Source: a virus. From it: a stretch of DNA of 64,000 nt. Shown piece after piece: positions 1 through 64,000 of this stretch. The notes below the pieces were generated by a model that did not search any database, was not told where the DNA came from, and saw only the letters and a list, made by a program, of their open reading frames with translations. Where the stretch lies: positions 13,080 to 77,079 of IMG/VR virus record IMGVR_UViG_3300033149_006357. One strand, given 5' to 3'. The first letter of the stretch is position 1. The number at the start of each line of letters is the position of its first letter. The position numbers were made by a program, and so were the translations under genes.

Positions 1-135
1 ACCCTGGAAGAACTGGTCGAACAGGGCATCGTCCCATCCGACTACCGGGTCTTCGACAGCAACGGGAATGAAGTTGCTTCCGACGAGGAGGTGACCGGCG
101 ACCTGGTTGCCGCGCCCGTTACCAAGAACGCCTAA
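1..135 (+). CDS. C-terminal part of a small ubiquitin-like (beta-grasp) protein, 5'-truncated by the window edge
   Basis: Not in the ORF track. Frame 1 reads TLEELVEQGIVPSDYRVFDSNGNEVASDEEVTGDLVAAPVTKNA*. The helix, strand, 'NG', 'GD'+strand, short-tail pattern fits a beta-grasp C-half, and it lies directly upstream of the E2, JAB and E1 genes. Confidence 0.6.
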   Translation, partial: TLEELVEQGIVPSDYRVFDSNGNEVASDEEVTGDLVAAPVTKNA

Positions 136-141
136 GTAAGC

Positions 142-167
142 AGGGCGGGTCAATGGCGACCCGCCCT
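142..167 (+). promoter_or_regulatory. GC-rich stem-loop between the Ubl and E2-like genes
   Basis: Perfect 10-bp inverted repeat AGGGCGGGTC-aatggc-GACCCGCCCT with no U-tract. Confidence 0.55.
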
Positions 168-182
168 CATCGAGGTATTATC

Positions 183-806
183 ATGTATGCACTTGCAGAT
201 TCTGAATCTACCCTGGAGGCGATGGTAAGCGGTGAATGGGAAGATAAGGGGGTGTTCTTTGTCGCCAACGTCTTCCCAGAAGACCCAGACGGGCATGTGC
301 ATCAGCACATTATGGGCATCGCCCTGGGCGCTAAGTTTTTGTTCTCCCAATGGTGTTATCGAGAGCAGCACCCGCACCGCGCGAGCGACCGGTGCTTGTG
401 CATCGGTTCAGGGGCGACTCACGCGCGACTTCTTATCGATCGCGGTCACCTCACGCAGGCAATCGCGCTTGTCATCCGGCACCTCAACGAGGTGAACCTG
501 GAAGATTGCTACAATCCCTACGATGAGTTCAGCCCGTGCTCGAATTGCGGCTTGTATACGTCCACGCCGCACAAATGCAATGGATGCGGGGATTACTTTT
601 GTGACAATTGCATGGAAGGCGACTATTGCCTGACATGCATAGAATATGTCTGCCCGGAATGCGGGATATACGATCCGAACACGTGCATATTGTGCGGCCA
701 AACGCACTGCACATGCGGATACAGCGAGTGCGTGTGCTCGGCCCGTTTTCCGGATTACGAAATGATGGTGGAGGTCTTGAAAGATCATGGCATTGAGATA
801 CATTGA
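183..806 (+). CDS. E2-like (UBC-fold) conjugating enzyme fused to a Cys-rich Zn-binding region
   Basis: HPH-x(5)-CLCIG resembles the E2 HPN...CL motif and is followed by helices. The C-terminus has 6 CxxC and 2 CxC motifs. Start moved to ATG183 because GAGGT lies upstream and ATG153 sits inside the hairpin. Confidence 0.6.
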   Translation: MYALADSESTLEAMVSGEWEDKGVFFVANVFPEDPDGHVHQHIMGIALGAKFLFSQWCYREQHPHRASDRCLCIGSGATHARLLIDRGHLTQAIALVIRHLNEVNLEDCYNPYDEFSPCSNCGLYTSTPHKCNGCGDYFCDNCMEGDYCLTCIEYVCPECGIYDPNTCILCGQTHCTCGYSECVCSARFPDYEMMVEVLKDHGIEIH

Positions 807-1443
807 GGAAGCAGCGCCGACAAAATTGATCGTCACCGATAATGTAGCACACAAGATCGCGGTGCTCATGGCATCCGAGCCGAACGTGGAAATCGGCGGC
901 GCTGGATACGTGGAAGGCAACGAATGGACGCGCATCTGGTGCGGTACTACAGAGGCCAGCGTCGGCGAACACGAGATGTCCGCCGAGTCATTGGCCAACA
1001 TCACGATGGAAGCCCTGAAGGCCGGATTGAAGCCCGCAGGGCTCAGATTGTACTGGCATACACATGGCGTCCATGGATTTGCCCCATCGTTTTCGCAGGT
1101 GGATTGGGACACAATCTATAAGCAAGCATCCCACGGGCTAAGGATCGTCAACGTCGTGTTTGGGGGTCTCACCAAATATGATGCGGTCGAGGCATGGAAA
1201 ATCACGCCCGCAAGATATGTGGTGCGCAATGTAGAACTAGAATGGAGGCTGAGAGATGATAAGGGTTATTGGGATTGGGCATCTCGGTTCCTGGACGGCA
1301 CTGGCATTAGAAAGAAGAGGATGCCAGGTGTCAGTCTGGGATATGGACACGGTGGAGCCGCGCAATCTCCCGGTGTCCCCGTACACAAAGGACCAGGTTG
1401 GCCTTTTGAAGATAGAGGCGATTGGTCAGCTTGGGACCTTTGA
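787..1443 (+). CDS. JAB/MPN+ (JAMM) metallopeptidase
   Basis: N-terminal catalytic E (NVEIGG) and WHTH...FSQVD, matching the JAMM HxH...SxxD motif. Confidence 0.8.
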   Translation: MALRYIEEAAPTKLIVTDNVAHKIAVLMASEPNVEIGGAGYVEGNEWTRIWCGTTEASVGEHEMSAESLANITMEALKAGLKPAGLRLYWHTHGVHGFAPSFSQVDWDTIYKQASHGLRIVNVVFGGLTKYDAVEAWKITPARYVVRNVELEWRLRDDKGYWDWASRFLDGTGIRKKRMPGVSLGYGHGGAAQSPGVPVHKGPGWPFEDRGDWSAWDL

Positions 1444-1795
1444 GACCAATGGGATGTGGATGGGAAACCCGCTGGACGGGATCGTGATATGCGCCGTCGA
1501 TAACAACACGACCAGACAGCGCATCCGGGAGGCCACGGATGGGATCTTCATCGACGTGAGGTCTGCAGGAAAGTTTTGCGAGGTCTTCTGTCTGGATGGA
1601 TCCCCAGAAAAAGAGGCCAGATGGGATGCGTCATTCAGTGGCGTAATGGCGAGCGACGGGTGCGGGTCGTTCGCGTCTTCTGGCCTGTGGGTCGCATCCG
1701 TTGTGGCGGACATGATAGACGACATCCAGGAAGGGAAAAGTGTACCCGCCCATATCATGAGAACAGGATACGGAGTGATCCAATGGAAGCCTTGA
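1256..1795 (+). CDS. ThiF/MoeB/E1-family adenylyltransferase
   Basis: VIGIGHLGS (GxGxxG), DMDTVEPRNL, conserved K, AVDNxxxR, candidate catalytic Cys in DGC. GGAGG RBS at 1244-1248. Confidence 0.9.
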   Translation: MIRVIGIGHLGSWTALALERRGCQVSVWDMDTVEPRNLPVSPYTKDQVGLLKIEAIGQLGTFETNGMWMGNPLDGIVICAVDNNTTRQRIREATDGIFIDVRSAGKFCEVFCLDGSPEKEARWDASFSGVMASDGCGSFASSGLWVASVVADMIDDIQEGKSVPAHIMRTGYGVIQWKP

Positions 1796-1866
1796 TCATA
1801 CTGATCGGAATTGGAGTGTGGATTATCGGGTTGGCGATCATACACGAGGTGTTCGATGAACGTTAG
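1783..1866 (+). CDS. small single-TM protein
   Basis: MEALIILIGIGVWIIGLAIIHEVFDER, with a GGAG RBS; overlaps the E1 stop. Confidence 0.5.
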   Translation: MEALIILIGIGVWIIGLAIIHEVFDER

Positions 1867-2107
1867 AATCGCTTTCATGGAGAAGGAAAGCGCCGTCGAA
1901 TTCGGTCCGGATGACGAGATTGACAGATCGCAGATCCGGGTACACGCGTCCATATTTCTCGGACATCTGAGCAGTCTCGACATCCCGCGCAAGTTTCACG
2001 GGTCGTTTCGGCTTCAGGAATGGAAGGACCACTTCCAGGAAAGAGCCGGATACGACCCATATCCCGATGCCGACGGCGACGAGATGTGCTTTTTCGCTCT
2101 GACATAG
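1856..2107 (+). CDS. hypothetical protein
   Basis: Coupled ORF with a GAGGT RBS. Confidence 0.55.
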   Translation: MNVRIAFMEKESAVEFGPDDEIDRSQIRVHASIFLGHLSSLDIPRKFHGSFRLQEWKDHFQERAGYDPYPDADGDEMCFFALT

Positions 2108-2115
2108 GAGGCAGG

Positions 2116-2337
2116 ATGTACAGGCCATTGATTGTGCTCGATCGTGGCAAGCTGATTGCATACGACATCCGCGATGGGAAAAAGGTCGTCCCGGTGCCGG
2201 AGCAGATGCAGTGGATGAAATTGCTATGCTTTCCCAAAGCATTCTGTCCCGCGCACCTGGATTGGGACGGAGACCTACCGAGGGCGGTGTGGGTTATCAG
2301 TGAGCTTCACGGTCTCGGAAGAAGGCTGTGTAGATGA
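2116..2337 (+). CDS. hypothetical protein
   Basis: AGGAGG RBS before ATG2116. Confidence 0.6.
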   Translation: MYRPLIVLDRGKLIAYDIRDGKKVVPVPEQMQWMKLLCFPKAFCPAHLDWDGDLPRAVWVISELHGLGRRLCR

Positions 2338-2528
2338 ACACGTTTATCGTAGATGGAAAGGAGTACGGGGTCAAGGATGGAAAGTGTGTTCACGGAGAAG
2401 GGGACGAGATACAATCCGTGAGACACACCGGATACGGGATGTTCATTCTTGTGAACAACGCATGGTATCAAGTGCTCAGATATTATAACGGGATAGCATG
2501 CAAAAGAGTGGATTCAAAACGCAACTGA
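2334..2528 (+). CDS. hypothetical protein
   Basis: ATGA overlap with the preceding gene; ends just before a terminator. Confidence 0.6.
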   Translation: MNTFIVDGKEYGVKDGKCVHGEGDEIQSVRHTGYGMFILVNNAWYQVLRYYNGIACKRVDSKRN

Positions 2529-2532
2529 CCAG

Positions 2533-2563
2533 GATGGGGGCGATTCGCCCCCATCATTTTTTT
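2533..2563 (+). terminator. intrinsic terminator
   Basis: GATGGGGGCG-att-CGCCCCCATC followed by A and T7. Confidence 0.85.
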
Positions 2564-2612
2564 ATCGTCCATGCAAACCGGACGCAGAAACGCAGACTAT
2601 CGGAGATGTAAG

Positions 2613-3668
2613 ATGATATTGGTAACAGGAGACTGGCACATCAGGGACAAAGAAGGGCTGGATGCACTTGACCGAGTTATCCAAGTGGCGTATAATAGAC
2701 GGCCCGACCTGGTTGCGGTATGTGGGGATGTGTTCCACTCATCGCGGCCGGGCAGCGAGATGGAGAAAGAGGTAGCCAGGCGATTGAAAGAGCTGTCGAA
2801 AATGTGCCCCGTGGTTGGCGTGAGCGGCAACCATGATTCTACATCGAGAGCCGCCGCGACGGACACGATGGATATCCTCTCGCCCTCCATATCCATCGCA
2901 TCGGCCCCGAGGATAGTACAGGCCAGGGGATACTATATCGTCTGCATCCCCTGGCTGAGACCGAATCAAATCCTCGCAAACGAGCCCCGCCTGCAGCGCA
3001 ACGCTGCAAACGCAAAGCTTGCATCTACTGTCGAGGCTATGGTAACAGGATATCTCACGGATGCCCCGGATGGCGCAGTAAAAGTGCTCATAGCACATTG
3101 TACCACCCTCGGAGCGGATTATGGCGGGTACATCCCGACATCCCTTGGCGGGGAGCTGATCTGGAACACAGATTGGTTCTCCGGCTACGATGTCGTTTGT
3201 CTCGGACACATCCACAAAGCACAGATCGTAGCGCCAAATGCCGCGTACTGCGGCAGCACCTATCGCAATACCATCGCCGAGAGGGATGTGCCAAAAGGCG
3301 TCTACATATGGGATGGCAAGTGGGAATGGGAGCCGATCTGGGCGCGCCCGATGTACCTGGTAGAAGGGACGCCAGATGAGGTCGAGATTCAGGTCGCTAC
3401 GCTACCAGATGGCGCAGACGTGCAGGTCAGGGTACAACTGCAGCCACATGACGACTGGTACGGGATGGATGGGTCCAGGTTCCACAAGTTCCAGGTTCAC
3501 CAGGTCATCGAGCGGGAGGGCCGGCCGTTCGCGCAAGATCCCTGGCAATCGATGAGCGTGCCAGAGGCGCTGAGGAGGTACTTTGAGATCATCGGAAAGG
3601 AGGAAAGCGAGATCGACCTACTTATGTCCGCATTCGCAAAACTGGAGGAGTCCAAAAATGGACAATAA
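2613..3668 (+). CDS. sbcD: Mre11/SbcD-like metallophosphoesterase nuclease
   Basis: GDWH, GDVFH, GNHD, AH and LGHIH motifs, YCGS...E...KG, and an SbcD-like C-terminal region. Confidence 0.85.
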   Translation: MILVTGDWHIRDKEGLDALDRVIQVAYNRRPDLVAVCGDVFHSSRPGSEMEKEVARRLKELSKMCPVVGVSGNHDSTSRAAATDTMDILSPSISIASAPRIVQARGYYIVCIPWLRPNQILANEPRLQRNAANAKLASTVEAMVTGYLTDAPDGAVKVLIAHCTTLGADYGGYIPTSLGGELIWNTDWFSGYDVVCLGHIHKAQIVAPNAAYCGSTYRNTIAERDVPKGVYIWDGKWEWEPIWARPMYLVEGTPDEVEIQVATLPDGADVQVRVQLQPHDDWYGMDGSRFHKFQVHQVIEREGRPFAQDPWQSMSVPEALRRYFEIIGKEESEIDLLMSAFAKLEESKNGQ

Positions 3669-4131
3669 AAAGACATGTCCCGTATGTGGGTATCGGGGAT
3701 ACAAACGACATCGCGGGAAATATTGTCCCGAATGTGGCGCCCGGTTGTACATCTACAAGCCGAAAAAGAAAGACAAGCCTTCCGTGTGGGTGGCCGAGGA
3801 GAAAAATCTGGGCGAACTTGTGGATGCGCTGGAAAGATACATCGCATCGGAATACGTTATCCCAAGATTCAGGTTTTCAAATCGCCTGCCAGAACTCGCG
3901 ATGGCACGCACGCTGTACGAAAAGTGCAATTTCAATCAGAGCCTGGCCCTGCTTGTCATACGCAGGTACTTCACAACAAGCAGGAAGATAATATGGTATA
4001 GACCCAAGTCGATGGCGCAAGTCCTGTGGGATAACTCGCAGGGCGGGTGCTTCAGCACCGCGCTATCGCTGGCAAAAATGGATCACGCAAACGTGATCCA
4101 GAATCTAGAACAAGTAAAGGAGATGATATGA
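3658..4131 (+). CDS. Zn-ribbon protein
   Basis: CPVC...CPEC motifs; GGAGG RBS. Confidence 0.65.
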   Translation: MDNKKTCPVCGYRGYKRHRGKYCPECGARLYIYKPKKKDKPSVWVAEEKNLGELVDALERYIASEYVIPRFRFSNRLPELAMARTLYEKCNFNQSLALLVIRRYFTTSRKIIWYRPKSMAQVLWDNSQGGCFSTALSLAKMDHANVIQNLEQVKEMI

Positions 4132-5165
4132 TCAGGGTAGACGGATCGGATTTCAAAACGATCCTGAAGGCCGCAATCGCCGGCCTGAGCAGGCGCGCCG
4201 CCGGCGACGCATCCAAGGTCAGGCTGAGAGCGACGGACGACATCATCGAGGCAAATGGCATGGACTACGAGCTCTACATCAAGGCAAGGGCGATGTGCCG
4301 GACGCCCGGGGATTCGTTGAACATACTTGTGCCGCCGGAGATCGTATACACGATCGGCGATGGCGAGACAACGCTGATGCTGGATGACACGACGCTCATC
4401 GTACAAAGCAATGGTACGGCAAGGTTCCCGACGGAAGCGCCGACAGACTACCCGGCCATCGAGGGCATCATCGGGCAGAACATCCCGCTTTCAAAGCAAG
4501 ACCTCAAGCCGCTTATCGCGGCGGCAAAAACCAACTCCGGGATGCTGAGGGACAGATGCATCCATATCCGGTCGAAAGACGAAATGGTATACTTTGGCAC
4601 GACATACTCAGCCGTAAGGTTTTGCATCGTTCAAAAAGAGTACAATAGCAATGTCCCCATATCGGCGATGTGCGAGATCGCTCTGATCAACAGGGCGATG
4701 GCGGCCATAAATGGCAACGTCGTCCTATCGGATGACGCATGCGCCGTTGTCTCGGACAGGGGGCTTGCCAGGTTTCCGACAAGCGACACGTCATCGATCA
4801 TGCTGACAGAGAATGTGGCGGGCCTCCAACCGCAGTTTTACTGGTCTGCGCCGGATGACATGATCGACGCCCTGCAGATCGCGCACGAGATCGGAGCCCA
4901 AATCGCAGAGTTCTCGTACAAGGCCGGACAAGTCGAAATGGTATGCAGCGGGAATACATCGTATCACAGGGCGTTTCCGGCACAATCCGACGAGCCATTC
5001 GAGGGCATGGTCAGCGTAAACGACCTGCTCATAGCCGTAAAACACGTCGGCGTAGACAAAATCGGCATGATCCCCAACACTTCCACGGAAGACACATTGT
5101 ACAACTGGAAGATCGGAGGGGATGACACATTTTTCTTGTTGTTACCTTTCAGGAGGAAAGCATGA
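4128..5165 (+). CDS. dnaN: divergent DNA polymerase III beta sliding clamp-like protein
   Basis: About 345 aa, N-terminal 'F..ILKAA', linker FPTEAPTDYPAI (cf. DFP/DYP), C-terminal FLLLPFR (cf. YLIMPMR). Confidence 0.65.
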   Translation: MIRVDGSDFKTILKAAIAGLSRRAAGDASKVRLRATDDIIEANGMDYELYIKARAMCRTPGDSLNILVPPEIVYTIGDGETTLMLDDTTLIVQSNGTARFPTEAPTDYPAIEGIIGQNIPLSKQDLKPLIAAAKTNSGMLRDRCIHIRSKDEMVYFGTTYSAVRFCIVQKEYNSNVPISAMCEIALINRAMAAINGNVVLSDDACAVVSDRGLARFPTSDTSSIMLTENVAGLQPQFYWSAPDDMIDALQIAHEIGAQIAEFSYKAGQVEMVCSGNTSYHRAFPAQSDEPFEGMVSVNDLLIAVKHVGVDKIGMIPNTSTEDTLYNWKIGGDDTFFLLLPFRRKA

Positions 5166-6253
5166 GCACAGAAGGAAGAATCGTATCGCGTTCGCCAGTG
5201 CACGTCATCAGCCAGAATGACGTGTGGATCAACACCGATCCGGCAGCCGGTGAGGTGTACGAGATCGAGCGACGAAAGATCAATAGCAGGTGGGTTCCAG
5301 TATACGCATTGTCAAAGCTCGCCCTTGACAAGCTTCTGGTGGCCGCCGGCATCAAGCAGAAAGAATCCGTGGTCGAAGAGCTCCGGCCAAACGTATGGAA
5401 GGCAAAGTTCGTCGGCGAATGGGAACAACCGGACGGCACGCAAATCGAGCTCGAGGCCACAAAGGTGATCGATCTGACCATCGGCGGGCCAAGATACACG
5501 GAGAGATACCAAAAAGAGGTCGACAACCTGCTATCGAAATACGCCGCAGATCGCGGCATCAACAGAAGGCAAGACGAAACGCGCGATCAATGGTTCGGGC
5601 GCGTCCGGTATCACCTGCACAAGCAGGATCCGGACATCCTGGACGAGATAGACTTTATCGCAGCCGAGGTCGCAAAACGCACCACGCAAAAGGCTGCCCA
5701 GTTCGGAGCCGAGCTCGCCGAGACCGGGGCGATCAACAGGGCCATCCGGACACTGCTCCAGATCGGGACATATACCAAAGAGTACCTGGATAACAACCCG
5801 ATTACCGTTTACCGATCCCAGATCGACTGGGAAGCGGCGAGAAACCTGCTCGGAGAGGAATACACAAAGTCCGTTATCGCGGGGATGGTGCAGCAAAACC
5901 TCGGCGTCGATAGCGTAGAGATGCTGTCCCTCGATGCGCCAGAAGAGGAAGAACCATCCATCTGGGAGGCCACCATCCAGAAGGAGCAGGAACTGTCGAT
6001 CAAGGCATACTATGCAGACAGGGACGATAAAGACCCGGACGAGATGACGCAAGCCCTGTTTGGCAAAAACGTGTCGGAGCTCACGGACGGGGAAGCGCGA
6101 CTGACGCTGCTTGCCCTGGATGAGCTGGAACACGATGCGTCTTCTGGGGGCGACAGGGTAGAGTTTTTCAATCATTTAAGGGGGGTTATTCGCAAATGCG
6201 CAGGCGAAAGAAGGATCCCGGATAAGGAAGAACTATGGCAAATGAACTTCTAA
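5162..6253 (+). CDS. hypothetical protein, possible ssDNA-annealing/recombination protein
   Basis: AETGAINRAIR...YTKEYL resembles the helix of Rad52-like annealases; acidic C-terminal region; recombination-gene context. Confidence 0.45.
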   Translation: MSTEGRIVSRSPVHVISQNDVWINTDPAAGEVYEIERRKINSRWVPVYALSKLALDKLLVAAGIKQKESVVEELRPNVWKAKFVGEWEQPDGTQIELEATKVIDLTIGGPRYTERYQKEVDNLLSKYAADRGINRRQDETRDQWFGRVRYHLHKQDPDILDEIDFIAAEVAKRTTQKAAQFGAELAETGAINRAIRTLLQIGTYTKEYLDNNPITVYRSQIDWEAARNLLGEEYTKSVIAGMVQQNLGVDSVEMLSLDAPEEEEPSIWEATIQKEQELSIKAYYADRDDKDPDEMTQALFGKNVSELTDGEARLTLLALDELEHDASSGGDRVEFFNHLRGVIRKCAGERRIPDKEELWQMNF

Positions 6254-6882
6254 CGAAACAAGATCAACTTGAAAGGTTTAGAAGGCTGGACAGGGAGGCA
6301 TCCGAAATGCTATCCCTGTCAAAACTCACGATGACAAAAGCCATCCTCGACCTCAACGCCATCCGCGAGGAAGCCCTGTTCCTTGCGGCCGAGTATAACA
6401 CGTTTGAGGAATACCTACACGATTTCACGGACTACAACGGCGTAAGCAGGGCGATGATCTTCAATCACCTCGCCACGGTCAGACTGGCGCTCGCATCTGG
6501 CATGACAGAGAATGAAATTATACAGTATGGTATTTATACCCTCAAACCGTTTTACGAAACGGGCGCTGGCAAACCGATCCAGGAATACGATCGGTGGACT
6601 GGCGAGATCAAAAAGATCGACGATCGCCTGAACGTAGACAGCGATTATGGGGATTACGTGCGTGAGCACATCTCTCCCGGAGACCCGCCCGCCGTGGCGC
6701 GTGCTATCGTCCGCCAAAAGATGGCACCGGCAAGATACTCATTCTTTCCGGTGTTTTCTGGGGAAAAAGTTACAGATGTAGAGTGGTATCTCGAAAGCGG
6801 CGATAAAACTCTTGGACACGGGCTCATGAGAGACATGGGCGGAGATGTCCTCAAAGAGTTTGTGCGGAGACTGGGGAAATGA
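6235..6882 (+). CDS. hypothetical protein (YNTFEEY helical motif, possibly DNA-binding)
   Basis: Coupled ORF within the operon. Confidence 0.6.
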   Translation: MANELLTKQDQLERFRRLDREASEMLSLSKLTMTKAILDLNAIREEALFLAAEYNTFEEYLHDFTDYNGVSRAMIFNHLATVRLALASGMTENEIIQYGIYTLKPFYETGAGKPIQEYDRWTGEIKKIDDRLNVDSDYGDYVREHISPGDPPAVARAIVRQKMAPARYSFFPVFSGEKVTDVEWYLESGDKTLGHGLMRDMGGDVLKEFVRRLGK

Positions 6883-7673
6883 TTTACCAGATGGATTGCA
6901 AGGATTATTTTGCCAGGCTCTGCGACGTGGATATCATCATCACGGATCCGCCATACAACCTGTCTACAGATGGCGCTAACTTTGACCTGCGCGGCAGAAA
7001 GCCCATCCAAAGGGACTTTGGGGATTGGGACAAGATGTACGACCCAGGGCCATTCATCGACATGGCGGCAAAGTCCCTGGCGGATGGGGGGTGGTTGATA
7101 ATCTGGACGGGGGATCGGTTGTTTGGGAGATACCATGCACTGATCAAAGATCACCCAGATCTAAGCTATCGCACAACGCTCACATGGTGCAAGACAAACC
7201 CCGCCCCAAATGTAAGGCGCAGAAACTGGACGTATGCCTTTGAATGGGTCGCCGTCGCATCAAAGGGGAAACCAAACACGTTTCATTTCCTGTCAGATGC
7301 AGAAATGAAAAACTATATCGTTGGCACGACATGCAGTCATCACGAACGCGTGCATTGGCACAGCGTAGACGGGGAAATCGCGCTGTGCCAGAAAGGGTGT
7401 CACATCTGTAAGACCGGGGGCATCCAGACCAGAAAGGCCCACCCCACGCAAAAACCAATGTACGTGTGGGAATGGATACTGCGCGTCATATCCGATCCCG
7501 GACAGACTGCGTATGATCCATACGCCGGCGTTGGGTCCAGCGGTGCCGCTGCGGAAAAATACGGATTGGAATGGGTTGGCACGGAGATCAATCCGGAATA
7601 CGCTACCGTTGGGAACCTCTGGCTATCCAACATACAGCCTAGGACAGAGTACGCGCAAATCTCCTTGTTCTAA
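6879..7673 (+). CDS. DNA methyltransferase, N6A/N4C beta class
   Basis: TDPPY, HPTQKP and DPYAGVGS in beta-class order. Confidence 0.92.
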   Translation: MIYQMDCKDYFARLCDVDIIITDPPYNLSTDGANFDLRGRKPIQRDFGDWDKMYDPGPFIDMAAKSLADGGWLIIWTGDRLFGRYHALIKDHPDLSYRTTLTWCKTNPAPNVRRRNWTYAFEWVAVASKGKPNTFHFLSDAEMKNYIVGTTCSHHERVHWHSVDGEIALCQKGCHICKTGGIQTRKAHPTQKPMYVWEWILRVISDPGQTAYDPYAGVGSSGAAAEKYGLEWVGTEINPEYATVGNLWLSNIQPRTEYAQISLF

Positions 7674-7674
7674 G

Positions 7675-7704
7675 ATACGGGGGAGGTCTAGGCCTCCCCC
7701 GTAT
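7675..7704. terminator. stem-loop at the convergence of the + and - gene blocks
   Basis: ATACGGGGGAGG...CCTCCCCCGTAT, a 12-bp perfect stem between convergent stops. Confidence 0.65.
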
Positions 7705-8986
7705 ACACTTTCCCATCCCAAATCGCTATGCCATCTATGGATATCGGGGTAATGGCATAGTGATCATCGTCATAATCTATTACCGCAAAGCCCTGTTGCC
7801 AGTTTTGCGATGCGCTTGTCCCGGGCACGATTCCATCCACCCTGCATAGACACCCAGGGCAAAAACCCTCTATCACAACTGGGCCATCTTTCCCATACAG
7901 CGTCTTTGATACCCACTCCCTGCGATGGGCATGCCCAAATATCTCCGAGACCACAGACGATTCGATCTTTGCGCGTGCTGTACCACCTATGGTGGACGAC
8001 ACCACATCCCCGTGGCTAAGCCTTACCCTGTTTCCAAGGAGGCTCATTTCGTCGGGGTAGTCGCCAACCCAATCCACCTTGAGCTTGTGCAATGCAAGCA
8101 ACCTCGGGACGCTGATCGATGGCGGCAAGTCTAGTTCGTCTACAGATTTCAAGCCATAAGCTACCGCAAAATGCTCCATCAAAATGGACCTCAGCCTGCG
8201 CTCATGGTTTCCTTCATACAGCCTGATCTGCGCATTCGGCAACATGTCCCTCAGCGTCTTGAGAAAAGCGTGCGCGGCCAACAGGCTCTTTTGCGTCTGA
8301 TATTGATACTCTGGCGTGCGCACAAACTTTGTCGTCCAGTCTGTCAAATCGAGCAGATCCCCGAGGATATCCACGCGATCTGGCCTTGCGTCTCTTGCCA
8401 CGCTGAGCGCGATACGCAAAGCGCTCTCGTCGTGCAATGGCTCGTCTATCCTGTACCCAAAGTGCATATCTGCCAGCACGAGCGATCGGCGTAAACCAGT
8501 ATGCTTTGGCAACGGAGCATCGTAGGTTACGTCGCACTCTATCGGAACAAGCACCGGCATGAGAGGTACGGGGACTTTGCGAACAAACTGAGCATGCACA
8601 CTCCAAAGTTGCACGCTCTCGATTCCGTTTTTGTTGACGTACCCACTCTCTATCCTGCCGTCTTCCCACCGCAGATCCACCCTCTCGTTCTTTGCCCACC
8701 CAGGATACGCCTTTATTTCATACTTGACTACTTTCCACACATCCAGGTCGACATTTGCGGCCTCGATGAGCTCGTCCAGCGTCTTCACCAGGCACGACGC
8801 CTCGGCGTAGTTTCCAGACTCGACCCACCTCGCCGGCGACTTGTCTTTCAGGCGCTTGTACTTGTTTTTACATGCGTCTTTGCTGCGACCTATACGCCTC
8901 CCGATCTGGGAAAACGGCATGCCCGCATTGCGCAGCGTCAATAACTCATCTATTTCGCTTTGAGTCCACTCTATGGTGTCGGCCAT
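7688..8986 (-). CDS. HTH/Myb-like domain plus calcineurin-like metallophosphoesterase
   Basis: N-terminal WT..E...L...IGRS..AC..KY; then DMH, GDLLD, GNHE, HGD and GHAH motifs. Confidence 0.85.
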   Translation of the reverse strand: MADTIEWTQSEIDELLTLRNAGMPFSQIGRRIGRSKDACKNKYKRLKDKSPARWVESGNYAEASCLVKTLDELIEAANVDLDVWKVVKYEIKAYPGWAKNERVDLRWEDGRIESGYVNKNGIESVQLWSVHAQFVRKVPVPLMPVLVPIECDVTYDAPLPKHTGLRRSLVLADMHFGYRIDEPLHDESALRIALSVARDARPDRVDILGDLLDLTDWTTKFVRTPEYQYQTQKSLLAAHAFLKTLRDMLPNAQIRLYEGNHERRLRSILMEHFAVAYGLKSVDELDLPPSISVPRLLALHKLKVDWVGDYPDEMSLLGNRVRLSHGDVVSSTIGGTARAKIESSVVSEIFGHAHRREWVSKTLYGKDGPVVIEGFCPGCLCRVDGIVPGTSASQNWQQGFAVIDYDDDHYAITPISIDGIAIWDGKVYTGEA

Positions 8987-9729
8987 TCTTCCCTAAACAC
9001 CCGTCTGACGATTTCTTCGATCCTTGCGTAATCGATCTCGCCGCTTGGTGCAGGCGTGTATGGTGCCTGAGTAGGCAATGGCCCCTCTCCTACGATTGAC
9101 AATTCCATGTCATCCACGTAGGCATCGTTATGCTTCAGCGCCCATTCGGATTGTCCCCAAGCCCACAGCGTAATACGATCAGATTTTGCTTGCGCCCGCA
9201 CAGCGATCTGCTGGTACTCGTCATACGGTTGAACCGAGTTGCCATCGTTCGACCACACGATGTCCGCGCTCTCCGGGTCCGTTCCCCCGTAAGGGTCGAT
9301 CCCGATGCGCATGCGGTAACGCCCGTTCGAGACATTCGGATCATCGCCACTGGACGACCAGGCTTGCACCCAGGCGCTAAACTGGTAGGTTTTCCCGAAC
9401 TCTATCGGACTGATGATCTGGTAGATACCGGCGGTGTGCTTGCCCCAGCTCGTGAACCATTGCTGGGCATGCTGGCCAGAGTGTACCCGCCGGGGGTCCA
9501 AAGACACTTTGGCATCTTTGTATTCTGGCCTGCGGTCGTTCTCGCTCCACCAGGCCACCCAGCCATTTGCCACATGAAGCTGTAGGATATCATCCTGGTA
9601 TCGGAACCCTTCCTCAAAGTCCAAGTTTTGGATGTCCGACACCGAGGCTAAGTGGATCACCGACACCGGCTGGCAGCCTACCACCAAAGCAAGTACTACG
9701 GTGAAAATGAGGGCGATCTTTAGTTTCAT
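8971..9729 (-). CDS. lipoprotein with a carbohydrate-binding-like jelly-roll domain
   Basis: Signal peptide with lipobox VVGC; DFEEG...AGIYQ...IGIDPYGGTDP...AYVDD pattern. Confidence 0.7.
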   Translation of the reverse strand: MKLKIALIFTVVLALVVGCQPVSVIHLASVSDIQNLDFEEGFRYQDDILQLHVANGWVAWWSENDRRPEYKDAKVSLDPRRVHSGQHAQQWFTSWGKHTAGIYQIISPIEFGKTYQFSAWVQAWSSSGDDPNVSNGRYRMRIGIDPYGGTDPESADIVWSNDGNSVQPYDEYQQIAVRAQAKSDRITLWAWGQSEWALKHNDAYVDDMELSIVGEGPLPTQAPYTPAPSGEIDYARIEEIVRRVFREEWPTP

Positions 9730-9977
9730 TGACTTTTCTCCTCTTGTTTGGGCTTCTCGGTCAGATACAGCCCATCGTTTTCCTGGACGATGACAGGATC
9801 ATCAAAGTCCACACCGTGGTACAGGCAGAGCATTTCTATCAGCCTCGTGTTCAATTCTGCGATCTCTTGCAACAGCTCGTGCCGCCTGCGTTGCGCGAGC
9901 ATCACAAGGCCCGCATCGTGCCTGTCCAGCTTGACTTTCTTTGGCTGGCCGTCTTCGTACTTTGTTTTAGTCTCCAT
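9726..9977 (-). CDS. hypothetical protein
   Basis: Coupled ORF. Confidence 0.6.
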   Translation of the reverse strand: METKTKYEDGQPKKVKLDRHDAGLVMLAQRRRHELLQEIAELNTRLIEMLCLYHGVDFDDPVIVQENDGLYLTEKPKQEEKSQ

Positions 9978-10135
9978 ACAATTTCTGGTTTACCAAACTA
10001 TGTCAAACTGACACAGATTGGAAGGCCGCCTTTCCTCGGCCTACTTTCATAAAAAGTTCGCGCTTCATCGGGGCCTCGCCGCACCTAACCCTCCACGCGC
10101 AGGGGCCGCCACCACCGCGCACATCAATACCGTTT

Positions 10136-13100
10136 TCATCGTTTGCCCTCCGTCAAGAGTTTTTCGATTCGCGCTATGCGCTGATCCAACTGTAGGATAG
10201 CACCACGCAGCAGTGCCGCGTGTCGTTTGCTGCTCATCATCAAGCCATTGTCGCATAGTGTGACGATGCCAAGCGCCTCGGTCCTTGGCCGCTCTACCAG
10301 GGCTTCCATGCGTGCGACTTTCGGATCGGTCGCCGCCCTGTCCAGAATCTGATTCAGCTCATGTAGTAGCGCCAGATCATCTTCCATGTCGTATGAGTGG
10401 AGCGACCCGTCGTAATAGAAATCGCCTTCCTTGTCGAAAATGAACCGGGTGGCGTCGTGGTCACCGATCGAGAGAATGTTGCCATTGGCATTCAGGTATG
10501 TTGCGCCAGTTCCAGACTTGATGGATCCAAGCAGTGCAATCACCCCGTAGTTGCTTGTCGTCTTGCCTGTTTCGGCGTTGCCCGTCAGATATCCCCACAA
10601 CGTCATTGCGCCATGAGCGTATGCGCCGACCTCGCGGAAGCTAGAAATTCGTAGGCCCCCATCGCTGCCGTGGTGCTTTTGAAAAAAGGCAAATGTATCT
10701 GTCTCGGTCAGGTTGGTCATTCCGTGCGCCACATCGCTGGATTTGAGCGAGATGATCTCGTCATCGTATCCGGCCTGATTGATGGTCAGGCCAAGAGTTT
10801 GTTTGGCGTTTGAGTTGTCATTAACATATATGGAGTTAGATGTATGAATCTCTCCACTAGATAGTCCAGACGCATAATCGCCAACAGTCAGTGCTATTCC
10901 GCTAAGATAGAGATAGGCTGCGGTAAGTTGAAATCGTTGAAGGCCACCGAGCGACATCCCTATATCACCATTTGCACCAGCAGAATCGGCGCGCATTATC
11001 ATGGCCGTGGAGTCCGACCCATCCTCGCAATACAGTACTATTCCCGGATAACCACCAACGTCATTACCGCGAATGTAAGAGTACAATGTAGAGCCATCCA
11101 TCCATCGAATCGCACTGGGATTTCCTGTCCCCTGGGAAATTGTGATGCCATCGGCATTGAGTACTACATCGCCGCCACCGGCCACCAGCTTTCCATCGCT
11201 ATCAAAATACGCTTGCAATGTATCGTTGTTCCGCCCCTCGAACCGATACGTTGATCCATTTCTGTATAGCCGCAAGCCCGTAAAATTAGACCCAGGCGTG
11301 CCTGCGCCGAGACGGATTTCACCACCATCCCCCATATCAAGAAGGCCATTGATCTCGCCTGCTTGTGCCTTGATGGTCCCGACAACTTCTAGCAATGCCG
11401 CAGAAGCATCCCAGAGAACATACTGTGAGCTGCCGCCTAGCAACACATCCCCTTTATCCAGCGTCAGGCCGCCCCAGCTCTTATTATCCACCCCGCTGAC
11501 TCCGAAAGCCGCGTCGCCCTCGTCATCGATGGCCCACAGGCCCTCAGCATCGGCCCAGGCCAAGGTATTTGGCGTGCGCCAGTGCCAGGTGGAAGTCTCA
11601 GCGAATACCGGCGCTCCACTTTCAAATATGGCCCGGATCTCGTCAAAGGTCATGGCGCGCCCAATCACAGCAAGGTCATCCACGTTGCAGCAGCCAGCTT
11701 CGCCTATTCCCAACTTGTATTTCCCAAAGGCCATGCCATCCCCGAGGTTGGTAAGCTCGGTGCCTGCATAGAGTGTGCCACCCTCTACACCTGTGTACAG
11801 CCGCAAGGAGCTATTGGCATAGTCGTAGACAATCGCAAAGAAAACCTTGTCCCATGGTTTCCAGTCTACAGAAGATCCACTGCCGGTTACGGTCCAGCCC
11901 GAATCATTTAGATCCTTGAACCACAAGCAGATAGTGTCGTGGGCGTGCCATTTCATTAACGCCAGGCTGCTATTGCCGTAATAATTGCCGACCTGGAGCG
12001 GGCGGAAGGTGTGGCCCGAGGTCGTATCGTTCTCCTCTGTCGTTGTCTGGAACCAGCCAAAGATAGAGAATACATCGTGTGGCACGATGTCGGGATACAG
12101 CAAGCTGCTGGCGCTTCTGCTACTGGTGCTGTTGTGCGCAGTGCCGCTCCAGGAATGGCCCGGGCCAAGGCTGCCGTCGCAGTAGGGAGTAGCATATCCT
12201 CGTTCCTCGAGCTGCGCTGCATCCAGATAAAAGCCCTGCCCGTCGGCAGTTACACCCTCAAAAATGACGTAAAGGTTGATGCTTGTCCGATCGGTATAAT
12301 CGGGCTCAAACGTGGCAAACACTCGAATCCAGTCATCTGCATCCGCGACCAATGCCACAGTTTGGGTTTCCGATTGATTCGGGTTCGCTCCGCCTTTCCA
12401 ATATACTCTTAGCTTAATATCGTCGCCTACAGGTATGTCTCGATTTTTGACCCAAACTGACCAAGTATACGTTGATGTACCGGATATTGGTATATCAGGA
12501 TAGCTGGCTTGAGCAAAGATTTGGCCGCCCCCCGATTCCACCAGACAACTGTATGACCCGATGTGCGCTTCGCTGTCAGTTCTAGTAAGTGTGCCAAGAC
12601 TAGCTGAGCTCCATCCAGCCAGATTCACTTCAAAACTCGGATTTGTACAGAGATTCGTCGTCGCCTCCGCAACCTGTACTGCCTTCCCAAACTTCCCCGG
12701 CCTGAAGATGACCCCACCATCAATCGTCGGCACCTGGCCCATGTGCCCGTGCGCGTCACCGGTGAAATCCGTCTCATACGGTTCCGGGCCGTCAAAGTGG
12801 CAGATCATAAGAGCATCGCTAAGCTGGATCGCATGCTTGCCAACTATCCACCCCTGTGCTCGGAAATTGCCGGCCACATCCAGATCGAACTGCGCATCGG
12901 GCGCACAGTTGATTCCAATGTTGGATCCGGAATAGTCCACAAAAAGCAAGTTGGGGCCAACGACCAGATCATCGCCAACCTGCAAGCCACCATCCGCATC
13001 GATCTGTGCGTCGAATGTCCAGGCGCCCGTCACGGTTTCATTCTGTGCAAGTGCTGCATATTGAGGATGATCGTCATCCCCCAGGCCACCCAAAAGCCCG

Positions 13101-13489
13101 TGATCTATATTGGCCTCGTCCACGTCGATCGCGCCAGCATTGAAGACCAGGCCACTACCGATATTTACACGGATATCGTTGTCGTTCTCAACCAGGCCAT
13201 AAGCCGTATCGATAATATCGGTCACATCCACTGCAATAGATGCCGACGCAACATCGATCCCGTCGCCCGCGCCGACATTGAGCGTCGCCGTGCCTGGCAA
13301 GCTACCACCACCATACAATCCCTGTCCGGCGACGATGGTCCCACTCACTCCACTGGTCGGCCTGGGGGACGCGGACACGTTCCCTGTAGCACCGGCCAAC
13401 TTTTTCTCAAGCTCGCGTAGCGCAGATTCTGCCCTGCCAATACGCGAATTGACTTTCCTGAACTCTCTGGTAACCTGTGGCTCTCTCAT
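10136..13489 (-). CDS. tail fibre / receptor-binding protein (CBM-like and LamG-like modules)
   Basis: DDDHPQY motif, NLCTNPSFE CBM-like module, LamG-like segment, Gly-rich beta repeats, C-terminal coiled coil; last gene of the tail block. Confidence 0.8.
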   Translation of the reverse strand: MREPQVTREFRKVNSRIGRAESALRELEKKLAGATGNVSASPRPTSGVSGTIVAGQGLYGGGSLPGTATLNVGAGDGIDVASASIAVDVTDIIDTAYGLVENDNDIRVNIGSGLVFNAGAIDVDEANIDHGLLGGLGDDDHPQYAALAQNETVTGAWTFDAQIDADGGLQVGDDLVVGPNLLFVDYSGSNIGINCAPDAQFDLDVAGNFRAQGWIVGKHAIQLSDALMICHFDGPEPYETDFTGDAHGHMGQVPTIDGGVIFRPGKFGKAVQVAEATTNLCTNPSFEVNLAGWSSASLGTLTRTDSEAHIGSYSCLVESGGGQIFAQASYPDIPISGTSTYTWSVWVKNRDIPVGDDIKLRVYWKGGANPNQSETQTVALVADADDWIRVFATFEPDYTDRTSINLYVIFEGVTADGQGFYLDAAQLEERGYATPYCDGSLGPGHSWSGTAHNSTSSRSASSLLYPDIVPHDVFSIFGWFQTTTEENDTTSGHTFRPLQVGNYYGNSSLALMKWHAHDTICLWFKDLNDSGWTVTGSGSSVDWKPWDKVFFAIVYDYANSSLRLYTGVEGGTLYAGTELTNLGDGMAFGKYKLGIGEAGCCNVDDLAVIGRAMTFDEIRAIFESGAPVFAETSTWHWRTPNTLAWADAEGLWAIDDEGDAAFGVSGVDNKSWGGLTLDKGDVLLGGSSQYVLWDASAALLEVVGTIKAQAGEINGLLDMGDGGEIRLGAGTPGSNFTGLRLYRNGSTYRFEGRNNDTLQAYFDSDGKLVAGGGDVVLNADGITISQGTGNPSAIRWMDGSTLYSYIRGNDVGGYPGIVLYCEDGSDSTAMIMRADSAGANGDIGMSLGGLQRFQLTAAYLYLSGIALTVGDYASGLSSGEIHTSNSIYVNDNSNAKQTLGLTINQAGYDDEIISLKSSDVAHGMTNLTETDTFAFFQKHHGSDGGLRISSFREVGAYAHGAMTLWGYLTGNAETGKTTSNYGVIALLGSIKSGTGATYLNANGNILSIGDHDATRFIFDKEGDFYYDGSLHSYDMEDDLALLHELNQILDRAATDPKVARMEALVERPRTEALGIVTLCDNGLMMSSKRHAALLRGAILQLDQRIARIEKLLTEGKR

Positions 13490-15732
13490 CTCCTGCCCTC
13501 CGCAATACGTACCAGCTCACGCATGTAGCGCTCGAAATCGTCTCTCGCGTTTGCCGGCGTGACGGATGCCGTCATGTTGTCGTAGTCGACCTCCACCACA
13601 ACCACGCGCTCCGTGGTCCACTCATCCGTCAGATCCGACCCGGAGTTCAAGACGGACCTCCAATCCTGAACCAGCATCAGGCGGCCGGTTGCCTGGACCT
13701 CATCCGCGCTCACCGGTAGCCCGAACTGAGTAAGCGCCCCGCTCACGCGATACCTCGCCGACCTCTTCGGTTCCTTGTTTGAACTCAGATACAGTTGCAC
13801 CAAATCGGACGCCTCAGAATCCGTGTCCACGACATCGAGCTCGATGGTCTTTTTCCTGACATACATCTTGTTCAGGTACGCATCCGAATCGCTTGCCCAG
13901 CTCGTCAACTGCCTTTCCCCCAATTTGTCCTCGTAAACGCCCCTCACGCTCTGATAAGCGTCCTGGGCATCTATCGATGCGTCCATATTCGACAGCTCCC
14001 TGGTGATCACATAATCGATGTTTGCGCTGGTCTGCGGCTCCAAAAATACCACCTTGTCGTCATCGAGTTTTAAGCCCCACGCAAGGAGATCGCTATTTTG
14101 ATCCCCATATTTACATGCCCACGACAAGACATCTTCCCACGTATTGAACTCGAACACCGCCGGTTCGAGCGCCTTCGTAGATGTCTCGACCCAATCCGTG
14201 TCCGAGCTCCAACCGTGATCGCCGGAGCTCAGGGCGTCTATCGCTTCTTGCACGAGAAACGTGGCCGTGACATCGTTTGTTTTGGCATACGCACGGATAT
14301 TGGTGAAGTTCACGAAAGAGTACTCGTTCGCAGTGCCAGCCAGATACCCCTCAAAATACAATCTCCAGCCATCGTTTGGCGTGACGAACAGAGAGATATC
14401 GACGGAGGTATGGTTTTGCGGAACGCCGCCCTCCCTTACATCGACCGTGGGCCAATATGGTGCCCCGTTGTAATCTTGCACCTGCGCCTTGAATGGCGAA
14501 TAAATGCGAATCGTCTCGGTGGCAGACCACCCGGAGATGTCGAAAGAGTCATTCACGTCCAACTGATTGGACGCGGCGTTCCACGACTGAACTGTGGCAT
14601 AGTTGTCCTGGTCGACGTTGTGTAAGATCCACCCGGTCGCAGACGACGCCCACCTTTCCCCAACCGGGCTCGAATACGCGATCGTGGATGTGGAGATCGA
14701 GGATATCGTTGCCTCGAAATACGGAGCGCACACCGCGATGACATCGTTCTCGCCCCAGCCATTTATGTGATCTTCGTCCGTAACCGTGATCGTGTTCGCG
14801 CCGGTATCCACGGACTGTATCTCTGCCGTGCTCTTCTTCGTCAGGTTTGCGAGCATCTGCCCCACGGCCAGGTTGCTTTCGCCGACCATGCTGATGCCGT
14901 ATGTGATCACCGCCCCGGAGATGTCCGTGATGCCAGCGGAGAAATACGGGCCGTATACCACGATATCCTCGGACGCAGACCATCCGGAGATGTCCCCCGC
15001 CTCCGATACGGTGATCCTGTTCGTCGATGTATTTATTGCGCTGATGGTTGCGCTCTTATCCTGATTTATGTTGTACAGTTCCATCCCGGTGTCAATATGA
15101 GACTCCCCAGCATCGCTTGTATAATACACATAACCGTTTGTTGCGTCGACCGACGCGATTTCGGCATCAAAGAGCACGCCGTTCCCAAGGCAGATGCTCA
15201 CATCGCATTTTATGCGCTGGGAATACCCGGAATCGCCAGGGGCGGTATACTTGTAGTACACATAGTCCTGAGCGTTAAACTCTTTCCCGTTTCCTGCTGC
15301 GATATACAAACCACCGGCATTCGAGCTGGTACTAAACAGATCCGGCCTGATGCCCCACTTGGGAACCGCAGACGCGAGATCCCACTGATTGATCCGCTTG
15401 TCACAATATGCCTCGTTTACCTCGTCATCCCCGGCGATGGCGATCCAGCCAAGACACGACACGCTTATTTTCCCGGCCCCATTGCTAAACGATTCCTGTA
15501 TTCCGCGTATCTGCCCGTCGAACAGGATGGTGTTGAGATATTTGCGCACCTTGATCCTGTACCCGATGCCGATGTCCTTGTACCCGATCCCCACTTCCCT
15601 CGGAAGCGCAAAGCGTAGATATCCGTACCCGCTCCCATTCTCGCCATAATGTGTTGACCATGAAATGTTCGTCGCATCGTTTATGATGTACTGCACATCC
15701 ATATATTCATCATACGTCTCGATCTCGATCAT
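13486..15732 (-). CDS. tail tip/hub protein with three ~75-aa internal repeats
   Basis: Position after the Dit-like gene; LFDGQI motif; internal repeats. Confidence 0.7.
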   Translation of the reverse strand: MIEIETYDEYMDVQYIINDATNISWSTHYGENGSGYGYLRFALPREVGIGYKDIGIGYRIKVRKYLNTILFDGQIRGIQESFSNGAGKISVSCLGWIAIAGDDEVNEAYCDKRINQWDLASAVPKWGIRPDLFSTSSNAGGLYIAAGNGKEFNAQDYVYYKYTAPGDSGYSQRIKCDVSICLGNGVLFDAEIASVDATNGYVYYTSDAGESHIDTGMELYNINQDKSATISAINTSTNRITVSEAGDISGWSASEDIVVYGPYFSAGITDISGAVITYGISMVGESNLAVGQMLANLTKKSTAEIQSVDTGANTITVTDEDHINGWGENDVIAVCAPYFEATISSISTSTIAYSSPVGERWASSATGWILHNVDQDNYATVQSWNAASNQLDVNDSFDISGWSATETIRIYSPFKAQVQDYNGAPYWPTVDVREGGVPQNHTSVDISLFVTPNDGWRLYFEGYLAGTANEYSFVNFTNIRAYAKTNDVTATFLVQEAIDALSSGDHGWSSDTDWVETSTKALEPAVFEFNTWEDVLSWACKYGDQNSDLLAWGLKLDDDKVVFLEPQTSANIDYVITRELSNMDASIDAQDAYQSVRGVYEDKLGERQLTSWASDSDAYLNKMYVRKKTIELDVVDTDSEASDLVQLYLSSNKEPKRSARYRVSGALTQFGLPVSADEVQATGRLMLVQDWRSVLNSGSDLTDEWTTERVVVVEVDYDNMTASVTPANARDDFERYMRELVRIAEGRR
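14491..15171 (-). repeat. three ~75-aa protein repeats
   Basis: F.A.I..I...Y...GE...G..L.N...A.I...N.I.V...ISGW...PY/F, three copies. Confidence 0.75.
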
Positions 15733-15735
15733 ACG

Positions 15736-17172
15736 CTACTCCTCAAACGGGTACACTGTCAAGTAGTATCCTGCTAATGTAATATCCGAGACAAAATCCA
15801 TGTCGTATACATCGTCATCCTGGCATAATATACGCACCCTGGAATCGAATCCTTTGCGCAAAATGAACTTTGCCCAGTTTACACCGTACTTCCTCCAGGC
15901 GTACTCAAATTCCGGCGTGGACGGATTCGAGAAGCGGTAGACCTGTTGCGTGAAAGCGTCTATGGATAGCCTGTCGTATTGCGTTATTTGACCAGAGGAT
16001 CCGTCCGACTCGAGCTTCGCGATCCACCTCGTGCTCACCGGAATCCAGAGCCACACAAACTGGAAATCCCCGGCGCTGATCTGCGTCACACTCACCTTGA
16101 GCTCGACATTTGCCATAAAATCGCCAACGTCCGCCTCCTGAATAGAATCCGGTATCACAAATGGCGGGAAGTCCAGCTCGTCGAAAATGTAAAAGCGCCA
16201 ATCCGTATCGGACACGGTAAGCGTCTTCGAGTTTATCTGGTTAGAAACAACGCCCGCAACCGCCACCTTAACGTAATACGACCCACCAGTGACTCTGGCA
16301 AGCAAAATAGGCGTGATCTTTCCAGTATAAGTGCGATCCATATCTATCCCGCCATCTGTACCGAGTGTCCATGTCGCCTGCGCACCGCTGCTAGATGTCG
16401 TGAGATAGTATCCACCGGGAACGGCCCCGGCGGTTAGCGTGAAATTATTGAGCGTGCCAAAGTCATCCGCATAGATTAAGTCCAGATTTGTACTTGTGCC
16501 TTCCAGCGCCTCCCTGACATGTACATACACCTGCCTGATGTTCGCGGCATCGGCATCTGTACGATATACCCGAACGATCGGCAGAATGGCATCGCCAATT
16601 ATATCTGAGGACGAGTCAATAACAAATGACGAATCATGTGTCCCGTCGTCATAGTTGTCCAAGCCGCTCACGGACTTGACGGTGACCGCGCTGTCCGGAT
16701 CGCTCATCGCCCAGGGAAACGTCTTTAGCATTACCTCGACGCTGATCCCGTAGTCGCTGGCGCTGTTTACCCTCGCCAGCTTTTCCATGCCTGGACCGTG
16801 AATCATGCCGGCAAGCGCGATCCTCGGGACGCTGACGGCATACCGATTATCGTAACGATAAAACGTCGACCGCACAGACGCGCCAAGCCCCACCGGCTTG
16901 TACTCGATATACCCGCCAGGCTTGTCCATCACCGCACGCTGCAAAGCGCGAAAAGCGCTCATCGCGCTTTCCTGCGTCGTGCCAAAACAGATTACCATGA
17001 ACTTTATATCCACCACGCCACGTGCGACAAAACCAAGCTGCGTCGCCATAGCTCTTTCCTGCTCATTCATATCGATTGATGATGGTACGACTTGATAAGT
17101 CGCCGTCTCGTCCTCGAAAATGCTACAAGTGATAGTCGACAGGTTGTCAGGGTGAATCTTGAAAACTCCCAT
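15736..17172 (-). CDS. distal tail-like protein
   Basis: Directly downstream of the tape measure gene; beta-rich. Confidence 0.6.
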   Translation of the reverse strand: MGVFKIHPDNLSTITCSIFEDETATYQVVPSSIDMNEQERAMATQLGFVARGVVDIKFMVICFGTTQESAMSAFRALQRAVMDKPGGYIEYKPVGLGASVRSTFYRYDNRYAVSVPRIALAGMIHGPGMEKLARVNSASDYGISVEVMLKTFPWAMSDPDSAVTVKSVSGLDNYDDGTHDSSFVIDSSSDIIGDAILPIVRVYRTDADAANIRQVYVHVREALEGTSTNLDLIYADDFGTLNNFTLTAGAVPGGYYLTTSSSGAQATWTLGTDGGIDMDRTYTGKITPILLARVTGGSYYVKVAVAGVVSNQINSKTLTVSDTDWRFYIFDELDFPPFVIPDSIQEADVGDFMANVELKVSVTQISAGDFQFVWLWIPVSTRWIAKLESDGSSGQITQYDRLSIDAFTQQVYRFSNPSTPEFEYAWRKYGVNWAKFILRKGFDSRVRILCQDDDVYDMDFVSDITLAGYYLTVYPFEE

Positions 17173-20100
17173 TACACTACCCCTATACTGGAATACGCCT
17201 TGTTCTTCGATACGAGCAGATTAAGCTGTTCCATAAACGACCCCGCATCCTCCGGCCTCGTGATGTTTGGAAACGCCCCGCTGAACGCGCCCGCATAGAA
17301 GTTCATCGTGTTCGGCCTGCTCACCACGTCCGAAAGCGACATCTTCATATCGGACAGCGCCGCGGCGGCAGCAGATTGAAAATCAAAATCCCTCATGCCA
17401 ATAGCCATATTGTGCACAATAGCTTTCCCAGATTCGCTAAGTCCATACAACGGGCTTCTCTTGTCTTTTGGTTCCGAAAATGGCAACAGATTGCGCAATT
17501 CTTGCAACTTTTTTCTAAACCACTCTGTCACCTCCCCCCACTTTCTTTTAATGCCCTCCTTGACTGAGTTGGCTATCTTTGCGCCAATAGATACCGCATC
17601 CCTTAGCCACTCTGGGCCAGCCTTTAGTACGCCAGACAAGAATGGCTTAAGTATCAACTCAACAAACGTATCTATGAGATCCTGGGCGAGCTTAAGCGCA
17701 TCAATTTCCAGCAAAGCGATAAACCAGGCAAATATCTGCGTAAAAACGTCGAGCAACTTCTCCGCCAATTCAGACACAAACAAAGTAAGCTTTAGTACGC
17801 CGATAGTAAACCAGAGCACGAGCTTATCCTTCAGCTTTGTCGAAAGCTCCGGCAGCTTTTCCGTCATCACCGTCAGCCACAGGCCAATTATACTGCCAAT
17901 CGCCCACGACACGAGCTTGGTAAGATTCTCAGCGCCTTCTACAAACAGCTCTATCGCCTTTTCAAACAACGTGCTAAAGAAAGTAGACATCGTTTCGGAG
18001 TGCTTTGGCATTTCACCGGTCATGCGATACGTCGCAAGTCGGATTACACGCCGAAACTCAAGTTTCAGCAACACGGACCACAGCCTGACCTTTCTGCGCA
18101 CGACGCTGATCGCTCCGGGTATGATGCTGCCAATGGATGCGCCGATCTTCTCCTTTTCCTTCTCGCCCTTTTTCGCAAGCTCCTCCTTGAACTTGTCAAT
18201 CCCCGCTTCCACCCAACCCATGACGGCACTGCTAAGCTTCTCGGCCCATTCTGGCGTTTTCTCAATAATATAGTTCACGGCCTCGTCGATCAAAAACGAG
18301 AACTGCTGAGAAAGCGACATCTCGTCCCAATCCTCTGGGAGCTCTACGCCCACTATATCGAGCAACTTTTTCAGTATCACCTTTAGCTTGCCCTCGACAG
18401 GCAATGCCAGAAACTCCTCGACGCTCTTTCTGGCCTCATAGAAATTATCCGAAAGAGACAGCGCTGAGTCCGCCAGATTATCGAGCATGCCGGCGATGTC
18501 ATCTTTCACGTCGAAATCGAGCTTGAAATCGGTTTCGACGGCGGCCTTCTCCATCGCTTTTGCCATGCGCTCGAGCAGTTTGGTCTGTTTGAGCTGGAGG
18601 TCGATGGTCTCTCTCTGCGCCGCGATGAGCTCGCGCTGCCAATCCACCGCCTCTTTTGCGACATTTACCTCGTTCTCCGCCGCACGCAGTTTTTCCTGCA
18701 ACTCTTTTGGAACAAATCCCGCGCGCTCTGCGGCGGCGACCTGCTCCTGTACATCCTTGAGCTTGTTCACGGCTTGCTGGTATCTCAAAATCCTGCGGAT
18801 GTACTCGACGATCTCAGCCCCGCCCTCGCCCAGTTTCTTCGAGATCCCGGCTATGATTTCTTCGCTCACCTGACCAGTCTGCCTGAAAACGCTTAGGAGC
18901 TGCGCCACGTCCTTGCGCACAGATCTGAGTATGGCTGGCATTCGTTTTTCGGATATCGCACCGGCGGACACTGCCTGTCGCAACGCATCTCGGATCGGGG
19001 CGACGATATCCCGCAGCACGCTAAAATCCGCAAGGGCAAATCCCTTGAGATACTCCATCATGACGCCACGACCCCACCTGACAATATGAGACAGCGGCCC
19101 TTTCTTTGGCGGCGAATGGGATGCCAGAAAAGCGCCGATCATACCCCCGATCAGTTTCATGATGCCCTCTATCAGCGCATCCGCGGCCTTTAACATCCCC
19201 TCTGCGAACGACGCGACCAGGTTCCAGCCCCAGACCAGCGCCTGAGAGATCCATGAATCCACCAGCAACTTGATCGCCGTGAGCAGGTTGATGAACGCGT
19301 CCTTTAGATCCCTCTTCGCGCCCTCTACGTCCCCGAGGATCATCTTGTTGATCGCGCCCAGGACGTTGTGTAGCGCCATAAAGATCGCGCCGAAATTGTC
19401 CACTATCGATTGCACGAACTGCGCCATCCTACTATTTGCGTCTTGCAAAAGCTCGGACAGATGCTCGACAAAACCTTTCAGGCGCTCTGTTATCGAGCGG
19501 ACGATGTTCTCGAAATCAAGCGCAAACTGCTTGAACCACCCCGTGAAGAAACCAATGAGCGGGGCGAGCATGCTCTTAATGGTCGCCAGCAACTCCTTCA
19601 CGGAATCTTTGATGCCTGCAAAGTTCTCGTCCCACAGCTTCTTGAAGCCCCTGACGACGGCGATGATCCCGGCGATGGCGGCACTGATGGCTATCATCCA
19701 CGGTAGAGATATCGCAAGTTGCCTGCCAACGGCGCGGATAAGCGGCACCAATGCCTTGATGGCCGGAGCGAGCGACATAATCGCGCCAAGCAACGTACCA
19801 GCCACCGCGCCCCACTTTACGAAGTTTGCAATCATATCCTTTACATTTTCTGGCAACCCAACGAACGATTTAAGCAACTTGTTCATCCCGAAAATGAGCT
19901 TTGCCAGTATCGGCTCAAACCTTCTTCCAAACACCAGTAGCGATTCCTCGAACAAGCGCTTCATCGAGCTGAGCTGCTTTCCTGCGGTCTTCATCGCCTC
20001 GTTGTAAACACCTTGCACCGAATTCGCCTCTTTCAACAGGCCATTGATAAGAGCGAGATAGCGCTCCTGTTGAGTTAGAGCCTTGACGCTCTTTCCGATT

Positions 20101-22196
20101 TCCTTTGCATAGTCCTGGTAGAAGTGAATGGCGTTCCGGCCAATGCCAAGCGCGTTCAGTAGCTGAGAGTTTCCAGTCTGAATAAAGTAAATAAACCTGC
20201 CAAAGACCTCGGAGCTCGTCAGGTTGGAGATGGTCACGCCGAGGTTCTTGGCAGCTTGCGCCAAATCCTCGACTTTATCGACAGGAAGTCTCGCCCTCAA
20301 AAACTGAGTGAGCGCTTTTGTGGCTTCTCGTGTCGTGATTCCAGTGTCCACGAGCGTATCGCGCAAGTAATCGACATATCCTGTGAATTTCCCGACATCC
20401 GCACCGGCCTCTTGCGCGATGTTCGTTGCTACGGTGCGCATCGTCATCTCGAGCGTCCTGACCTCTGCGCCAAGCATGCCGGTTTTTACCATGAGGCCCG
20501 TCATCCCAAGACCAAGCGCCGTGAAGGTGCTGCTGGCAATTGTCACGAGCGCCCTGAACTTATCCGCAAGCGTCCCCGACACAGACGCCACAGCGGTAAA
20601 GGACCGCACCAGTTGGTCCGCGAACCTTCCGGCCCCAACGATCAGCATCGAGAACGCAGGATCGATCTGCCCCAAGGCGCCACCAACCGCACCGATGATC
20701 CCAATGGTGGCCCCAAGGGACATCCCAAACATCGCGGCACTCTCGGACGCGCCGTAAAGCCGATTCCCAAGGCTCGATATCCCAGATGACATCATGCCTT
20801 TCGGGGCAACATAGTACAACAAGTCGCTCTGCGCACTGGTCGCATCCTTTGTCGCTGCACTGAAGCTCTCAACGCCGAGCCTGGCATCGTCCACGTTTTT
20901 TCTAAAAATGCCAAATATCCCGCGCCTGCGTGGCCGCCCTTGCTCGAGCCTCTTGGCCTCTATGGCAAATTGCTGCAGGATTGCCTGAAGCTCCTTAAAG
21001 TTCTTCGCAAGCTCCTCTGGAACCTCTCCCCCGGTCGCCCTTAAGACCATCATGACTCTGTTGAACTCTTTGACCTTCGACCTGGCACGCTCCAGATATT
21101 GCACGGAAATTTCGCCAGATGAACGCCACCTGGACTCAACATATCCGAGGTTTGTAGCCATTGTGGACAGGGCAGACGACATCCTGGTGATCAGCTTTGA
21201 CTGGATGCCAGAACGCCTTGCGACATCATCGCTCATCTCCTCGTATGCCCGCCTGAAAAGAAAAGGCTGCGAGATCAGCCTCTCGAATTTCTCAGAAAAA
21301 TTATCCAATCCAATCTGGCTAAGGGCAAATTCGGTGCGCTGATTCTTCAGCGACGCCCCAAGGTCGTCCATGCGCATCCTTGTACGCAAAATGCCCTTCT
21401 CCAGGTTGTTCATGACGGCGTTGTACTCTTCTAGTGGAGCGCCAAGCCGAACGAGGAGCGCTCTGAGCGCCATCATCTCGCGGCCCTGTGTCTCCCAGGC
21501 CGCCTCGCCAACCTCCCCGACCTGCTTGATCGCGGACGCGTATAGCATCAGTTTTTGCGACAGCTCGGTAAGCTCTTTCAAGCGCGCTGCAACGCCGCGC
21601 CTGAATCGTATCTCATCGGCCTCCATCTCTCGCCATGCCTGTGCCTGCACCCTGACGTTGGTCGTGAGTATGCCCATTCTCTCAGATAGCGCACCGATAT
21701 CGCCAGACATCTTCCCAAACAACCTGGATGTCTTGGAGACAAACGAGAATATCGATTGCGAGATCCGCCCAACCTGCTCGACGGGCTTCGCCAGGCCCTT
21801 CAGCATGTCGCTTCTTTCGATCAGGCTCGAAAGGGCCGAAGAAACCATGCTAATTCCAGATGCAGTATCCGTAAAGCTCTCGCCAATCGAGCTCAGGCCA
21901 AGCCGGATGCTCGACACGGCGTCCATAACAGACATCTCGACTGGCTCCATCGCTATCGCGATGGCTGCAGCGTTGCCATTGAACTGCGTCTTGAATTTCC
22001 TCGTCTCTCCAGTGGCCTCGGTGAAAAGCTTTACTATCTTTTCAACTGCCGGCTCCATACTGTCCGAGAAATCGCTGGCCGACTCAGAAATAGATCGCAT
22101 GGACGATTCAACGGTACTTGCCAGATCCTTGATCGCACCTGTCGCTAAATCGCTCAGTGTGATTTTGATTTCGCCAGAAAAGATTTCTTCTGCCAT
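17172..22196 (-). CDS. tape measure protein
   Basis: 1674 aa, Ala/Gly-rich and helical, two SHSPPKKGPLS / FSEPKDKRSPL motifs; follows the chaperone genes. Confidence 0.92.
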   Translation of the reverse strand: MAEEIFSGEIKITLSDLATGAIKDLASTVESSMRSISESASDFSDSMEPAVEKIVKLFTEATGETRKFKTQFNGNAAAIAIAMEPVEMSVMDAVSSIRLGLSSIGESFTDTASGISMVSSALSSLIERSDMLKGLAKPVEQVGRISQSIFSFVSKTSRLFGKMSGDIGALSERMGILTTNVRVQAQAWREMEADEIRFRRGVAARLKELTELSQKLMLYASAIKQVGEVGEAAWETQGREMMALRALLVRLGAPLEEYNAVMNNLEKGILRTRMRMDDLGASLKNQRTEFALSQIGLDNFSEKFERLISQPFLFRRAYEEMSDDVARRSGIQSKLITRMSSALSTMATNLGYVESRWRSSGEISVQYLERARSKVKEFNRVMMVLRATGGEVPEELAKNFKELQAILQQFAIEAKRLEQGRPRRRGIFGIFRKNVDDARLGVESFSAATKDATSAQSDLLYYVAPKGMMSSGISSLGNRLYGASESAAMFGMSLGATIGIIGAVGGALGQIDPAFSMLIVGAGRFADQLVRSFTAVASVSGTLADKFRALVTIASSTFTALGLGMTGLMVKTGMLGAEVRTLEMTMRTVATNIAQEAGADVGKFTGYVDYLRDTLVDTGITTREATKALTQFLRARLPVDKVEDLAQAAKNLGVTISNLTSSEVFGRFIYFIQTGNSQLLNALGIGRNAIHFYQDYAKEIGKSVKALTQQERYLALINGLLKEANSVQGVYNEAMKTAGKQLSSMKRLFEESLLVFGRRFEPILAKLIFGMNKLLKSFVGLPENVKDMIANFVKWGAVAGTLLGAIMSLAPAIKALVPLIRAVGRQLAISLPWMIAISAAIAGIIAVVRGFKKLWDENFAGIKDSVKELLATIKSMLAPLIGFFTGWFKQFALDFENIVRSITERLKGFVEHLSELLQDANSRMAQFVQSIVDNFGAIFMALHNVLGAINKMILGDVEGAKRDLKDAFINLLTAIKLLVDSWISQALVWGWNLVASFAEGMLKAADALIEGIMKLIGGMIGAFLASHSPPKKGPLSHIVRWGRGVMMEYLKGFALADFSVLRDIVAPIRDALRQAVSAGAISEKRMPAILRSVRKDVAQLLSVFRQTGQVSEEIIAGISKKLGEGGAEIVEYIRRILRYQQAVNKLKDVQEQVAAAERAGFVPKELQEKLRAAENEVNVAKEAVDWQRELIAAQRETIDLQLKQTKLLERMAKAMEKAAVETDFKLDFDVKDDIAGMLDNLADSALSLSDNFYEARKSVEEFLALPVEGKLKVILKKLLDIVGVELPEDWDEMSLSQQFSFLIDEAVNYIIEKTPEWAEKLSSAVMGWVEAGIDKFKEELAKKGEKEKEKIGASIGSIIPGAISVVRRKVRLWSVLLKLEFRRVIRLATYRMTGEMPKHSETMSTFFSTLFEKAIELFVEGAENLTKLVSWAIGSIIGLWLTVMTEKLPELSTKLKDKLVLWFTIGVLKLTLFVSELAEKLLDVFTQIFAWFIALLEIDALKLAQDLIDTFVELILKPFLSGVLKAGPEWLRDAVSIGAKIANSVKEGIKRKWGEVTEWFRKKLQELRNLLPFSEPKDKRSPLYGLSESGKAIVHNMAIGMRDFDFQSAAAAALSDMKMSLSDVVSRPNTMNFYAGAFSGAFPNITRPEDAGSFMEQLNLLVSKNKAYSSIGVV

Positions 22197-22210
22197 AATA
22201 GATTCCTAGC

Positions 22211-22239
22211 AAAAACGGGGGCTAGTGATTGGCCCCCGT
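22211..22239 (-). terminator. terminator/attenuator upstream of the tape measure gene
   Basis: Minus strand ACGGGGGCCA-atcac-TAGCCCCCGT followed by a T-run. Confidence 0.6.
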
Positions 22240-22710
22240 CAGCATTTGAGTTGCTCTCGCAGATGGTACGAAAAAGCTACCCTCGGGGGGTGAAACTTCG
22301 TTCCCATCTTCGTCAACGTATTTAATTTCCCCATCAGCCCCTACGATCTGGCGCACCATCATCAGGCCCTTTCTCTTTGCCACATCGTATACATCGCCCT
22401 TTACGGGGGCGATCTTCAGGTCTTTCGCCAGGCTCGTTATCTTTTCTCCAATATCTGCAGAGGACATTGCCCCTCTGTGACGATATCTCCATCTAAACTT
22501 TTTGGGATCCCCGCCTGCGCTTACCCAAAAGCGAAAGTCGTCTTGTTCCTGGGCCTCAATCGAAGCGTCAAGATAGCGTATCCAATCGCGCCAATACATG
22601 TCGCGCTCGATTTCCATCACGGACACGCCAGTATGTTTCGAGACGAGCAATATGACGGGGGCTAGTCCTCCTTCTTCTCTTCCTGAGCCCCCGAGCCTGC
22701 GAAGTTTTTT
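22222..22710 (-). CDS. tail assembly chaperone, -1 frameshift extension (gpGT-like)
   Basis: Open -1 frame from the slippery site to TAG 22222; no own ATG/RBS at the ORF start. Confidence 0.8.
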   Translation of the reverse strand, partial: KKLRRLGGSGREEGGLAPVILLVSKHTGVSVMEIERDMYWRDWIRYLDASIEAQEQDDFRFWVSAGGDPKKFRWRYRHRGAMSSADIGEKITSLAKDLKIAPVKGDVYDVAKRKGLMMVRQIVGADGEIKYVDEDGNEVSPPEGSFFVPSARATQMLTGANH

Positions 22711-23114
22711 AGTGCAGTGAGTACTTCCTCGCCGAAACTCGTCTTAATGTGAAACTGCACGGCTCTCCACAGCGCGATGCCGATCTCCTGCATCGTCCCA
22801 TTATTCTCAAGAAACTCATAATCTTTTTGCAATAGGAATGGTACGATCTCCCTGGAAAAACGATCGTATTTCTCTCCAAGGACATTTGACACAAACCCAA
22901 TTGCTCTCAAAATCGTATCGAGCTGCAACCTGATCTCGCCATCGAAGTCCTCGGAGAACCACTCATCAATGCGTATGCCGCCCTTGTATGCAGCATACAC
23001 GATCTCCGCACACATTCCAATCACATCTGGCATGATCTGGATCGCACGCAGACCTTTAAGCGGGGTGATGTCCCACGTTTCGCCACCCACGCTTACCGTC
23101 ACTTTTTCTTCCAT
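22662..23114 (-). CDS. tail assembly chaperone (gpG-like)
   Basis: Lies between tail tube and TMP; ends ALKNF with the slippery sequence A AAA AAC. Confidence 0.8.
   Translation of the reverse strand: MEEKVTVSVGGETWDITPLKGLRAIQIMPDVIGMCAEIVYAAYKGGIRIDEWFSEDFDGEIRLQLDTILRAIGFVSNVLGEKYDRFSREIVPFLLQKDYEFLENNGTMQEIGIALWRAVQFHIKTSFGEEVLTALKNFAGSGAQEEKKED
22704..22710 (-). promoter_or_regulatory. -1 programmed frameshift heptamer AAAAAAC
   Basis: X XXY YYZ in the correct phase; downstream stem CGGGGGCT/AGCCCCCG. Confidence 0.8.
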
Positions 23115-23123
23115 TTTTATCCC

Positions 23124-23762
23124 CTAGTAAAGATACAGAGAGCCCAGCCTGTTGCCACGGCTACGGGCCGTCACTGGCTTCGCGGTAAACTCCAATGAGA
23201 CAGTGTTGTTTTCACGCGAGTTCATCGCCCACTCAAGACCGCCACTCACAAACACATCATAGAGCGTGAGCACGCCGCCGGAAATGCCGCTGGTGACGTC
23301 CTCCGATGACGGGGCGTCACACGAGTCATTGGTGAACTCGACGCTGATCGGCCTCGACCGCATCGTGCAGCCGCCGCCAAATGTATACACGCGCTCATTC
23401 CCGAGCGAGTACATCGTACCGGTGCCAAGAGCGAGCTCCAATGTTTGCGGCTTGAATTCAAGAATCTCGATCGTCAGCCTGGTCTCCTCGCCCGTCACCT
23501 GGTACACCGTGTTGAGCGCCAGGTTGAATGTCTCAACAGGCTCATATGTTGGTTCATACGACCAAGACAGATCCGCAACACCGCCGATCTCAACGCTCTG
23601 CCCAGCCTGCAACCCAATAGACGCCTCATATGTGCTATACACCCAAGATGACGTTTCCAACGAACCGTACAGGTTGGATGTACCAATCTTGATCGCGCCC
23701 TCCGGCTTCAAGAAAAAACCAGCAGTAATGGTTGGGGCCGAAGGAGTGTAATACGTTGCCAT
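23124..23762 (-). CDS. major tail (tube) protein
   Basis: 212 aa, beta-rich, canonical position. Confidence 0.8.
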   Translation of the reverse strand: MATYYTPSAPTITAGFFLKPEGAIKIGTSNLYGSLETSSWVYSTYEASIGLQAGQSVEIGGVADLSWSYEPTYEPVETFNLALNTVYQVTGEETRLTIEILEFKPQTLELALGTGTMYSLGNERVYTFGGGCTMRSRPISVEFTNDSCDAPSSEDVTSGISGGVLTLYDVFVSGGLEWAMNSRENNTVSLEFTAKPVTARSRGNRLGSLYLY

Positions 23763-24017
23763 TTATGTCCTCCTACTTACATCTTCTGATGTCGGATTAA
23801 GCCTCACGAAAAGCGGCCTCGAAGTACCGCTCCCGCATGGACAATATCGCCTGATATCCAATAAGCGATCTGCGTCCTCTGGGTGAACCCACGTCCCATG
23901 TTTTCCTATCAAGTACGATACGTTGTCCAAAGCTAGACTAAGAACTTTCTGCTCACCAAACCCCCTATTTGTACCCAAGAACACCCAATCATAACGATCC
24001 GCCATCTCCACACTCAT
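23763..24017 (-). CDS. hypothetical protein
   Basis: Coupled ORF in the neck/tail block. Confidence 0.55.
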   Translation of the reverse strand: MSVEMADRYDWVFLGTNRGFGEQKVLSLALDNVSYLIGKHGTWVHPEDADRLLDIRRYCPCGSGTSRPLFVRLNPTSEDVSRRT

Positions 24018-24516
24018 TCAACAAGCTAAACGATATAACAGCATACAAAATCGGATATTCAGAGTTTTGCCCGTACCACGCCGTCCTATCCTCGACAGAG
24101 ATCGTGGCGGCGGGCAGATCCAGCCTATATCTCGGAGAGCTCGTGCTATCCGGGAACCACCTTGCACCTCTAAGCCCGTAGACGATGCGACTGACAACCG
24201 TCCTGAAATCCGCATGGACTGTATCATATGGCACGGTATCTGACGATTGTGGCACCGCCAGATCGCTGATATGAACCTCCACATCGTACCTCACAACCGG
24301 TCTCTGCCCAGGAGAGTTGCGGATATCGGATAGCGTCTCTGTCGCGCGTCGAACATGTACAGCGATCACATAGTACTGCGATGGTGGATTCAGAATCGTC
24401 GGCGAGATCTCCGCTATCTGCCTGTCCACGCCCTGGTGCGAGATGCCAGATACAAACCCGTCCTTGTTATTTTCCAGCCACTCAGAAATCGCAGAAACGG
24501 CAGCATCTATGTTCAT
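23989..24516 (-). CDS. tail terminator-like protein
   Basis: Size and position. Confidence 0.55.
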   Translation of the reverse strand: MNIDAAVSAISEWLENNKDGFVSGISHQGVDRQIAEISPTILNPPSQYYVIAVHVRRATETLSDIRNSPGQRPVVRYDVEVHISDLAVPQSSDTVPYDTVHADFRTVVSRIVYGLRGARWFPDSTSSPRYRLDLPAATISVEDRTAWYGQNSEYPILYAVISFSLLNECGDGGSL

Positions 24517-25091
24517 AGTTCACCATCGCGCATGCGCTGCATGATCATCTCCCTGATACGAGGTCTTGCCGCATCGTATGCGTCCTCCAGGAAATCTCTA
24601 TCCAGGTAAATCCCTGGATGGTTGACGTGCGTCCATATCCACCTGTCCTGCCCATCCATGTAAAAAGCTAGCGGGTGCACGGTCCCGTCCTTATCTGGCT
24701 GCAGATACCTCTCTCCGTACAATGGAATTCTGTGTGGAGCTGTACCGCCTGGCCACTTGTACGGAATGCCTTTTGTGAAAAATCCCACATGTGGAGACGC
24801 AGAATATACATTTATATTTACGCCAAGCTCATCGATGCCCGCAATATGCCTTGCGCCGAAATGCCAACTTGCGGAGAGCCCATCCTTAATCGGAACTTCG
24901 CCAAGCCTCTCGCTTGGCCTCTCGCCAAATCTCCACGAGAACATATCCAGGTTTTCCGACCCATCTGGCGCGTATTCTTTCACCCATTTGATCAACTCAT
25001 CCGCCGCATCCAGGCCGAGTAATTCTATGCGCCCTTCCTTTGATGCGAAAAAGTACTTGACCCTCCTGACAAGCCTACCAAACAGATTCAT
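24513..25091 (-). CDS. neck/tail-completion protein (HK97 gp10-like)
   Basis: GT.PH.I, V.HPG and FL..A motifs; position. Confidence 0.65.
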   Translation of the reverse strand: MNLFGRLVRRVKYFFASKEGRIELLGLDAADELIKWVKEYAPDGSENLDMFSWRFGERPSERLGEVPIKDGLSASWHFGARHIAGIDELGVNINVYSASPHVGFFTKGIPYKWPGGTAPHRIPLYGERYLQPDKDGTVHPLAFYMDGQDRWIWTHVNHPGIYLDRDFLEDAYDAARPRIREMIMQRMRDGEL

Positions 25092-25699
25092 CAGTCCACG
25101 CTCGATGATCGCAACTCATACACATAGTCCCAATCTATATCCAGAGACCTCACCTCGGCGTATTCATCCATCAACATCTCCGTGTACTCGGCAAGACCCT
25201 GGAACCTGGTCGGATCTATGTAGTCCTCGACAAAATCGATGCGCGGGCCATATGGCTCACTCAACCACTTCTCCGCTTTCGTGCCTTTGTAATAATCCGC
25301 CCTAAAACCGATCCCAGTTTCCAAGATATCCCTGCGCATCCGATCGAACAGCTCTCCAAAGACATTGCCCTGCGCGGCCCTCGAGGCAAAACCGCCCATA
25401 GCGGGGGCAGGGCGTAAGATGTATCCACCAGCAAGCGCCGCCGTGCCAACCGCACTCATGTAAGACAAAAACGTCGTCTGAGACATGGGCCACGTTTCGC
25501 CTGATAGCACGGCGAACGGAATCTTGTAACCCACGGATCGAAACGTGGCCTCTACCAGTGAGTCCGTCCACGGTATCAGCGTATCGATCCTGGATGCAGT
25601 TGGCATGCTGTTTGCATTCGCGGTCGACCCAACAAACAGCGTCGTCAGCAGGTAGCTGACCTGATCAGATGTGCAGTATGGAGTTGTCGGGGCCATCAC
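25091..25699 (-). CDS. head-tail adaptor
   Basis: YCT..QV N-terminus and GY.IPF motif; follows the MCP. Confidence 0.7.
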   Translation of the reverse strand: MMAPTTPYCTSDQVSYLLTTLFVGSTANANSMPTASRIDTLIPWTDSLVEATFRSVGYKIPFAVLSGETWPMSQTTFLSYMSAVGTAALAGGYILRPAPAMGGFASRAAQGNVFGELFDRMRRDILETGIGFRADYYKGTKAEKWLSEPYGPRIDFVEDYIDPTRFQGLAEYTEMLMDEYAEVRSLDIDWDYVYELRSSSVD

Positions 25700-25704
25700 A
25701 CCCC

Positions 25705-26859
25705 CTAGTTAAAGACATCCAGCACAAAAACCTCTTGCGATGACTTTAGAACAGGGAATCCCTTGATCCCAACGCCAAGCTCGGTCGTCCACGGCGGTTT
25801 CTTCATCACGTCGATCCATGTGTACTTGCCCGGCTTATAGCTTTGATCCGGCCCTGCGGTCGGTGCCGTCGCAAGATATGCAATGTCTCCGCCAAGCGCA
25901 CCAGGCGGGATAATGATGACTTTGCCCGGCTTCAAGAAATGCACATGGTTCTCTGTAACACCGCTCTCGCTGCCCAGGTTGGTCTCGTATGTCCACACGG
26001 CAGAATATGTGAGAATGTTATATCCCAGCTTCGTCTCAAGGAAATCCTGCAGATCCGGGTAGTTCACAAAACGCTGACCGGTATCCGTTCCCTTGAACCA
26101 GTTGATCACATTGGGCCTGGTCGCCATGTATGACAACACATCCTCACCCATGATTACGGTTGCGCCACGGATAGGCATGTGAATGGTGTTCGCCATCAGA
26201 TCCCGCACGACCTCCAGGTCGAGGATCGGATCCGCGCTCGCGTGCTTCCAGTTATACCCGCCGCCGGATCGACTGTTGTAGCCAGAAAGAGAACTCACGT
26301 CCTGCTTGAAATTCGCTCTGAACTCCAGATCCAACGTGATGGACGCATTGCCCCAATACGCAGGAGCGCTCGTGATGGTGTTGCCATCATCATCTTTCGG
26401 CGGCCATGTGATCGTGCCTTGCAATGCCTGCAAACACAGGTACTCGATGGTCGCCTCTACCTCATCATCTGCGCTGGCAAGTTTCGTTCGCACGTGGCGT
26501 AGCGCTTTGTTGCGCTTGTTCGCCAGAACGCGGCTCTTGATGGCCAGCTCGCCAGGCTCGCGCAGCGTCATCACTGCTTCCTCGTCGAGCTTCCTGGCGG
26601 CCATGACGTTCATGACATCCGCCATGATCTGGTAAAACCCAGGATCATCCCCAGGGATTGGCGTACCGTCCATCGAGTAAATGCCAGCAATGCGATTCGC
26701 AGCACGCACAACATCCCACAGCACCTGATACTCGCCGATGTCTTTCTCCGGGAAGAATCTCCTACCAATATACTGTGCCCGCAACGCTTCCGACGTTGGC
26801 CTTTCCTTGACCATCGCGTCGAGAAACTTGGTTGTCAATACATTAGGAAAAGTAGCCAT
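25705..26859 (-). CDS. major capsid protein (lambda E-like, HK97 fold)
   Basis: 384 aa; FFP, E.LC.QAL.G.I, W....ADPI.DL and P-VL motifs. Confidence 0.88.
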   Translation of the reverse strand: MATFPNVLTTKFLDAMVKERPTSEALRAQYIGRRFFPEKDIGEYQVLWDVVRAANRIAGIYSMDGTPIPGDDPGFYQIMADVMNVMAARKLDEEAVMTLREPGELAIKSRVLANKRNKALRHVRTKLASADDEVEATIEYLCLQALQGTITWPPKDDDGNTITSAPAYWGNASITLDLEFRANFKQDVSSLSGYNSRSGGGYNWKHASADPILDLEVVRDLMANTIHMPIRGATVIMGEDVLSYMATRPNVINWFKGTDTGQRFVNYPDLQDFLETKLGYNILTYSAVWTYETNLGSESGVTENHVHFLKPGKVIIIPPGALGGDIAYLATAPTAGPDQSYKPGKYTWIDVMKKPPWTTELGVGIKGFPVLKSSQEVFVLDVFN

Positions 26860-26868
26860 TCGTCTCTC

Positions 26869-27261
26869 CTATACCCAAGTGATGTCATCTAGTGCAGTTT
26901 TTACAGCCGCCGGGACCGTGCCAACCGCGCCGCCATACACAAAGCAGCGCGACTCGATAAACACGCCGTGCCAAACCGGCGCGACAAGACGGTTCCCATA
27001 CGTCATATCATAGGTCTCATGCAGCACACCGACTGGCGTATCAGATCCGGTCCCATACGCTGCACTTGCATTGTACGGCACGTATTTATTCGTGCTGGAA
27101 TCTTTAGCCACGACTATTCCCGCATATACCCACTTCTCATGATACGAATTTTCTGCGATGTACGTGCTCGCGTCGAACTCGCGGCTCTCGCGCAACGAAA
27201 AGTGGTTGTCTCGAAGCACAGTCAAAGGCTGACGATGCTTCCTGGTTGTTCTAAATGCCAT
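26869..27261 (-). CDS. head decoration protein
   Basis: AG.VVA...KYVPY...G....GVL pattern; lies between protease and MCP. Confidence 0.75.
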   Translation of the reverse strand: MAFRTTRKHRQPLTVLRDNHFSLRESREFDASTYIAENSYHEKWVYAGIVVAKDSSTNKYVPYNASAAYGTGSDTPVGVLHETYDMTYGNRLVAPVWHGVFIESRCFVYGGAVGTVPAAVKTALDDITWV

Positions 27262-27269
27262 TTCCCCTC

Positions 27270-28370
27270 CTACATCGCCCAAACTTCTTTGGCGAAGTCC
27301 TCGACATTATCGTCATCCTCGTTGCCAAGATCTCGGTCTTTATCGCCCTCGGTCTGCGTACTCAGCATAACGCTGCCGGGCAGGATATTGACCAGCCTGG
27401 CAATCGCTTTTCGGAAATACGCCACGACCTCATCCGCACTCCCCCTGTCCTCGAGCTTGACCGCATCGTCGCCATCGCCAATTGGCGCAAGGGACAGCGT
27501 ATCGCGCACCCAGTCCACGAAGACAGGCGGATGCCCCCTGCCATCATCGTCGCGGTAGTTCTCTGCGCTCATCACGACGTTATTCACGAGCGATTCGACC
27601 CACATCGCGCGATAACGATCCACAAGATCGCGCTGTTGATCTGCCTCGCTCTCAAGAGCCGTAAGGCGCTCTTCCAGCTCGCTCATCTCTGTCACAAGAC
27701 TATCCCGCTCTTCAACAAGCTGTCTGTACTCCTCAAGATTAATCTCGTTCATATCCTCCTCCAAATCATCCAGCGACATACGAATCTCTGGATGCTCCCA
27801 ATCTGGATGAAATTCGATGCTCGCGTACCTAAATTGGCCGTTCTTGATCACCTCCAGGCCGGTGGGAGTTGGCTTGACCAGTGCGCACAACCAGTCGCCA
27901 TTCATAAACAGATCCTCAAACCACCCAACTGCGCCAAAATCCGGTTTATGGCGATGATCTAGTGAGATATCTATCCCAACCCTGTTCATCTTGAAATTAT
28001 CGATGAACGACTGCAATGTAGCGTCATCGAACACAAGCTCGCCACCACGATACCTAAAACGGCCCCTCTTTACCAAATGGACAAGCAGCCGCTCGTCGCC
28101 CTCGTCCCCGATTATCTGAATCGGCGGCATATTTTTGATATGCGGCCTGTTCGTAATCGCGGCCCCAAGAACGGTAGGGCCAACTGTCTCCAAAATAAAT
28201 GTATCAAAAAAGTCGCCCATGACGCCCTTTTCTTTCAGCATCGCGGTGCAGATGGCATACGCCTGCTGCTCCGCATCCTGGCCCTCTTCCTTCGGTTCAG
28301 GACGAGAGCCCGGATCTTTCTTCCACTTCTCAAGAAGTGAGCTCACGCACCTCTCCAATGCTTCGGGCAT
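27270..28370 (-). CDS. Mu-like prohead protease/scaffold
   Basis: LGAAITNRP, DHRH, AVGW, G.FRYASIEF motifs, then an acidic coiled coil. Confidence 0.85.
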   Translation of the reverse strand: MPEALERCVSSLLEKWKKDPGSRPEPKEEGQDAEQQAYAICTAMLKEKGVMGDFFDTFILETVGPTVLGAAITNRPHIKNMPPIQIIGDEGDERLLVHLVKRGRFRYRGGELVFDDATLQSFIDNFKMNRVGIDISLDHRHKPDFGAVGWFEDLFMNGDWLCALVKPTPTGLEVIKNGQFRYASIEFHPDWEHPEIRMSLDDLEEDMNEINLEEYRQLVEERDSLVTEMSELEERLTALESEADQQRDLVDRYRAMWVESLVNNVVMSAENYRDDDGRGHPPVFVDWVRDTLSLAPIGDGDDAVKLEDRGSADEVVAYFRKAIARLVNILPGSVMLSTQTEGDKDRDLGNEDDDNVEDFAKEVWAM

Positions 28371-28387
28371 ATCACACCTCTCTAATT

Positions 28388-28416
28388 AGTATAACATCTA
28401 ATAAATAGTATGTCAA
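28388..28416 (-). promoter_or_regulatory. sigma70 promoter of the head/tail operon
   Basis: TTGACA-17 nt-TATACT with extended TG. Confidence 0.85.
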
Positions 28417-28754
28417 GTATCACTTACGCGCTCAAGAACGCTTATCCTGCCATCATACACCACGTATTCGCTTCCGTCGGACCTGATCCATTGCACATCA
28501 CAAAAATAGCTGCCAGGAGACACGTCTGTATCCGTCGGCGTCAGTGTAAATATGGCAACCCCGCTAGATCCCTGGGTTGCGACATCTGCATCCTTCTGAA
28601 TGGCCGCGCTCGCATCTGAATCGCTACGGTTCGATTTCATCGTAAAGCGCACAGTGTCCGACGTAATATTTTGGGCCACGCCATCTATTTTACACGTAAT
28701 CGTAAATCGCTTCGTTTCTCCAGCCCTAAAATCGCTAATGCGTGTCGTACTCAT
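28413..28754 (-). CDS. BppU-N-like Ig-fold virion protein
   Basis: GET..F....G.A.F.L.P.DT...G.Y..DVQ pattern. Confidence 0.7.
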   Translation of the reverse strand: MSTTRISDFRAGETKRFTITCKIDGVAQNITSDTVRFTMKSNRSDSDASAAIQKDADVATQGSSGVAIFTLTPTDTDVSPGSYFCDVQWIRSDGSEYVVYDGRISVLERVSDT

Positions 28755-28761
28755 ACACACC

Positions 28762-30447
28762 TCACAAATCGGCAACCATCTCATCTGCTACATAATCAAA
28801 TATTATAGCATCCGCACTCACAGCCCCAACGATCTCATCTGAAATCGGTATCTCTACAACATCTACAATCGCCACTGTTGGGCCATGCGATCTCACAACT
28901 AAAAACACAGCCGTTGGTGTATATGACATGGATGACATATATACATCCGGATTGACGGAAACGGCTATAGCGCTAATCGCCTCTGGCGCGATCCCGACAG
29001 ACCCAAGGACAACGGCCGGATCGACACCGGAAACAATTGCCACCGTCGGTGTTGGCGATATAGAAATCCCGCCAAGCACAACCGTTGGGGCAACACCGCC
29101 CGCCACCAGTGCAGACGGCGCAACCGTAACCACAATGCTGCCCAGTACAACCGCAGGATCCATTCCAGACGCAATAGCGCTAATGGAAGACGGACTTACA
29201 CTAACACTGCCCAACACAACAACGGGATCGGCTGCACCGGTCACAACTGAGCTTTCTGTCGGCACTACAATTAGATCCCCAGTGGTTACTGTTGGATCAA
29301 CCGTTGTCACAACACCAGATACGACGGCCGGCGTGACCACAACAGATCCAAGATCGACCGCAGGATCAACACCCGCCGTTACCGCCGAAATCGAGTCGGG
29401 CGATACCGCGACCGAGCCGAGAACCGTCATTGGATCAACCGTCGTCGCCACGCCTGACACGGCAGTCGGTGTAACCGTCAAAGATCCAAGCGCCACCTCC
29501 GGATCGACCACAGAGGCCACTGCCGACGTAGCGGTTGGCGTAATTGCGACAGACCCAAGTGCCACTTCTGGATCAATGCCCGTAACCACCACTGAGTCGG
29601 CAGCCGGTGCGATTGTCAAGGAACCGAGGACAACGGCCGGATCAACCTTGGTCGCTACAACAGATACAGAAGTTGGCGTAATTGTGACATCTCCGCCCGC
29701 TGTTGCAACTTCCAAATACTGGATCGGGAGAAGGTATGCAGTGCCACCAGCACGGGCACGGACGATCTCATACCGCCGCCGCACCTCGGTGGCGGAGAGG
29801 GCGCGGTTGTAGATGCGGGCCATGAGCAAAAGCCCGGCTGGAACTTCAGCGCCAGCGACAAAATCTGAATCTCGGCCAAGATAGATATCAGTTGCAGAAG
29901 CAAATGAATAGCTGATAGATGCTGCCGTAGTATTCTGTTCTGCTACCTGCTCCCCATTATGGTAAACGCGTTGAAACTCTCCTCCTTTGAATACTGCAAC
30001 GACATGAGCCAACTCTTGTGCCACAATATATGCCCCATACCCAGCCAAGTACGTGGTATTGCCATCTCCAACGTAAAATCGCCAATCGTCATTAACCTGA
30101 TATAGTAGCCAGCCATCATCATCGCGCTGATGAGAGAAGATCTTCCCGCCAGCGTCGATGCGATCTGGGATAAACAACGCTTCCAGCGTCAACTCTGCGG
30201 TTGGTTCCAAGTGATCGGCGGCATCAATCTTGACCCATGTCCAGTTACTTATGTCGTCCTGTAGGCGAAGAGCGGGACCATATTGTGTAGCTTCCCTCCT
30301 GACCGTATTCTCTATTGCTGCGGCATGCCCGTACCTGGTATAGTCTGGCACGAACAGCCCATGATCACGGTCGAATCGCCATTCCCCGACTAGGCCGCGA
30401 TCAAGCGGATCGCTAAGTTGTGGCATACCTGGCAATAGAATGCTCAT
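28762..30447 (-). CDS. LamG-like domain plus 12 x 23-aa repeat stalk protein
   Basis: LVGEWRFD...HVVAVF...RIYNRALS LamG motifs followed by tandem repeats. Confidence 0.8.
   Translation of the reverse strand: MSILLPGMPQLSDPLDRGLVGEWRFDRDHGLFVPDYTRYGHAAAIENTVRREATQYGPALRLQDDISNWTWVKIDAADHLEPTAELTLEALFIPDRIDAGGKIFSHQRDDDGWLLYQVNDDWRFYVGDGNTTYLAGYGAYIVAQELAHVVAVFKGGEFQRVYHNGEQVAEQNTTAASISYSFASATDIYLGRDSDFVAGAEVPAGLLLMARIYNRALSATEVRRRYEIVRARAGGTAYLLPIQYLEVATAGGDVTITPTSVSVVATKVDPAVVLGSLTIAPAADSVVVTGIDPEVALGSVAITPTATSAVASVVDPEVALGSLTVTPTAVSGVATTVDPMTVLGSVAVSPDSISAVTAGVDPAVDLGSVVVTPAVVSGVVTTVDPTVTTGDLIVVPTESSVVTGAADPVVVLGSVSVSPSSISAIASGMDPAVVLGSIVVTVAPSALVAGGVAPTVVLGGISISPTPTVAIVSGVDPAVVLGSVGIAPEAISAIAVSVNPDVYMSSMSYTPTAVFLVVRSHGPTVAIVDVVEIPISDEIVGAVSADAIIFDYVADEMVADL
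28861..29688 (-). repeat. 12 tandem 69-bp (23-aa) repeats
   Basis: Consensus approximately VxVxPxxVSAVxxGVDPxVVLGS with an exact 23-aa period. Confidence 0.85.
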
Positions 30448-30454
30448 CTATCCT

Positions 30455-30808
30455 CTACGCGGCGGAGTAGGTATTTGCATACCACTGGTATTGCCGTGTG
30501 ATACGATCTGGTACTACAGCCTCCAGTTCCGCAAACCGGGCACGTAGGCGCTCCAGATAGTCCCCTGGCGGATCGTTCCTATGATAGGAGACCGCCCCCC
30601 GAATCTCGACTAGATCGCCTGCGCGGATCGCGTCCAGTTCAGCTTGCACGATGTCGGGAACGGCGGACTGGAAATTGGCAATATCCGGGTCTGATGCCAT
30701 CCTGTCCCTGATCTCCTGCGCAACCCCAGTGGGCACGTGCAATACGTATTGGTATGATGTCCGATAGATGTTTCGGACGGTCCCTCGAAGGATATGGATG
30801 TCGGCCAT
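30455..30808 (-). CDS. hypothetical virion-associated protein
   Basis: Coupled ORF in the late block. Confidence 0.6.
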   Translation of the reverse strand: MADIHILRGTVRNIYRTSYQYVLHVPTGVAQEIRDRMASDPDIANFQSAVPDIVQAELDAIRAGDLVEIRGAVSYHRNDPPGDYLERLRARFAELEAVVPDRITRQYQWYANTYSAA

Positions 30809-31197
30809 TACTGATACGCTCCCATTGCGGATACCCAGACGTCCACACTGTCCGTGCTATCGTTGTTCGTCACGGACACGCGTAGGGTATCCAGTGCTGA
30901 AACGTTGATCTGGTACGTGGCCCGCTCCTCACTGCTCGTTACCTCTGGGATCGAGGCTTCGAACAGCGCGAGCGTATCGACCTCGTTCGCCCCATCGGCA
31001 TCCACGCCGAACAGCTCGACCGTCACATCGGCGTCCGGCGTGCCGCCAAAGATAACAACCACCTTGATTGCCACCACGATATACGGGTTCGCGCCATTGC
31101 AATCAATGTCCCCGGTCGTGGTGGACCCGGCAGTGACGGTGGTCTTGCTACCGTCTGAGCCGATTACATCTGCCCAAGCACTTTTCGTCCAAGCCAT
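30808..31197 (-). CDS. hypothetical beta-sandwich virion protein
   Basis: T/V/D-rich beta pattern; AGGAG RBS. Confidence 0.6.
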   Translation of the reverse strand: MAWTKSAWADVIGSDGSKTTVTAGSTTTGDIDCNGANPYIVVAIKVVVIFGGTPDADVTVELFGVDADGANEVDTLALFEASIPEVTSSEERATYQINVSALDTLRVSVTNNDSTDSVDVWVSAMGAYQ

Positions 31198-31208
31198 GGG
31201 TCATCTCC

Positions 31209-31667
31209 TTAGGATTCGTTCAGTCGGAGCTCGAGATCCTGGAGCGTCAGCGTCTGTCCATCCGACACGGTTCTGTCACTGGACAAGTCCCAGTAAGCCA
31301 ACACCTCGCGGTTGGCTACCGTGCCGTCGTCATCCGTGAGCACGGCATACCGAGCGCCATTGCCGGACGCGGGGATAGGCCCGCCACTGGCCGTCCACGA
31401 CACGTCCTTGACCTGAACCAGCGCCCGATCATTCGCGTCGTCCTCGGTCAGCGTATCAAAGTCCGTTGAGTTGCGGTCCAACTGATACCCGCCACTAGTA
31501 TATCCATTACCCGCAGCAATCTCTGTGAGATCGCCGAGTACATTAGTGTCTGGGTCAGGCGCCGTGGCGCTCGTGACCAACGCAACATAAAAGTTGGTCG
31601 GCGCGCCTGTGTTGCGAAAATAGGCGTCCAAAATCGCCTGTTTTCCCCTATTCGTCCATCCTGCCAT
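31209..31667 (-). CDS. virion structural protein (fibre/anchor family)
   Basis: TN.GK...YVAL...E....GY..GG...WTASGG...L..WD...TL motif common in phage structural genes. Confidence 0.7.
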   Translation of the reverse strand: MAGWTNRGKQAILDAYFRNTGAPTNFYVALVTSATAPDPDTNVLGDLTEIAAGNGYTSGGYQLDRNSTDFDTLTEDDANDRALVQVKDVSWTASGGPIPASGNGARYAVLTDDDGTVANREVLAYWDLSSDRTVSDGQTLTLQDLELRLNES

Positions 31668-31798
31668 TCTCCTTACCTCCTCTTACAAGTTTCAAAGCGA
31701 TAGAAGCTAATAGGAATACCTCAAACAAGGCGAAATCGTCACAGTAACGACATCGGTGCTCCTGATGGCCGCTCCAGGAACATAGACAATACTCGTTT

Positions 31799-32239
31799 CT
31801 AACGTTGGCCTCTTGCATTTGTATCTCCCGACTTCATTCTCTCAACGCTTTTCTCAAGGACCGCTATCCTGCCATCAACCTCTTGCCAGTACGACTTGGA
31901 TGTCTTGTCATGATCCTGCGCCCAATCCTTTAGCCTGAGAACACAATCCGTCACGTCTTCGACCGTGCCCGCGACGTCCACCATCGACTTGTTCAGCGCA
32001 GAAATGCTCTCCTTCACCTCTGATAGCGCGCCCACCATCTCGGCGGTCAGGTTTCGCCATGACGAAATATAATCGTTTCTCGCCCTGACCGCATCGTCTA
32101 CAAGGCCACGTATAAATGCGTCGTAGCTCTCCCGGCTTGTCTCGAGCTGTGTAAAATATTGCCTCAAAAAAACAGACACACCGATTAACACGAGCGCCAA
32201 CAACCCCAAAGCACCATACTGGAGGAATTCGCTTTCCAT
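31799..32239 (-). CDS. single-TM coiled-coil protein (holin/hemolysin-like)
   Basis: QYGALGLLALVLIGV transmembrane segment followed by a coiled coil. Confidence 0.55.
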   Translation of the reverse strand: MESEFLQYGALGLLALVLIGVSVFLRQYFTQLETSRESYDAFIRGLVDDAVRARNDYISSWRNLTAEMVGALSEVKESISALNKSMVDVAGTVEDVTDCVLRLKDWAQDHDKTSKSYWQEVDGRIAVLEKSVERMKSGDTNARGQR

Positions 32240-32271
32240 GCTATACCCAATCGTTTAGTATTATTACACAA

Positions 32272-32300
32272 AGTATAACATTCCTATCCGCTAAAGTCAA
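32272..32300 (-). promoter_or_regulatory. sigma70 promoter
   Basis: TTGACT-17 nt-TATACT with extended TG. Confidence 0.75.
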
Positions 32301-35300
32301 AAAACTTTCCCAAGCTCAATGATCTTTTCCTCAAAGAATCGCGCAACGGGTTCCCACCTCAAATCTTGCAGTATATGAGATGACCGGTCTTTGAGGCGAT
32401 CCGCAAGTCCAGAAGTATACTTGATATCCAGTATCGCGTTCGCAACATCGACCGGGTCGGCCAACAAGAGCTTCGCCCCAGAATGCCAGGTCGTCCAGTG
32501 CTTCGGCCTCACCATGTAGCAATACTTTGAATGCACCTCCGACCTCACCATGCCATCCTCAACGGAGATCGTCGGTACGCCACATGCGGCCACCTCCAAC
32601 GGAGGCAGACCGAACCCCTCCGCACTGCTCACATCGACATATGCATCCATCAGCCCATACCGCGTGATCATATCCAGGTTGTTGAAAATCGCGCCCCTCA
32701 TCTGCGCCGATGGCGGCATGCTCAACAAATACTCGTCCAGTTCATCCCATCCGTTATACGGAACACCCTTCCACATATTCTCGAATTCGACCGGAAACAA
32801 GATATGTTTTGAAAGTGGCAGCCCAGTAAGCCTCTCCTCTCGCTCGATAATCCAGGGCAGATCCCATCCCTGCATAACATGGCGATTGTACTTTTTCGTG
32901 TGTAAATACAGGTATACATCATCCTCGCCCCTCTCAAGCAATATCTTCACGGCCTCGATCAAGTACGGCTGCTGTTTGACGCGCTTGTTCGTCCCAACAT
33001 TGCAAATCACAAACTTGCCATCAAAGCCAACCAGCTTTCGGTATCTCGACCGCTTCTCCTCGGACAACGGCGCAAATGGCGCGTGATCCATGCCATGATA
33101 CTGCCAAAAAACGCCAGTATCCTGACCAAATACTCTGTTTATTGCATCCACCCCGGACTTGCAATACGTCACGGCGACATTCACTTTCTCCACAAGCTGC
33201 ACGGTCGGCTTGTTGATGCCATCCCCCTCGACCGGGAAATACACGATCTTCGGAAGGGATCCCTGACCAAGCGCATCCAAAGACATCAGATGCGCCATAG
33301 CAGATCCGGGGTCGTAAAGCTCAAAATATACGTGTGGTTGAGCCCACCTCACAAACTCCGGCAGCATCTTATATCCCTGCAAATCATCCGGATGCATGGG
33401 GTAAAAATTGAACGGCAATTCGTCTTTCTTTGGCACATCCGTATCCATGATTCCAAATACGTACAGGTCAATATCGTCATTCTCGATAAGCCGCTTGTAT
33501 ATTTCGTTAACAACCACGCCGAAGCCGGTCGTCAACCTGGGGCTGTCCGCAACGGCCGCGACCCTGATCTTCCTCTTTGTAGTTATTACTTTGTTAACCT
33601 TTACCTCAAGCGCTAAACCGTTCACGCGATGGATCATATCGATAACCTGCGCAACATACCTCTCATCCGAATAAAACGAGTCGTCGGCGCACAAACTGAC
33701 CCCAAACGCATCATCGCCCCATGACGCAACATCCAATGTGATTTGCTTTAGCTCATCTACTGTTTTCCAGCGAAACCGATCCGGCACCGTTTCCCTGTGG
33801 CCACCAGCGTCAAACGCTATCGGCACACACCCAGCGCCCATGGCCTCCAATGGCACAAGGCCGAAATGCTCACACTCGTTCGGATAGTCTTTTCCATATA
33901 TCCCCTTAAAGCACCAGACCATCTTCGCCCCGCGATATAGAGACTCCAAATCGCCCTGAGGAATATCCTCGAGCAAAACGATATTATCAAGCCCTTTAAT
34001 GCTACTGGCAATCAGCTCCTCATACTCTGCAAACCTGCCCGTCTTTCCGCCAACGACGACGAGCTTCCAGCCATCCAGCTCCATCCTAACGAACTCATCG
34101 ATTGCCGCAAGCGGGGCTTTAAACGGATCAAGCCGCCCAACAAACAGGATAATATTCTCTTTCTTGCCAGGGCCGTATTTCGGCACAGAATGGTAAACCG
34201 GAAAGACACAGCTCCGATCTATGTTCCACCGCTTGCAAACCCATTCCGCTGTGAACTTTGAATTGGTCATGATCGCGCCGTAATCTTTTACATCTTTCAG
34301 CTTTCCGTCCGGGAAAAAGATGTACGCGAGGTAGCGCCTTGCTTTCACCGGTTTGAACAACTCGTGACCCATAACGATGCACACATCGTACTCATCCAGC
34401 TCATCTCCCTCCTCGTACCTAAAACCAAACAAGGACTCACACTCATCCGGAGAATAATAAGCATCCGTGAAAACAGGATATGCATCGATCCCGTTTTCCT
34501 GCAACAGATGCACGAGCTGATAAAACGATTTCTGTGCGCCACCCACACCGTGGCTGTGCTGACACCACACCGCAACGGTTGGTTTAAAATTGATCGCCCT
34601 AATCAAGGGCAGCCTCGATCTCCACTTTAAATTGTCCATGTACTGCGCCCTGCCGACATCCGCCGTCGCGCGTATCCCGCCAGATGCCTTGAGGTGTTGG
34701 CCAAACGCAGTCGGACAAATCACAAGCCTCTTCCCCGCCAGAAACAGCCTGTATGTCCCATCGGTCTCCTCGCCATGCGCCACGCCCGGCGAGTACACCT
34801 CTGGCCACCCGCCGACCTCGCGCATGGCATCGGCATTATACAGACAATTCGAGTATATATGTTCGACTTCCTGAAAATCATCTAGATCATGGTACATCCT
34901 TTGTTGCCAATTTGAGTTCCGAAACCCAACTCGCCCGGAGATCTCATCTTTCTTGTCAAGAGGAACTACCCCTACATGCGACATATCATGAAATACATCA
35001 TCGATATACTCCGACTCAAACCACAACCCACCGACCGCATCGACCTTTTTGTCGATCGCGGTATTCACCATGCTTTCAAGAACACGTCTCGATAATATGA
35101 TGTCGTCGTCGGCCCTGAATATGTATTTGTACCCCCTAAATCTCGGATCGTAAAGCGGGATGTTGTGATTATGTGCCTGGGAAATATGAGATCCCTCGAC
35201 AACAAAGACACCCCTGACAAGAGAGTGGAGGCCCAACAGAGCCTCTGTTGTTTTCGTCGCACCGACTTTCTCCGTTCCATCGTTGATAATAAGAATATCA

Positions 35301-35392
35301 AAATCCTGATACGTCTGCAACAACAAAGACGCCAAAAGCCTACCCAAAATAGAATCCCGATTTTTCGTGCTAATCTCAACCAGAATACGCAC
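32297..35392 (-). CDS. three-domain glycosyltransferase (GT2-like + two GT4-like)
   Basis: INDG, ADDD (DxD) and GEETD; EHFGLVPLEAM; TGFG and EGFGLPPLEVAA. GTG start with GGAGG RBS. Confidence 0.88.
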   Translation of the reverse strand: MRILVEISTKNRDSILGRLLASLLLQTYQDFDILIINDGTEKVGATKTTEALLGLHSLVRGVFVVEGSHISQAHNHNIPLYDPRFRGYKYIFRADDDIILSRRVLESMVNTAIDKKVDAVGGLWFESEYIDDVFHDMSHVGVVPLDKKDEISGRVGFRNSNWQQRMYHDLDDFQEVEHIYSNCLYNADAMREVGGWPEVYSPGVAHGEETDGTYRLFLAGKRLVICPTAFGQHLKASGGIRATADVGRAQYMDNLKWRSRLPLIRAINFKPTVAVWCQHSHGVGGAQKSFYQLVHLLQENGIDAYPVFTDAYYSPDECESLFGFRYEEGDELDEYDVCIVMGHELFKPVKARRYLAYIFFPDGKLKDVKDYGAIMTNSKFTAEWVCKRWNIDRSCVFPVYHSVPKYGPGKKENIILFVGRLDPFKAPLAAIDEFVRMELDGWKLVVVGGKTGRFAEYEELIASSIKGLDNIVLLEDIPQGDLESLYRGAKMVWCFKGIYGKDYPNECEHFGLVPLEAMGAGCVPIAFDAGGHRETVPDRFRWKTVDELKQITLDVASWGDDAFGVSLCADDSFYSDERYVAQVIDMIHRVNGLALEVKVNKVITTKRKIRVAAVADSPRLTTGFGVVVNEIYKRLIENDDIDLYVFGIMDTDVPKKDELPFNFYPMHPDDLQGYKMLPEFVRWAQPHVYFELYDPGSAMAHLMSLDALGQGSLPKIVYFPVEGDGINKPTVQLVEKVNVAVTYCKSGVDAINRVFGQDTGVFWQYHGMDHAPFAPLSEEKRSRYRKLVGFDGKFVICNVGTNKRVKQQPYLIEAVKILLERGEDDVYLYLHTKKYNRHVMQGWDLPWIIEREERLTGLPLSKHILFPVEFENMWKGVPYNGWDELDEYLLSMPPSAQMRGAIFNNLDMITRYGLMDAYVDVSSAEGFGLPPLEVAACGVPTISVEDGMVRSEVHSKYCYMVRPKHWTTWHSGAKLLLADPVDVANAILDIKYTSGLADRLKDRSSHILQDLRWEPVARFFEEKIIELGKVF

Positions 35393-36374
35393 AGTACGAC
35401 CTCCAATGCTTTGAAAACGAATCAAAATCGCAGTGAGATATAGCCCACTCTCTTGCCATGCCCACCTTGTACCTTCTATCCAATCTCCTCATGGCCTCCC
35501 TGACTGCATATGGCGAGATGTCATCCAGTATCTCGCCGCACCCGTCATCCATCTCGCATGCAAGGCCGGTCGTATATGTCACAAGCGGCACGTCGCACGC
35601 AAGAGCCTCCATCAACAGGTACGCGTTGCCCTCGTGCCTTGTTGGCGCGATCAACATCTTTGCTTGCCCAAGACGCCTCGCCTCTCTGGTCATTCTTCCA
35701 GAAAACTCATTCATTGGGGCAACTTCGATATCAAACAAATCATACAATGCACGAATTACGTCCGCCCCCTTCCTTGCGGACGTTGCCCCATGCATCAAAA
35801 GCTCGCCTCTCTCCTCTGGCGGCCTGTAAATGTCCAAAAATATGCCGTGATGAATAACCTCGACATCCTTATCGATCCCGGCGCGCCTCAGGTCATCCGC
35901 ACAGTCCTTGCTCACGCAGACGACATCGACGCTCTCATCGCTCCACAGATCGTGCTGGGCAAATACGTGGTCCATCCCAACCGCTTCGCCCCACGGATAC
36001 ACCTGAGACTGAAGCCACCTTCCAAAATACGAGCCATGAACAACGCTGATCAGGCGCCCGACTTTTCCCTGCAGGCCAGTACCCCAGTAACCATCCGCGA
36101 TCACGATCGTGCTGTCATCGACAATGCCGTTCTCCAGCAGGTACTCATTCAAAACGGCGGCGCACACATAATCCGGCTGCTTTACGTTGATCCACCCAGG
36201 GTAATCCGACCATGAGATCAACTTGAGGTCCGGGACCGCCTTGGACAGATAATAGGCAAACTTCTCAACACCGCCACACTGTATACCGACCTTATCATTT
36301 CTCTTGTACTTTGATACGTGTATGACATTCATCTTCGCTCCTTTCGGCAATAATCCACGCGGCCTTTTCGCCAT
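35376..36374 (-). CDS. GT4-family glycosyltransferase
   Basis: GGVEK, RKG and EGNAYLLMEALAC motifs. Confidence 0.85.
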   Translation of the reverse strand: MAKRPRGLLPKGAKMNVIHVSKYKRNDKVGIQCGGVEKFAYYLSKAVPDLKLISWSDYPGWINVKQPDYVCAAVLNEYLLENGIVDDSTIVIADGYWGTGLQGKVGRLISVVHGSYFGRWLQSQVYPWGEAVGMDHVFAQHDLWSDESVDVVCVSKDCADDLRRAGIDKDVEVIHHGIFLDIYRPPEERGELLMHGATSARKGADVIRALYDLFDIEVAPMNEFSGRMTREARRLGQAKMLIAPTRHEGNAYLLMEALACDVPLVTYTTGLACEMDDGCGEILDDISPYAVREAMRRLDRRYKVGMAREWAISHCDFDSFSKHWRSYCAYSG

Positions 36375-36819
36375 TCCAATCCGGATCGATCATTATCCCA
36401 TATACCACACACACCTCCTCGATCTTGTACACCACCATAGACAAGTTGCACTTGTCCACGGGCACATACATAAACAGCCTGCCGCCGATTTTCAGTTTTG
36501 GGATCACGCTATCGACCGCATCGCGCGGATGTACGTCATCCCATAGATCATCCAACAGGAAAGCGTTGTCTATAATCCCGTCCGCAGCGCCCTCTATATT
36601 CTTATTGATTATAATATCCACCAACGTCGGATGATCGCGCGCAAGCAGCTTGACCTCGCGCGGCAAATCGCCGACAAGCACCGCATACTCGGCGCGAACG
36701 TTATGGTTTATAGCGATGTATGGCCTATCTGTACGCGCAACCTGCATGCACAAACCCATTTCATCGCCCATAAAGTAGATAAAGTTTTTATCGTGCCAAT
36801 ACCATGTCTCTTTACCCAA
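36295..36819 (-). CDS. hypothetical protein (degenerate methyltransferase-like)
   Basis: LKIGGRLF..VP C-terminal MTase-like motif, but no clear motif I. Confidence 0.45.
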   Translation of the reverse strand: MGKETWYWHDKNFIYFMGDEMGLCMQVARTDRPYIAINHNVRAEYAVLVGDLPREVKLLARDHPTLVDIIINKNIEGAADGIIDNAFLLDDLWDDVHPRDAVDSVIPKLKIGGRLFMYVPVDKCNLSMVVYKIEEVCVVYGIMIDPDWNGEKAAWIIAERSEDECHTRIKVQEK

Positions 36820-37864
36820 AGTACCCTAAACCTCCTAACCTGTAACCGACGACCAGGTTCTCCTCTTCTGCATCGTAGTCGATCCCGTACTGGCTACAAT
36901 GCTGTCTCAGGCAGAACTCACCCATCGTGGCAAGCTCATCGCCGCCAATGCCCCCGCGATTCTCGAGCTCTATCGATACGCGATCCCCGTCTATCTTGCG
37001 CACAAACTGCGACCCATCCCCAAACACCACACCCCTGTGCCTCATGCGTGGCGGAGTATCCCCGGCCTGGCACACGTATGGTTTCTCGAAATCGGCGAGA
37101 TACAAATCCGTATCCAAAATGTGAGAGGCCAACAGGCTGTATACGCTGCCCGGGGAAAGCAGGGCATCGGGCGCCACAAGAACCCCCTTGTCGCTGTCGA
37201 TGGCGCGAATCTCCCTATTAACAATACACGGAACGTTCGTGAGAAAGTCATACAGCCCGAACCCATGCATTTTGATCCCGCGATCACCCAGACCCTCTCC
37301 GTGATCTGCGACTATGATTATCAGCGTGTTCTCCAGATCGATAGTCCACAAGAAATCCTGCATGGCAGAATCCACATATGCGGCCGCAGTGTCATACGAC
37401 CCGCCAGTATATTCTGTATGCATATCGTCCGTATGAACAACCACAAACCACGGGGCACCAGAGAACTTATTGATGATGTTTCCGGCAGCCCCGAATATGT
37501 CCATCCCAAGCCAACCCCTGCAATCGACATATACGTCCACGCCTCTCCTGTACCACCTGCTCAGGTTGGATACAAACCCAGTCCTGTACCCGGCAGTCTT
37601 CGCAAGCTGCGACAGCATTTCCACACCATCCGGAATTCTATAATCTCGAATTTCATACATCATAGAATACAAACCCAATTCATCCGGATGGCATCCACTC
37701 AGCATGTGCGTCATCGCAGGGTCCGTGCAATGGCTGGTCGACCAGTAATTCGTGAACAGTGTGCCGTAATCCTCCGCAAAAGAGCACAAGAACGGCATCT
37801 TGCTCGGTCGAACGCGATCCAGCCGCAAACAATCAACTACAATCAAAAGGGCAGAGCTAAGCAT
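36812..37864 (-). CDS. sulfatase-like / alkaline phosphatase superfamily enzyme
   Basis: IVVDCLRLD, CTDPA..MLSG, DMH, ADHGE, HG..LY....VP and RL..LGY motifs. Confidence 0.85.
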   Translation of the reverse strand: MLSSALLIVVDCLRLDRVRPSKMPFLCSFAEDYGTLFTNYWSTSHCTDPAMTHMLSGCHPDELGLYSMMYEIRDYRIPDGVEMLSQLAKTAGYRTGFVSNLSRWYRRGVDVYVDCRGWLGMDIFGAAGNIINKFSGAPWFVVVHTDDMHTEYTGGSYDTAAAYVDSAMQDFLWTIDLENTLIIIVADHGEGLGDRGIKMHGFGLYDFLTNVPCIVNREIRAIDSDKGVLVAPDALLSPGSVYSLLASHILDTDLYLADFEKPYVCQAGDTPPRMRHRGVVFGDGSQFVRKIDGDRVSIELENRGGIGGDELATMGEFCLRQHCSQYGIDYDAEEENLVVGYRLGGLGYFG

Positions 37865-37865
37865 T

Positions 37866-38432
37866 TCATTTCCTTTCTAACAGAAATCTCCATTCCCCAC
37901 CATGCTGTGGCCACGGCGGGGGATTGTTATAATCCACATCCTCATACTTTACGATTTTCAAATCGCAAAACAAAAAGTACCTCACCCAGGTCTGTCTGGG
38001 CAAGATACTCAAATGTGTCGATTCCGAGTACGCGCCTTTCTCAAGTCTCGGCACAACGACGATGCAATACCGCGCCATCTTCCTCCATGCATCCAGCGCC
38101 ACAACTGGAAACGGGGAATGCTCAAGCACGTGTCTCGCAAAAACAAGACCGAAATCACCGAATGCCTCGTGCATATCCATACAAACCACGTTCAGTCCGG
38201 CGGCAGACGCGTTTTCAAAATCTTTCCCAATTGCAGTGCCGGTCCACTCATACCCAAGCACCTCGAATATCGGCTTGCAAAAACCAGACCCACATCCAAC
38301 GTCCAGAACGGTCCGGCAGTCCAGATCTGGACACCACTTTTCTATCACGTCCCTTGCTAACCGTGTATGATTTGGATCTTGCGGCTGTGGTTTCGCAAAC
38401 CCGATCTGCTTATCAACGAGATGACTCAACAT
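37866..38432 (-). CDS. class I SAM-dependent methyltransferase
   Basis: VLDVGCGSG, DMH and HVLEH motifs. Confidence 0.88.
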   Translation of the reverse strand: MLSHLVDKQIGFAKPQPQDPNHTRLARDVIEKWCPDLDCRTVLDVGCGSGFCKPIFEVLGYEWTGTAIGKDFENASAAGLNVVCMDMHEAFGDFGLVFARHVLEHSPFPVVALDAWRKMARYCIVVVPRLEKGAYSESTHLSILPRQTWVRYFLFCDLKIVKYEDVDYNNPPPWPQHGGEWRFLLERK

Positions 38433-38982
38433 TTTTGACGAGCCTTACACTGATGTCCAACCCGCGCCTGACTACCATGTTATCCAGAACAAAACGCGTT
38501 CTGATACCATAGTCAGAGAACCTGTCAACAAATGGCTCCCCACCTCTCAGGCAGAAATAATCAAAGCTTTTCTCCGAAAACCAATTTCTGTGTGTCGGGT
38601 CGCCAAATGCCCACGGACTCAAAAAATGCGGCACGCAATGCTCCGCTGCACCACCATTTTTCAGAACCCGCCACGTCTCATTCATAAAGTAGATGAAAGA
38701 ATCCCTGGAAATGTGCTCAAGAAACTGGTTCGACTTGATCAAATCCACAGACTCGTCCGGCAACGGAATCCCGAACTCCAGATCGTAATAGATGTCGCAG
38801 TGATAATCCGCCGATGGATCCAGCCCGATCCAAATCTCGCTTTCATGTCCCGTACTTTTCCTGCCCGGGCCTAGCTCAACTACAATCCTATCGAGGCGCT
38901 TCCTCGCAACGATATCGTCAAATACTCGTTTCAGCGGAAGCTCGCAAGCCACGACATTTGGCAAATTATATGGATAACTCAC
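38413..38982 (-). CDS. class I SAM-dependent methyltransferase
   Basis: VELGPG, FLEH, RVLKNGG, VP and DPTH motifs. Confidence 0.88.
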   Translation of the reverse strand: MSYPYNLPNVVACELPLKRVFDDIVARKRLDRIVVELGPGRKSTGHESEIWIGLDPSADYHCDIYYDLEFGIPLPDESVDLIKSNQFLEHISRDSFIYFMNETWRVLKNGGAAEHCVPHFLSPWAFGDPTHRNWFSEKSFDYFCLRGGEPFVDRFSDYGIRTRFVLDNMVVRRGLDISVRLVKNVESSR

Positions 38983-39302
38983 ATCAATCTCCTTGCCCTC
39001 AAAAACAAAAAGCGGTTCGTGCCAACGATAGCCCCCTCACCAAGAGACACATCCACCTTCACCGGGATAAAGTACACAAATGGATACTCCCTCAGCCTCA
39101 ACAGGCTTGGCACGCCGCCCCCTCTGGATAAATGGTACTTGACTACCCGCTCCAATACCCTGTGCATATTCTTATCTGTAACAAAGTTGGCCCCAAATGC
39201 GCCCTCCAGCGACTCCTTCTCAATCCTATCCACAGGTATGCCACACACATTCACATAATTATCCCTGATCCCGCTCGCTATTCTCATTTTCCTCTTCCTC
39301 AT
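38979..39302 (-). CDS. hypothetical protein
   Basis: Coupled ORF. Confidence 0.5.
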   Translation of the reverse strand: MRKRKMRIASGIRDNYVNVCGIPVDRIEKESLEGAFGANFVTDKNMHRVLERVVKYHLSRGGGVPSLLRLREYPFVYFIPVKVDVSLGEGAIVGTNRFLFLRARRLM

Positions 39303-41277
39303 CGCTAAACGGATCGAAATCGATTCCGTAGATCATCGACCACTTTGCGCGCTCACTCTCCTTCCATGCCTGAATGTACTCGTCATCCTCCTCCAGGCTT
39401 TTCGGTGTGCCTTTAAGCATCCACTCAGTGTACCTTGAATTCCTGGACATTTTCATCGGCGGAAACTCGATGCTTTTCCCATCGTTGCTCGCGTGAACCA
39501 TGTTGACCCATTTCCACGCCTTTTCGACATCGCCGTTGGATGCAACATACGCAAGGTACGACACATAGTTTACATATGGTCTGTACGACATATATTTGGC
39601 GGACCCAACCATATATGCCGAAAGCATATCCGTCATCGCCTCCTCGTATTTAAGGATGTTTTTGTCCTTCGTCAAAAACTTTGCGCCTCCTTTTCTCGCC
39701 CTTGAATGAATGATCTCATGTGTTATGACATAACGCGCAAATTCCTTGTTCTTGGACATCATCTTCCTGCCACGTTCTGTAAAAAATACCTTGCCCTCCT
39801 CCGGGCTCCAGAACCCAAGCGACTTGTCTATCCCTGGATAATTTTTATACACAGAATCCTCCGCTTTGCCAAATCCAACCTTGTTGATCCCGGAAATCCT
39901 TGACGAGACGCCAGACAGCGTATCATTAAACAGCCCAGAATCGACAGCGTATTCTTTGCTTGTGAACTTTCCCGCCTTATCATGGTACGGATTCGCAAGC
40001 TCCACTTCCTCGAGCGATTTGGCTTTGGCCATCTGCTCTACAAATGACAAGTCCGTATCGCCAAAGCCAGCCAGATCCTTTACGGTATCTTTTATCGCAT
40101 TGATGATCGCCTTTTTCACGCTGACGGACACAGCCGTCAGGCCAGCCGCATGCACGGTATCGATAATAAAACGCCTCGACCTTACATCGCCGCGTTCTAT
40201 TGTTCTCATCCCTGTGAGATCCGAGTAGCCGCCATGCGCGCCGCCGATCAGATCTGAAATGCGACCGGCGTTCCACCTGACATACGCATACACACCGATC
40301 GGCGAGATTCGCTTTCCGGTCTTCGCCGACAAATCGCGCGCGATCTCTGCCCACGAGGATCCATTCAAATGCTTTTCATCGGCCCACGCATTTGCCTTTC
40401 GCCTGTTACCATCGCCCATGTACAGCGCTATTCTAGACACTGCATCAGACTGCTTTATATTCGCGGGATGCCGCGGGATCTTCATCTTCGACCCAATCAG
40501 CGACTCCGAAAGACCGTTTTCGAGACCGCTCCCGAATATTCTCGATAGGAACCCCTGTTTTCTAGCTCTCGGCCTGCCACGTACCATTCCATACGCTATA
40601 GTGCGCTTCACAAAGTCATCCTCTCTTTTTGTCCTGCGCTCCCTACGCAACAATCCGGCAACATATGGGTTCAAATGTATTCTCCTGGCACCAGGCTCAC
40701 GAACAAACACGGCAGAGGACGAGAAACGGCGCTTGATACCAGATGCCAGCATGTAACTTGTTAAACTCTTATGGACCCTGACAACCGCATTCGGATTTCT
40801 AAGACCTTTTGGAACCCTCTTTGTCACATCCCTGATTACGCTTGCCGCACGACGGCGATCCTCTTTCGTATACCCCACCTCTCCAAGCGCACCCTCTCCA
40901 AGCACAACTGCGGCAGATGCAAGAAACTTTTTACTCTTTAACAGCTTTGCCGATTCCATACCAAGGTGTGTACCAAACGTTTTCCCAATAATGGTCACCG
41001 CATGCTTGATATCTGTAAACCTGCCAGCTATGTCATGGTAAGGATTTGCAAGATCGATAGACATTTCCACGTTGAGATTGACAGGCCCAGACGCGGCGGC
41101 GACCGTGGAATACGACATCAAAATCTCACGGACATCCTGCTCATCGAGGCCATACTTTGGAGCCATCTCAAACATTTTCTTGGCAAGACCCTCGATCACG
41201 GTCTCATCTTCTGCGCCCCTGATCACATCTGCCAAGACGCCATCATCGTATTCAAGCGTTCTATTGGAGCCTGCCAT
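39259..41277 (-). CDS. protein with two LANPYHDxxG[RK]FT motifs, one degenerate and one intact zincin domain
   Basis: DLANPYHDIAGRFT...AYGMVR...ENG and ELANPYHDKAGKFT...THEIIH...EEA; paralogous to 41337..42566. Confidence 0.7.
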   Translation of the reverse strand: MAGSNRTLEYDDGVLADVIRGAEDETVIEGLAKKMFEMAPKYGLDEQDVREILMSYSTVAAASGPVNLNVEMSIDLANPYHDIAGRFTDIKHAVTIIGKTFGTHLGMESAKLLKSKKFLASAAVVLGEGALGEVGYTKEDRRRAASVIRDVTKRVPKGLRNPNAVVRVHKSLTSYMLASGIKRRFSSSAVFVREPGARRIHLNPYVAGLLRRERRTKREDDFVKRTIAYGMVRGRPRARKQGFLSRIFGSGLENGLSESLIGSKMKIPRHPANIKQSDAVSRIALYMGDGNRRKANAWADEKHLNGSSWAEIARDLSAKTGKRISPIGVYAYVRWNAGRISDLIGGAHGGYSDLTGMRTIERGDVRSRRFIIDTVHAAGLTAVSVSVKKAIINAIKDTVKDLAGFGDTDLSFVEQMAKAKSLEEVELANPYHDKAGKFTSKEYAVDSGLFNDTLSGVSSRISGINKVGFGKAEDSVYKNYPGIDKSLGFWSPEEGKVFFTERGRKMMSKNKEFARYVITHEIIHSRARKGGAKFLTKDKNILKYEEAMTDMLSAYMVGSAKYMSYRPYVNYVSYLAYVASNGDVEKAWKWVNMVHASNDGKSIEFPPMKMSRNSRYTEWMLKGTPKSLEEDDEYIQAWKESERAKWSMIYGIDFDPFSDEEEENENSERDQG

Positions 41278-41336
41278 AAAAAACCCCGCAAATCAGATTA
41301 GCCCGGCCCGAAACCATTCCTCTGTATAATCGGATA

Positions 41337-42566
41337 TCACCCGCGTATCGCATCCGTGGCATCCGACACGCCATCAGACCCGCCCATCCCTATCTCCTGC
41401 GCGGTGGCCAGCACCGCACTTATCAGCGCCCGCTTCGCTCTTGCGGCAACGTACACAGACGGTATGCCAGATGCGGCATATGCCCAAAAACGCCCCATGT
41501 TTATCTTGCCCTTTTCCCTTGGAATACCGGTAAGTTTGTTATAGCCGCCATCTGGGCTCCCGATAAGCTTGGCGAGCTTGCCGCGGCCATTTTTAACATA
41601 AGCGAAAACATGAAACGGCGAAACGTTCGTGCCAAGAGCGGCCGATAGATCCCTGGACACATCCATCCACCTGGACCCGGCAAGATGTTTGTCCTCGATC
41701 CATTTCATCGCCTTTGTCCTACTTCCGCCAACCTTGAGCGCCATCGTCGATACGGCATCTGAATACGCCTTGTAACCAGGAGACCCCCAGCGCGTGTATT
41801 TCGACGATATGGTATCTGTAAACCCTTCTTCGATCGACATACCAAGTACATACGAAAGCGCCCCCCTGCGCTTCGTGCGCCTTCTGGTGTGAACCAACTC
41901 ATGGGCAACTGTGTGCTCGGCCCTCCTGCGCTCCAAATTGGTTTTGTCCTTCTTTCCAAGCAAATGCGAGATAAACGGGCTGATGTGCGCGTTGCGGTTT
42001 CCAAGCCTGGTCACAAAACCAAACGACAATATAGAAGTTGGGGACCCCCTCCCCGACACGACATACGACAGCTCGCCAGGATGGGTACGAACAACGGCTC
42101 TTGGATGCCTAAGACGCCCTGGAATCTTTTTGTAAACACCCTGCACCGACCTCTTTCGCTCCGCGCTGCTGCCAACCGATTGCACATTGCCGGCGACCTG
42201 CAAACCGAGCGCAGAATATAGAGCAGCGCGAAACATCTTGCTTTTCATCAGTTCCGCAGATTCTCTAATCATATTCTTGCCGAATGACACCCCGATGGCC
42301 ACAACAGCATTTTTTGCATTAGTAAACCTTCCAAGCTCATCATGATATGGGTTTGCGAGCTTCCTCGTTTGATCCGCATGCACGATATGGCCATCCATAT
42401 ACGCTTCTTCTGCGGCAATAGAAAGCTGGAAAAGCGCCTCCGATCTGGTAATGCCAGCTTTCTCTGTGGCCTCCATTGCTTTCAAAAAGAAATTGTATAC
42501 ATCTCTTGGGCTTTTCGTTCCCCTAAGAAAAAGCACAACGTCTTCTCTACTCATCTTTCCCTCCAA
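41337..42566 (-). CDS. protein with a LANPYHDELGRFT motif and an HExxH metallopeptidase domain
   Basis: AHELVH...IEEG gluzincin-like pattern; immediately downstream of the portal. Confidence 0.7.
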   Translation of the reverse strand: MEGKMSREDVVLFLRGTKSPRDVYNFFLKAMEATEKAGITRSEALFQLSIAAEEAYMDGHIVHADQTRKLANPYHDELGRFTNAKNAVVAIGVSFGKNMIRESAELMKSKMFRAALYSALGLQVAGNVQSVGSSAERKRSVQGVYKKIPGRLRHPRAVVRTHPGELSYVVSGRGSPTSILSFGFVTRLGNRNAHISPFISHLLGKKDKTNLERRRAEHTVAHELVHTRRRTKRRGALSYVLGMSIEEGFTDTISSKYTRWGSPGYKAYSDAVSTMALKVGGSRTKAMKWIEDKHLAGSRWMDVSRDLSAALGTNVSPFHVFAYVKNGRGKLAKLIGSPDGGYNKLTGIPREKGKINMGRFWAYAASGIPSVYVAARAKRALISAVLATAQEIGMGGSDGVSDATDAIRG

Positions 42567-44247
42567 AATCTATGTAAAACCTTTTTTGGTATGATATCCT
42601 TTCTGCCATTTCTGGACTAAGCACGATCGGAACTCTCGCGCCGGCCGCTATTTTCGATGTAATCGACTCAACTACGCCCTTATCCGACGGCGGCCCAGCA
42701 AACTCCGAGATATCCTCTGGCGATGGCTCATCGAAGCCCTCTTCCTCAGGAGAAAAATCCTCTGCCGCGTCAAGCAGCTCATCCTCTTCGCTGGTATCTT
42801 TGACTGGAATGTTGCTGACGCGGTACACCTCTTTCCAATCGATCTTTGTAAGAGCGCTGGATTTCGGATCGTTCCCGGCAATAGAGATCAGCTTGAACAT
42901 CCGCTCCTTCTCGTATGGATCGTACCCCTCCGTGGAGATAATCGCGGGTGGCGCGTTGTTGCCAAAGTTGTATTGCACCAACTGCGGCACAACGTACCGA
43001 TTGATCTGCGTCAGTAAAGAGGCCAGTATATGCTCGTTGTGCAACATCGTAACCGCAAGATGTGTGCGTGCGCTCGCATATCCGCCGACAGCGCTCTGCT
43101 CAATAGACTGATCCCCGATCACAAGAGACCGGACGATAAGCGTCCCGAGTGTCTCGATAGCATCCACAAACTGCGCCGCCCGTTTATCATCCGACAAATA
43201 CTCAAGCCGCCATGCTTCTTTCCCGCTATCCGGATCCGTATCGCTTGGCAATGCAATGGCGTTTGACTTTGCGACGTTCGTAGCAACAAGAAATGCGTAT
43301 TTCATCGTTCCCATCGCCGTGCCATCCGGCTGCAATATCTGCCCTCTGGATGGTGCGTAGCACACTGTCACCGGAGTGCCAGTACGCTCCAGATATCTCA
43401 CAAACGCGCGAAGTGCAATATCATACCACACCCAGTACGGGTATACAGGCTGTAACGCGCTCTTGCCCCAGATGTTGCGAAACTTTTTATCGTGCGTCAA
43501 AATAAGGGCGACATCTCTCGGAACTCTGATCTCGTCTTTTCCCGTAACCTTCTGCACATACCCGTTGAACTCGCCACGGCTTGTGTATAAAACCCGATCG
43601 ATGGTGCGCGGGTTGACGGGCTTGATGCTGCGATACCCTATATATGTTTTTCTTCCGTCGATCCCCCAAAAACGCGCGGGCTGCCTGTCGAACTCCTTTT
43701 CGCCAAAATACGCCCCATAAGCGAGACACTCCATGAAATCATTAGCATGCTGCCGAAACACCCTGCCAACCAATGCTTGAATCGCAACCTTGATCTTCTC
43801 GTCCCGACAATCGACATACCACGACAATGGATCCCTGAGTGCCGATCGGATCCATGCCTTCTTCATCTCCAGCGCAAAAACAACCTGCCCGCTCTTCAGC
43901 ATATCATCGATGCGGTCGAACGACAGCGCATCCTCTGGACGATACACGCCACCGCTGCCGAAAATAACGCCAAACATATCCTCCTGATCGTCCCCGACTG
44001 TGAGGTTCGACATCATCTTCGGAGCCTTCATCTCTGCCTCGAGCTCCTCCAAAATCGGGATGGCCGCATCACCAACGAGGGACACAAGCTGCCTTGCGAT
44101 AGGCTTCGGGACAGAAGAGGCTTTGGATAGTATGCGACGCTCTTCTTTCAATCTCTTCCTGTCCAGGGCCGCACATCTTCTCGAACAATAATATTTACCG
44201 CTGCGCACCTTATTATCGCAACCAGGACGAGAACAAATCTCAGACAT
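42547..44247 (-). CDS. portal protein (Mu gp29/DUF935-like)
   Basis: L.YG....E, WG.S.L..VY..W, F...LER.G.P and L..NFG motifs; follows TerL. Confidence 0.88.
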   Translation of the reverse strand: MSEICSRPGCDNKVRSGKYYCSRRCAALDRKRLKEERRILSKASSVPKPIARQLVSLVGDAAIPILEELEAEMKAPKMMSNLTVGDDQEDMFGVIFGSGGVYRPEDALSFDRIDDMLKSGQVVFALEMKKAWIRSALRDPLSWYVDCRDEKIKVAIQALVGRVFRQHANDFMECLAYGAYFGEKEFDRQPARFWGIDGRKTYIGYRSIKPVNPRTIDRVLYTSRGEFNGYVQKVTGKDEIRVPRDVALILTHDKKFRNIWGKSALQPVYPYWVWYDIALRAFVRYLERTGTPVTVCYAPSRGQILQPDGTAMGTMKYAFLVATNVAKSNAIALPSDTDPDSGKEAWRLEYLSDDKRAAQFVDAIETLGTLIVRSLVIGDQSIEQSAVGGYASARTHLAVTMLHNEHILASLLTQINRYVVPQLVQYNFGNNAPPAIISTEGYDPYEKERMFKLISIAGNDPKSSALTKIDWKEVYRVSNIPVKDTSEEDELLDAAEDFSPEEEGFDEPSPEDISEFAGPPSDKGVVESITSKIAAGARVPIVLSPEMAERISYQKRFYIDFGGKDE

Positions 44248-45841
44248 CTACCAAATCGACCTCCCTGGTATTCTCCGGCGGTACAAGATCCTCATAAGTG
44301 TTGCCGGTATCTCTCATACGCACAAACTCGCTCATACTGATACCATCATCAACTACGGCGTCCACTGCGCGGCGACCGGAAAACGAGTTCGTATCCAGTT
44401 CCAACACGAACCCGCCATTCTTGTGAAGCTCCGAATACGCAAGCGCAAACGCGATCACTGGATCGTCATAGTATCCACCGGCGGCCTCTGCCTTTCCATC
44501 TCCAATATCCTGAAATGCGACAAAGCAGGAATATGTGAACGGATCGCGGATAACTACCTGTTTCCCAGCGATAGCCGTACGCAAGAGGTTAAGCATGCGC
44601 ATCTTCGATGTTCTGCCCCTCGCGCCAGCCTTCGTGCGTCGACCAATAACATACGAATCTGGATCCGCAAGTCGCATCGAATGCCTGAAATACACCATAT
44701 CGCCAGCACCAAACCTCTCTATGACCATCGCCCCTGGGTACTTTCTGTGATGCTTCGAGACAACGCCATCTACGTTCACGAGCTTCCCGTCATCCATCGC
44801 CATGGTATACCCGGCGACCTGCTCGACAGGCGTGCTGTTGGAATGCCAGCTCGCTATCTCTACCCCATATTCGTTCAGCGTAATGATCGAGGTGTAATCG
44901 CCGCCGCCGCCCTCTGCGACATCCACGCCCGTGTAACTCATCTTCGTCGGCCGATCTATGCGCGTGCCCCCAAGCCACAACTCAGGATGCTTTTCCTTTG
45001 GCTTATAGCAATCGGCAAGAGCTTCCTGGTCGAAGAATGGAGAGCCGGATGCAACGAATTCCAGCTCGAACTCCTGCGCGATCTGGTATGGCGTAAGCCC
45101 GCTGGTCGCAGTCTTGTACCACTCCTCCGAAAGGCCGCAATCTTTCCAGTAGGCCCGAATCGGATGGAAATGATCGTCGATCCCGTGTATCGCCGCCTGC
45201 CAGATCCTGAAGAAAAAGTTTGATGTGCCGTTCGGCGTACTAATGATCAACATCTGCCCTCCATGTGACGCCGCGGGCCGGATAGCCTCCCACGTCTCCT
45301 CGCTATTCGGCAAGTGCGCCGCCTCGTCCAACACAACAAGCGTCGCGCTGTAACTCGCGCCGCTTCTTCCCGTCGTCGTAAGAGAGTCAATCGAACTCTC
45401 TTTAACGATGATGGTATTTCCGTCCACCTTCCTGAAAATGACGCTGAAACGCGTCTGGGAGTTGGTCCCGATATCCGGCCTTAGAAATGACGGAAGGTGG
45501 TTATACATAAACTTTACATAGCCAAGCAGCCGGATCGCCTTTTTCTCTTTCTCGGAAAGGAAAAGAACCTCAACGTCCGGATGGAACAATATCTTCCACA
45601 AGCAGTATCCGGCGGCGGCCCAGCTACACCCTATCTGGCGGGTTTTGTTGACGATGATATCCTCGCCGGCCTGCAGCCTTTCCCACAACTCGATCTGGTA
45701 TGGATATGGCGGGTCTTTCTTCCACGAAATAGCACCGCGAGATGTATGCTTGATCCACCCATAGTTCTCAAGAAAATATCTCGCGCTTTTGGCGCACTTG
45801 ACAAACTCTTCTTTTTGTTTCGCGTTAAGCGGCCTGTTCAT
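44240..45841 (-). CDS. terL: terminase large subunit
   Basis: KTRQIGCS (Walker A), VVLDEAAH (Walker B), ISTPNG, GVDVA and DDPVIA nuclease motifs. Confidence 0.95.
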   Translation of the reverse strand: MNRPLNAKQKEEFVKCAKSARYFLENYGWIKHTSRGAISWKKDPPYPYQIELWERLQAGEDIIVNKTRQIGCSWAAAGYCLWKILFHPDVEVLFLSEKEKKAIRLLGYVKFMYNHLPSFLRPDIGTNSQTRFSVIFRKVDGNTIIVKESSIDSLTTTGRSGASYSATLVVLDEAAHLPNSEETWEAIRPAASHGGQMLIISTPNGTSNFFFRIWQAAIHGIDDHFHPIRAYWKDCGLSEEWYKTATSGLTPYQIAQEFELEFVASGSPFFDQEALADCYKPKEKHPELWLGGTRIDRPTKMSYTGVDVAEGGGGDYTSIITLNEYGVEIASWHSNSTPVEQVAGYTMAMDDGKLVNVDGVVSKHHRKYPGAMVIERFGAGDMVYFRHSMRLADPDSYVIGRRTKAGARGRTSKMRMLNLLRTAIAGKQVVIRDPFTYSCFVAFQDIGDGKAEAAGGYYDDPVIAFALAYSELHKNGGFVLELDTNSFSGRRAVDAVVDDGISMSEFVRMRDTGNTYEDLVPPENTREVDLVDV

Positions 45842-46364
45842 TTTCTTCCAACATAGAGAATATTAGGTTATCCGCATCCGCTACGACCGCCAGCCCATCG
45901 CCAAGATCGGATATCGAGTACTTTGCGAGGCTTATCCACGAACTAACAAGAGATGCATGATCCGGAGACCCGTAGTCATCGAACGAATCTATGATCTCAT
46001 ACAACTTGTCCCTGACCATAGATATCTGGCTGGCATAAAACCCTTTGTATGGATGGCGCAGCGCCTGAATAAGCGTCACCAATATTCTGGCCATATCCCT
46101 GACGACCCTCACACCAAGATCGCCATTGAGCATGGCGAGAATATACTTGTCGATGATGCTCATTATCTGAATCGATGTGCGATCCGCGTTATACGCGGCC
46201 GAGATCCACCCGTCCGCCAGAGACCACGAAATTATCGCGTAACGGCCTATTTCCTCGCCAAGAAGCCGCTCGGTGTAGTCCACAAACTCAGAAGGAGAGA
46301 CCTGCGCGCCGGCATTGACAAGCTCGACATATTTCTCTTTTGCGAGCTCCCTTATCGTATCCAT
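45825..46364 (-). CDS. probable terminase small subunit
   Basis: Directly upstream of terL; helical, W...DGW motif. Confidence 0.5.
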   Translation of the reverse strand: MDTIRELAKEKYVELVNAGAQVSPSEFVDYTERLLGEEIGRYAIISWSLADGWISAAYNADRTSIQIMSIIDKYILAMLNGDLGVRVVRDMARILVTLIQALRHPYKGFYASQISMVRDKLYEIIDSFDDYGSPDHASLVSSWISLAKYSISDLGDGLAVVADADNLIFSMLEENEQAA

Positions 46365-46370
46365 ACCAAA

Positions 46371-46399
46371 ATTGTACCACAGTTTCTAATCATTTTCAA
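46371..46399 (-). promoter_or_regulatory. sigma70 promoter giving a probably leaderless mRNA
   Basis: TTGAAA-17 nt-TACAAT with TG; the -10 ends 6 nt before ATG46364 and there is no SD. Confidence 0.65.
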
Positions 46400-46874
46400 A
46401 TCTGCGACTCGTCATCCACGACTCGAGGTGGGCATACCTTGTCTGATACAAGTGCCCAATGCCACCGTGCTCACATCTCCATCCTGGCCCATATTTCCTG
46501 TGGTTGTAGCGCATGTCATACTCTACATTTCCGCCGCAAACAGGGCACCTATCTGGAACCCTCCATACCTTGCTTATCAGGTCTAAGTCTACCCTGGATG
46601 CAAACCTTGGATTAAACGTGTATGGTGCCGGCCTTCCGCCAGAGCGCAGGTACCCCGCCACTATACCCACACCTCTACATGTGCTCTTCCTGCATATGTG
46701 ACAATACTTGTCTTTACCTATAAGGTGCTCTTCCCCATCATGTACAACATAATAACTATGTCCAATTATAGACACGTTGTATTGTACAGGGGGAGCCGGG
46801 ATTTCGATATGCTCCTCATCGCGTTGTACCAATCCACAAGATCTTGACCGTACATCCTCATGTGGTGTTTCCAT
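46386..46874 (-). CDS. Cys/His-rich Zn-binding protein
   Basis: CHIC...C, CPVC and C...H motifs; start uncertain. Confidence 0.55.
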   Translation of the reverse strand: METPHEDVRSRSCGLVQRDEEHIEIPAPPVQYNVSIIGHSYYVVHDGEEHLIGKDKYCHICRKSTCRGVGIVAGYLRSGGRPAPYTFNPRFASRVDLDLISKVWRVPDRCPVCGGNVEYDMRYNHRKYGPGWRCEHGGIGHLYQTRYAHLESWMTSRRFEND

Positions 46875-47191
46875 ACTTCCTCTCTACTTGGAGGTCTGTA
46901 TATGTTGCAATCCGCACAAATCAGAATGCAGTTAAAGGCGCAATAAAACAAACGCCGCTTATTCAGCGGCATTCCCATAATTTGAGCTCTACTAACTATA
47001 CCCTCGTGCATGACTATATTATGGCCTTGTACCAACTTAGTACCACATACAAGACAATGCGTGTCCCTATACAGCAACTTCCTTTTCAGCCACTTCCTTA
47101 TTTCCGGTATACTCCCAGACGACTGTATCCCCCACCCCCTTTTCCCGGAAAGGGATAATACGTCATCGACACACGCTATTTTCATGTCCAC
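46766..47191 (-). CDS. HNH-like Zn-finger nuclease-family protein
   Basis: RD..CLVCG...HE...N...ICADCN; upstream of the terminase genes. Confidence 0.55.
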   Translation of the reverse strand: MDMKIACVDDVLSLSGKRGWGIQSSGSIPEIRKWLKRKLLYRDTHCLVCGTKLVQGHNIVMHEGIVSRAQIMGMPLNKRRLFYCAFNCILICADCNIYRPPSREEVWKHHMRMYGQDLVDWYNAMRSISKSRLPLYNTTCL

Positions 47192-47682
47192 CTTTCAGGC
47201 TTCGCCATTTAACGCTACCTGTTACCGAGGGCGATCTGCGCTCTCATTGGTTTTTCCTGGAAATGGGGAAGAAAAAGTAGCTGTCAAACATATATGCTGT
47301 ATAACATTCGCTCTCTTAAAGGAGTAAAGATCTCTGTCGTAAATAGAGAAGGTTGTTCTATAAGACCCCAGTTCTAGGGGTGTTTGCCGCTCACTCTTTC
47401 CAGGCTGGTACTTTGGCACTAACCACCCATTTACCGACAGTTTTATCGGCCCCACGTCCCCGGAAATAGTCCAAAGGCCGCCCTCGCGGGTTATGTACTG
47501 TCGTACCCCTCGCCATAATCCGTTTCCGGCCGCACAAGTGCCATTTGTGCTTATAAGGCGATCCGGCTTGTACGTGTAGGTGAAGCCCACTCCTCAGCAT
47601 CGTTCACCCTTGTGTCCTGATCCCGGCCGCAATTTACCGGTAACAGGAGGAGCAAAAAACGATCTTTGTTGCGTATGCGCCA

Positions 47683-47711
47683 AGGATAGCATGAAAACGA
47701 GGGGATGTCAA
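47683..47711 (-). promoter_or_regulatory. sigma70 promoter, leftward
   Basis: TTGACA-17 nt-TATCCT with extended TG. Confidence 0.7.
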
Positions 47712-47839
47712 TGGCGAATTTCAAAGTCGCAAAATTGCTTTTGGACGTACCGCTACGTACTGTTACGTGTTGCTGTAACAAGTTATATAGCGTGTTTACA
47801 TAATTTACCTTAAAATTTTGCCAGTTCTGGCCAAAACCC

Positions 47840-47869
47840 TTGACAAAACGTTTGTAGGTGTGGTATACT
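47840..47869 (+). promoter_or_regulatory. sigma70 promoter, rightward
   Basis: TTGACA-18 nt-TATACT with extended TG, then AAAGGAG RBS. Confidence 0.8.
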
Positions 47870-47892
47870 TGAGGCAAAAAGGAGTGGCTGCC

Positions 47893-48291
47893 GTGAATAG
47901 CCAGCTAGTGATCTTGGTGGGTACTATTGCGAGGCCAAAGGCGCGGTATACGCCTAACGGCGTCCTAGTCTTCTCGTTCTCGTTGCCTACGCATTCTTTT
48001 TATGGCAAGGGCGAGGACAGGGAATTGCGTACCACGTGGTTCAGGGTGACCGTCTTTGGGAAAAGGGCTGAAATTTGTCAGGAGCGCCTTTCCGACGGCG
48101 GGACAGTGCAAGTTGTCGGCTACTTGCAGGGGGACGAGCATGGCAACCCGCGCACATGGCAGGATGACAACGGGAACGTGAGGTCGTCATTCGACGTGGT
48201 TGCGAGGGATGTCACAATCCTGGGGAAACGGGGTAGCAAGAAAGGCGAGGAGAAAAAACAACAAGGAGAGGGTGACTGGATTCCATTCTAA
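47893..48291 (+). CDS. ssb: single-stranded DNA-binding protein
   Basis: VILVG, RYTPNG, WFRVTVFG and a C-terminal DWIPF tail; GTG start. Confidence 0.93.
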   Translation: MNSQLVILVGTIARPKARYTPNGVLVFSFSLPTHSFYGKGEDRELRTTWFRVTVFGKRAEICQERLSDGGTVQVVGYLQGDEHGNPRTWQDDNGNVRSSFDVVARDVTILGKRGSKKGEEKKQQGEGDWIPF

Positions 48292-48665
48292 TGGTTGCGA
48301 GCGGATACATTCCATACACACCAACGAACTGCTTTGACCACGGAGTGGGCATCATAAAGTGCGCTTTAGGAGAGGATTTTTCCGCGACAGGCAAGAGCCC
48401 CGATGCCAGGGCGTTTATCGGAGAGATTGCGCGGATCTTTAAAAACAGGAGAATACTCGTTTGGAATAACCTTGACGTAAGAAAACGTTTCCCGCGAAAC
48501 GTGGAGTACATGGGCGATGTAGATAGTATATTCGTGGACGACCCGTGGAATTATATATGGTGTAGCCTTGTACTTACGGATGAGGGCCATTTACATATGA
48601 TCGTCGGCGGTCCAATCGGAAAAAATCGAACGGTTGTCGCATGCGCGATCTCTACGTTGGCATAG
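48291..48665 (+). CDS. hypothetical protein
   Basis: Coupled ORF. Confidence 0.55.
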   Translation: MVASGYIPYTPTNCFDHGVGIIKCALGEDFSATGKSPDARAFIGEIARIFKNRRILVWNNLDVRKRFPRNVEYMGDVDSIFVDDPWNYIWCSLVLTDEGHLHMIVGGPIGKNRTVVACAISTLA

Positions 48666-49147
48666 ATAATGGGACGCGCATCATAGGGATGGCCGCCGTA
48701 GACGAGAGGAGAAATGTAGTATGGACGAGGCTGATACGTGTAAGCGGGAAAATAGATAGCAGGCTGAAAAAGATCTGGAAAGAGGCAACGGACTCACTTT
48801 GCGGTCTAGATGGCAGGTTTTACGTTGGAATAGAAGGACCATTTTTCGGGCGCAATACGCGCAACAACAGGACGCCGATCTTACTGGGATACTCATGGGG
48901 CATAATGTACGCGTGTGCATTGAGCGCTGGAGCGAGTGGGGTATACGAGATAGCCCCGTCCACAGCAAAATTGGCACTTACAGGCGCAGGCAACGCGACA
49001 AAAGAACAAATGTGCGAATGCGCTGGCTACGATAGTCAGGACGTGAGCGATGCGGTGGGAGTGGCGCTAGCGGTATATGATAAGCTTAGAGGAGATCGTA
49101 AGCACAAAAATAGAGTGCCTAAAAAAGGGGAAAAAGCAAGTCCTTGA
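48641..49147 (+). CDS. ruvC: RuvC-like Holliday junction resolvase
   Basis: GIDNG, IE, K..LTG.GNATK.Q and D..DA motifs. Confidence 0.9.
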   Translation: MRDLYVGIDNGTRIIGMAAVDERRNVVWTRLIRVSGKIDSRLKKIWKEATDSLCGLDGRFYVGIEGPFFGRNTRNNRTPILLGYSWGIMYACALSAGASGVYEIAPSTAKLALTGAGNATKEQMCECAGYDSQDVSDAVGVALAVYDKLRGDRKHKNRVPKKGEKASP

Positions 49148-49451
49148 AGGTCGAGACCTACTCATATTGGAGGAGCTGAAGAGGCTCACAAGTCCAGACG
49201 TTGGATATACGATGAAAGAGCTCTTTTACCTTTTGAAAGGGAACGGGATCGACTTTCGTCTAAAGCGGTATGGCTTTCCGGGCCTGACGCTTTATGGCAA
49301 GGTACATGTCCATACAACGCTGATGAGGACGTTAAACAACCTTTGGTGGAACGACAAGATACAAAAGTTCGCCGATGGGATATACCATAGAAGCGGGAGG
49401 TATCGAGGAGTAATATGGGTAATGCCAAGGAAAAAGTCTATGAGTTCGTGA
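49077..49451 (+). CDS. hypothetical (winged-helix-like) protein
   Basis: Basic helical ORF. Confidence 0.5.
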   Translation: MISLEEIVSTKIECLKKGKKQVLEGRDLLILEELKRLTSPDVGYTMKELFYLLKGNGIDFRLKRYGFPGLTLYGKVHVHTTLMRTLNNLWWNDKIQKFADGIYHRSGRYRGVIWVMPRKKSMSS

Positions 49452-49630
49452 TCGATTATCTGAACGAGCACGGGACGACGCCAACGTATCAGAGAATCGG
49501 GGAGGCGATCGGTGCATCTGGTGCTACGGCATTCAACTATGTCCGGCAGCTTGTCGCCGAGGGAAGGCTAAGGATCGATGGGCACCGTGTTGCCGTGATG
49601 GAGGGAAAATGGATCGCCTCACAAGAATAG
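49415..49630 (+). CDS. LexA-type HTH DNA-binding protein with no peptidase domain
   Basis: VYEFV..Y..EHG..PTYQRIG..IG.S......V..L...G.L pattern. Confidence 0.8.
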   Translation: MGNAKEKVYEFVIDYLNEHGTTPTYQRIGEAIGASGATAFNYVRQLVAEGRLRIDGHRVAVMEGKWIASQE

Positions 49631-49854
49631 TCGTGGAGGCCGTGCACAAGGCCAGGGCGCAAATGGCGACCTCGAAAGCGACGTGGTCGGATGCGAGCTT
49701 CGATGAGTTGCCAGACCGACAAAAACGTAGATGCATCGCGATTGCAAATAGTGTCGTGAGCGCTCTAAGGAACAACGGAATCCTTGCAGAGCCACAGCGT
49801 ATCAGAAAGCCATTTGGGCAATACAGGGTGTTGAGGAGGCGAGGTGGGCAATAG
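49609..49854 (+). CDS. hypothetical protein
   Basis: Coupled ORF. Confidence 0.55.
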   Translation: MDRLTRIVVEAVHKARAQMATSKATWSDASFDELPDRQKRRCIAIANSVVSALRNNGILAEPQRIRKPFGQYRVLRRRGGQ

Positions 49855-50188
49855 AATTACTATTACAGGATACGCGCGGAAGATCTTGCGCTCCCAAAAC
49901 AACACTGGGAAAACAGTGGCAGTGGTCATCGTCAGGTCTATTCGTAGATACGGCGATGACGAGAGAGAGGTATCGTGGTTTAGGTGTGTAGCGTGGGACA
50001 ACTTTGCAGAACGCATCTTGAGCTCTGTTGGGATAGGGGATGGCGTTCGCATCGTGGGATCGATCATACCAGATCCTAAAACGGGCAATCCAAAGCTATA
50101 TGTAAATAGAGAGGGTGAGACATTTACCAGATACGAAGTCAGGATTACCAGCTTTGATGTACTAAAGAAATACGAGGAAGGCCAATGA
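49844..50188 (+). CDS. second SSB-like OB-fold protein without acidic tail
   Basis: NRITITG, WFRCVAW...AE and GD.V.I.G motifs. Confidence 0.8.
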   Translation: MGNRITITGYARKILRSQNNTGKTVAVVIVRSIRRYGDDEREVSWFRCVAWDNFAERILSSVGIGDGVRIVGSIIPDPKTGNPKLYVNREGETFTRYEVRITSFDVLKKYEEGQ

Positions 50189-50487
50189 CGGGAATAGCGT
50201 GGTTGTTGATCGGAATGCTGTGCAGGTACGTTTTGCCATACGTGTTGGAGGGGTTGCGGATTGTCGGAGAGAAGAACTCGTGGCACGCATGGCCGGCATT
50301 CCAGTTGAAGTATCTCACGTCGTTTTTCACGGGCGTGATCGAGTTTGGGCTGTACCTTGTGATGAACGCGGGCGCGGTCGACAGCTTGTTAAGTCTTGAC
50401 GTGGTGTCCGCCTTTCTGGTCGGGTATGGCGCGGTCGATTTGAGTAGAACGGTATCTAAGGCGCTTACATACTGGAGAAAGAGATGA
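50185..50487 (+). CDS. small multi-TM protein (holin-like?)
   Basis: About 3 hydrophobic segments and a basic C-terminus. Confidence 0.55.
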   Translation: MTGIAWLLIGMLCRYVLPYVLEGLRIVGEKNSWHAWPAFQLKYLTSFFTGVIEFGLYLVMNAGAVDSLLSLDVVSAFLVGYGAVDLSRTVSKALTYWRKR

Positions 50488-50867
50488 ACGATTTTGGTGA
50501 CGTAATCACAAAGCTGTTTAGCGACACGTCTGCCTTTGCGGTCGCATGGGAGATTTTGGATGCGGAGAGCAGGAATGTCGCCGAGGCGAAAAACAAAGTA
50601 CAGATGGCGGAGTCGCTACTTTCGGCGGAAGAGACTAGAGCGCTGTATGAGGCGCAGGAACAAGGGATGATCGATGGTAGAAACGAAGCGGCCCGCAGCC
50701 TGCAGCGCGAGTACATTCTGCTGAACGATAGTGTTGTGAAAGGCTTGAGGGATCAGTTGATCAAAGCGAGGGCGGAGTACGAGACCGCGAAAGCAAGGTT
50801 GGATGCGTTCGAAAGATCCGTATCCGTCGCAAAGGCGTTTATGTACAAGGGGGTAAAAATTGATTGA
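50484..50867 (+). CDS. coiled-coil protein
   Basis: G.NE..R motif and heptad repeats. Confidence 0.6.
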   Translation: MNDFGDVITKLFSDTSAFAVAWEILDAESRNVAEAKNKVQMAESLLSAEETRALYEAQEQGMIDGRNEAARSLQREYILLNDSVVKGLRDQLIKARAEYETAKARLDAFERSVSVAKAFMYKGVKID

Positions 50868-51216
50868 GGTGTCTGTTTTTGGACAAGGGGAGCGGACGTT
50901 TGTTTCTGTCCTTGGGATGTGGGGCACGTCCGCTCCATACAAAGACCCATATGACTTTCGCGCTGGGGTTGGGATCGCTATAGCCAGGGCGCTTGCAGAT
51001 GCGCTCGTCCTGGGCAAGTACATGAACTATGGCGTGATTTATAACGTTGATGAAAATGCGTCATTCCGCATCGTGAAGGTTCCAGAGATCGCCCTGCTCG
51101 TGGCGTGCGCAAGGCTCGGCAGGGCCGCTGGTCGCACCGGGATCTCCAAGAGGGTTTTGGAGAGGATTGGAAAGTTCATAGCGAGGCTTATCGATGATAC
51201 CGAAAGAGACGTTTGA
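50860..51216 (+). CDS. hypothetical protein
   Basis: D.YD...G..IA.ARAL motif common in phage proteins. Confidence 0.55.
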   Translation: MIEVSVFGQGERTFVSVLGMWGTSAPYKDPYDFRAGVGIAIARALADALVLGKYMNYGVIYNVDENASFRIVKVPEIALLVACARLGRAAGRTGISKRVLERIGKFIARLIDDTERDV

Positions 51217-51556
51217 AAAATTGATGAACGCGGTTATACCGCTTGTCGAGAGCGATATCGGGATGGGGAATGAGATTCTAGATCTGCCATATCCCGAAGA
51301 AAGACACAAGTGCACTGTAGATGAATACAATGCCTACCTTGAGGAGTCCGGGAAGATATACGCAAAGAGAAAGGATCTCCTTGAGAAAAAGAGGGCTCTA
51401 AAAGGGAAGATTCTGCGCATTTGCATCGAGCTTTCTAAGATTCTGCCAGAGAAAGTGTGGATAGATCACGGTGACGGTCACATCGTGTGGTACACCGGTC
51501 ACTCTGTGAAATTCCAGTGTACAAACGGCATAATGGAATATTACCTGGAGGAATAG
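51194..51556 (+). CDS. hypothetical protein
   Basis: Coupled ORF. Confidence 0.55.
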   Translation: MIPKETFEKLMNAVIPLVESDIGMGNEILDLPYPEERHKCTVDEYNAYLEESGKIYAKRKDLLEKKRALKGKILRICIELSKILPEKVWIDHGDGHIVWYTGHSVKFQCTNGIMEYYLEE

Positions 51557-51559
51557 CCA

Positions 51560-51796
51560 ATGAAAAAATACTACGTTGGGACGCATGAAGAAATGGATGA
51601 CCCAATGTACAGGGAAACATGGTATGAGGTGGTGTGCAACTCGCCAGGCGAAGCGGCGGTAAAAGCGGCGCTCGCGATCTCAGAGCAGCTCGTGTTGCAA
51701 CATCGCCACTACTCTTTCATCGTAAAGGACGAGACGGGAGCGGAAAAAGAAGTAGATGTCGTGGTCGCGTACCACCCATCAGCATGGGAGGTCTAA
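51560..51796 (+). CDS. hypothetical protein
   Basis: GGAGG RBS. Confidence 0.6.
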   Translation: MKKYYVGTHEEMDDPMYRETWYEVVCNSPGEAAVKAALAISEQLVLQHRHYSFIVKDETGAEKEVDVVVAYHPSAWEV

Positions 51797-51797
51797 A

Positions 51798-52142
51798 GTG
51801 AGGAGTTTGGATGTACAGGTCGCTATGGCGGTTGGGGACCACATGCCGGATGCAAACGAACACGGATTCGACGAGGCTGTGCCGAACGAGGATGGCACGT
51901 ACACGCTGATCTGGTATGGAGATGGGCATCGTAGGACGGAGGAGTGGCCCCATCGCTACAGTGAGGATGTCGGCAGTGTCTTTGTGCACCTTCAAAAGAT
52001 AATGGAAGAAACGATGGATGAGCTCGTCGTCGGAAAGTGCTACGACGGGACGTGGGCGAGCTATTTCATGCGCGACGGAACGATCTCGTTTGGAAACACG
52101 CCCGCCGAATCCCTGTGCAGGCTTTTGCTGGAGTGGGCATGA
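51798..52142 (+). CDS. phage ABA-sandwich-like protein
   Basis: LD..VA...YSED...TPA.SLC pattern; GTG start with GGAGG. Confidence 0.6.
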   Translation: MRSLDVQVAMAVGDHMPDANEHGFDEAVPNEDGTYTLIWYGDGHRRTEEWPHRYSEDVGSVFVHLQKIMEETMDELVVGKCYDGTWASYFMRDGTISFGNTPAESLCRLLLEWA

Positions 52143-52996
52143 GAGCGCCATTTGCGTACTTTGGCGGGAAGAGTATGTTGGCAAAAAAGCTGTTGGAAAT
52201 CATGCCGCCGCACGACTATTATGTGGAGCCGTTCTGCGGATCGGCGGCGCTCTTTTTCGCAAAGAAACCGGCGAAAGTGGAGACGCTAAACGACATCGAC
52301 GGAGATATCGTGAATTTCTATAGGGTGCTCAGAGATCCGGATACATTCAAAGAGTTCCGCCGGTTGGCGACCCTAACACCGATCTCGAGGGCGGAATTCG
52401 ATTGGTGTCGTGAAAACTATATGAGCATCGAAGATCCGGTAAAAAGGGCGTGGGCATGGTGGTACATCGCGCAGTCATCGTTTAGTGGCGATTTCGCCCA
52501 TAGCTGGAGGCGGGCCGTCACGAAAACAAGCAGGGGAATGGCAGGGACGACATCTAGATACCTTTCCATGCTGGACTTGTTACCGCAAATAGCGGATAGA
52601 CTCAGGATGGCGCAGATCGAATGCTCGGACTTTAGAACGGTTTTGAAGTACTATTCTGGGCCGGGGTATCTTGCGTACTGCGATCCGCCATACGTATCAG
52701 ACACAAGAAAAAGTGGCAAATACAAGTACGAAATGTCCCTGGAAGACCACAGAGATCTGGTCGGCGCCCTGCTTGAATACGATGGCGGCGTGATGCTAAG
52801 CGGGTACGATCACCCGGTATACAAACCGCTCGAGGACGCCGGGTGGGAAAAGCGCGCCTTCCGGGTGTCATGCTTTGCTGTTGCAAGGACACTCGACAAC
52901 AACAACAAGGGGGCCGATATGATGAAGGATCATCCAAGAACTGAGGTCGTGTGGTTGAAAACAGATAGCAAGTATAGGCAGTTATCATTTTTCTAG
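52139..52996 (+). CDS. dam: Dam-like (D12 class) DNA adenine methyltransferase
   Basis: YFGGK, YVEPFCGS, NDID, YCDPPY and SGY motifs. Confidence 0.92.
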   Translation: MRAPFAYFGGKSMLAKKLLEIMPPHDYYVEPFCGSAALFFAKKPAKVETLNDIDGDIVNFYRVLRDPDTFKEFRRLATLTPISRAEFDWCRENYMSIEDPVKRAWAWWYIAQSSFSGDFAHSWRRAVTKTSRGMAGTTSRYLSMLDLLPQIADRLRMAQIECSDFRTVLKYYSGPGYLAYCDPPYVSDTRKSGKYKYEMSLEDHRDLVGALLEYDGGVMLSGYDHPVYKPLEDAGWEKRAFRVSCFAVARTLDNNNKGADMMKDHPRTEVVWLKTDSKYRQLSFF

Positions 52997-53189
52997 GAGG
53001 TATATATGGTCGCAGCGTTTGTGGCGGGTATATTCGTGGGGTTCTTCTTTGGAGTCCTGGTGATGTGCATTGTAGCAGTTGGGAGAGATGCGGAATGAAA
53101 GGCTTGATTACATCCATTTGTGTTTCCGCGACCGTCATCGTTACACTCGTACTGGTCGGCTTCGCAATTGGATATTTGGAGGATGACTG

Positions 53190-53402
53190 ATGGTCGCGAT
53201 CTGGGAACAGAAAAACGATCTGCGGCGCTCGATCGTAGAGGCCACATCAAGGAGATTTGAGGCCGCAGGAGATTCTGAAAAACTCGATATGTGGAGAGCC
53301 GCGATCTACTTGCTGGCGACCACGAAGAGCCTGAAAGAATTGAAAGAATGGTACAGTCAGTTTACAGAGGGGAGTTCGCATGAAAAGCATGGACAATCGT
53401 GA
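53190..53402 (+). CDS. hypothetical protein
   Basis: GGAGG RBS. Confidence 0.5.
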   Translation: MVAIWEQKNDLRRSIVEATSRRFEAAGDSEKLDMWRAAIYLLATTKSLKELKEWYSQFTEGSSHEKHGQS

Positions 53403-53758
53403 ATTTTCGTCCGCAGTGCTAAGTGCGGCCGGAATCGCAATGGTATTGCTGTGCCTATTTGTAGTGGCGCTAATGCTGTGGGCGCGAAATGCCGGGATCT
53501 GGGATGTGCTATGACCGCAGTATCGGGGAGGATTTTATGCATAACTTTGTGGACGGCCTGATCGTGTTTACGATCGTCGTATCGATAGGGGCTTTCATCA
53601 TCGCGCGCCTGGTAGGAAAAAGCCCGCGAGAATAGGACAGAAAGGATAAGATGACATGGGGTTTGCGGTGCTCGGGTTGGCATTGATATTGTTTGTTGTC
53701 GGCGTTTGCCTTCTTGTGTCGCTAGGAGGGTTCTTGTATGATGTAAAGATGGACAAAT

Positions 53759-53959
53759 ATGATCGATGAAGGAGATGCTACAGCATATTGGGCCGTATGC
53801 TTTGGGTGTTACAAGATCGGACCAGAAAGACTGTCCAGCCTTGAGGCGAGCCTGGCGGTGCAGGATCTTGGATGGTTTGTGGTGAGGCTGGAGCACAACG
53901 AATTGCACCTTTGCCCAGATTGCTTTAGCAAGATGTTTGACAGGATAATTGAGGGGTAA
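53759..53959 (+). CDS. small Zn-finger protein
   Basis: CFGC...GW...CPDC motif. Confidence 0.55.
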   Translation: MIDEGDATAYWAVCFGCYKIGPERLSSLEASLAVQDLGWFVVRLEHNELHLCPDCFSKMFDRIIEG

Positions 53960-53962
53960 CAA

Positions 53963-54931
53963 ATGCCATATCTATACGGCTTTCACGATCCAGGTGGTGA
54001 GTACCTCATGCTCCGGGCTGGCAAACCGGGATGGGTGCTAGTCACAGAGGCCATTGGGCATAACCCAACCCACATGAGTGGACGGGATTATAGCAGGCTT
54101 ACCAACATTGGCCTCAACGTCATTGTCCGCCTGAACAACGGCTACTACCCTCACGGTACAATCCCAGGGCCAGAGCGCTACGATGGCTTTGCCACACGCT
54201 GTGCGAACTTTGTTGCCGCATCAAAGGGCTGTCACCGTTGGATCATCGGCAACGAGCCAAATCACTCGCAAGAGAGGCCACAGGGACAAGTGATCAAGGC
54301 GTGGCAATACGCCAGATGCTTTCAGAAATGCAGAGAGGCTATCAAGGGCGTTGGACGTGAGCATCAGGTTATTACGGCTGCTGTTGCGCCTTATAATATT
54401 GAGACCGATGAGTGGGTGTGGTATTTCAAAAAGATGCTCTCTTTGGTAGCCTGCGATGGCATCGCGCTGCACACATACACCTGGGGGCCGGACACCGCAC
54501 TTATCACGAGCGAAGAGATGATGGACGCTCCCTACGACCACCGTCGCAAGCAGTTCCGGGCCTACCGCGATTTCATGGAGGCGGTGCCAGAGAGCATGCG
54601 TCACCTCCCAGCCTACATCACAGAGACCAACCAGATGAACGCATGGCGCGATGAGAACAATGGCTGGGTCTGGGCGGCCTACCAGGAGATCGATTCCTGG
54701 AATCGGCAGGGCGGGCAGCAGATTCATTGCCTCCTCCTCTATCGCTGGGGGCGCTATGACAAATGGTCGATCTCTGACAAGCCCGGTGTCATCGAGGATT
54801 TCCAGGCCGCACTAGAGAGGGACTACTGCTGGTACGACAGTAGCGATGTTGATCGGGAACGCGACACCATCACGCGGCTGAAAGCGCTCCGAAACGAGCT
54901 AGACGACATTATCTCATGTCTGGAGGAATAA
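53963..54931 (+). CDS. glycoside hydrolase-like TIM-barrel protein (GH-A clan)
   Basis: IGNEPN acid/base motif, ALHTY, YITETN nucleophile motif; C-terminal coiled coil. Confidence 0.75.
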   Translation: MPYLYGFHDPGGEYLMLRAGKPGWVLVTEAIGHNPTHMSGRDYSRLTNIGLNVIVRLNNGYYPHGTIPGPERYDGFATRCANFVAASKGCHRWIIGNEPNHSQERPQGQVIKAWQYARCFQKCREAIKGVGREHQVITAAVAPYNIETDEWVWYFKKMLSLVACDGIALHTYTWGPDTALITSEEMMDAPYDHRRKQFRAYRDFMEAVPESMRHLPAYITETNQMNAWRDENNGWVWAAYQEIDSWNRQGGQQIHCLLLYRWGRYDKWSISDKPGVIEDFQAALERDYCWYDSSDVDRERDTITRLKALRNELDDIISCLEE

Positions 54932-55137
54932 CATGGGCCCGGGAGATTACCCGATGCCGGAGAGGGGTTGTTAGATGGACGAACCAACTTTTGACGTTAC
55001 CAGCCTACTCATCGAACTCGAGCTGCTGAGAGCCAAAGTCGCGGCGCAGAAACAGATACTGCTTGATGTCCTTGGCGACATATATCCCACGCCTGGCTGC
55101 GAATGTGCATTCTGTAAGGCTATGCGGGAGGCGCTGG

Positions 55138-55350
55138 ATGAATAATGAAGTGATGCCAGCTTGTGAGCCGGTTGGCCTCTGGATCGAAGCCCTTGAGCGC
55201 GAGCGCTATGGGATGACGGTAGAGGAGGCAGTGAAACAATCCATTTGCATCGAATGTAAGGAGGGCGTGAATACAGCAGGGATGGACGAGTGGCGCTTGA
55301 GGGTGTATCAAGCGACTGGCTTTTGCCTCATCTGTTTCTCTAAACCATAA
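55138..55350 (+). CDS. small Zn-finger protein
   Basis: CIEC...GFCLIC motif. Confidence 0.5.
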   Translation: MNNEVMPACEPVGLWIEALERERYGMTVEEAVKQSICIECKEGVNTAGMDEWRLRVYQATGFCLICFSKP

Positions 55351-55700
55351 CCGTTTGCTCTATCTAGGCGATAAGCAATGGGGATAACACCAGATGGCGT
55401 CGTTGACAACACGAAATGAAAGGAAATTGGCATGGTTGTTTCTGATTTCTATGATCATTGGGATGCCGATCGCGATAGGCCGCGGTGATGTATAGCACGA
55501 CCACGGTCGAGGAGCCGGATCGGCTTACGGGCACGTTTTATAGCATTACGTGGTGTATTGGGCGCGGGCGCTGCCTGAACCATCCAGATAGACCAGGCAG
55601 GCCGCATCCTGGCGACACAATTCCGTACTGCGACGAGTGCCATATAGAACATGAGATACATTGGAAAGGGTGCGATCTGTGAGAATTGTCAGGTGGGGCA

Positions 55701-56438
55701 ATGGCAAAGACATTTAGTCAGGCGTATATCGATGGCGGAAGGGGATACGGCAACGAATGCATGCTGGAAAAGCATCCGGAGTGGGGAGGCTGCTGTTGCA
55801 TCTGCGAGTATCATATTGCAGATGGGTCTCACCCAGACACAGATGGTGGTCGCTTTGGGGAAACGCGCGGCTGGATCTGTACGGCGTTTTTCATGCTAGG
55901 GTATGAACACGTTATGTATTCTGGTTGGCCAGACCACGGCATGTGTGAGTTGTTCTGGCCAAAAGAAACACTATCGCTTGAAAAGAAGCCAAAAAAGGAT
56001 GCGATTGTGTACCTTGCCGGCCCGATCTCTGGGATCAGTTACGAAAAGGCCGTTGGGTGGAGGAGGATTGCAACGCAAAGGCTCGCGCCTATCCGGTGCT
56101 TATCGCCAATGCGCGGTAAGACTTACCTTAGCAGCGAAGAGGCCATCGCTGACAGCTACGACACCCCGCTGAGCTGTGCGCGCGGGATACTGACACGCGA
56201 CCACTGGGATGTTTTGCGTTGTGGCGTGGTGCTGGCAAACCTGCTTGGCGCGGAACGCGTCTCTGTTGGGACGGTGTGCGAGATCGCGTGGGCGCACGCG
56301 TACCGAAAACCTGTTGTGCTGGTAATGGAGCCGAATGGAAATCCACATCAACATGCGATGATCGTAGAAATGGCAGGGTTCTGGCTTCAGACACTCGACG
56401 AGGCCATCGACGTGGTAAAAACACTGGTCGGCGATTAG
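55701..56438 (+). CDS. Cys-rich domain fused to a nucleoside 2-deoxyribosyltransferase-like domain
   Basis: VYLAGPI, RD..D, SVGT..EI.WA and KPVV motifs. Confidence 0.8.
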   Translation: MAKTFSQAYIDGGRGYGNECMLEKHPEWGGCCCICEYHIADGSHPDTDGGRFGETRGWICTAFFMLGYEHVMYSGWPDHGMCELFWPKETLSLEKKPKKDAIVYLAGPISGISYEKAVGWRRIATQRLAPIRCLSPMRGKTYLSSEEAIADSYDTPLSCARGILTRDHWDVLRCGVVLANLLGAERVSVGTVCEIAWAHAYRKPVVLVMEPNGNPHQHAMIVEMAGFWLQTLDEAIDVVKTLVGD

Positions 56439-56446
56439 GAGGTAAA

Positions 56447-56647
56447 ATGCGATTCCCTCCGAAAAGGATGCCAGAATACAGGGAAAAACGCGTTGTTAAC
56501 AAATTCTTGTTCTTTCCCAAAATCCTACCGTTGCCGCTGGGTTATCAATCGCAGATGCGATGGCTGGAGGCGTGCAAGATAAAGCAGGTCTGGATCGAAT
56601 GTCCAGATAGTGGCACGTGGATAGATGTCGCATGGGCAGAAAAATAG
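56447..56647 (+). CDS. hypothetical protein
   Basis: AGGAGG RBS; FLFFP...RWLE phage motif. Confidence 0.6.
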   Translation: MRFPPKRMPEYREKRVVNKFLFFPKILPLPLGYQSQMRWLEACKIKQVWIECPDSGTWIDVAWAEK

Positions 56648-56654
56648 CAAACAA

Positions 56655-56759
56655 TCTCTGCGCCGTTCGTGACGTAGGTGGCCGGGCCGTAGGGGCATGC
56701 CGTAAAGTCGCATTGGACTACCGACCAACCAATGCGTGGGCTTGACGGCGGCGCGGAGA
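56655..56759. ncRNA. candidate structured RNA
   Basis: ~15-bp closing stem plus an inner 8-bp hairpin in an intergenic gap. Confidence 0.35.
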
Positions 56760-57124
56760 CTTTAGATATCGTAACTCTAGGGGTGGAGCATGGGTACTCG
56801 TATGTCGCCGCCCTGGGCAGAGCTTGCGTGTTGGAGTGGAAATGGCAGGTGGACGAAGCGCCAACTGTCCAAGGCGAGAAGGAGATTCTGGAGATTGTAC
56901 TGCAGGATAGGGGAACGCGCGTATCGGCACGCCGGTAGCCTTTTGAAGTGGGAAAGCGAGTGTAATTGGAAAGGGTGGTAGCGTGAGTATAAAGCTGAGC
57001 GAGGCAATGCGGAGCATTACGGTCGTTGTGCGCATCAGGCACGCAGGGATGTGGATGGCGAGGCTTTGGCTGGCAAAGCTGCTGTTTTACATTGGGGCAC
57101 GAATTGCGGGGATGGGGGTGGAAT

Positions 57125-57304
57125 TTGAGAATACTGAAGTGTCCGACGTGTAATGGGTCTGGTCAGTACAAATGGTCGCTGCTTGGTAAGATTCAGCGCG
57201 GAGAATGCATGCTGTGCAAGGGCGCTGGCCGTGTCCACGTTTGGGAATGGATAGCGTACTGGACGGTAGATATATTGGATTCCATGTTGTATAGGGGAAA
57301 ATGA
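57125..57304 (+). CDS. DnaJ-type Zn-finger protein
   Basis: CPTCNGSG...CMLCKGAG motifs. Confidence 0.6.
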   Translation: MRILKCPTCNGSGQYKWSLLGKIQRGECMLCKGAGRVHVWEWIAYWTVDILDSMLYRGK

Positions 57305-57351
57305 GATCTAGGACATGTGATACCAACCTGGCCTACTAAAAGGAGACAGAA

Positions 57352-57570
57352 ATGAGTAAACAAAATGATACCAGGCGGAACCTGGCCATGCTAGGGAATG
57401 CGGCCGTTTTGAGATATGCAACATACCGCCTGCGCGATTTGAGCAAGGAAGGAGAAATGGAGCAATGGCTGGCGTATTTGCTCGAACAGATTGAAGCACA
57501 GATGGGGCCAGAAGCGATTGAGCAGATAGGAGCGCTGATAAAAGAGCGAGTGAAAGGCGGAGGGTGGTAA
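57352..57570 (+). CDS. hypothetical protein
   Basis: AAGGAG RBS. Confidence 0.6.
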   Translation: MSKQNDTRRNLAMLGNAAVLRYATYRLRDLSKEGEMEQWLAYLLEQIEAQMGPEAIEQIGALIKERVKGGGW

Positions 57571-57610
57571 TGCAATCTGTATTGTACGCAGTTAATGGGG
57601 AGGAGACGCG

Positions 57611-57832
57611 ATGGTAAAAAGACTACGGTCGGTCGGCGTGTTCCACGAGAAGTACGATACAGTCGTGCGCATAATGCGGCACGGCGAGATCGGCGATCTG
57701 CTCCATACCACCGAGGTCGTGAACCCTGCGAACATCCTGTTGCTCATAGGCGTGATCAACGACATGATGAAGCGCGACCGCGCGCGCGTCGCGCTGCTCA
57801 CCCACGGATATGTCGTGATCGAGCGGCCCTGA
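57611..57832 (+). CDS. hypothetical protein
   Basis: GGAGGAG RBS. Confidence 0.55.
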   Translation: MVKRLRSVGVFHEKYDTVVRIMRHGEIGDLLHTTEVVNPANILLLIGVINDMMKRDRARVALLTHGYVVIERP

Positions 57833-58217
57833 GAGACCTCGCCCGCCGGGCGAGGTCTGGATGCGGGAGTAAGTTGGGGGCGTGCGATACAGGCAGTGCG
57901 ATCGTGAATGGAGAGCATGGTGTTCGACAGAGAAACTTCACGCATGAGCATTAGGAGGTGCCAAAATGCGAGAAACAGAACAATACTGGGTTTCATTCGA
58001 TGGTCCTGAGTTGGATACTGCGATAGAATATTTTGCATATGATGCCGAGGACGCCGCCGGGCTCGCCGTCGTGGATCGGATATGGGGTGGCGGCTTTGTA
58101 TATGTGGACATCTGGGTATACGATGGTCATGAATGGCATCGTTTCCCTGCATGCACGCCTGAATATGCCGCGCGATTGAAGGAGAGAGATAATGAGACCC
58201 TGCGAACATCCTGTTGC
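57723..58217 (+). repeat. 21-bp exact direct repeat pair
   Basis: ACCCTGCGAACATCCTGTTGC at 57723-57743 and 58197-58217. Confidence 0.85.
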
Positions 58218-58250
58218 AAACGCCAGCAGTGGTACGGTTCGTGTCAGTAG
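57966..58250 (+). CDS. hypothetical protein (paralog of 58380..58667)
   Basis: AGGAGG RBS; GP.LD...DAA...VYDG.EW shared with the paralog. Confidence 0.6.
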   Translation: MRETEQYWVSFDGPELDTAIEYFAYDAEDAAGLAVVDRIWGGGFVYVDIWVYDGHEWHRFPACTPEYAARLKERDNETLRTSCCKRQQWYGSCQ

Positions 58251-58432
58251 AGCCAATGTTGAGCCATATTGATATGTCAATGTGGCTAGGGAGCTGTCCA
58301 GAATGCGGAGAGAGCGGCTATACTATGATGAGGCTCGGCAGGAAAGATGCTGGGCGTGAATTGGATGGGAGGATATGGGATGAGTACCCAGATGTTGAGG
58401 GAATACAAGGTTTCTCCTGGCCCTACCCTTGA
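58214..58432 (+). pseudogene. DUF5131 (gp37/gp68-like) remnant
   Basis: TPAVVRFVSVEPML and AGRELDGRIWDEYP retained; the rest of the family length is missing. Confidence 0.65.
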
Positions 58433-58667
58433 CGGGGCAGAAGATTGGGTCGCTTGGGATATCAAGGATGCCGCAAAGATGGCAGCTTGTGGATGGACGG
58501 ACGTACTGTTGAAACAGGACACGCATGGCGTCTACGTGTATGAGCATGACGTTTATGTGTATGATGGTGTGGAATGGCGTCATCTTGTGGTAGTAGTTTT
58601 TGCCCTGCCAGAGTTTTGGGATGTGGAGGTGTATGATGATCAAACCGCGAGAGCAACCGCATCGTAA
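58380..58667 (+). CDS. hypothetical protein (paralog of 57966..58250)
   Basis: GPTLD...DAA...VYDGVEW. Confidence 0.55.
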   Translation: MSTQMLREYKVSPGPTLDGAEDWVAWDIKDAAKMAACGWTDVLLKQDTHGVYVYEHDVYVYDGVEWRHLVVVVFALPEFWDVEVYDDQTARATAS

Positions 58668-59039
58668 GCGGGGGTACAAGCGACGATGGCATGGACAACT
58701 CACCACTTGTCACTACACGACCTGTCCCCAGTGTGGGGCCGAGGAGGCCATCGGCAGCAGGTTCGGCATTATCTGTCATGCCTGCGGCATGGAGGCTAAC
58801 GCTGTATGTCCAGACTATCGATTGGGATTGTCAAGAACACGATAGAGAGGATCGATGAAATCGCCGCTCTATAATAACTTATGGTTCTTGCCTTTTGTGA
58901 CGGTTAGGGTAACAAAGGTAGATTGGATTAACAAGTGAAATAGGATGAAAATGTGGTAAAGCAGCTTAATTGGTCGTAGTCGAGCATATGTCATCGGGCG
59001 GCTGTCTCTAAGAAGCCACCATGAAGAAAGGGAAGACTA

Positions 59040-59345
59040 ATGGCATACTCAGAATGGGGCGGATGGGCATGGGTGAATAATCGACTCAGATGGGATCTGT
59101 GCGATATCAGGCTGCCGAACAGCAGCATGACGTATCATGTTATCGTTGGGGATCGGAATAGTGGATTTATCGTGTGCCTGCGCGAGAATCGGATCGGTGC
59201 AATTCTGGACTCCAAAACACTTGAGCCAGTGGATCGTGAGGATGACGTCTACGTTAAGATTACGGATGACCGTAAGTGGGAGGGCGTATCTGGTTTCATG
59301 ATGGGCGAGAGGTGGGAGTACCCAATGTGGGTGGAAAGTGAGTAG
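59040..59345 (+). CDS. hypothetical protein (paralog of 60904..61293)
   Basis: MAYSEWGGW...DLCD...YH.IVGDRNSG. Confidence 0.65.
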   Translation: MAYSEWGGWAWVNNRLRWDLCDIRLPNSSMTYHVIVGDRNSGFIVCLRENRIGAILDSKTLEPVDREDDVYVKITDDRKWEGVSGFMMGERWEYPMWVESE

Positions 59346-59712
59346 ATTGCATAGTACTATAAGGTTAACCTCTGAAAGGGAAGGATGAGATGCGTTGTCC
59401 ATATTGTGCAAGGAAGATGGAGATATCGATACAAAAGATACCTCCGGCATCTGCTAGAATCTCATTCATTTGCAAGCACTGTAACCGAATGTGGAAAGAG
59501 CAAGTATGGAAAGAGGAACCCGACTGGTTTCTTGAAACCGACATAAATACCTGAGTTAGAAAAGGAGGACAAAATGCACACTATCTGTATTCCCCTTGGC
59601 GCTGGCTTGATAGCGGCTGCAGGATTTTGGCAATTGCTTAAAGCATTCGCAAAATGGGCGTCACGGGACTAAAGTGGATATCTCTTAATAGGCTATTTGA
59701 AGGGAGACAACA

Positions 59713-59922
59713 ATGCCCGATCTTTGTCCGAAATGTAACGAAACATCGGAGGTAGTTACATCCTATACTCAACCGCGCTGGGCGGGTCGGCGCATTGGCC
59801 TGGAGACTTTGGTTTGCCCGAAATGTGGTCTATTGGATGTCGGCAATTGGTGGTGGGAGGAGATGTGCTACGAAGATGGGGGCTGGTATTGGAAAAAGTC
59901 GGGGCTGGTTAGCGTAGAATGA
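59713..59922 (+). CDS. small Zn-ribbon protein
   Basis: Two CPKC motifs. Confidence 0.6.
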   Translation: MPDLCPKCNETSEVVTSYTQPRWAGRRIGLETLVCPKCGLLDVGNWWWEEMCYEDGGWYWKKSGLVSVE

Positions 59923-60067
59923 TCTTGCCCCACGGAAATAGGGACATCTGTGCGGAAAGGTTTTTGCGATGGCAACATATCTTTGGCTTCAGGTTACTAT
60001 TCCACTTACTCTACTCCTCATCCTGGCACTAATACTAAAAAGAAGCCATAAGTGATTTGGCTTTATT

Positions 60068-60140
60068 GCTGGCGTAGCTTAACTGGTAGAGCATCCGTCT
60101 TGTAAGCGGATAGGTAGAGGTTCAACTCCTCTCGCCAGCT
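60068..60140 (+). tRNA. trnT: tRNA-Thr(UGU), CCA not encoded
   Basis: Acceptor GCTGGCG/CGCCAGC, D-arm, anticodon arm TCCGT-CTTGTAA-GCGGA, T-loop GGTTCAAC. Confidence 0.92.
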
Positions 60141-60182
60141 TGGAGGGCAGTAGTGCGAAAGATTAGGATTTAGGAGGTGACC

Positions 60183-60548
60183 ATGAGCGTAATAACAGCC
60201 GGAGGCGGATTCGGGAAGATCTTTATACTTTTCCTGATCATCGGGCTTGTGCTGCTTGCACTCGTTGCGCTTGCGATGCCAACACAAGCCCCGGACGTGC
60301 GTAAGATTAAATACCGCCCACACGCAGTGGAGCGGCATGGAGCAGACGCAATAACTGCCCGTCAGCAGGTCGAGGATTGTGGATTTACCCGCTTGCGGTC
60401 CAAGTTCTGTTTGAAAGGAGATAAGATAACAGTTGTGTATTGGTGTGAGACGGGGAAGACTCTGTGTCCCGGCATGTACGTTACGATCGGGGGCATAGAG
60501 AAGACATCATTCTTTCAAGCATGTGAGCGGTGGAGGAAGTGCAAATGA
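60183..60548 (+). CDS. membrane-anchored Cys-containing protein
   Basis: N-terminal TM segment, HAVERHG motif and 6 Cys. Confidence 0.6.
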   Translation: MSVITAGGGFGKIFILFLIIGLVLLALVALAMPTQAPDVRKIKYRPHAVERHGADAITARQQVEDCGFTRLRSKFCLKGDKITVVYWCETGKTLCPGMYVTIGGIEKTSFFQACERWRKCK

Positions 60549-60757
60549 ATGTCTACGACAAACTGATCTCTGGGGAGACGGTCTCTGGAGAAGATGCGGT
60601 TAAAATTCTACAGGATGGGCTAGAGCGGCCAGCGGTGGCGGCGATCGAACTTGCCCTTGCGTGGCTGAGGAAAGATGACATTGCCTCTGCAACGAAAGTG
60701 CTCCAACAGCTAGTAGAGATATTGGAAGAAGATGGCAGGGATGTAGAATGGAAGTAA
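60545..60757 (+). CDS. hypothetical protein
   Basis: ATGA overlap with the upstream gene; GGAGG RBS. Confidence 0.55.
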   Translation: MNVYDKLISGETVSGEDAVKILQDGLERPAVAAIELALAWLRKDDIASATKVLQQLVEILEEDGRDVEWK

Positions 60758-60903
60758 GACTTGCGCTCGCGATTGTAGTGCTTGTGTTGTCATGTGTCGT
60801 ATTAGTAGATTACCGATCTTAGCTATTGTAGCGACAGATCTGCCGCGGGGCCAAGTTTGGGCGAGAGGCGGGGATACCTAATAGAAAGTGAGTAGAGATT
60901 GCG

Positions 60904-61293
60904 ATGGCGTACTCGAACTGGGGTGGATGGGTTTGGGCGGACGGAGTGTTGAGAGAGGACTTGTGTGACAATACGCCAGTGCGGGCGGTCGGCGGAGAAG
61001 AATACGAAGCGTGGGCCTTGCATTTTACCAGGCAACATGGAGATGAGCCATCTCGTCAACTGTATCACGCTGTGGTTGGGGATAGAAATAGTGGAATTGT
61101 GGTGTGTTTGTACAAGAGCCGTATCGGTGCAATATTGGATTCGGAGACGTTGAGGCCGGTAGAATACGAAGATCTGCGCGTTGTCGAAGGCGAGAACAAC
61201 ATCCTTGTCTCATTCGTAGATCGGCTTGGCAGAAAATGGAAAGGCATCTCTGGCTTCGAGATCGGAAGGGGATGGGAAGATCCACCGGCGTAG
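60904..61293 (+). CDS. hypothetical protein (paralog of 59040..59345)
   Basis: MAYSNWGGW...DLCD...YHAVVGDRNSG. Confidence 0.65.
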   Translation: MAYSNWGGWVWADGVLREDLCDNTPVRAVGGEEYEAWALHFTRQHGDEPSRQLYHAVVGDRNSGIVVCLYKSRIGAILDSETLRPVEYEDLRVVEGENNILVSFVDRLGRKWKGISGFEIGRGWEDPPA

Positions 61294-61331
61294 CTCAACG
61301 GTAGGGCATCTGACTTATAGCTAGTTCGATT
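61284..61331 (+). pseudogene. internally deleted tRNA remnant
   Basis: CCGGCG-TAGCTCAACGGTAGGGC-ATCTGACTTATA then GTTCGATT; 3' anticodon stem and 3' acceptor strand are missing. Confidence 0.6.
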
Positions 61332-61333
61332 AT

Positions 61334-61405
61334 GAGTGCGTAGTTCAATTGGTAGAACAGCGGTCTCCAAAACCGCCGATCCCAGTTCAAGTCTGGGCGC
61401 ACTTG
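61334..61405 (+). tRNA. trnW: tRNA-Trp(CCA), CCA end not encoded
   Basis: Acceptor GAGTGCG/CGCACTT, anticodon arm GCGGT-CTCCAAA-ACCGC, T-arm CCCAG-TTCAAGT-CTGGG. Confidence 0.92.
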
Positions 61406-61583
61406 TAATTTTGCAAAGCATGGATGGATTGGAATGGTTGATTGGAATCTTGTCGAAGCGCTTGGCCTTAGCATAATAGCGATTTTCATCGTGATGGCGA
61501 TCATTATGATCGTGTTGGAGTTTAGGAAATGAAAGCCATTGCCGGTCATGATATCTGGCTTCTGAAAAGAAAAGAGAGGGACA

Positions 61584-61841
61584 ATGGTAAAAATTGACGG
61601 GAACATCGATCTGAGTACTGGACGCTGGAATACACATAGCCAACCAAGCCCAGGGAGAATAAGAAAACTTCTGAGACGGCTGCCAATCAAGACCGCCATC
61701 GCAGATTACGACGAATTGCATATCGAGTTTGAGCGCCCGCTTACTGGCGCAGAAGGGTACTACTTGGCCATGAATTTTGGTCACGACATGCCGGAGATCG
61801 TCGAAGATCCGGTTACAAAGATCGCTTTGTGGTGGGACTGA
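61584..61841 (+). CDS. hypothetical protein (C-terminal LWWD)
   Basis: Purine-rich RBS. Confidence 0.55.
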   Translation: MVKIDGNIDLSTGRWNTHSQPSPGRIRKLLRRLPIKTAIADYDELHIEFERPLTGAEGYYLAMNFGHDMPEIVEDPVTKIALWWD

Positions 61842-61842
61842 G

Positions 61843-61929
61843 ATGAGAAACCTGGATGTAAAGATCGCAAAGACAGCGCCAATGGCGATCTGCCTCGCGG
61901 TTCTTAAGGCTGTCGAAAATGAAATGTAG
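61843..61929 (+). pseudogene. miniature ABA-sandwich remnant
   Basis: MRNLDVKIA joined directly to KTAPMAICLAVLKAV. Confidence 0.5.
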
Positions 61930-62623
61930 GCCAATACTTTTTGGCGCGGAGATGATACGTGCCATTCTCGACAAAAGGAAAACACAGACGCGCAGGCCCA
62001 TTAAACCTCAGCCGGTCCGCCCCTATTCCTGGGGCGATCTATGGGTGGTGAAAACTGAGGGCAAGCCGAGTAGCATGGCGATGATCAACGCCACAGATGA
62101 GGATGTGCGGCATTGGTGCATGCGCTGGCCTACATGTCCGCAAATCGGGGATCGGTTTTGGGTGCGGGAGACGTGGGCGGTGCTGGCCTTTTATCCGGAC
62201 ATTCGCTCGGTTGGTGTGGCATATCGGGCCGATGGCGAATTTGGCCCCGCCACTGTTGTGCATCTATGTAAAGTGCCAAAGACCGTATTTTGGGACAAGG
62301 CAATACGTTATCTAGATCGTCGCTGGCGTCCGTCTATCCACATGCCGCGTTGGATTTCACGCATTACACTGGAGGTTGCGGGCGTGCGCGTGGAAAGATT
62401 GCAAGAGATTACGCAAGAGGATGCACGGGCTGAGGGCGCAGAGCCAGAAATGCACGATTCTGGCGGGTTTGAGCCATGGGGCGCTCCGTGCCCGGAGGTG
62501 CCGGATTATATAGCAGGATTTGCAAGTCTCTGGGACTCCATTTATGCAAAAAGGGGATTAGGTTGGGATACAAACCCTTGGGTGCGGGCAATCAAGTTCA
62601 GGAGAATAGATTCGTGCGCATAG
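61919..62623 (+). CDS. ASCH/PUA-like phage protein
   Basis: RPILF..EMIRAIL..RKTQTRR, GD..WVRET, WRPSIHMPRW and W..NPWV motifs. Confidence 0.8.
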   Translation: MKCRPILFGAEMIRAILDKRKTQTRRPIKPQPVRPYSWGDLWVVKTEGKPSSMAMINATDEDVRHWCMRWPTCPQIGDRFWVRETWAVLAFYPDIRSVGVAYRADGEFGPATVVHLCKVPKTVFWDKAIRYLDRRWRPSIHMPRWISRITLEVAGVRVERLQEITQEDARAEGAEPEMHDSGGFEPWGAPCPEVPDYIAGFASLWDSIYAKRGLGWDTNPWVRAIKFRRIDSCA

Positions 62624-62746
62624 CGTTTGTAATCGCGATCTTGGTGGAAATGGCCATCGTTATCGCAATTGGACGTGGCGTGCATTACCTTGTCCCGTTC
62701 GGAGTAGTGGTCGGGATCGTTGCGGTTATGTTCGGTATAATAGGGT

Positions 62747-62941
62747 ATGACGATGAAGTACGATGATATTGATTTCAAGCTGGCATGGATGGATTTTGGA
62801 AACGCACTTACTGTCTGGTCGCACCTGAACGGTGACGCACGCACCGAGACAGTACGCACTATAGTGTATCACATCGTAAAAACGTTCGGAGGTCTAGCCA
62901 TCGAGATGTTTCGAGAGCAGATCGATGAATACGACAAATAA
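62747..62941 (+). CDS. hypothetical protein
   Basis: ORF in a co-directional array. Confidence 0.5.
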   Translation: MTMKYDDIDFKLAWMDFGNALTVWSHLNGDARTETVRTIVYHIVKTFGGLAIEMFREQIDEYDK

Positions 62942-63023
62942 CGGGTTGGTAATCAGATGCAGGACATGTCTGCATGGTCCGCGCGGGTATCGTTTTGAGC
63001 GCATTGTTGAAAGGAGGCGCACG

Positions 63024-63434
63024 ATGCATGCGAATTACAGGGATATCATTGGCAAGCTCGGCGAGCCACGGTGGTGGGATGAACATGCCGTACCCCGGTA
63101 CTGTGAATTCTCGCCAGATCGGGTGGCTAACATCTATGCCACAGAGGTCGCGTTAGCGGAAATCGCGTGCCAAAGCTGTGGCCATCGCTTCCGTGTGGCA
63201 TTCTCCTGGTCGCAGTCGGCCTGGATCAATTACCAGATTCCACGTCTAAGCGAGATCTTGTGCTCCTATGGCGAGCTGGATTACGGAGATCCGCCTAACT
63301 TGCCATGTTGTCCGGCCGGGCCGACCATGATGAGCGATCCGGTGGGTGTGATAGAGTTCTGGAAAAGGGACGGGACAACCAAGTACGAATGGAAACGGGA
63401 CAAGACGTTGGAGGGCGTAGCCCCGCTGAGGTGA
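63024..63434 (+). CDS. conserved phage hypothetical protein
   Basis: AAGGAGG RBS; P.WWDE..VPRY, CQSC and YGDPP motifs. Confidence 0.65.
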   Translation: MHANYRDIIGKLGEPRWWDEHAVPRYCEFSPDRVANIYATEVALAEIACQSCGHRFRVAFSWSQSAWINYQIPRLSEILCSYGELDYGDPPNLPCCPAGPTMMSDPVGVIEFWKRDGTTKYEWKRDKTLEGVAPLR

Positions 63435-63436
63435 TC

Positions 63437-64000
63437 ATGGCCGAGCTGTATCTTAGAAACGAAAAAGCGATGGTCTGGTGTGGCGATTGCAGGGATGTGC
63501 TCAAAGAATTGCCGGAAAACAGCGTGCATTGTGTAATTACGTCTCCGCCCTATTGGGGGCTGAGAGATTATGGAATAGAGCCAGGTGTGTGGGAAACCCC
63601 TGAGGCATTGGCATATAGGCGAGAATCGGGGGATTGGTACTCGCAATGTGACCATGAATGGGGAGAAGAGCTTAAAAGGGCTGCAAAGGTCACGCATGGA
63701 CAGGGCAAATCCACGCTCACCGGAGGGCGCAACTCTTGGGGGAACAGAGACGGCGGATCTCAGGGGCAATTTTGCCAGGTGTGCGGAGCATGGAAAGGGC
63801 AACTTGGATTGGAGCCGACGCCCGGGTTGTACGTGCAGCATTTGGTTGAGGTATTCCGTGAGGTTCTGCGAGTGCTGAGAGATGACGGGACACTTTGGCT
63901 GAACCTGGGATCGTCCTATGCCGGTAGTGGCAAAGGGATGTCCAGGAACGGACCTTCTCACGGTCCAAAGCAACGCACAAATCGTGGAAGCGTGAACCTG
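63437..64000 (+). CDS. DNA methyltransferase (beta class, SPPY), 3'-truncated by the window edge
   Basis: Not in the ORF track. Reads MAELY...GDCRDVL...VHCVITSPPYWGLRDY...QLGLE...RVLRDDGTLWLNLG. Confidence 0.9.
   Translation, partial: MAELYLRNEKAMVWCGDCRDVLKELPENSVHCVITSPPYWGLRDYGIEPGVWETPEALAYRRESGDWYSQCDHEWGEELKRAAKVTHGQGKSTLTGGRNSWGNRDGGSQGQFCQVCGAWKGQLGLEPTPGLYVQHLVEVFREVLRVLRDDGTLWLNLGSSYAGSGKGMSRNGPSHGPKQRTNRGSVNL

Follow-up and report, generated by a model that had tools for sequence, protein, structure and literature searches.

A compact ubiquitin-like conjugation cassette predicted on the genome of a tailed phage

A complete 77-kb tailed phage from uncultured sequence carries four small genes that together predict a ubiquitin-like conjugation cassette, which is compact, probably functional, and drawn from an operon family that has not been catalogued. 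The genes encode a ubiquitin-like tag (Ubl), an E2-like protein with a zinc-finger tail, a JAB peptidase and an E1-type activator; all four are real, and each of the four predicted assignments is supported. The phage is known as IMGVR_UViG_3300033149_006357, a 77,079-bp IMG/VR record with direct terminal repeats, and the stretch analysed here (the window, 64,000 nucleotides) forms part of it.

Prokaryotic ubiquitin-like conjugation is known from bacterial defence, in the Type II CBASS, Bil and Bub systems, and to our knowledge all work on Ubl-tagging kits to date has concerned their part in protecting bacteria against phages. If phage genomes also carry a complete cascade, the virus too would have this conjugation chemistry at its disposal in that conflict.

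The operon and its phage

The original prediction described four tightly coupled genes, for a Ubl, an E2, a JAB and an E1, and took them to be phage-encoded. This layout is borne out by ORF reading, which places the genes in that order, co-oriented on the plus strand and tightly packed, and the parts list is backed by fold models, profile comparisons and conserved synteny. Genes for TerL, portal, major head and tape-measure proteins on the same record bear out the phage origin of the operon. Within the record the operon lies among the early and replication genes of the phage, and its position is not moron-like. The features are as follows, in window coordinates.

1..135, plus strand: 3′ two-thirds of the Ubl gene, an ORF; the whole gene is L001:1447-1635 (window -54..135)
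183..536, plus strand: N-terminal E2 (UBC)-like core of ORF2, with HPH codons at 369-377 and the codon of the invariant Cys83 at 399-401
537..806, plus strand: C-terminal Cys array and terminal helix of ORF2 (C129...C195, ~16 Cys, roughly four Zn sites)
787..1443, plus strand: JAMM/JAB metallopeptidase, 218 aa, by PADLOC JAB and JAMM motif; shared with the E1 gene over its last 62 codons
1244..1248, plus strand: E1 ribosome-binding site GGAGG, inside the JAB ORF
1256..1443, plus strand: dual-frame stretch of 188 nt, encoding the JAB tail and the E1 N-terminus
1256..1795, plus strand: minimal ThiF/E1-type adenylating enzyme, 179 aa, by Pfam ThiF
1783..1866, plus strand: 27-codon hydrophobic ORF, overlapping the E1 stop

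The ribosome-binding site, the hydrophobic ORF, the spacing of the tail cysteines and Asp106 of the JAB (both below) were read directly from the sequence. With products of 62 (tag), 207 (E2), 218 (JAB) and 179 aa (E1), this is the smallest version of the operon seen here, and as such a good candidate for reconstitution and structural studies.

The E1 starts at its Rossmann strand, and an in-frame TGA (1250-1252) lies two codons upstream of its ATG at 1256; the first 188 nt of the gene are thus also read, in a different frame, as part of the JAB ORF. Within this stretch the E1 frame encodes the Rossmann motif, and in the other frame W164 of the JAB aligns with a family-invariant Trp. A frameshift fusion of JAB and E1 was considered and ruled out, as the TGA at 1250 closes the E1 frame and the E1 has its own GGAGG; such a fusion is also contradicted by the alignment of the post-junction JAB frame to the invariant Trp.

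The four products

As the original prediction had anticipated, upstream sequence completes the Ubl and gives it a predicted beta-grasp. The full tag gene begins 54 nt upstream of the window and encodes 62 aa with the C-terminus ...PVTKNA. Compared with ThiS/MoaD/SAMP2 clusters, its own Atlas model (pLDDT 0.75) reaches TM 0.70-0.79 and aligns 59-61 of the 62 residues; the protein is short, and both sides of this comparison are predicted. A Pfam match to SAMP2 (E=0.045) agrees with these models, and the tag can be aligned with its counterpart in related operons, a 74-aa Ubl encoded ahead of the E2; by modelled fold the tag is a ThiS/MoaD-type beta-grasp. PADLOC matched no family, Bil models included, to the 44-aa Ubl fragment of the window, and gave a weak TmtA match and nothing more to a homologous Ubl. 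The phage tag ends in Asn-Ala, with no glycine and hence no Gly-Gly. At least 90% of the tags of relatives end in Gly-Ala plus a tail, in the form ...KIEGA followed by 0-13 variable residues. We know of no activated Ubl with an Asn-Ala end.

The second gene, ORF2, most likely starts at ATG 183, which has a GAGG 7 nt upstream and yields the 207-aa gene-caller product P0001; position 153 is an alternative, and residues are numbered from it here. The HPH...C(L)C motif that had suggested an E2 is well founded: H73-P74-H75-x7-C83 is invariant in 78 sequences, and C83, the second Cys of the ‘CLC’, is the family-invariant one. Profile searches place ORF2 in a large family of ~350-aa proteins, mostly from Planctomycetota, whose bacterial members add a coiled N-terminal region. 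Pfam assigned no family to ORF2 or its 78 relatives, with neither the UQ_con (PF00179) nor the Prok-E2 models matched, and no PADLOC model, those for Bil included, was matched by ORF2 or by the Planctomycete homologue L016.

Evidence for a UBC fold comes from the homologues. A homologous E2 core was modelled by AF2 at pLDDT 85.8, and the ~50 top Foldseek matches listed for it are all E2 proteins (best 5vnz_E, E=2.3e-3, prob 0.99, TM 0.46). A VIA search with the same core placed UBE2S first (Z 6.4, rmsd 4.4, 124 residues aligned); its further top matches are other E2/UEV/RWD chains, with BubB at Z 4.9. When the E2 family was compared by hhalign with 23 Planctomycetota UQ_con E2s (87.9%, E=3.2e-6), HPH fell on HPN, the Cys on the catalytic Cys and YNPxSPY on YNVKSPL, and a three-sequence phage-proximal profile weakly reproduced this register (prob 10%, E=0.003). 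The two E2 groups thus share the register HP[NH]-[IV]-x4-[ILV]-C-x-G-D, then YNxxSP, but differ in that the phage E2 family has no PF00179 match and adds a Cys array and, in bacteria, the coiled N-terminal region. Residues 1-69 of the phage ORF2 itself gave a poor AF2 model (pLDDT below 50), and the modelled UBC fold is that of the homologous core. From the fold of the homologues and the retained motif we infer that ORF2 is a divergent UBC/E2 protein.

The C-terminal tail of ORF2 has the pattern CX2C-X9-CX2C-X4-CX2C-X5-CX2C; it is conserved, and its CxxC pairs are invariant or nearly so. Compared with the PDB, the tail profile gave weak matches to ZZ (0.002), B-box (0.0028) and TFIIH p44 (0.0038) fingers. 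The zinc part was also the only part of the phage ORF2 model to be matched by Foldseek, to FYVE/RING/PHD domains (E 0.18-1, prob up to 0.98), and relatives show weak Pfam matches to Prok-RING_2 or B-box. The array resembles a cross-brace finger of the RING/B-box/ZZ/FYVE kind. An E2-zinc-finger fusion would provide a prokaryotic example of an E2-E3 protein and would bear on the origin of RING-dependent ubiquitination. The only match of the IMG/VR A1 pattern scan, L002, was rejected as an unrelated protein with a zinc finger in common.

The third product is a JAMM peptidase, as originally proposed. PADLOC JAB matches it at E=1.2e-4, and its motif is E35...H91-x-H93...S101...D106, of which all 51 sequences compared keep E35, H91, H93 and S101. 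Pfam Prok-JAB scores 13.4 bits in the phage, below the cut-off, and ~25 bits, at the cut-off, in relatives. With the family profile, the Caldiarchaeum Rpn11-like protein 6fjv comes first (E=3e-4) and Rpn11 next.

The fourth product had been predicted to be a ThiF/E1 protein with a free Cys. Its ThiF identity is confirmed by Pfam (PF00899, 30.2 bits against a cut-off of 28.1), but the presumed free Cys, C136, lies one residue off the column of the nearly invariant Cys of the family. PADLOC matched the phage E1 to a Cap2-type E1-E2 (2.3e-7) and, over residues 4-44 only, to BilD (E=0.0022); the family profile matched ThiF at 1e-16, and also Uba5, MoeB and BubCD. Residues G6/G8/G11, D29, D31, N37, K52, D82, R87, D100 and R102 are invariant (n=60 sequences). 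The phage protein is without the N-terminal R..RQ helix that is nearly invariant in the family, a segment that in MoeB/ThiF carries an ATP-contacting arginine.

A predicted complex of the phage E1 with the tag scored 0.54 against 0.25 for the best control; at least 84% of contacts recur between runs, with tag pLDDT at 80-81. Among 80 solved complexes, 58 attained the mark used for such predictions, as did 2 of 110 mismatched pairs; only 7 of these solved complexes, but both of the passing mismatches, did so with scores of 0.60 or less. The ThiF-ThiS and MoeB-MoaD complexes have been solved, and the prediction may therefore merely reflect a likeness to known structures. It lends weak support to an E1-tag complex.

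A proposed cascade and alternative readings

The analysis establishes the identities of the genes, and from here on we infer every step of the mechanism. The ThiF-type E1, presumably as a homodimer, would adenylate the C-terminal carboxylate of the 62-aa tag, which might then be held as a thioester on C136. The tag could next be handed to Cys83 of the UBC-like E2, seven residues after an HPH where a classical E2 would have HPN. As part of the same protein, the zinc-finger array may serve as a built-in E3 or substrate adaptor for transfer to target lysines. The JAB would take the tag off again, and in relatives might also trim the 0-13 residues after ...KIEGA; the phage tag stops at the conserved Ala and would thus need no trimming. 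If this is true, the tag suffices with its Asn-Ala end, as does the E1 with 179 aa and no arginine helix, and a minimal cascade is defined. It is possible, if somewhat short of probable, that phages run such a ubiquitin-style writer and eraser of their own, with a one-protein E2-E3 bearing RING-like fingers, and tag host or phage proteins during infection for takeover, assembly control or the countering of tagging-based immunity.

A fully canonical cascade is a weakened reading, because the tag is without a C-terminal Gly and the E1 without R..RQ, and because C136 is one position away from the conserved Cys. These same departures speak for a cassette that has decayed or been put to another use, carries out no conjugation, and supplies decoys or erasers. 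The JAB might, for example, strip a host Bil-like tag from phage proteins, or a non-activatable tag and a crippled E1 might sequester homologous enzymes of the host; bacterial genomes do contain homologous operons, and each phage protein is shorter than its family relatives (tag 62 against 74 aa, E2 207-217 against ~350 aa, E1 179 against 217-260 aa). We nevertheless judge this reading unlikely. The four ORFs are intact and have translational coupling signals, the HPH/Cys83 and JAMM motifs are kept together with the nucleotide-binding and Asp/Arg residues of the E1, and four genes are more than a decoy role needs. There is also no sign that the host of the phage carries a homologous system.

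The structural and sequence proximity of the tag to ThiS/MoaD/SAMP2, and an E1 that consists of one ThiF-size domain with ThiF and MoeB among its best solved relatives, would also fit a sulfur carrier of the ThiS/MoaD-ThiF type with JAB processing, supplying a thiocarboxylate to a cofactor, thionucleoside or small-molecule pathway. Such a role is highly improbable here. The JAB gene is always separated from the tag gene by one for a UBC-like protein with the invariant Cys, and the tag does not end in Gly-Gly. A scan of the phage neighbours and of conserved neighbourhoods in bacteria showed no rhodanese, cysteine desulfurase or biosynthetic enzyme. A sulfur relay had already been dismissed in the original prediction on the grounds that no sulfur-pathway enzyme is nearby, and fold models, profiles and synteny agree with that dismissal.

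Distribution and related systems

The operon family is uncatalogued, although an earlier account in Burroughs et al. (2011) is possible, and it is common to Planctomycetota and uncultured viral contigs. A survey of synteny in other phages, which the original prediction had proposed, found the four-gene set in four further IMG/VR viral contigs, with RNA ligase, Sak4-like, methyltransferase and HNH genes as neighbours. Neither the TerL family phrog_2 nor the major head protein of the phage was found in these four contigs, which are therefore not close relatives of the phage. The operon is also present in six metagenome loci. The complete set, in unchanged order, was detected in 59 of 80 bacterial loci; one or more of the genes were absent from the other 21, several of which are short contigs. 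Among GenBank phages, window positions 1-6000 had no match by megablast, and ORF2 and one Planctomycete homologue had none by tblastn. Word-index homologue searches with ORF2 and with the E1 each recovered nothing but the query, and IMG/VR pattern scans with the phage E1 and from the two nearest ORF2 relatives (P0003 and P0004) returned nothing.

Within the Planctomycetota the operon occurs in 11 of 301 sampled genomes, patchily and in up to 7 copies per genome, which points to a mobile system. A classical UQ_con E2 (PF00179 above cut-off) is found in 38 of the 301 genomes, and weak matches to the phage major head protein in only two. Patchy, multi-copy spread is typical of mobile defence genes. 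It speaks for a phage-carried, Bil-like module for defence or superinfection exclusion against competing phages, in place of a host-takeover tool, as does a gene order shared with BilABCD (PMC11601596). We think such a module distinctly unlikely, since the operon sits with replication genes, not in a moron-like position, and no known defence regulators were seen. Its target would differ from that in our preferred reading, a phage-run conjugation cassette, and its chemistry would be identical.

BilABCD, a bacterial ISG15-like system of Types I and II (bioRxiv 10.1101/2023.09.04.556158; PMC10557695; summary in PMC11601596), is the closest known system. Both have the order Ubl, E2, JAB, E1 and no separate E3 gene (PMC11601596), and some Ubl relatives have short C-terminal overhangs that need trimming. 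The phage cassette is nevertheless not a member: the E1 is one small domain, the E2, with its zinc-finger tail, belongs to another family, and no convincing match to a Bil model was obtained. In Bil a ~450-aa IAD-AAD-CYS protein serves as E1, in contrast to the single 179-aa adenylation/Rossmann domain of the phage. The Bil Ubl ends in Gly, whereas the tag of the phage family is a single 62-74-aa ThiS-like beta-grasp ending in GA (NA in the phage). Finally, Bil is a bacterial defence, and the present cassette is phage-borne.

Two other systems share parts with the cassette. The eukaryote-like Ub operon of Caldiarchaeum subterraneum (Ub, E1, E2, small RING and Rpn11-like; PMC5654768) likewise combines E1, E2, RING-type zinc finger, JAMM peptidase and Ubl, and its Rpn11-like protein is the best solved relative of the JAB family. 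Its RING is separate, however, whereas the divergent E2 of the phage cassette has zinc fingers built in, and the Caldiarchaeum E1 and E2 are of the classical families, in contrast to the ThiF-sized phage E1. The bacterial Bub (6E/DUF6527) systems also have Ubl, E2, E1 and JAB-type parts (PMC11601596), and BubB and BubCD are among the matches given above. They differ in forming Ser/Tyr oxyesters, in their Ubl-E2 and JAB-E1 fusions and in their DUF6527 serine protease (PMC11601596); in the phage family the E2 keeps its Cys and each part has its own gene, and no DUF6527 was seen. An AAA+ ATPase (phrog_8638) that is encoded with the operon in some bacterial loci, and also in the viral contig L084, is absent from the phage by tblastn.

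Operon layout in the phage genome

The virus record, of which the window comprises bases 13080-77079, is 77,079 bp long. It is a complete tailed phage, since it has direct terminal repeats and PHROG scans place genes for the large terminase, portal, major head protein and tape measure on a minus-strand block. The operon forms the beginning of a plus-strand block, and is followed there by genes for an SbcD-like nuclease, a zinc-ribbon protein, a sliding-clamp-like protein and methyltransferases. Four tightly packed ORFs can be read from the DNA in the order tag (Ubl), E2, JAB and E1, as originally predicted, and the upstream sequence, recovered on a piece of the phage record termed L001, completes the tag.

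L001:1447-1635 (first 54 nt before the window, end at 135), + strand: tag, 62 aa
183 (ATG) or 153 (alternative start) to 806, + strand: ORF2, putative E2, with GAGG 7 nt upstream of ATG 183; recorded product 207 aa
787-1443, + strand: JAB, with a 20-nt overlap with ORF2
1256-1795, + strand: E1, with GGAGG at 1244-1248 and an own-frame TGA at 1250

Given this GGAGG and the preceding stop in its own frame, E1 starts independently within the JAB ORF, and the two genes have 188 nt (1256-1443) in common in different frames. This stretch is apparently coding in both: the Rossmann motif lies in the E1 frame, and the JAB frame is still alignable to a family-invariant Trp (W164). The corresponding overlap in the bacterial operon L016 is apparently just a few nucleotides. 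The E1 stop codon falls within a 27-codon hydrophobic ORF (1783-1866) for which a single membrane helix is predicted. Downstream of the operon, at a distance of 2.3 kb, is the gene for the sliding-clamp-like protein (4047-5165; phrog_947, DNA polymerase processivity factor, E=1.7e-5). Two metallophosphoesterase genes lie on either side of the replication block, one SbcD-like on the + strand (2571-3668; phrog_100) and the other on the - strand (7688-8986; phrog_20266, 6e-41).

The E2-like protein and its zinc array

ORF2 has no sequence match in Pfam, PHROG, PADLOC or the PDB, and HMMER, run in full against 1.8 billion representatives, returned two distant relatives. A profile from these two retrieved over 160 proteins ~350 aa in length, the majority from Planctomycetota. 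Across 78 sequences the family is invariant at H73, P74, H75 and C83 (counted from the start at 153) and at a series of CxxC pairs. A language-model search, treated as a lead only, pointed to UQ_con and E2-CBASS clusters.

Because the AF2 model of phage ORF2 itself was confident at residues 70-190 only, a homologue core was modelled instead, from 74 aligned cores including that of the phage (pLDDT 85.8, pTM 0.81). All of the ~50 Foldseek matches listed for this core in the PDB are ubiquitin-conjugating enzymes, the best listed being Ubc13 (5vnz_E, E=2.3e-3, prob 0.99, TM 0.46, 145 columns). A VIA search, which is independent of Foldseek, placed UBE2S at the top (Z 6.4, rmsd 4.4, 124 aligned), followed by E2, UEV and RWD chains, among them Citrobacter BubB (Z 4.9); as these Z values are middling, it is the list's uniformity that carries the argument for an E2 fold. 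The UBC fold originally predicted at ORF2 finds support in the homologue core, with the restricted confident region of the phage's own model counting on the other side.

At the sequence level, an independent test compared the ORF2 family with 23 bona fide UQ_con E2 domains gathered from Planctomycetota genomes; hhalign matched the two with 87.9% probability (E=3.2e-6). The register lays THPHV..LCxGD on FHPNI..VCxGD, equating HPH with HPN and the invariant Cys with the catalytic Cys, and also aligns YNPxSPY with YNVKSPL; the three-sequence profile nearest the phage gave the same register, weakly. We conclude that ORF2 is a member of a divergent E2 family: the phage protein has the motif, and for its short N-terminal part we infer the fold.

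C-terminal of the E2-like core lie ~16 Cys, the first eight spaced CX2C-X9-CX2C-X4-CX2C-X5-CX2C. A profile comparison with the PDB gives weak matches to ZZ, B-box and TFIIH p44 (0.002-0.004), and further weak matches are to FYVE/RING/PHD (Foldseek) and, in relatives, to Prok-RING_2 and B-box. All are consistently cross-brace fingers, and the array would have an E3-like or adaptor role.

Tag, JAB and E1, and the predicted role of the cassette

Sequence matches of the tag are marginal, to SAMP2 for the phage protein (0.045), to ThiS for a relative (0.0018), and to MoaD (0.031) and ThiS (0.074) for the profile. A predicted beta-grasp fold is nevertheless supported, since the Atlas model of the exact phage tag (pLDDT 0.75) superposes on ThiS/MoaD/SAMP2 clusters (TM 0.70-0.79 over 59-61 of 62 residues). 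Tags of relatives end in ...TPTKIEGA plus 0-13 variable residues. Because several terminate exactly at GA, and a head-to-tail di-Ubl gene at a metagenome locus (L117:909-1394) has the junction ...KIEGA-A-KLLFINN, the mature end may be Gly or Gly-Ala. This di-Ubl gene is reminiscent of a polyubiquitin-like precursor and is relevant to the position of the JAB cut. The phage tag ends in ...PVTKNA, its last residue being the conserved Ala, with Asn replacing the preceding Gly.

Direct matches of the phage JAB are weak (PADLOC JAB, 1.2e-4; Pfam Prok-JAB, 13.4 bits); homologous JABs in bacterial loci score at the Prok-JAB cut-off. The JAMM residues E35, H91, H93 and S101 are present in the phage protein and invariant in a 51-sequence alignment, and the best solved relatives of the JAB profile are a Caldiarchaeum Rpn11-like protein (3e-4) and then Rpn11.

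The phage E1 (179 aa) exceeds the Pfam ThiF cut-off (30.2 vs 28.1 bits), with bacterial homologues at 81-92 bits, and matches Cap2-type E1 models and, weakly, BilD in PADLOC. Aligned with 59 relatives from related operons, it retains the invariant G6/G8/G11, D29, D31, N37, K52, D82, R87, D100 and R102, and the profile of this alignment finds ThiF (1e-16), Uba5, UBA6/7/1, MoeB, MccB and BubCD in the PDB. It begins at the first Rossmann strand, without the N-terminal R..RQ segment present in at least 90% of relatives, and its Cys136 precedes by one residue the alignment column in which the family has a nearly invariant Cys.

The predicted complex of phage E1 and tag scored 0.54 against 0.25 for the best control, which amounts to weak support. 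Of 80 solved complexes, 58 attained the mark, as did two of 110 mismatched pairs; only seven of the 80 did so at ≤0.60, along with both of these mismatches. Contact agreement between runs was at least 84%, partner pLDDT at least 80 and E1 pLDDT ~91. Since ThiF-ThiS-type complexes are already solved, the prediction may reflect likeness rather than binding.

The original parts list was right, as borne out by the fold models, the profile comparisons and the conserved synteny. On balance, the cassette is probably a functional Ubl-conjugation system in miniature, with a zinc-finger adaptor built in. There is real room for a non-conjugating cassette with a decoy or eraser role, because the tag lacks a terminal glycine, and the E1 lacks its N-terminal helix and has its Cys offset from the family column.

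Distribution and relation to known systems

A conjugating cassette of this kind would resemble BilABCD (PMC11601596; 10.1101/2023.09.04.556158), which the phage operon matches in gene order and composition. However, the phage operon lacks the large IAD-AAD-CYS E1 that defines Bil; no PADLOC model, those for Bil among them, is matched by its E2 or by that of the homologue; and its tag has no terminal Gly. The cassette is therefore predicted to work like Bil, yet is not a member. Bub is set apart by its oxyester chemistry and fusions, and the Caldiarchaeum operon by its separate RING and classical enzymes. The literature searched, which did not include Burroughs et al. (2011), holds no description of the operon family or of a complete phage cascade.

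When one genome per GTDB species was scanned by pattern, 95 relatives of the E2 family were found. The 80 loci kept are nearly all from Planctomycetota (Phycisphaerae, Pirellulales, Planctomycetaceae), with a few PVC or doubtful bins. The four genes were all detected, in the order tag-E2-JAB-E1, in 59 of them, and one or more are missing from the other 21, several of which are short contigs. The spread within Planctomycetota is patchy and multi-copy: the E2 core occurs in 11 of 301 evenly sampled genomes, in 1-6 copies apiece, and one 10-Mb genome has seven. Classical UQ_con E2 domains with FHPNI...C motifs, above the Pfam cut-off, occur in 38 of the 301 (L087-L111), and are a separate ubiquitin-like system in Planctomycetota.

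The same operon is present in six JGI metagenome loci; tblastn with the E2 gave no match in GenBank phages. Four further IMG/VR contigs, 52-191 kb long and in one case bearing terminal repeats, carry the complete set and have no close kinship to the present phage. Operon neighbours on these contigs include an RNA ligase, a Sak4-like protein, a methyltransferase, a transposase and an HNH endonuclease; the present phage and the bacterial loci have no neighbouring genes in common besides the operon itself. On the viral contigs L083 and L085, RNA ligase genes come after that for E1, and an HNH endonuclease gene lies between the JAB and E1 genes of L083 (L083:4137-4823; phrog_374, 3e-68). A classical AAA ATPase (PF00004; phrog_8638, E 1e-81 to 1e-123; for example L077:1427-2923 and L084:15150-16727), absent from the present phage, is encoded upstream of the operon in ~14 bacterial loci; in one viral contig it lies 4.5 kb downstream. 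Finally, some bacterial loci have a second, larger paralogue of the Cys-rich E2-like protein (540-585 aa) a few kb upstream of the operon (L044:1967-3721, L010:298-1980, L027:838-2466), among repeated families of small proteins of unknown function.

Follow-up and report, generated by a model that had tools for sequence, protein, structure and literature searches.

Polyvalent proteins are multidomain proteins that are encoded beside portal and terminase genes and are predicted to be packaged and injected; the HExxH metallopeptidase is their commonest component, often in multiple copies, and both portal and MuF fusions have been described (Iyer, Burroughs, Anand, de Souza, Aravind 2017, J Bacteriol, PMC5512222). 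The two open reading frames considered here, ORF A and ORF B, lie in a window (the whole stretch of viral DNA that was analysed) of 64,000 nucleotides. They resemble polyvalent proteins in that B, the second gene downstream of the portal (ORF A being the first), has two zincin modules (B1 and B2), and in that the relatives of A and B combine a portal with two to four modules; it is from those fusions that we infer virion packaging. They differ in being split here, with the portal, over three genes, and the A- and B2-type zincins match no LPD model. Among the MuF polymorphic toxins of temperate phages, 20% of the toxin domains are metallopeptidases (Jamet et al. 2017, BMC Biol, PMC5576092); the MuF trafficking mode was treated by Zhang et al. 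2012 (PMC3482391). A and B occupy the same slot past the portal and share the arrangement of a head-protein anchor followed by variable toxin domains, and MuF is among the commonest domains upstream of the junction motif described below. However, there is no MuF domain in A, in B, or in the genome, and the anchor here is the portal.

The capsid targeting sequence of T4 is a short N-terminal element on unrelated, often basic internal proteins (IPI-III and Alt), which enter the prohead and are injected with the DNA; it has about 10 residues ending in L/I-x-E, goes with the gp21 prohead protease, and is specific to T4-like phages. The likeness to the present motif, a short element shared by unrelated, often basic proteins, is one of analogy only: the leaders here have 65-75 aa, the motif sequence is unrelated, the protease is Mu gpI-like, and the motif is also internal and repeated, in phages with diverse proteases. 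The NPTH of FlhB/YscU/EscU and the Asn-Pro self-cleavage of reovirus mu1 belong to the asparagine peptide lyases, with Asn-Pro-x-His within a turn. The phage motif starts with N-P-[YFHNW]-[HR], which is a four-residue resemblance only; the folds are unrelated, and 12/291 copies have Arg at the fourth position. NPTH-like chemistry, if applicable, would work without a partner protease, so that the motif could stay conserved in viruses whose proteases differ. ArdC is an anti-restriction protein that is transferred with DNA. ArdC (PDB 6SNA), SprT/Spartan (6MDX), and IrrE/ImmA have a small gluzincin-like core and are among the structural matches of B2; they are DNA-associated zincins, and A and B1 are strongly basic. 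However, they have no sequence match to B2, their scores are low and tied with those of many zincin families, and neither an ArdC-N nor a SprT zinc-ribbon domain was detected here.

The first phage weapons that host defences meet are the proteins injected along with the DNA, which are hard to recognise by sequence. A and B would belong to a known kind, the head-packaged polyvalent or MuF-type effectors, with packaging a prediction from the relatives; what appears to be novel is the zincin family of A and B2 and the junction motif.

Gene order and module layout

The TerL gene precedes the portal gene, which is followed by ORFs A and B (Table 1). The earlier note had set the modules beside a Mu-type portal, and the match of the upstream gene to PF06074 agrees with this; it had also recognised no MuF, and PF04233 indeed had no match at E ≤ 1 in a six-frame search of the 77-kb genome, and none in A or B. 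The Mu gpI-like protein is the only recognisable head protease able to process cargo. The 107 aa ORF downstream of B belongs to no Pfam or PHROG family, and no immunity gene was identified for A or B.

ORF A most likely starts at the ATG at 42554 (405 aa) rather than at the TTG at 42566 (409 aa). The ATG overlaps the portal stop codon as ATGAGTAG, with a GGAGG Shine-Dalgarno sequence ahead of it, and the portal/A junction is thus explained as translational coupling. This would correct the 42566 boundary of the earlier note. A programmed frameshift fusing the portal to A was ruled out because a TAG lies five codons upstream of the A start, in the A frame.

Table 1. Features of the portal-ORF A-ORF B region and of the head genes in the window
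Feature	Position	Strand	Description
Mu-type portal	42547..44247	-	566 aa, Cys-rich N-terminal segment; PF06074 E 1.9e-21, phrog_113 E 2.6e-26
ORF A	41337..42554	-	405 aa; 65-aa near-neutral leader, motif, basic A-type zincin module and C-terminal extension
Junction motif copy 1	42303..42362	-	KLANPYHDELGRFTNAKNAV; core NPYHDELGRF 42324-42353
Catalytic signature of A	41814..41903	-	HELVHTRRR (HELVH at 41889-41903), then EEGFTD (EEG, 41814-); HExxH and downstream Glu-Glu intact
ORF B	39259..41277	-	672 aa; acidic 75-aa leader, motif, B1, acidic linker, motif, B2, acidic tail
Junction motif copy 2	40996..41055	-	DLANPYHDIAGRFTDIKHAV; core 41017-41046
Degenerate active site of B1	40504..40593	-	YGMVRGRPR (YGMVR at 40579-40593), then ENGLSE
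Junction motif copy 3	39943..40002	-	ELANPYHDKAGKFTSKEYAV; core 39964-39993
B2 module as modelled	39262..40032	-	257 aa; hairpin, helix, three-stranded sheet, HEIIH helix (HEIIH at 39706-39720), EEAMTD helix (39628-39645), helical C-terminal subdomain
ORF downstream of B	38979-39302		107 aa
Mu gpI-like prohead protease/scaffold	27270..28370	-	PF10123 E 1e-7, phrog_328 E 5e-8
Major capsid protein	25705..26859	-	phrog_29 E 3.7e-29, PF03864 E 1e-15

A and the first 410 residues of B are paralogous (35% identity); A matches B1 at E 1e-61 and B2 at E 6e-7. B1 is a dead A-type module, its YGMVR and ENG aligning to the HELVH and EEG of A with the His, Glu, and His all substituted, and B2 is a short zincin module with an intact signature. 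All of the strings pointed out before this analysis (HELVH/EEG, YGMVR/ENG, and HEIIH/EEA) were found again, in A, B1, and B2, respectively. The acidic or neutral leaders and K/R-rich bodies, described at the same time, are borne out by the net charges (K+R minus D+E): -1 for the leader and +30 for the body of A and, in B, -9 for the leader, +34 for the B1 body, -4 for the inter-module linker, and +6 for the B2 body. In this phage, A and B are separate from the portal, and their leaders of 65-75 aa match nothing with a known targeting role.

The zincin-like modules and their portal-fused relatives

A and B2 retain the predicted gluzincin metal-binding and catalytic residues, which B1 has lost. 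Residues H105, E106, H109, E130, E131, and Y150 of B2 are invariant in 30 homologues. In the AF2 model of B2 (pLDDT 86.2, pTM 0.83), strands 53-56, 73-76, and 81-84 lie ahead of the HExxH helix (96-109), and E130/E131, 21-22 residues past H109, sit in helix 124-142; the junction motif is modelled as a hairpin (pLDDT 72-76). B1 has no HExxH. Nearly all of the top 50 VIA matches of B2 are zincins, with Z values of at most 8.3, near the VIA background for unmatched models (LTA4H 8.3, thermolysin 6.7, minigluzincins 6.4, ArdC 5.5, Spartan 5.2). The best Foldseek match is collagenase H (E 0.07), and the best BFVD match is SprT-like. A zincin-like fold and signature is thus supported by prediction for the modules, from the signature and the uniformity of the structural matches, with individual scores that are modest and would not suffice by themselves; this accords with the earlier assignment of zincin modules, one of them a pseudo-protease. 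Full-length B, modelled in AF2 from a two-sequence alignment, gave a pLDDT of 36.5 and was unusable, and no confident model was obtained for the A-type module, C-terminal half included. ESM Atlas leads were weak (TM below 0.5): DUF2268, M90/ATLF, M78, and one MuF-containing viral cluster.

Neither A nor B matched Pfam at E ≤ 0.1, nor any PHROG. Single-sequence and profile searches of both against PDB sequences gave no match, a word-indexed homologue search returned only themselves or one fragment, and tblastn against GenBank phages found nothing; a search for related loci found none with A and one with profile A6. Among curated peptidase families, M91, DUF2268, SprT-like, Zn_peptidase_2, and YgjP were matched, weakly, by single distant homologues only. 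As judged by these comparisons of sequence, the zincin family of A and B2 is new, in that no Pfam, PHROG, or LPD model matches it.

Relatives were found by a profile search of 1.84 billion representatives, which yielded 49, and 30 of these were aligned; Portal_Mu is present in 16/30. They include portal fusions of 1000-1900 aa, and homologues of ORF A are found in P0003, P0005, P0007, P0008, P0009, P0010, and P0026. In the 1588 aa P0003, the order is portal, motif at residue 587, A-type module, motif at about 1001, and B2-type module. The two modules are 30% (A-type) and 29% (B2-type) identical to those of the window, and residues 1-551 of the window portal are 47% identical to residues 1-574 of P0003. 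Because the nearest relatives have these modules, ordered as here, on one polypeptide with the portal, the portal, A, and B can be read as a three-gene split of a portal-cargo fusion. A location of A and B in the capsid likewise has strong, if indirect, support because the closest homologues extend the portal covalently at its C terminus, the fusions being what suggests packaging. Note that this zincin family, which is in no catalogue and is joined to Mu-type portals in some cases and split from them in others, as here, is a natural experiment on cargo attachment at the portal vertex. Nearly every HExxH in this family lies 90-150 residues past a motif.

The junction motif in the window and in other viruses

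A six-frame scan of the whole window gave three copies of NPYHDxxG[RK]F, all on the minus strand and all within ORF A or ORF B; the window is otherwise without copies, and the corresponding degenerate DNA pattern has three matches as against 0.00 in 100 shuffles. The three copies seen previously are therefore the full set, and the AV that was said to follow each of them does lie four residues past GRFT/GKFT in 3/3. With its flanks, the motif covers about 20 residues: [IVL]-x-K-[FAY]-NPYHDxxG[RK]F-[TAS][TS]xxxA[AV]. The three copies diverge at synonymous sites, which means that conservation is at the protein level only, and a DNA repeat or recombination joint was ruled out on this ground.

Cataloguing the domains attached to the motif, as the earlier note had suggested, returned at least 120 motif loci in IMG/VR and 96 in cellular genomes, those of archaea included (e.g., Nitrososphaera and Methanobrevibacter). 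The 10-residue core is nearly invariant across viruses of bacteria and archaea. Upstream of the motif are portal (15/43), MuF (9/43), and S78_2 protease (6/43) domains, and an independent genome set gave portal in 19/60, MuF in 4/60, and proteases in 5/60. Downstream, three ADP-ribosyltransferase Pfam families are matched by 15, 6, and 4 segments, with possible overlap between these sets, and other domains include DUF3626, zeta toxin, Gln deamidase, and 2'-5' ligase/Acb1-like phosphoesterase types; overall, the motif heads effector-type domains of more than 20 unrelated kinds. Copies are spaced at a median of 300 aa, and up to 10 copies occur in one ORF, of 2811 aa. A Gly/Ser/Ala/Pro-rich stretch usually follows at +12 to +30 outside the zincin family, and about 5% of motif proteins stop shortly past the motif without cargo, some with a short Arg-rich tail. 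Motif-bearing phages differ in their prohead proteases, which belong to several unrelated families (Mu gpI-like, XkdF, HK97-type, and ClpP-like).

The census thus ties the motif, as a real and portable element, to phage head genes. The idea that it is a tag of zincin modules specifically did not survive: this zincin family is present in only 2/120 motif-bearing IMG/VR loci, and any HExxH lies 60-220 residues past only 12/122 motifs. Judged from these counts, the motif is generic in tailed viruses and not zincin-specific, and, because it is found widely between head-interior proteins and toxin-like domains, it probably marks capsid-carried proteins. No NCBIfam or Pfam model covered it in 131 motif-bearing segments; a literature search with motif strings returned nothing relevant, and the main texts of PMC5512222, PMC5576092, and PMC3482391 do not describe it. 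A tblastn search of motif contexts against cultured phages had one true match, the portal of the Nitrososphaera provirus Pro-Nvie1; the matches to Vibrio phages were false.

Possible roles of the proteins and of the motif

Our preferred reading, to which we give a probability of about 0.6, is that A and B are the detached cargo of portal-polyvalent fusions and are packaged, injected zincins, the motif being a generic junction element. What is one polypeptide in the nearest relatives would here be divided among three late genes in the same orientation (portal, A, and B), with A translationally coupled to the portal. Each module would consist of an acidic, probably helical spacer, the junction motif, and a basic gluzincin-type metallopeptidase domain of the pattern HExxHxRxR, about 20 residues, EEGxT[DE]. 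A and B would be incorporated into the prohead, at the portal or close to it, from the gene slot that MuF holds in other Mu-like head modules, and would travel with the DNA; once ejected, the active zincins may target host (defence) proteins or their cargo partners, by analogy to what has been proposed for polyvalent-protein metallopeptidases. The motif would link effector domains of many unrelated kinds to short leaders or to anchors in the head interior (portal, MuF, or prohead protease), either as a release site (cut by a protease, or self-cut at Asn-Pro in the NPTH manner) or as a docking hairpin that tethers cargo in the head. We weight these two about equally: the motif proteins without cargo fit poorly to a pure release site and, together with the flexible Gly/Ser/Ala stretch, make a tethered docking peptide as plausible as a cleavage site, and the several unrelated prohead protease families argue against a single protease specificity. 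More tentatively, the motif could be a universal, previously unnamed capsid-cargo junction signal of the tailed viruses that infect bacteria and archaea, a hairpin of about 20 residues that holds cargo or cleaves itself at Asn-Pro, though we lean against so broad a claim. If true, it would be a genome-wide marker for injected effectors, as MIX or RxLR are elsewhere, and a portable tag for directing foreign proteins into capsids; should it serve to load or release cargo, searching any virome for the pattern would yield candidate effectors delivered from the capsid, many unannotated domains included.

Another possibility, which we also consider somewhat improbable, is that the motif serves for docking or tethering and is never cut, much like encapsulin cargo-loading peptides, its small hairpin on a flexible linker binding a conserved feature of the procapsid interior or the packaged DNA, and that the modules stay intact. 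The modelled hairpin of B2 would suit such a role, as would the Gly/Ser/Ala/Pro-rich stretch (an arrangement of targeting peptide, linker, and cargo), the proteins that finish at the motif and a short Arg-rich tail, and the differing protease families of motif phages. However, a docking peptide would be redundant on portal or MuF fusions, yet giants with 6-10 copies retain the motif at each of their junctions; moreover, the portal, MuF, and capsid families of these phages are diverse, with no single conserved partner evident. We think it unlikely that the zincins are instead head-maturation enzymes that cut junction motifs in cis or trans within the prohead and are not injected effectors. The position of the family's HExxH past a motif is what such an enzyme might show, PMC5512222 predicts autoproteolysis for polyvalent-protein metallopeptidases (likewise proposed for P1 DdrB), and a dead B1 kept beside active copies fits a substrate or scaffold role. 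Against this, a zincin so rare at motif loci cannot be the general processing enzyme of the motif, and the genome already has its Mu gpI-like prohead protease.

Less probable again is the view that A and B are unpackaged late cytoplasmic proteins, such as host-takeover or lysis-timing proteases, and that their position reflects fusion ancestry. Their being separate genes here, with leaders of no known targeting role, would allow it, but A is translationally coupled to the portal gene, the gene order is collinear with the covalent portal fusions of the relatives, all three junction motifs are kept (and elsewhere the motif is tied to head proteins), and internal head proteins typically have such a basic charge. 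We give hardly any credence to conservation of the motif solely as a recombination joint for cassette swapping, in the manner of polymorphic toxin junctions, with no biochemical role. The motif does lie exactly at the border between conserved anchors and highly variable C-terminal domains; homologous recombination, however, needs DNA identity, whereas the copies differ synonymously even within one genome, and the ten core residues are conserved in viruses of both bacteria and archaea, a sign that selection acts on the peptide.

Gene order around the portal and its fused relatives

The source record is a complete 77,079-bp IMG/VR virus genome with direct terminal repeats, of which the window is part. 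Behind the terminase and the Mu-type portal genes on the minus strand lie ORF A and ORF B, which encode three modules, A in the former and B1 and B2 in the latter (see the table). Each module is headed by the sequence NPYHDxxG[RK]F, here called the junction motif, which occurs three times in the window and only within these two ORFs; the corresponding DNA pattern gave three matches, versus none in 100 shuffles. The three copies use different codons, and conservation is thus at the protein level. The bodies of the modules are basic (net charge +30 in A, +34 in B1, and +6 in B2), and the segments ahead of them, leaders and linker, are acidic or neutral. A MuF head morphogenesis domain (PF04233) was found nowhere in the whole genome. 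An earlier note had described the same number of motif copies, the acidic or neutral leaders ahead of basic domains, and the lack of a recognizable MuF, and all of these descriptions stand.

ORF A most likely begins at ATG 42554. A GGAGG precedes this codon, which shares bases with the portal stop (ATGAGTAG), an arrangement that indicates translational coupling of A to the portal. A long frameshift fusion of the portal with A was ruled out by an in-frame TAG five codons upstream of the A start.

Head-region features of the window in minus-strand order
Feature	Coordinates	Strand	Content
TerL	44240-45841	-	Terminase_6N, phrog_2
Mu-type portal	42547-44247	-	566 aa; PF06074, E 1.9e-21
Portal residues 1-24	44176-44247	-	Cys-rich start
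ORF A	41337-42554	-	405 aa; module A (HELVH/EEG)
ORF B	39259-41277	-	672 aa; modules B1 (YGMVR/ENG) and B2 (HEIIH/EEA)
107-aa basic ORF	38979-39302	-	no Pfam or PHROG family
Glycan-type cassette	32297-38982	-	GT2+GT4+GT4 fusion glycosyltransferase (1042 aa), another GT4, sulfatase/AlkP-like enzyme, two SAM methyltransferases
LamG-domain protein	28762-30447	-	561 aa; LamG/concanavalin-like domain (PF13385, E 1e-17)
Mu gpI-like protease/scaffold	27270-28370	-	
Decoration protein		-	
Major capsid protein	25705-26859	-	

Ordinary homologue searches with A and B returned no relatives; 49 emerged when a profile was searched exhaustively against 1.84 billion representatives. The long relatives start with a Mu-type portal domain (six of the eight scanned individually and 16 of the 30 in the alignment). 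One of these homologues, P0003, is a single chain of 1588 aa, in which residues 1-574 are 47% identical to residues 1-551 of the window portal; 12 residues past the portal match it carries 'QLANPYHDPFGRF' and then an A-type module (30% identical to A), and a second motif near residue 1001 is followed by a B2-type module (29% identical to B2). Both the order and the size of this protein match the three window genes (566 + 405 + 672 aa), which are thus a collinear split of one portal-cargo polypeptide. Because portal C-termini point into the head, the portal fusion is the strongest available indirect support for the modules residing in the capsid. We infer that the A and B cargo is packaged, processed, and ejected. 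In the relatives, nearly every HExxH has the motif 90-150 residues upstream, the variants taking the form NP[YFHNW][HR]DxxG[RK]F.

Several neighboring features deserve mention. The portal has an unusual N-terminus, beginning with a Cys-rich segment (C-x4-C ... C-x3-C, 'CSRPGCDNKV...YYCSRRC') that is kept in P0003 and looks like a small zinc ribbon. The 107-aa ORF shares 44 nt with the acidic 3' end of ORF B; its product could, in principle, inhibit the zincins or confer immunity to them, or have nothing to do with them. The glycan-type cassette of ~7 kb sits inside the head module and separates the portal cargo from the capsid genes, and the LamG protein among the head genes may be a lectin-like decoration on the capsid surface.

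The zincin-like modules

ORF A aligned with residues 8-409 of B (35% identity, E 1e-61) and, more weakly, with residues 426-595 (E 6e-7); all three modules are therefore related. Their homologues have in common the signature HExxHxRxR, followed after 10-20 residues by EEGxT[DE]. In B1, the active-site His, Glu, and His are replaced by Tyr, Gly, and Arg, and EEG is replaced by ENG; judged by these residues, B1 cannot bind metal in the canonical manner. The 30 sequences of the B2-type alignment are invariant at H105, E106, H109, E130, E131, and Y150, and an AF2 model of B2 from that alignment (pLDDT 86.2, pTM 0.83) has a three-stranded sheet ahead of the HExxH helix and the Glu-Glu pair on the following helix. 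Structure searches with the B2 model matched almost exclusively zincin peptidases: M1 aminopeptidases and LTA4H (Z 8.3-7.4), and further thermolysin, collagenases, minigluzincins, M32, ArdC, Spartan, and BepA. A viral structure library added SprT-like, lethal-factor-like, and polyvalent proteins. Each score was individually modest, so that the zincin assignment rests on the signature and the uniformity of the matches. The A-type module gave no confident structure model. The earlier reading of the modules as zincins is supported by the signature of A and B2; B1 has lost it and is the single dead copy that had already been noted.

Distribution of the junction motif, its anchors and its cargo

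A census using a degenerate DNA pattern of the motif found at least 120 loci in IMG/VR and 96 in cellular genomes (596 Gbp in total, each prokaryotic species represented by a single genome), about nine of the latter being estimated chance matches and four falling in tiny frames. The taxa include Alphaproteobacteria, Clostridia, Verrucomicrobiota, Chloroflexota, Bacteroidota, Actinomycetota, and the archaea Nitrososphaera and Methanobrevibacter. Among the carriers are strains in culture: Novosphingobium sp. JCM 18896 (L163), N. anseongense (L174), Chryseobacterium lacus (L191), Azospirillum aestuarii (L197, L204), Corynebacterium hylobatis (L182), and Sphingosinithalassobacter portus (L183). 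No model in Pfam or NCBIfam covers the motif, and we found no paper that mentions it. Across 136 non-redundant contexts, the consensus block from -4 to +16 reads [IVL]-x-K(77%)-[F/A/Y]-NPYHD-[E]-x-GRF-[T/A/S]-[T/S]-[A/G]-x-G-A-[A/V], after which comes a mildly basic stretch rich in Gly, Ser, Ala, and Pro. Two or more copies occur in 55 of the 187 distinct motif ORFs, at a median spacing of 300 residues, the maximum being 10 in a 2811-aa ORF. Three giant ORFs (L091:3997-11787 (-), L100:1699-10131 (-), and P0035; 2597, 2811, and 2295 aa) carry 6-10 motifs, one per ~300 residues, with the variant NPWHD eight times in P0035, and look like polyproteins of motif-delimited modules. One subfamily (L050:4912-5361 (-), L012, L021, L055, L062, L089, L103, and L109) has the longer block EKFNPYHDxxGRFxxxxxxxxFTxxTxDPxKQHxADxAxAREK, suggesting a small folded unit rather than a bare linear motif in some lineages.

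The domains attached to the motif, a catalogue that the earlier note had proposed, link it to head-interior and effector proteins. Upstream segments of at least 150 aa (n = 43) included 15 portals, nine MuF domains, and six XkdF-type prohead proteases, and the same families recur in the gene upstream of proteins with an N-terminal motif; the independent cellular-genome set (n = 60) gave 19 portals, four MuF, five proteases, and three TerL. Downstream, three Pfam families of ADP-ribosyltransferases account for 15, six, and four segments, with possible overlap, alongside DUF3626, zeta toxin, Gln deamidase, 2'-5' ligase/Acb1-like phosphoesterases, GNAT, and others; the majority of downstream segments have no Pfam family. 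The A-type/B2-type zincin family was present in only two of the 120 listed IMG/VR motif loci, and any HExxH lay near only 12 of 122 motifs. Thus, the motif is not a zincin feature, nor is the A/B2 zincin its general processing enzyme.

Among the upstream neighbors of proteins with an N-terminal motif (alignment A4), three contain a eukaryotic-type topoisomerase IB core (PF01028, E 3e-31) and others NADAR, HD, ParB_N, or DNA methylase domains; these may be more packaged enzymes in the same arrays. In the Nitrososphaera provirus Pro-Nvie1 (FR725450.1, L129:2819-4835 (+)), 'EFNPYHDERGRFAS' lies 60 residues from the C-terminal end of the portal, and the overlapping gene that follows encodes a RelA/SpoT-like protein, which looks like another split portal-toxin arrangement.

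Possible roles of the zincins and the motif

The most attractive reading is that the zincins would be DNA-riding proteases directed at host proteins. It is favored by how strongly basic A and B1 are, by a weak resemblance in structure between B2 and both ArdC and SprT, and by published proposals on polyvalent-protein metallopeptidases (PMC5512222); the main alternative is that they process the cargo itself. Effectors of the polyvalent or MuF type that are packaged in the head, frequently carrying metallopeptidase domains, are a known kind of system (PMC5512222, PMC5576092, PMC3482391). New here are a zincin family (A-type and B2-type) absent from existing catalogues, its occurrence either split from or fused to Mu-type portals, and an explicit, testable junction motif common to viruses of bacteria and archaea.

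The motif itself could be a release site or a tethered docking hairpin. Release is favored by its persistence at all the junctions within multi-module proteins, where a targeting signal would be superfluous, and by its position after prohead proteases and portals. The flexible linker that usually follows it is more in keeping with docking, as are its occurrence alongside unrelated protease families and the 10 of 194 motif proteins (~5%) that stop shortly past it, with nothing but a brief Arg-rich tail. The NPTH sequence of FlhB/YscU undergoes self-cleavage; by analogy, a hypothetical self-cleavage at Asn-Pro-x-His would make a role in release compatible with such diverse proteases. Some proteins have no cargo domain and end 7-25 residues past the motif (L048, L078, L165, L168, and L191; Arg-rich tail, e.g., '...NPYHDERGRFTSEDNARRRGGFGSRNRRNN*'), so that the motif may act in its own right on the anchor protein.
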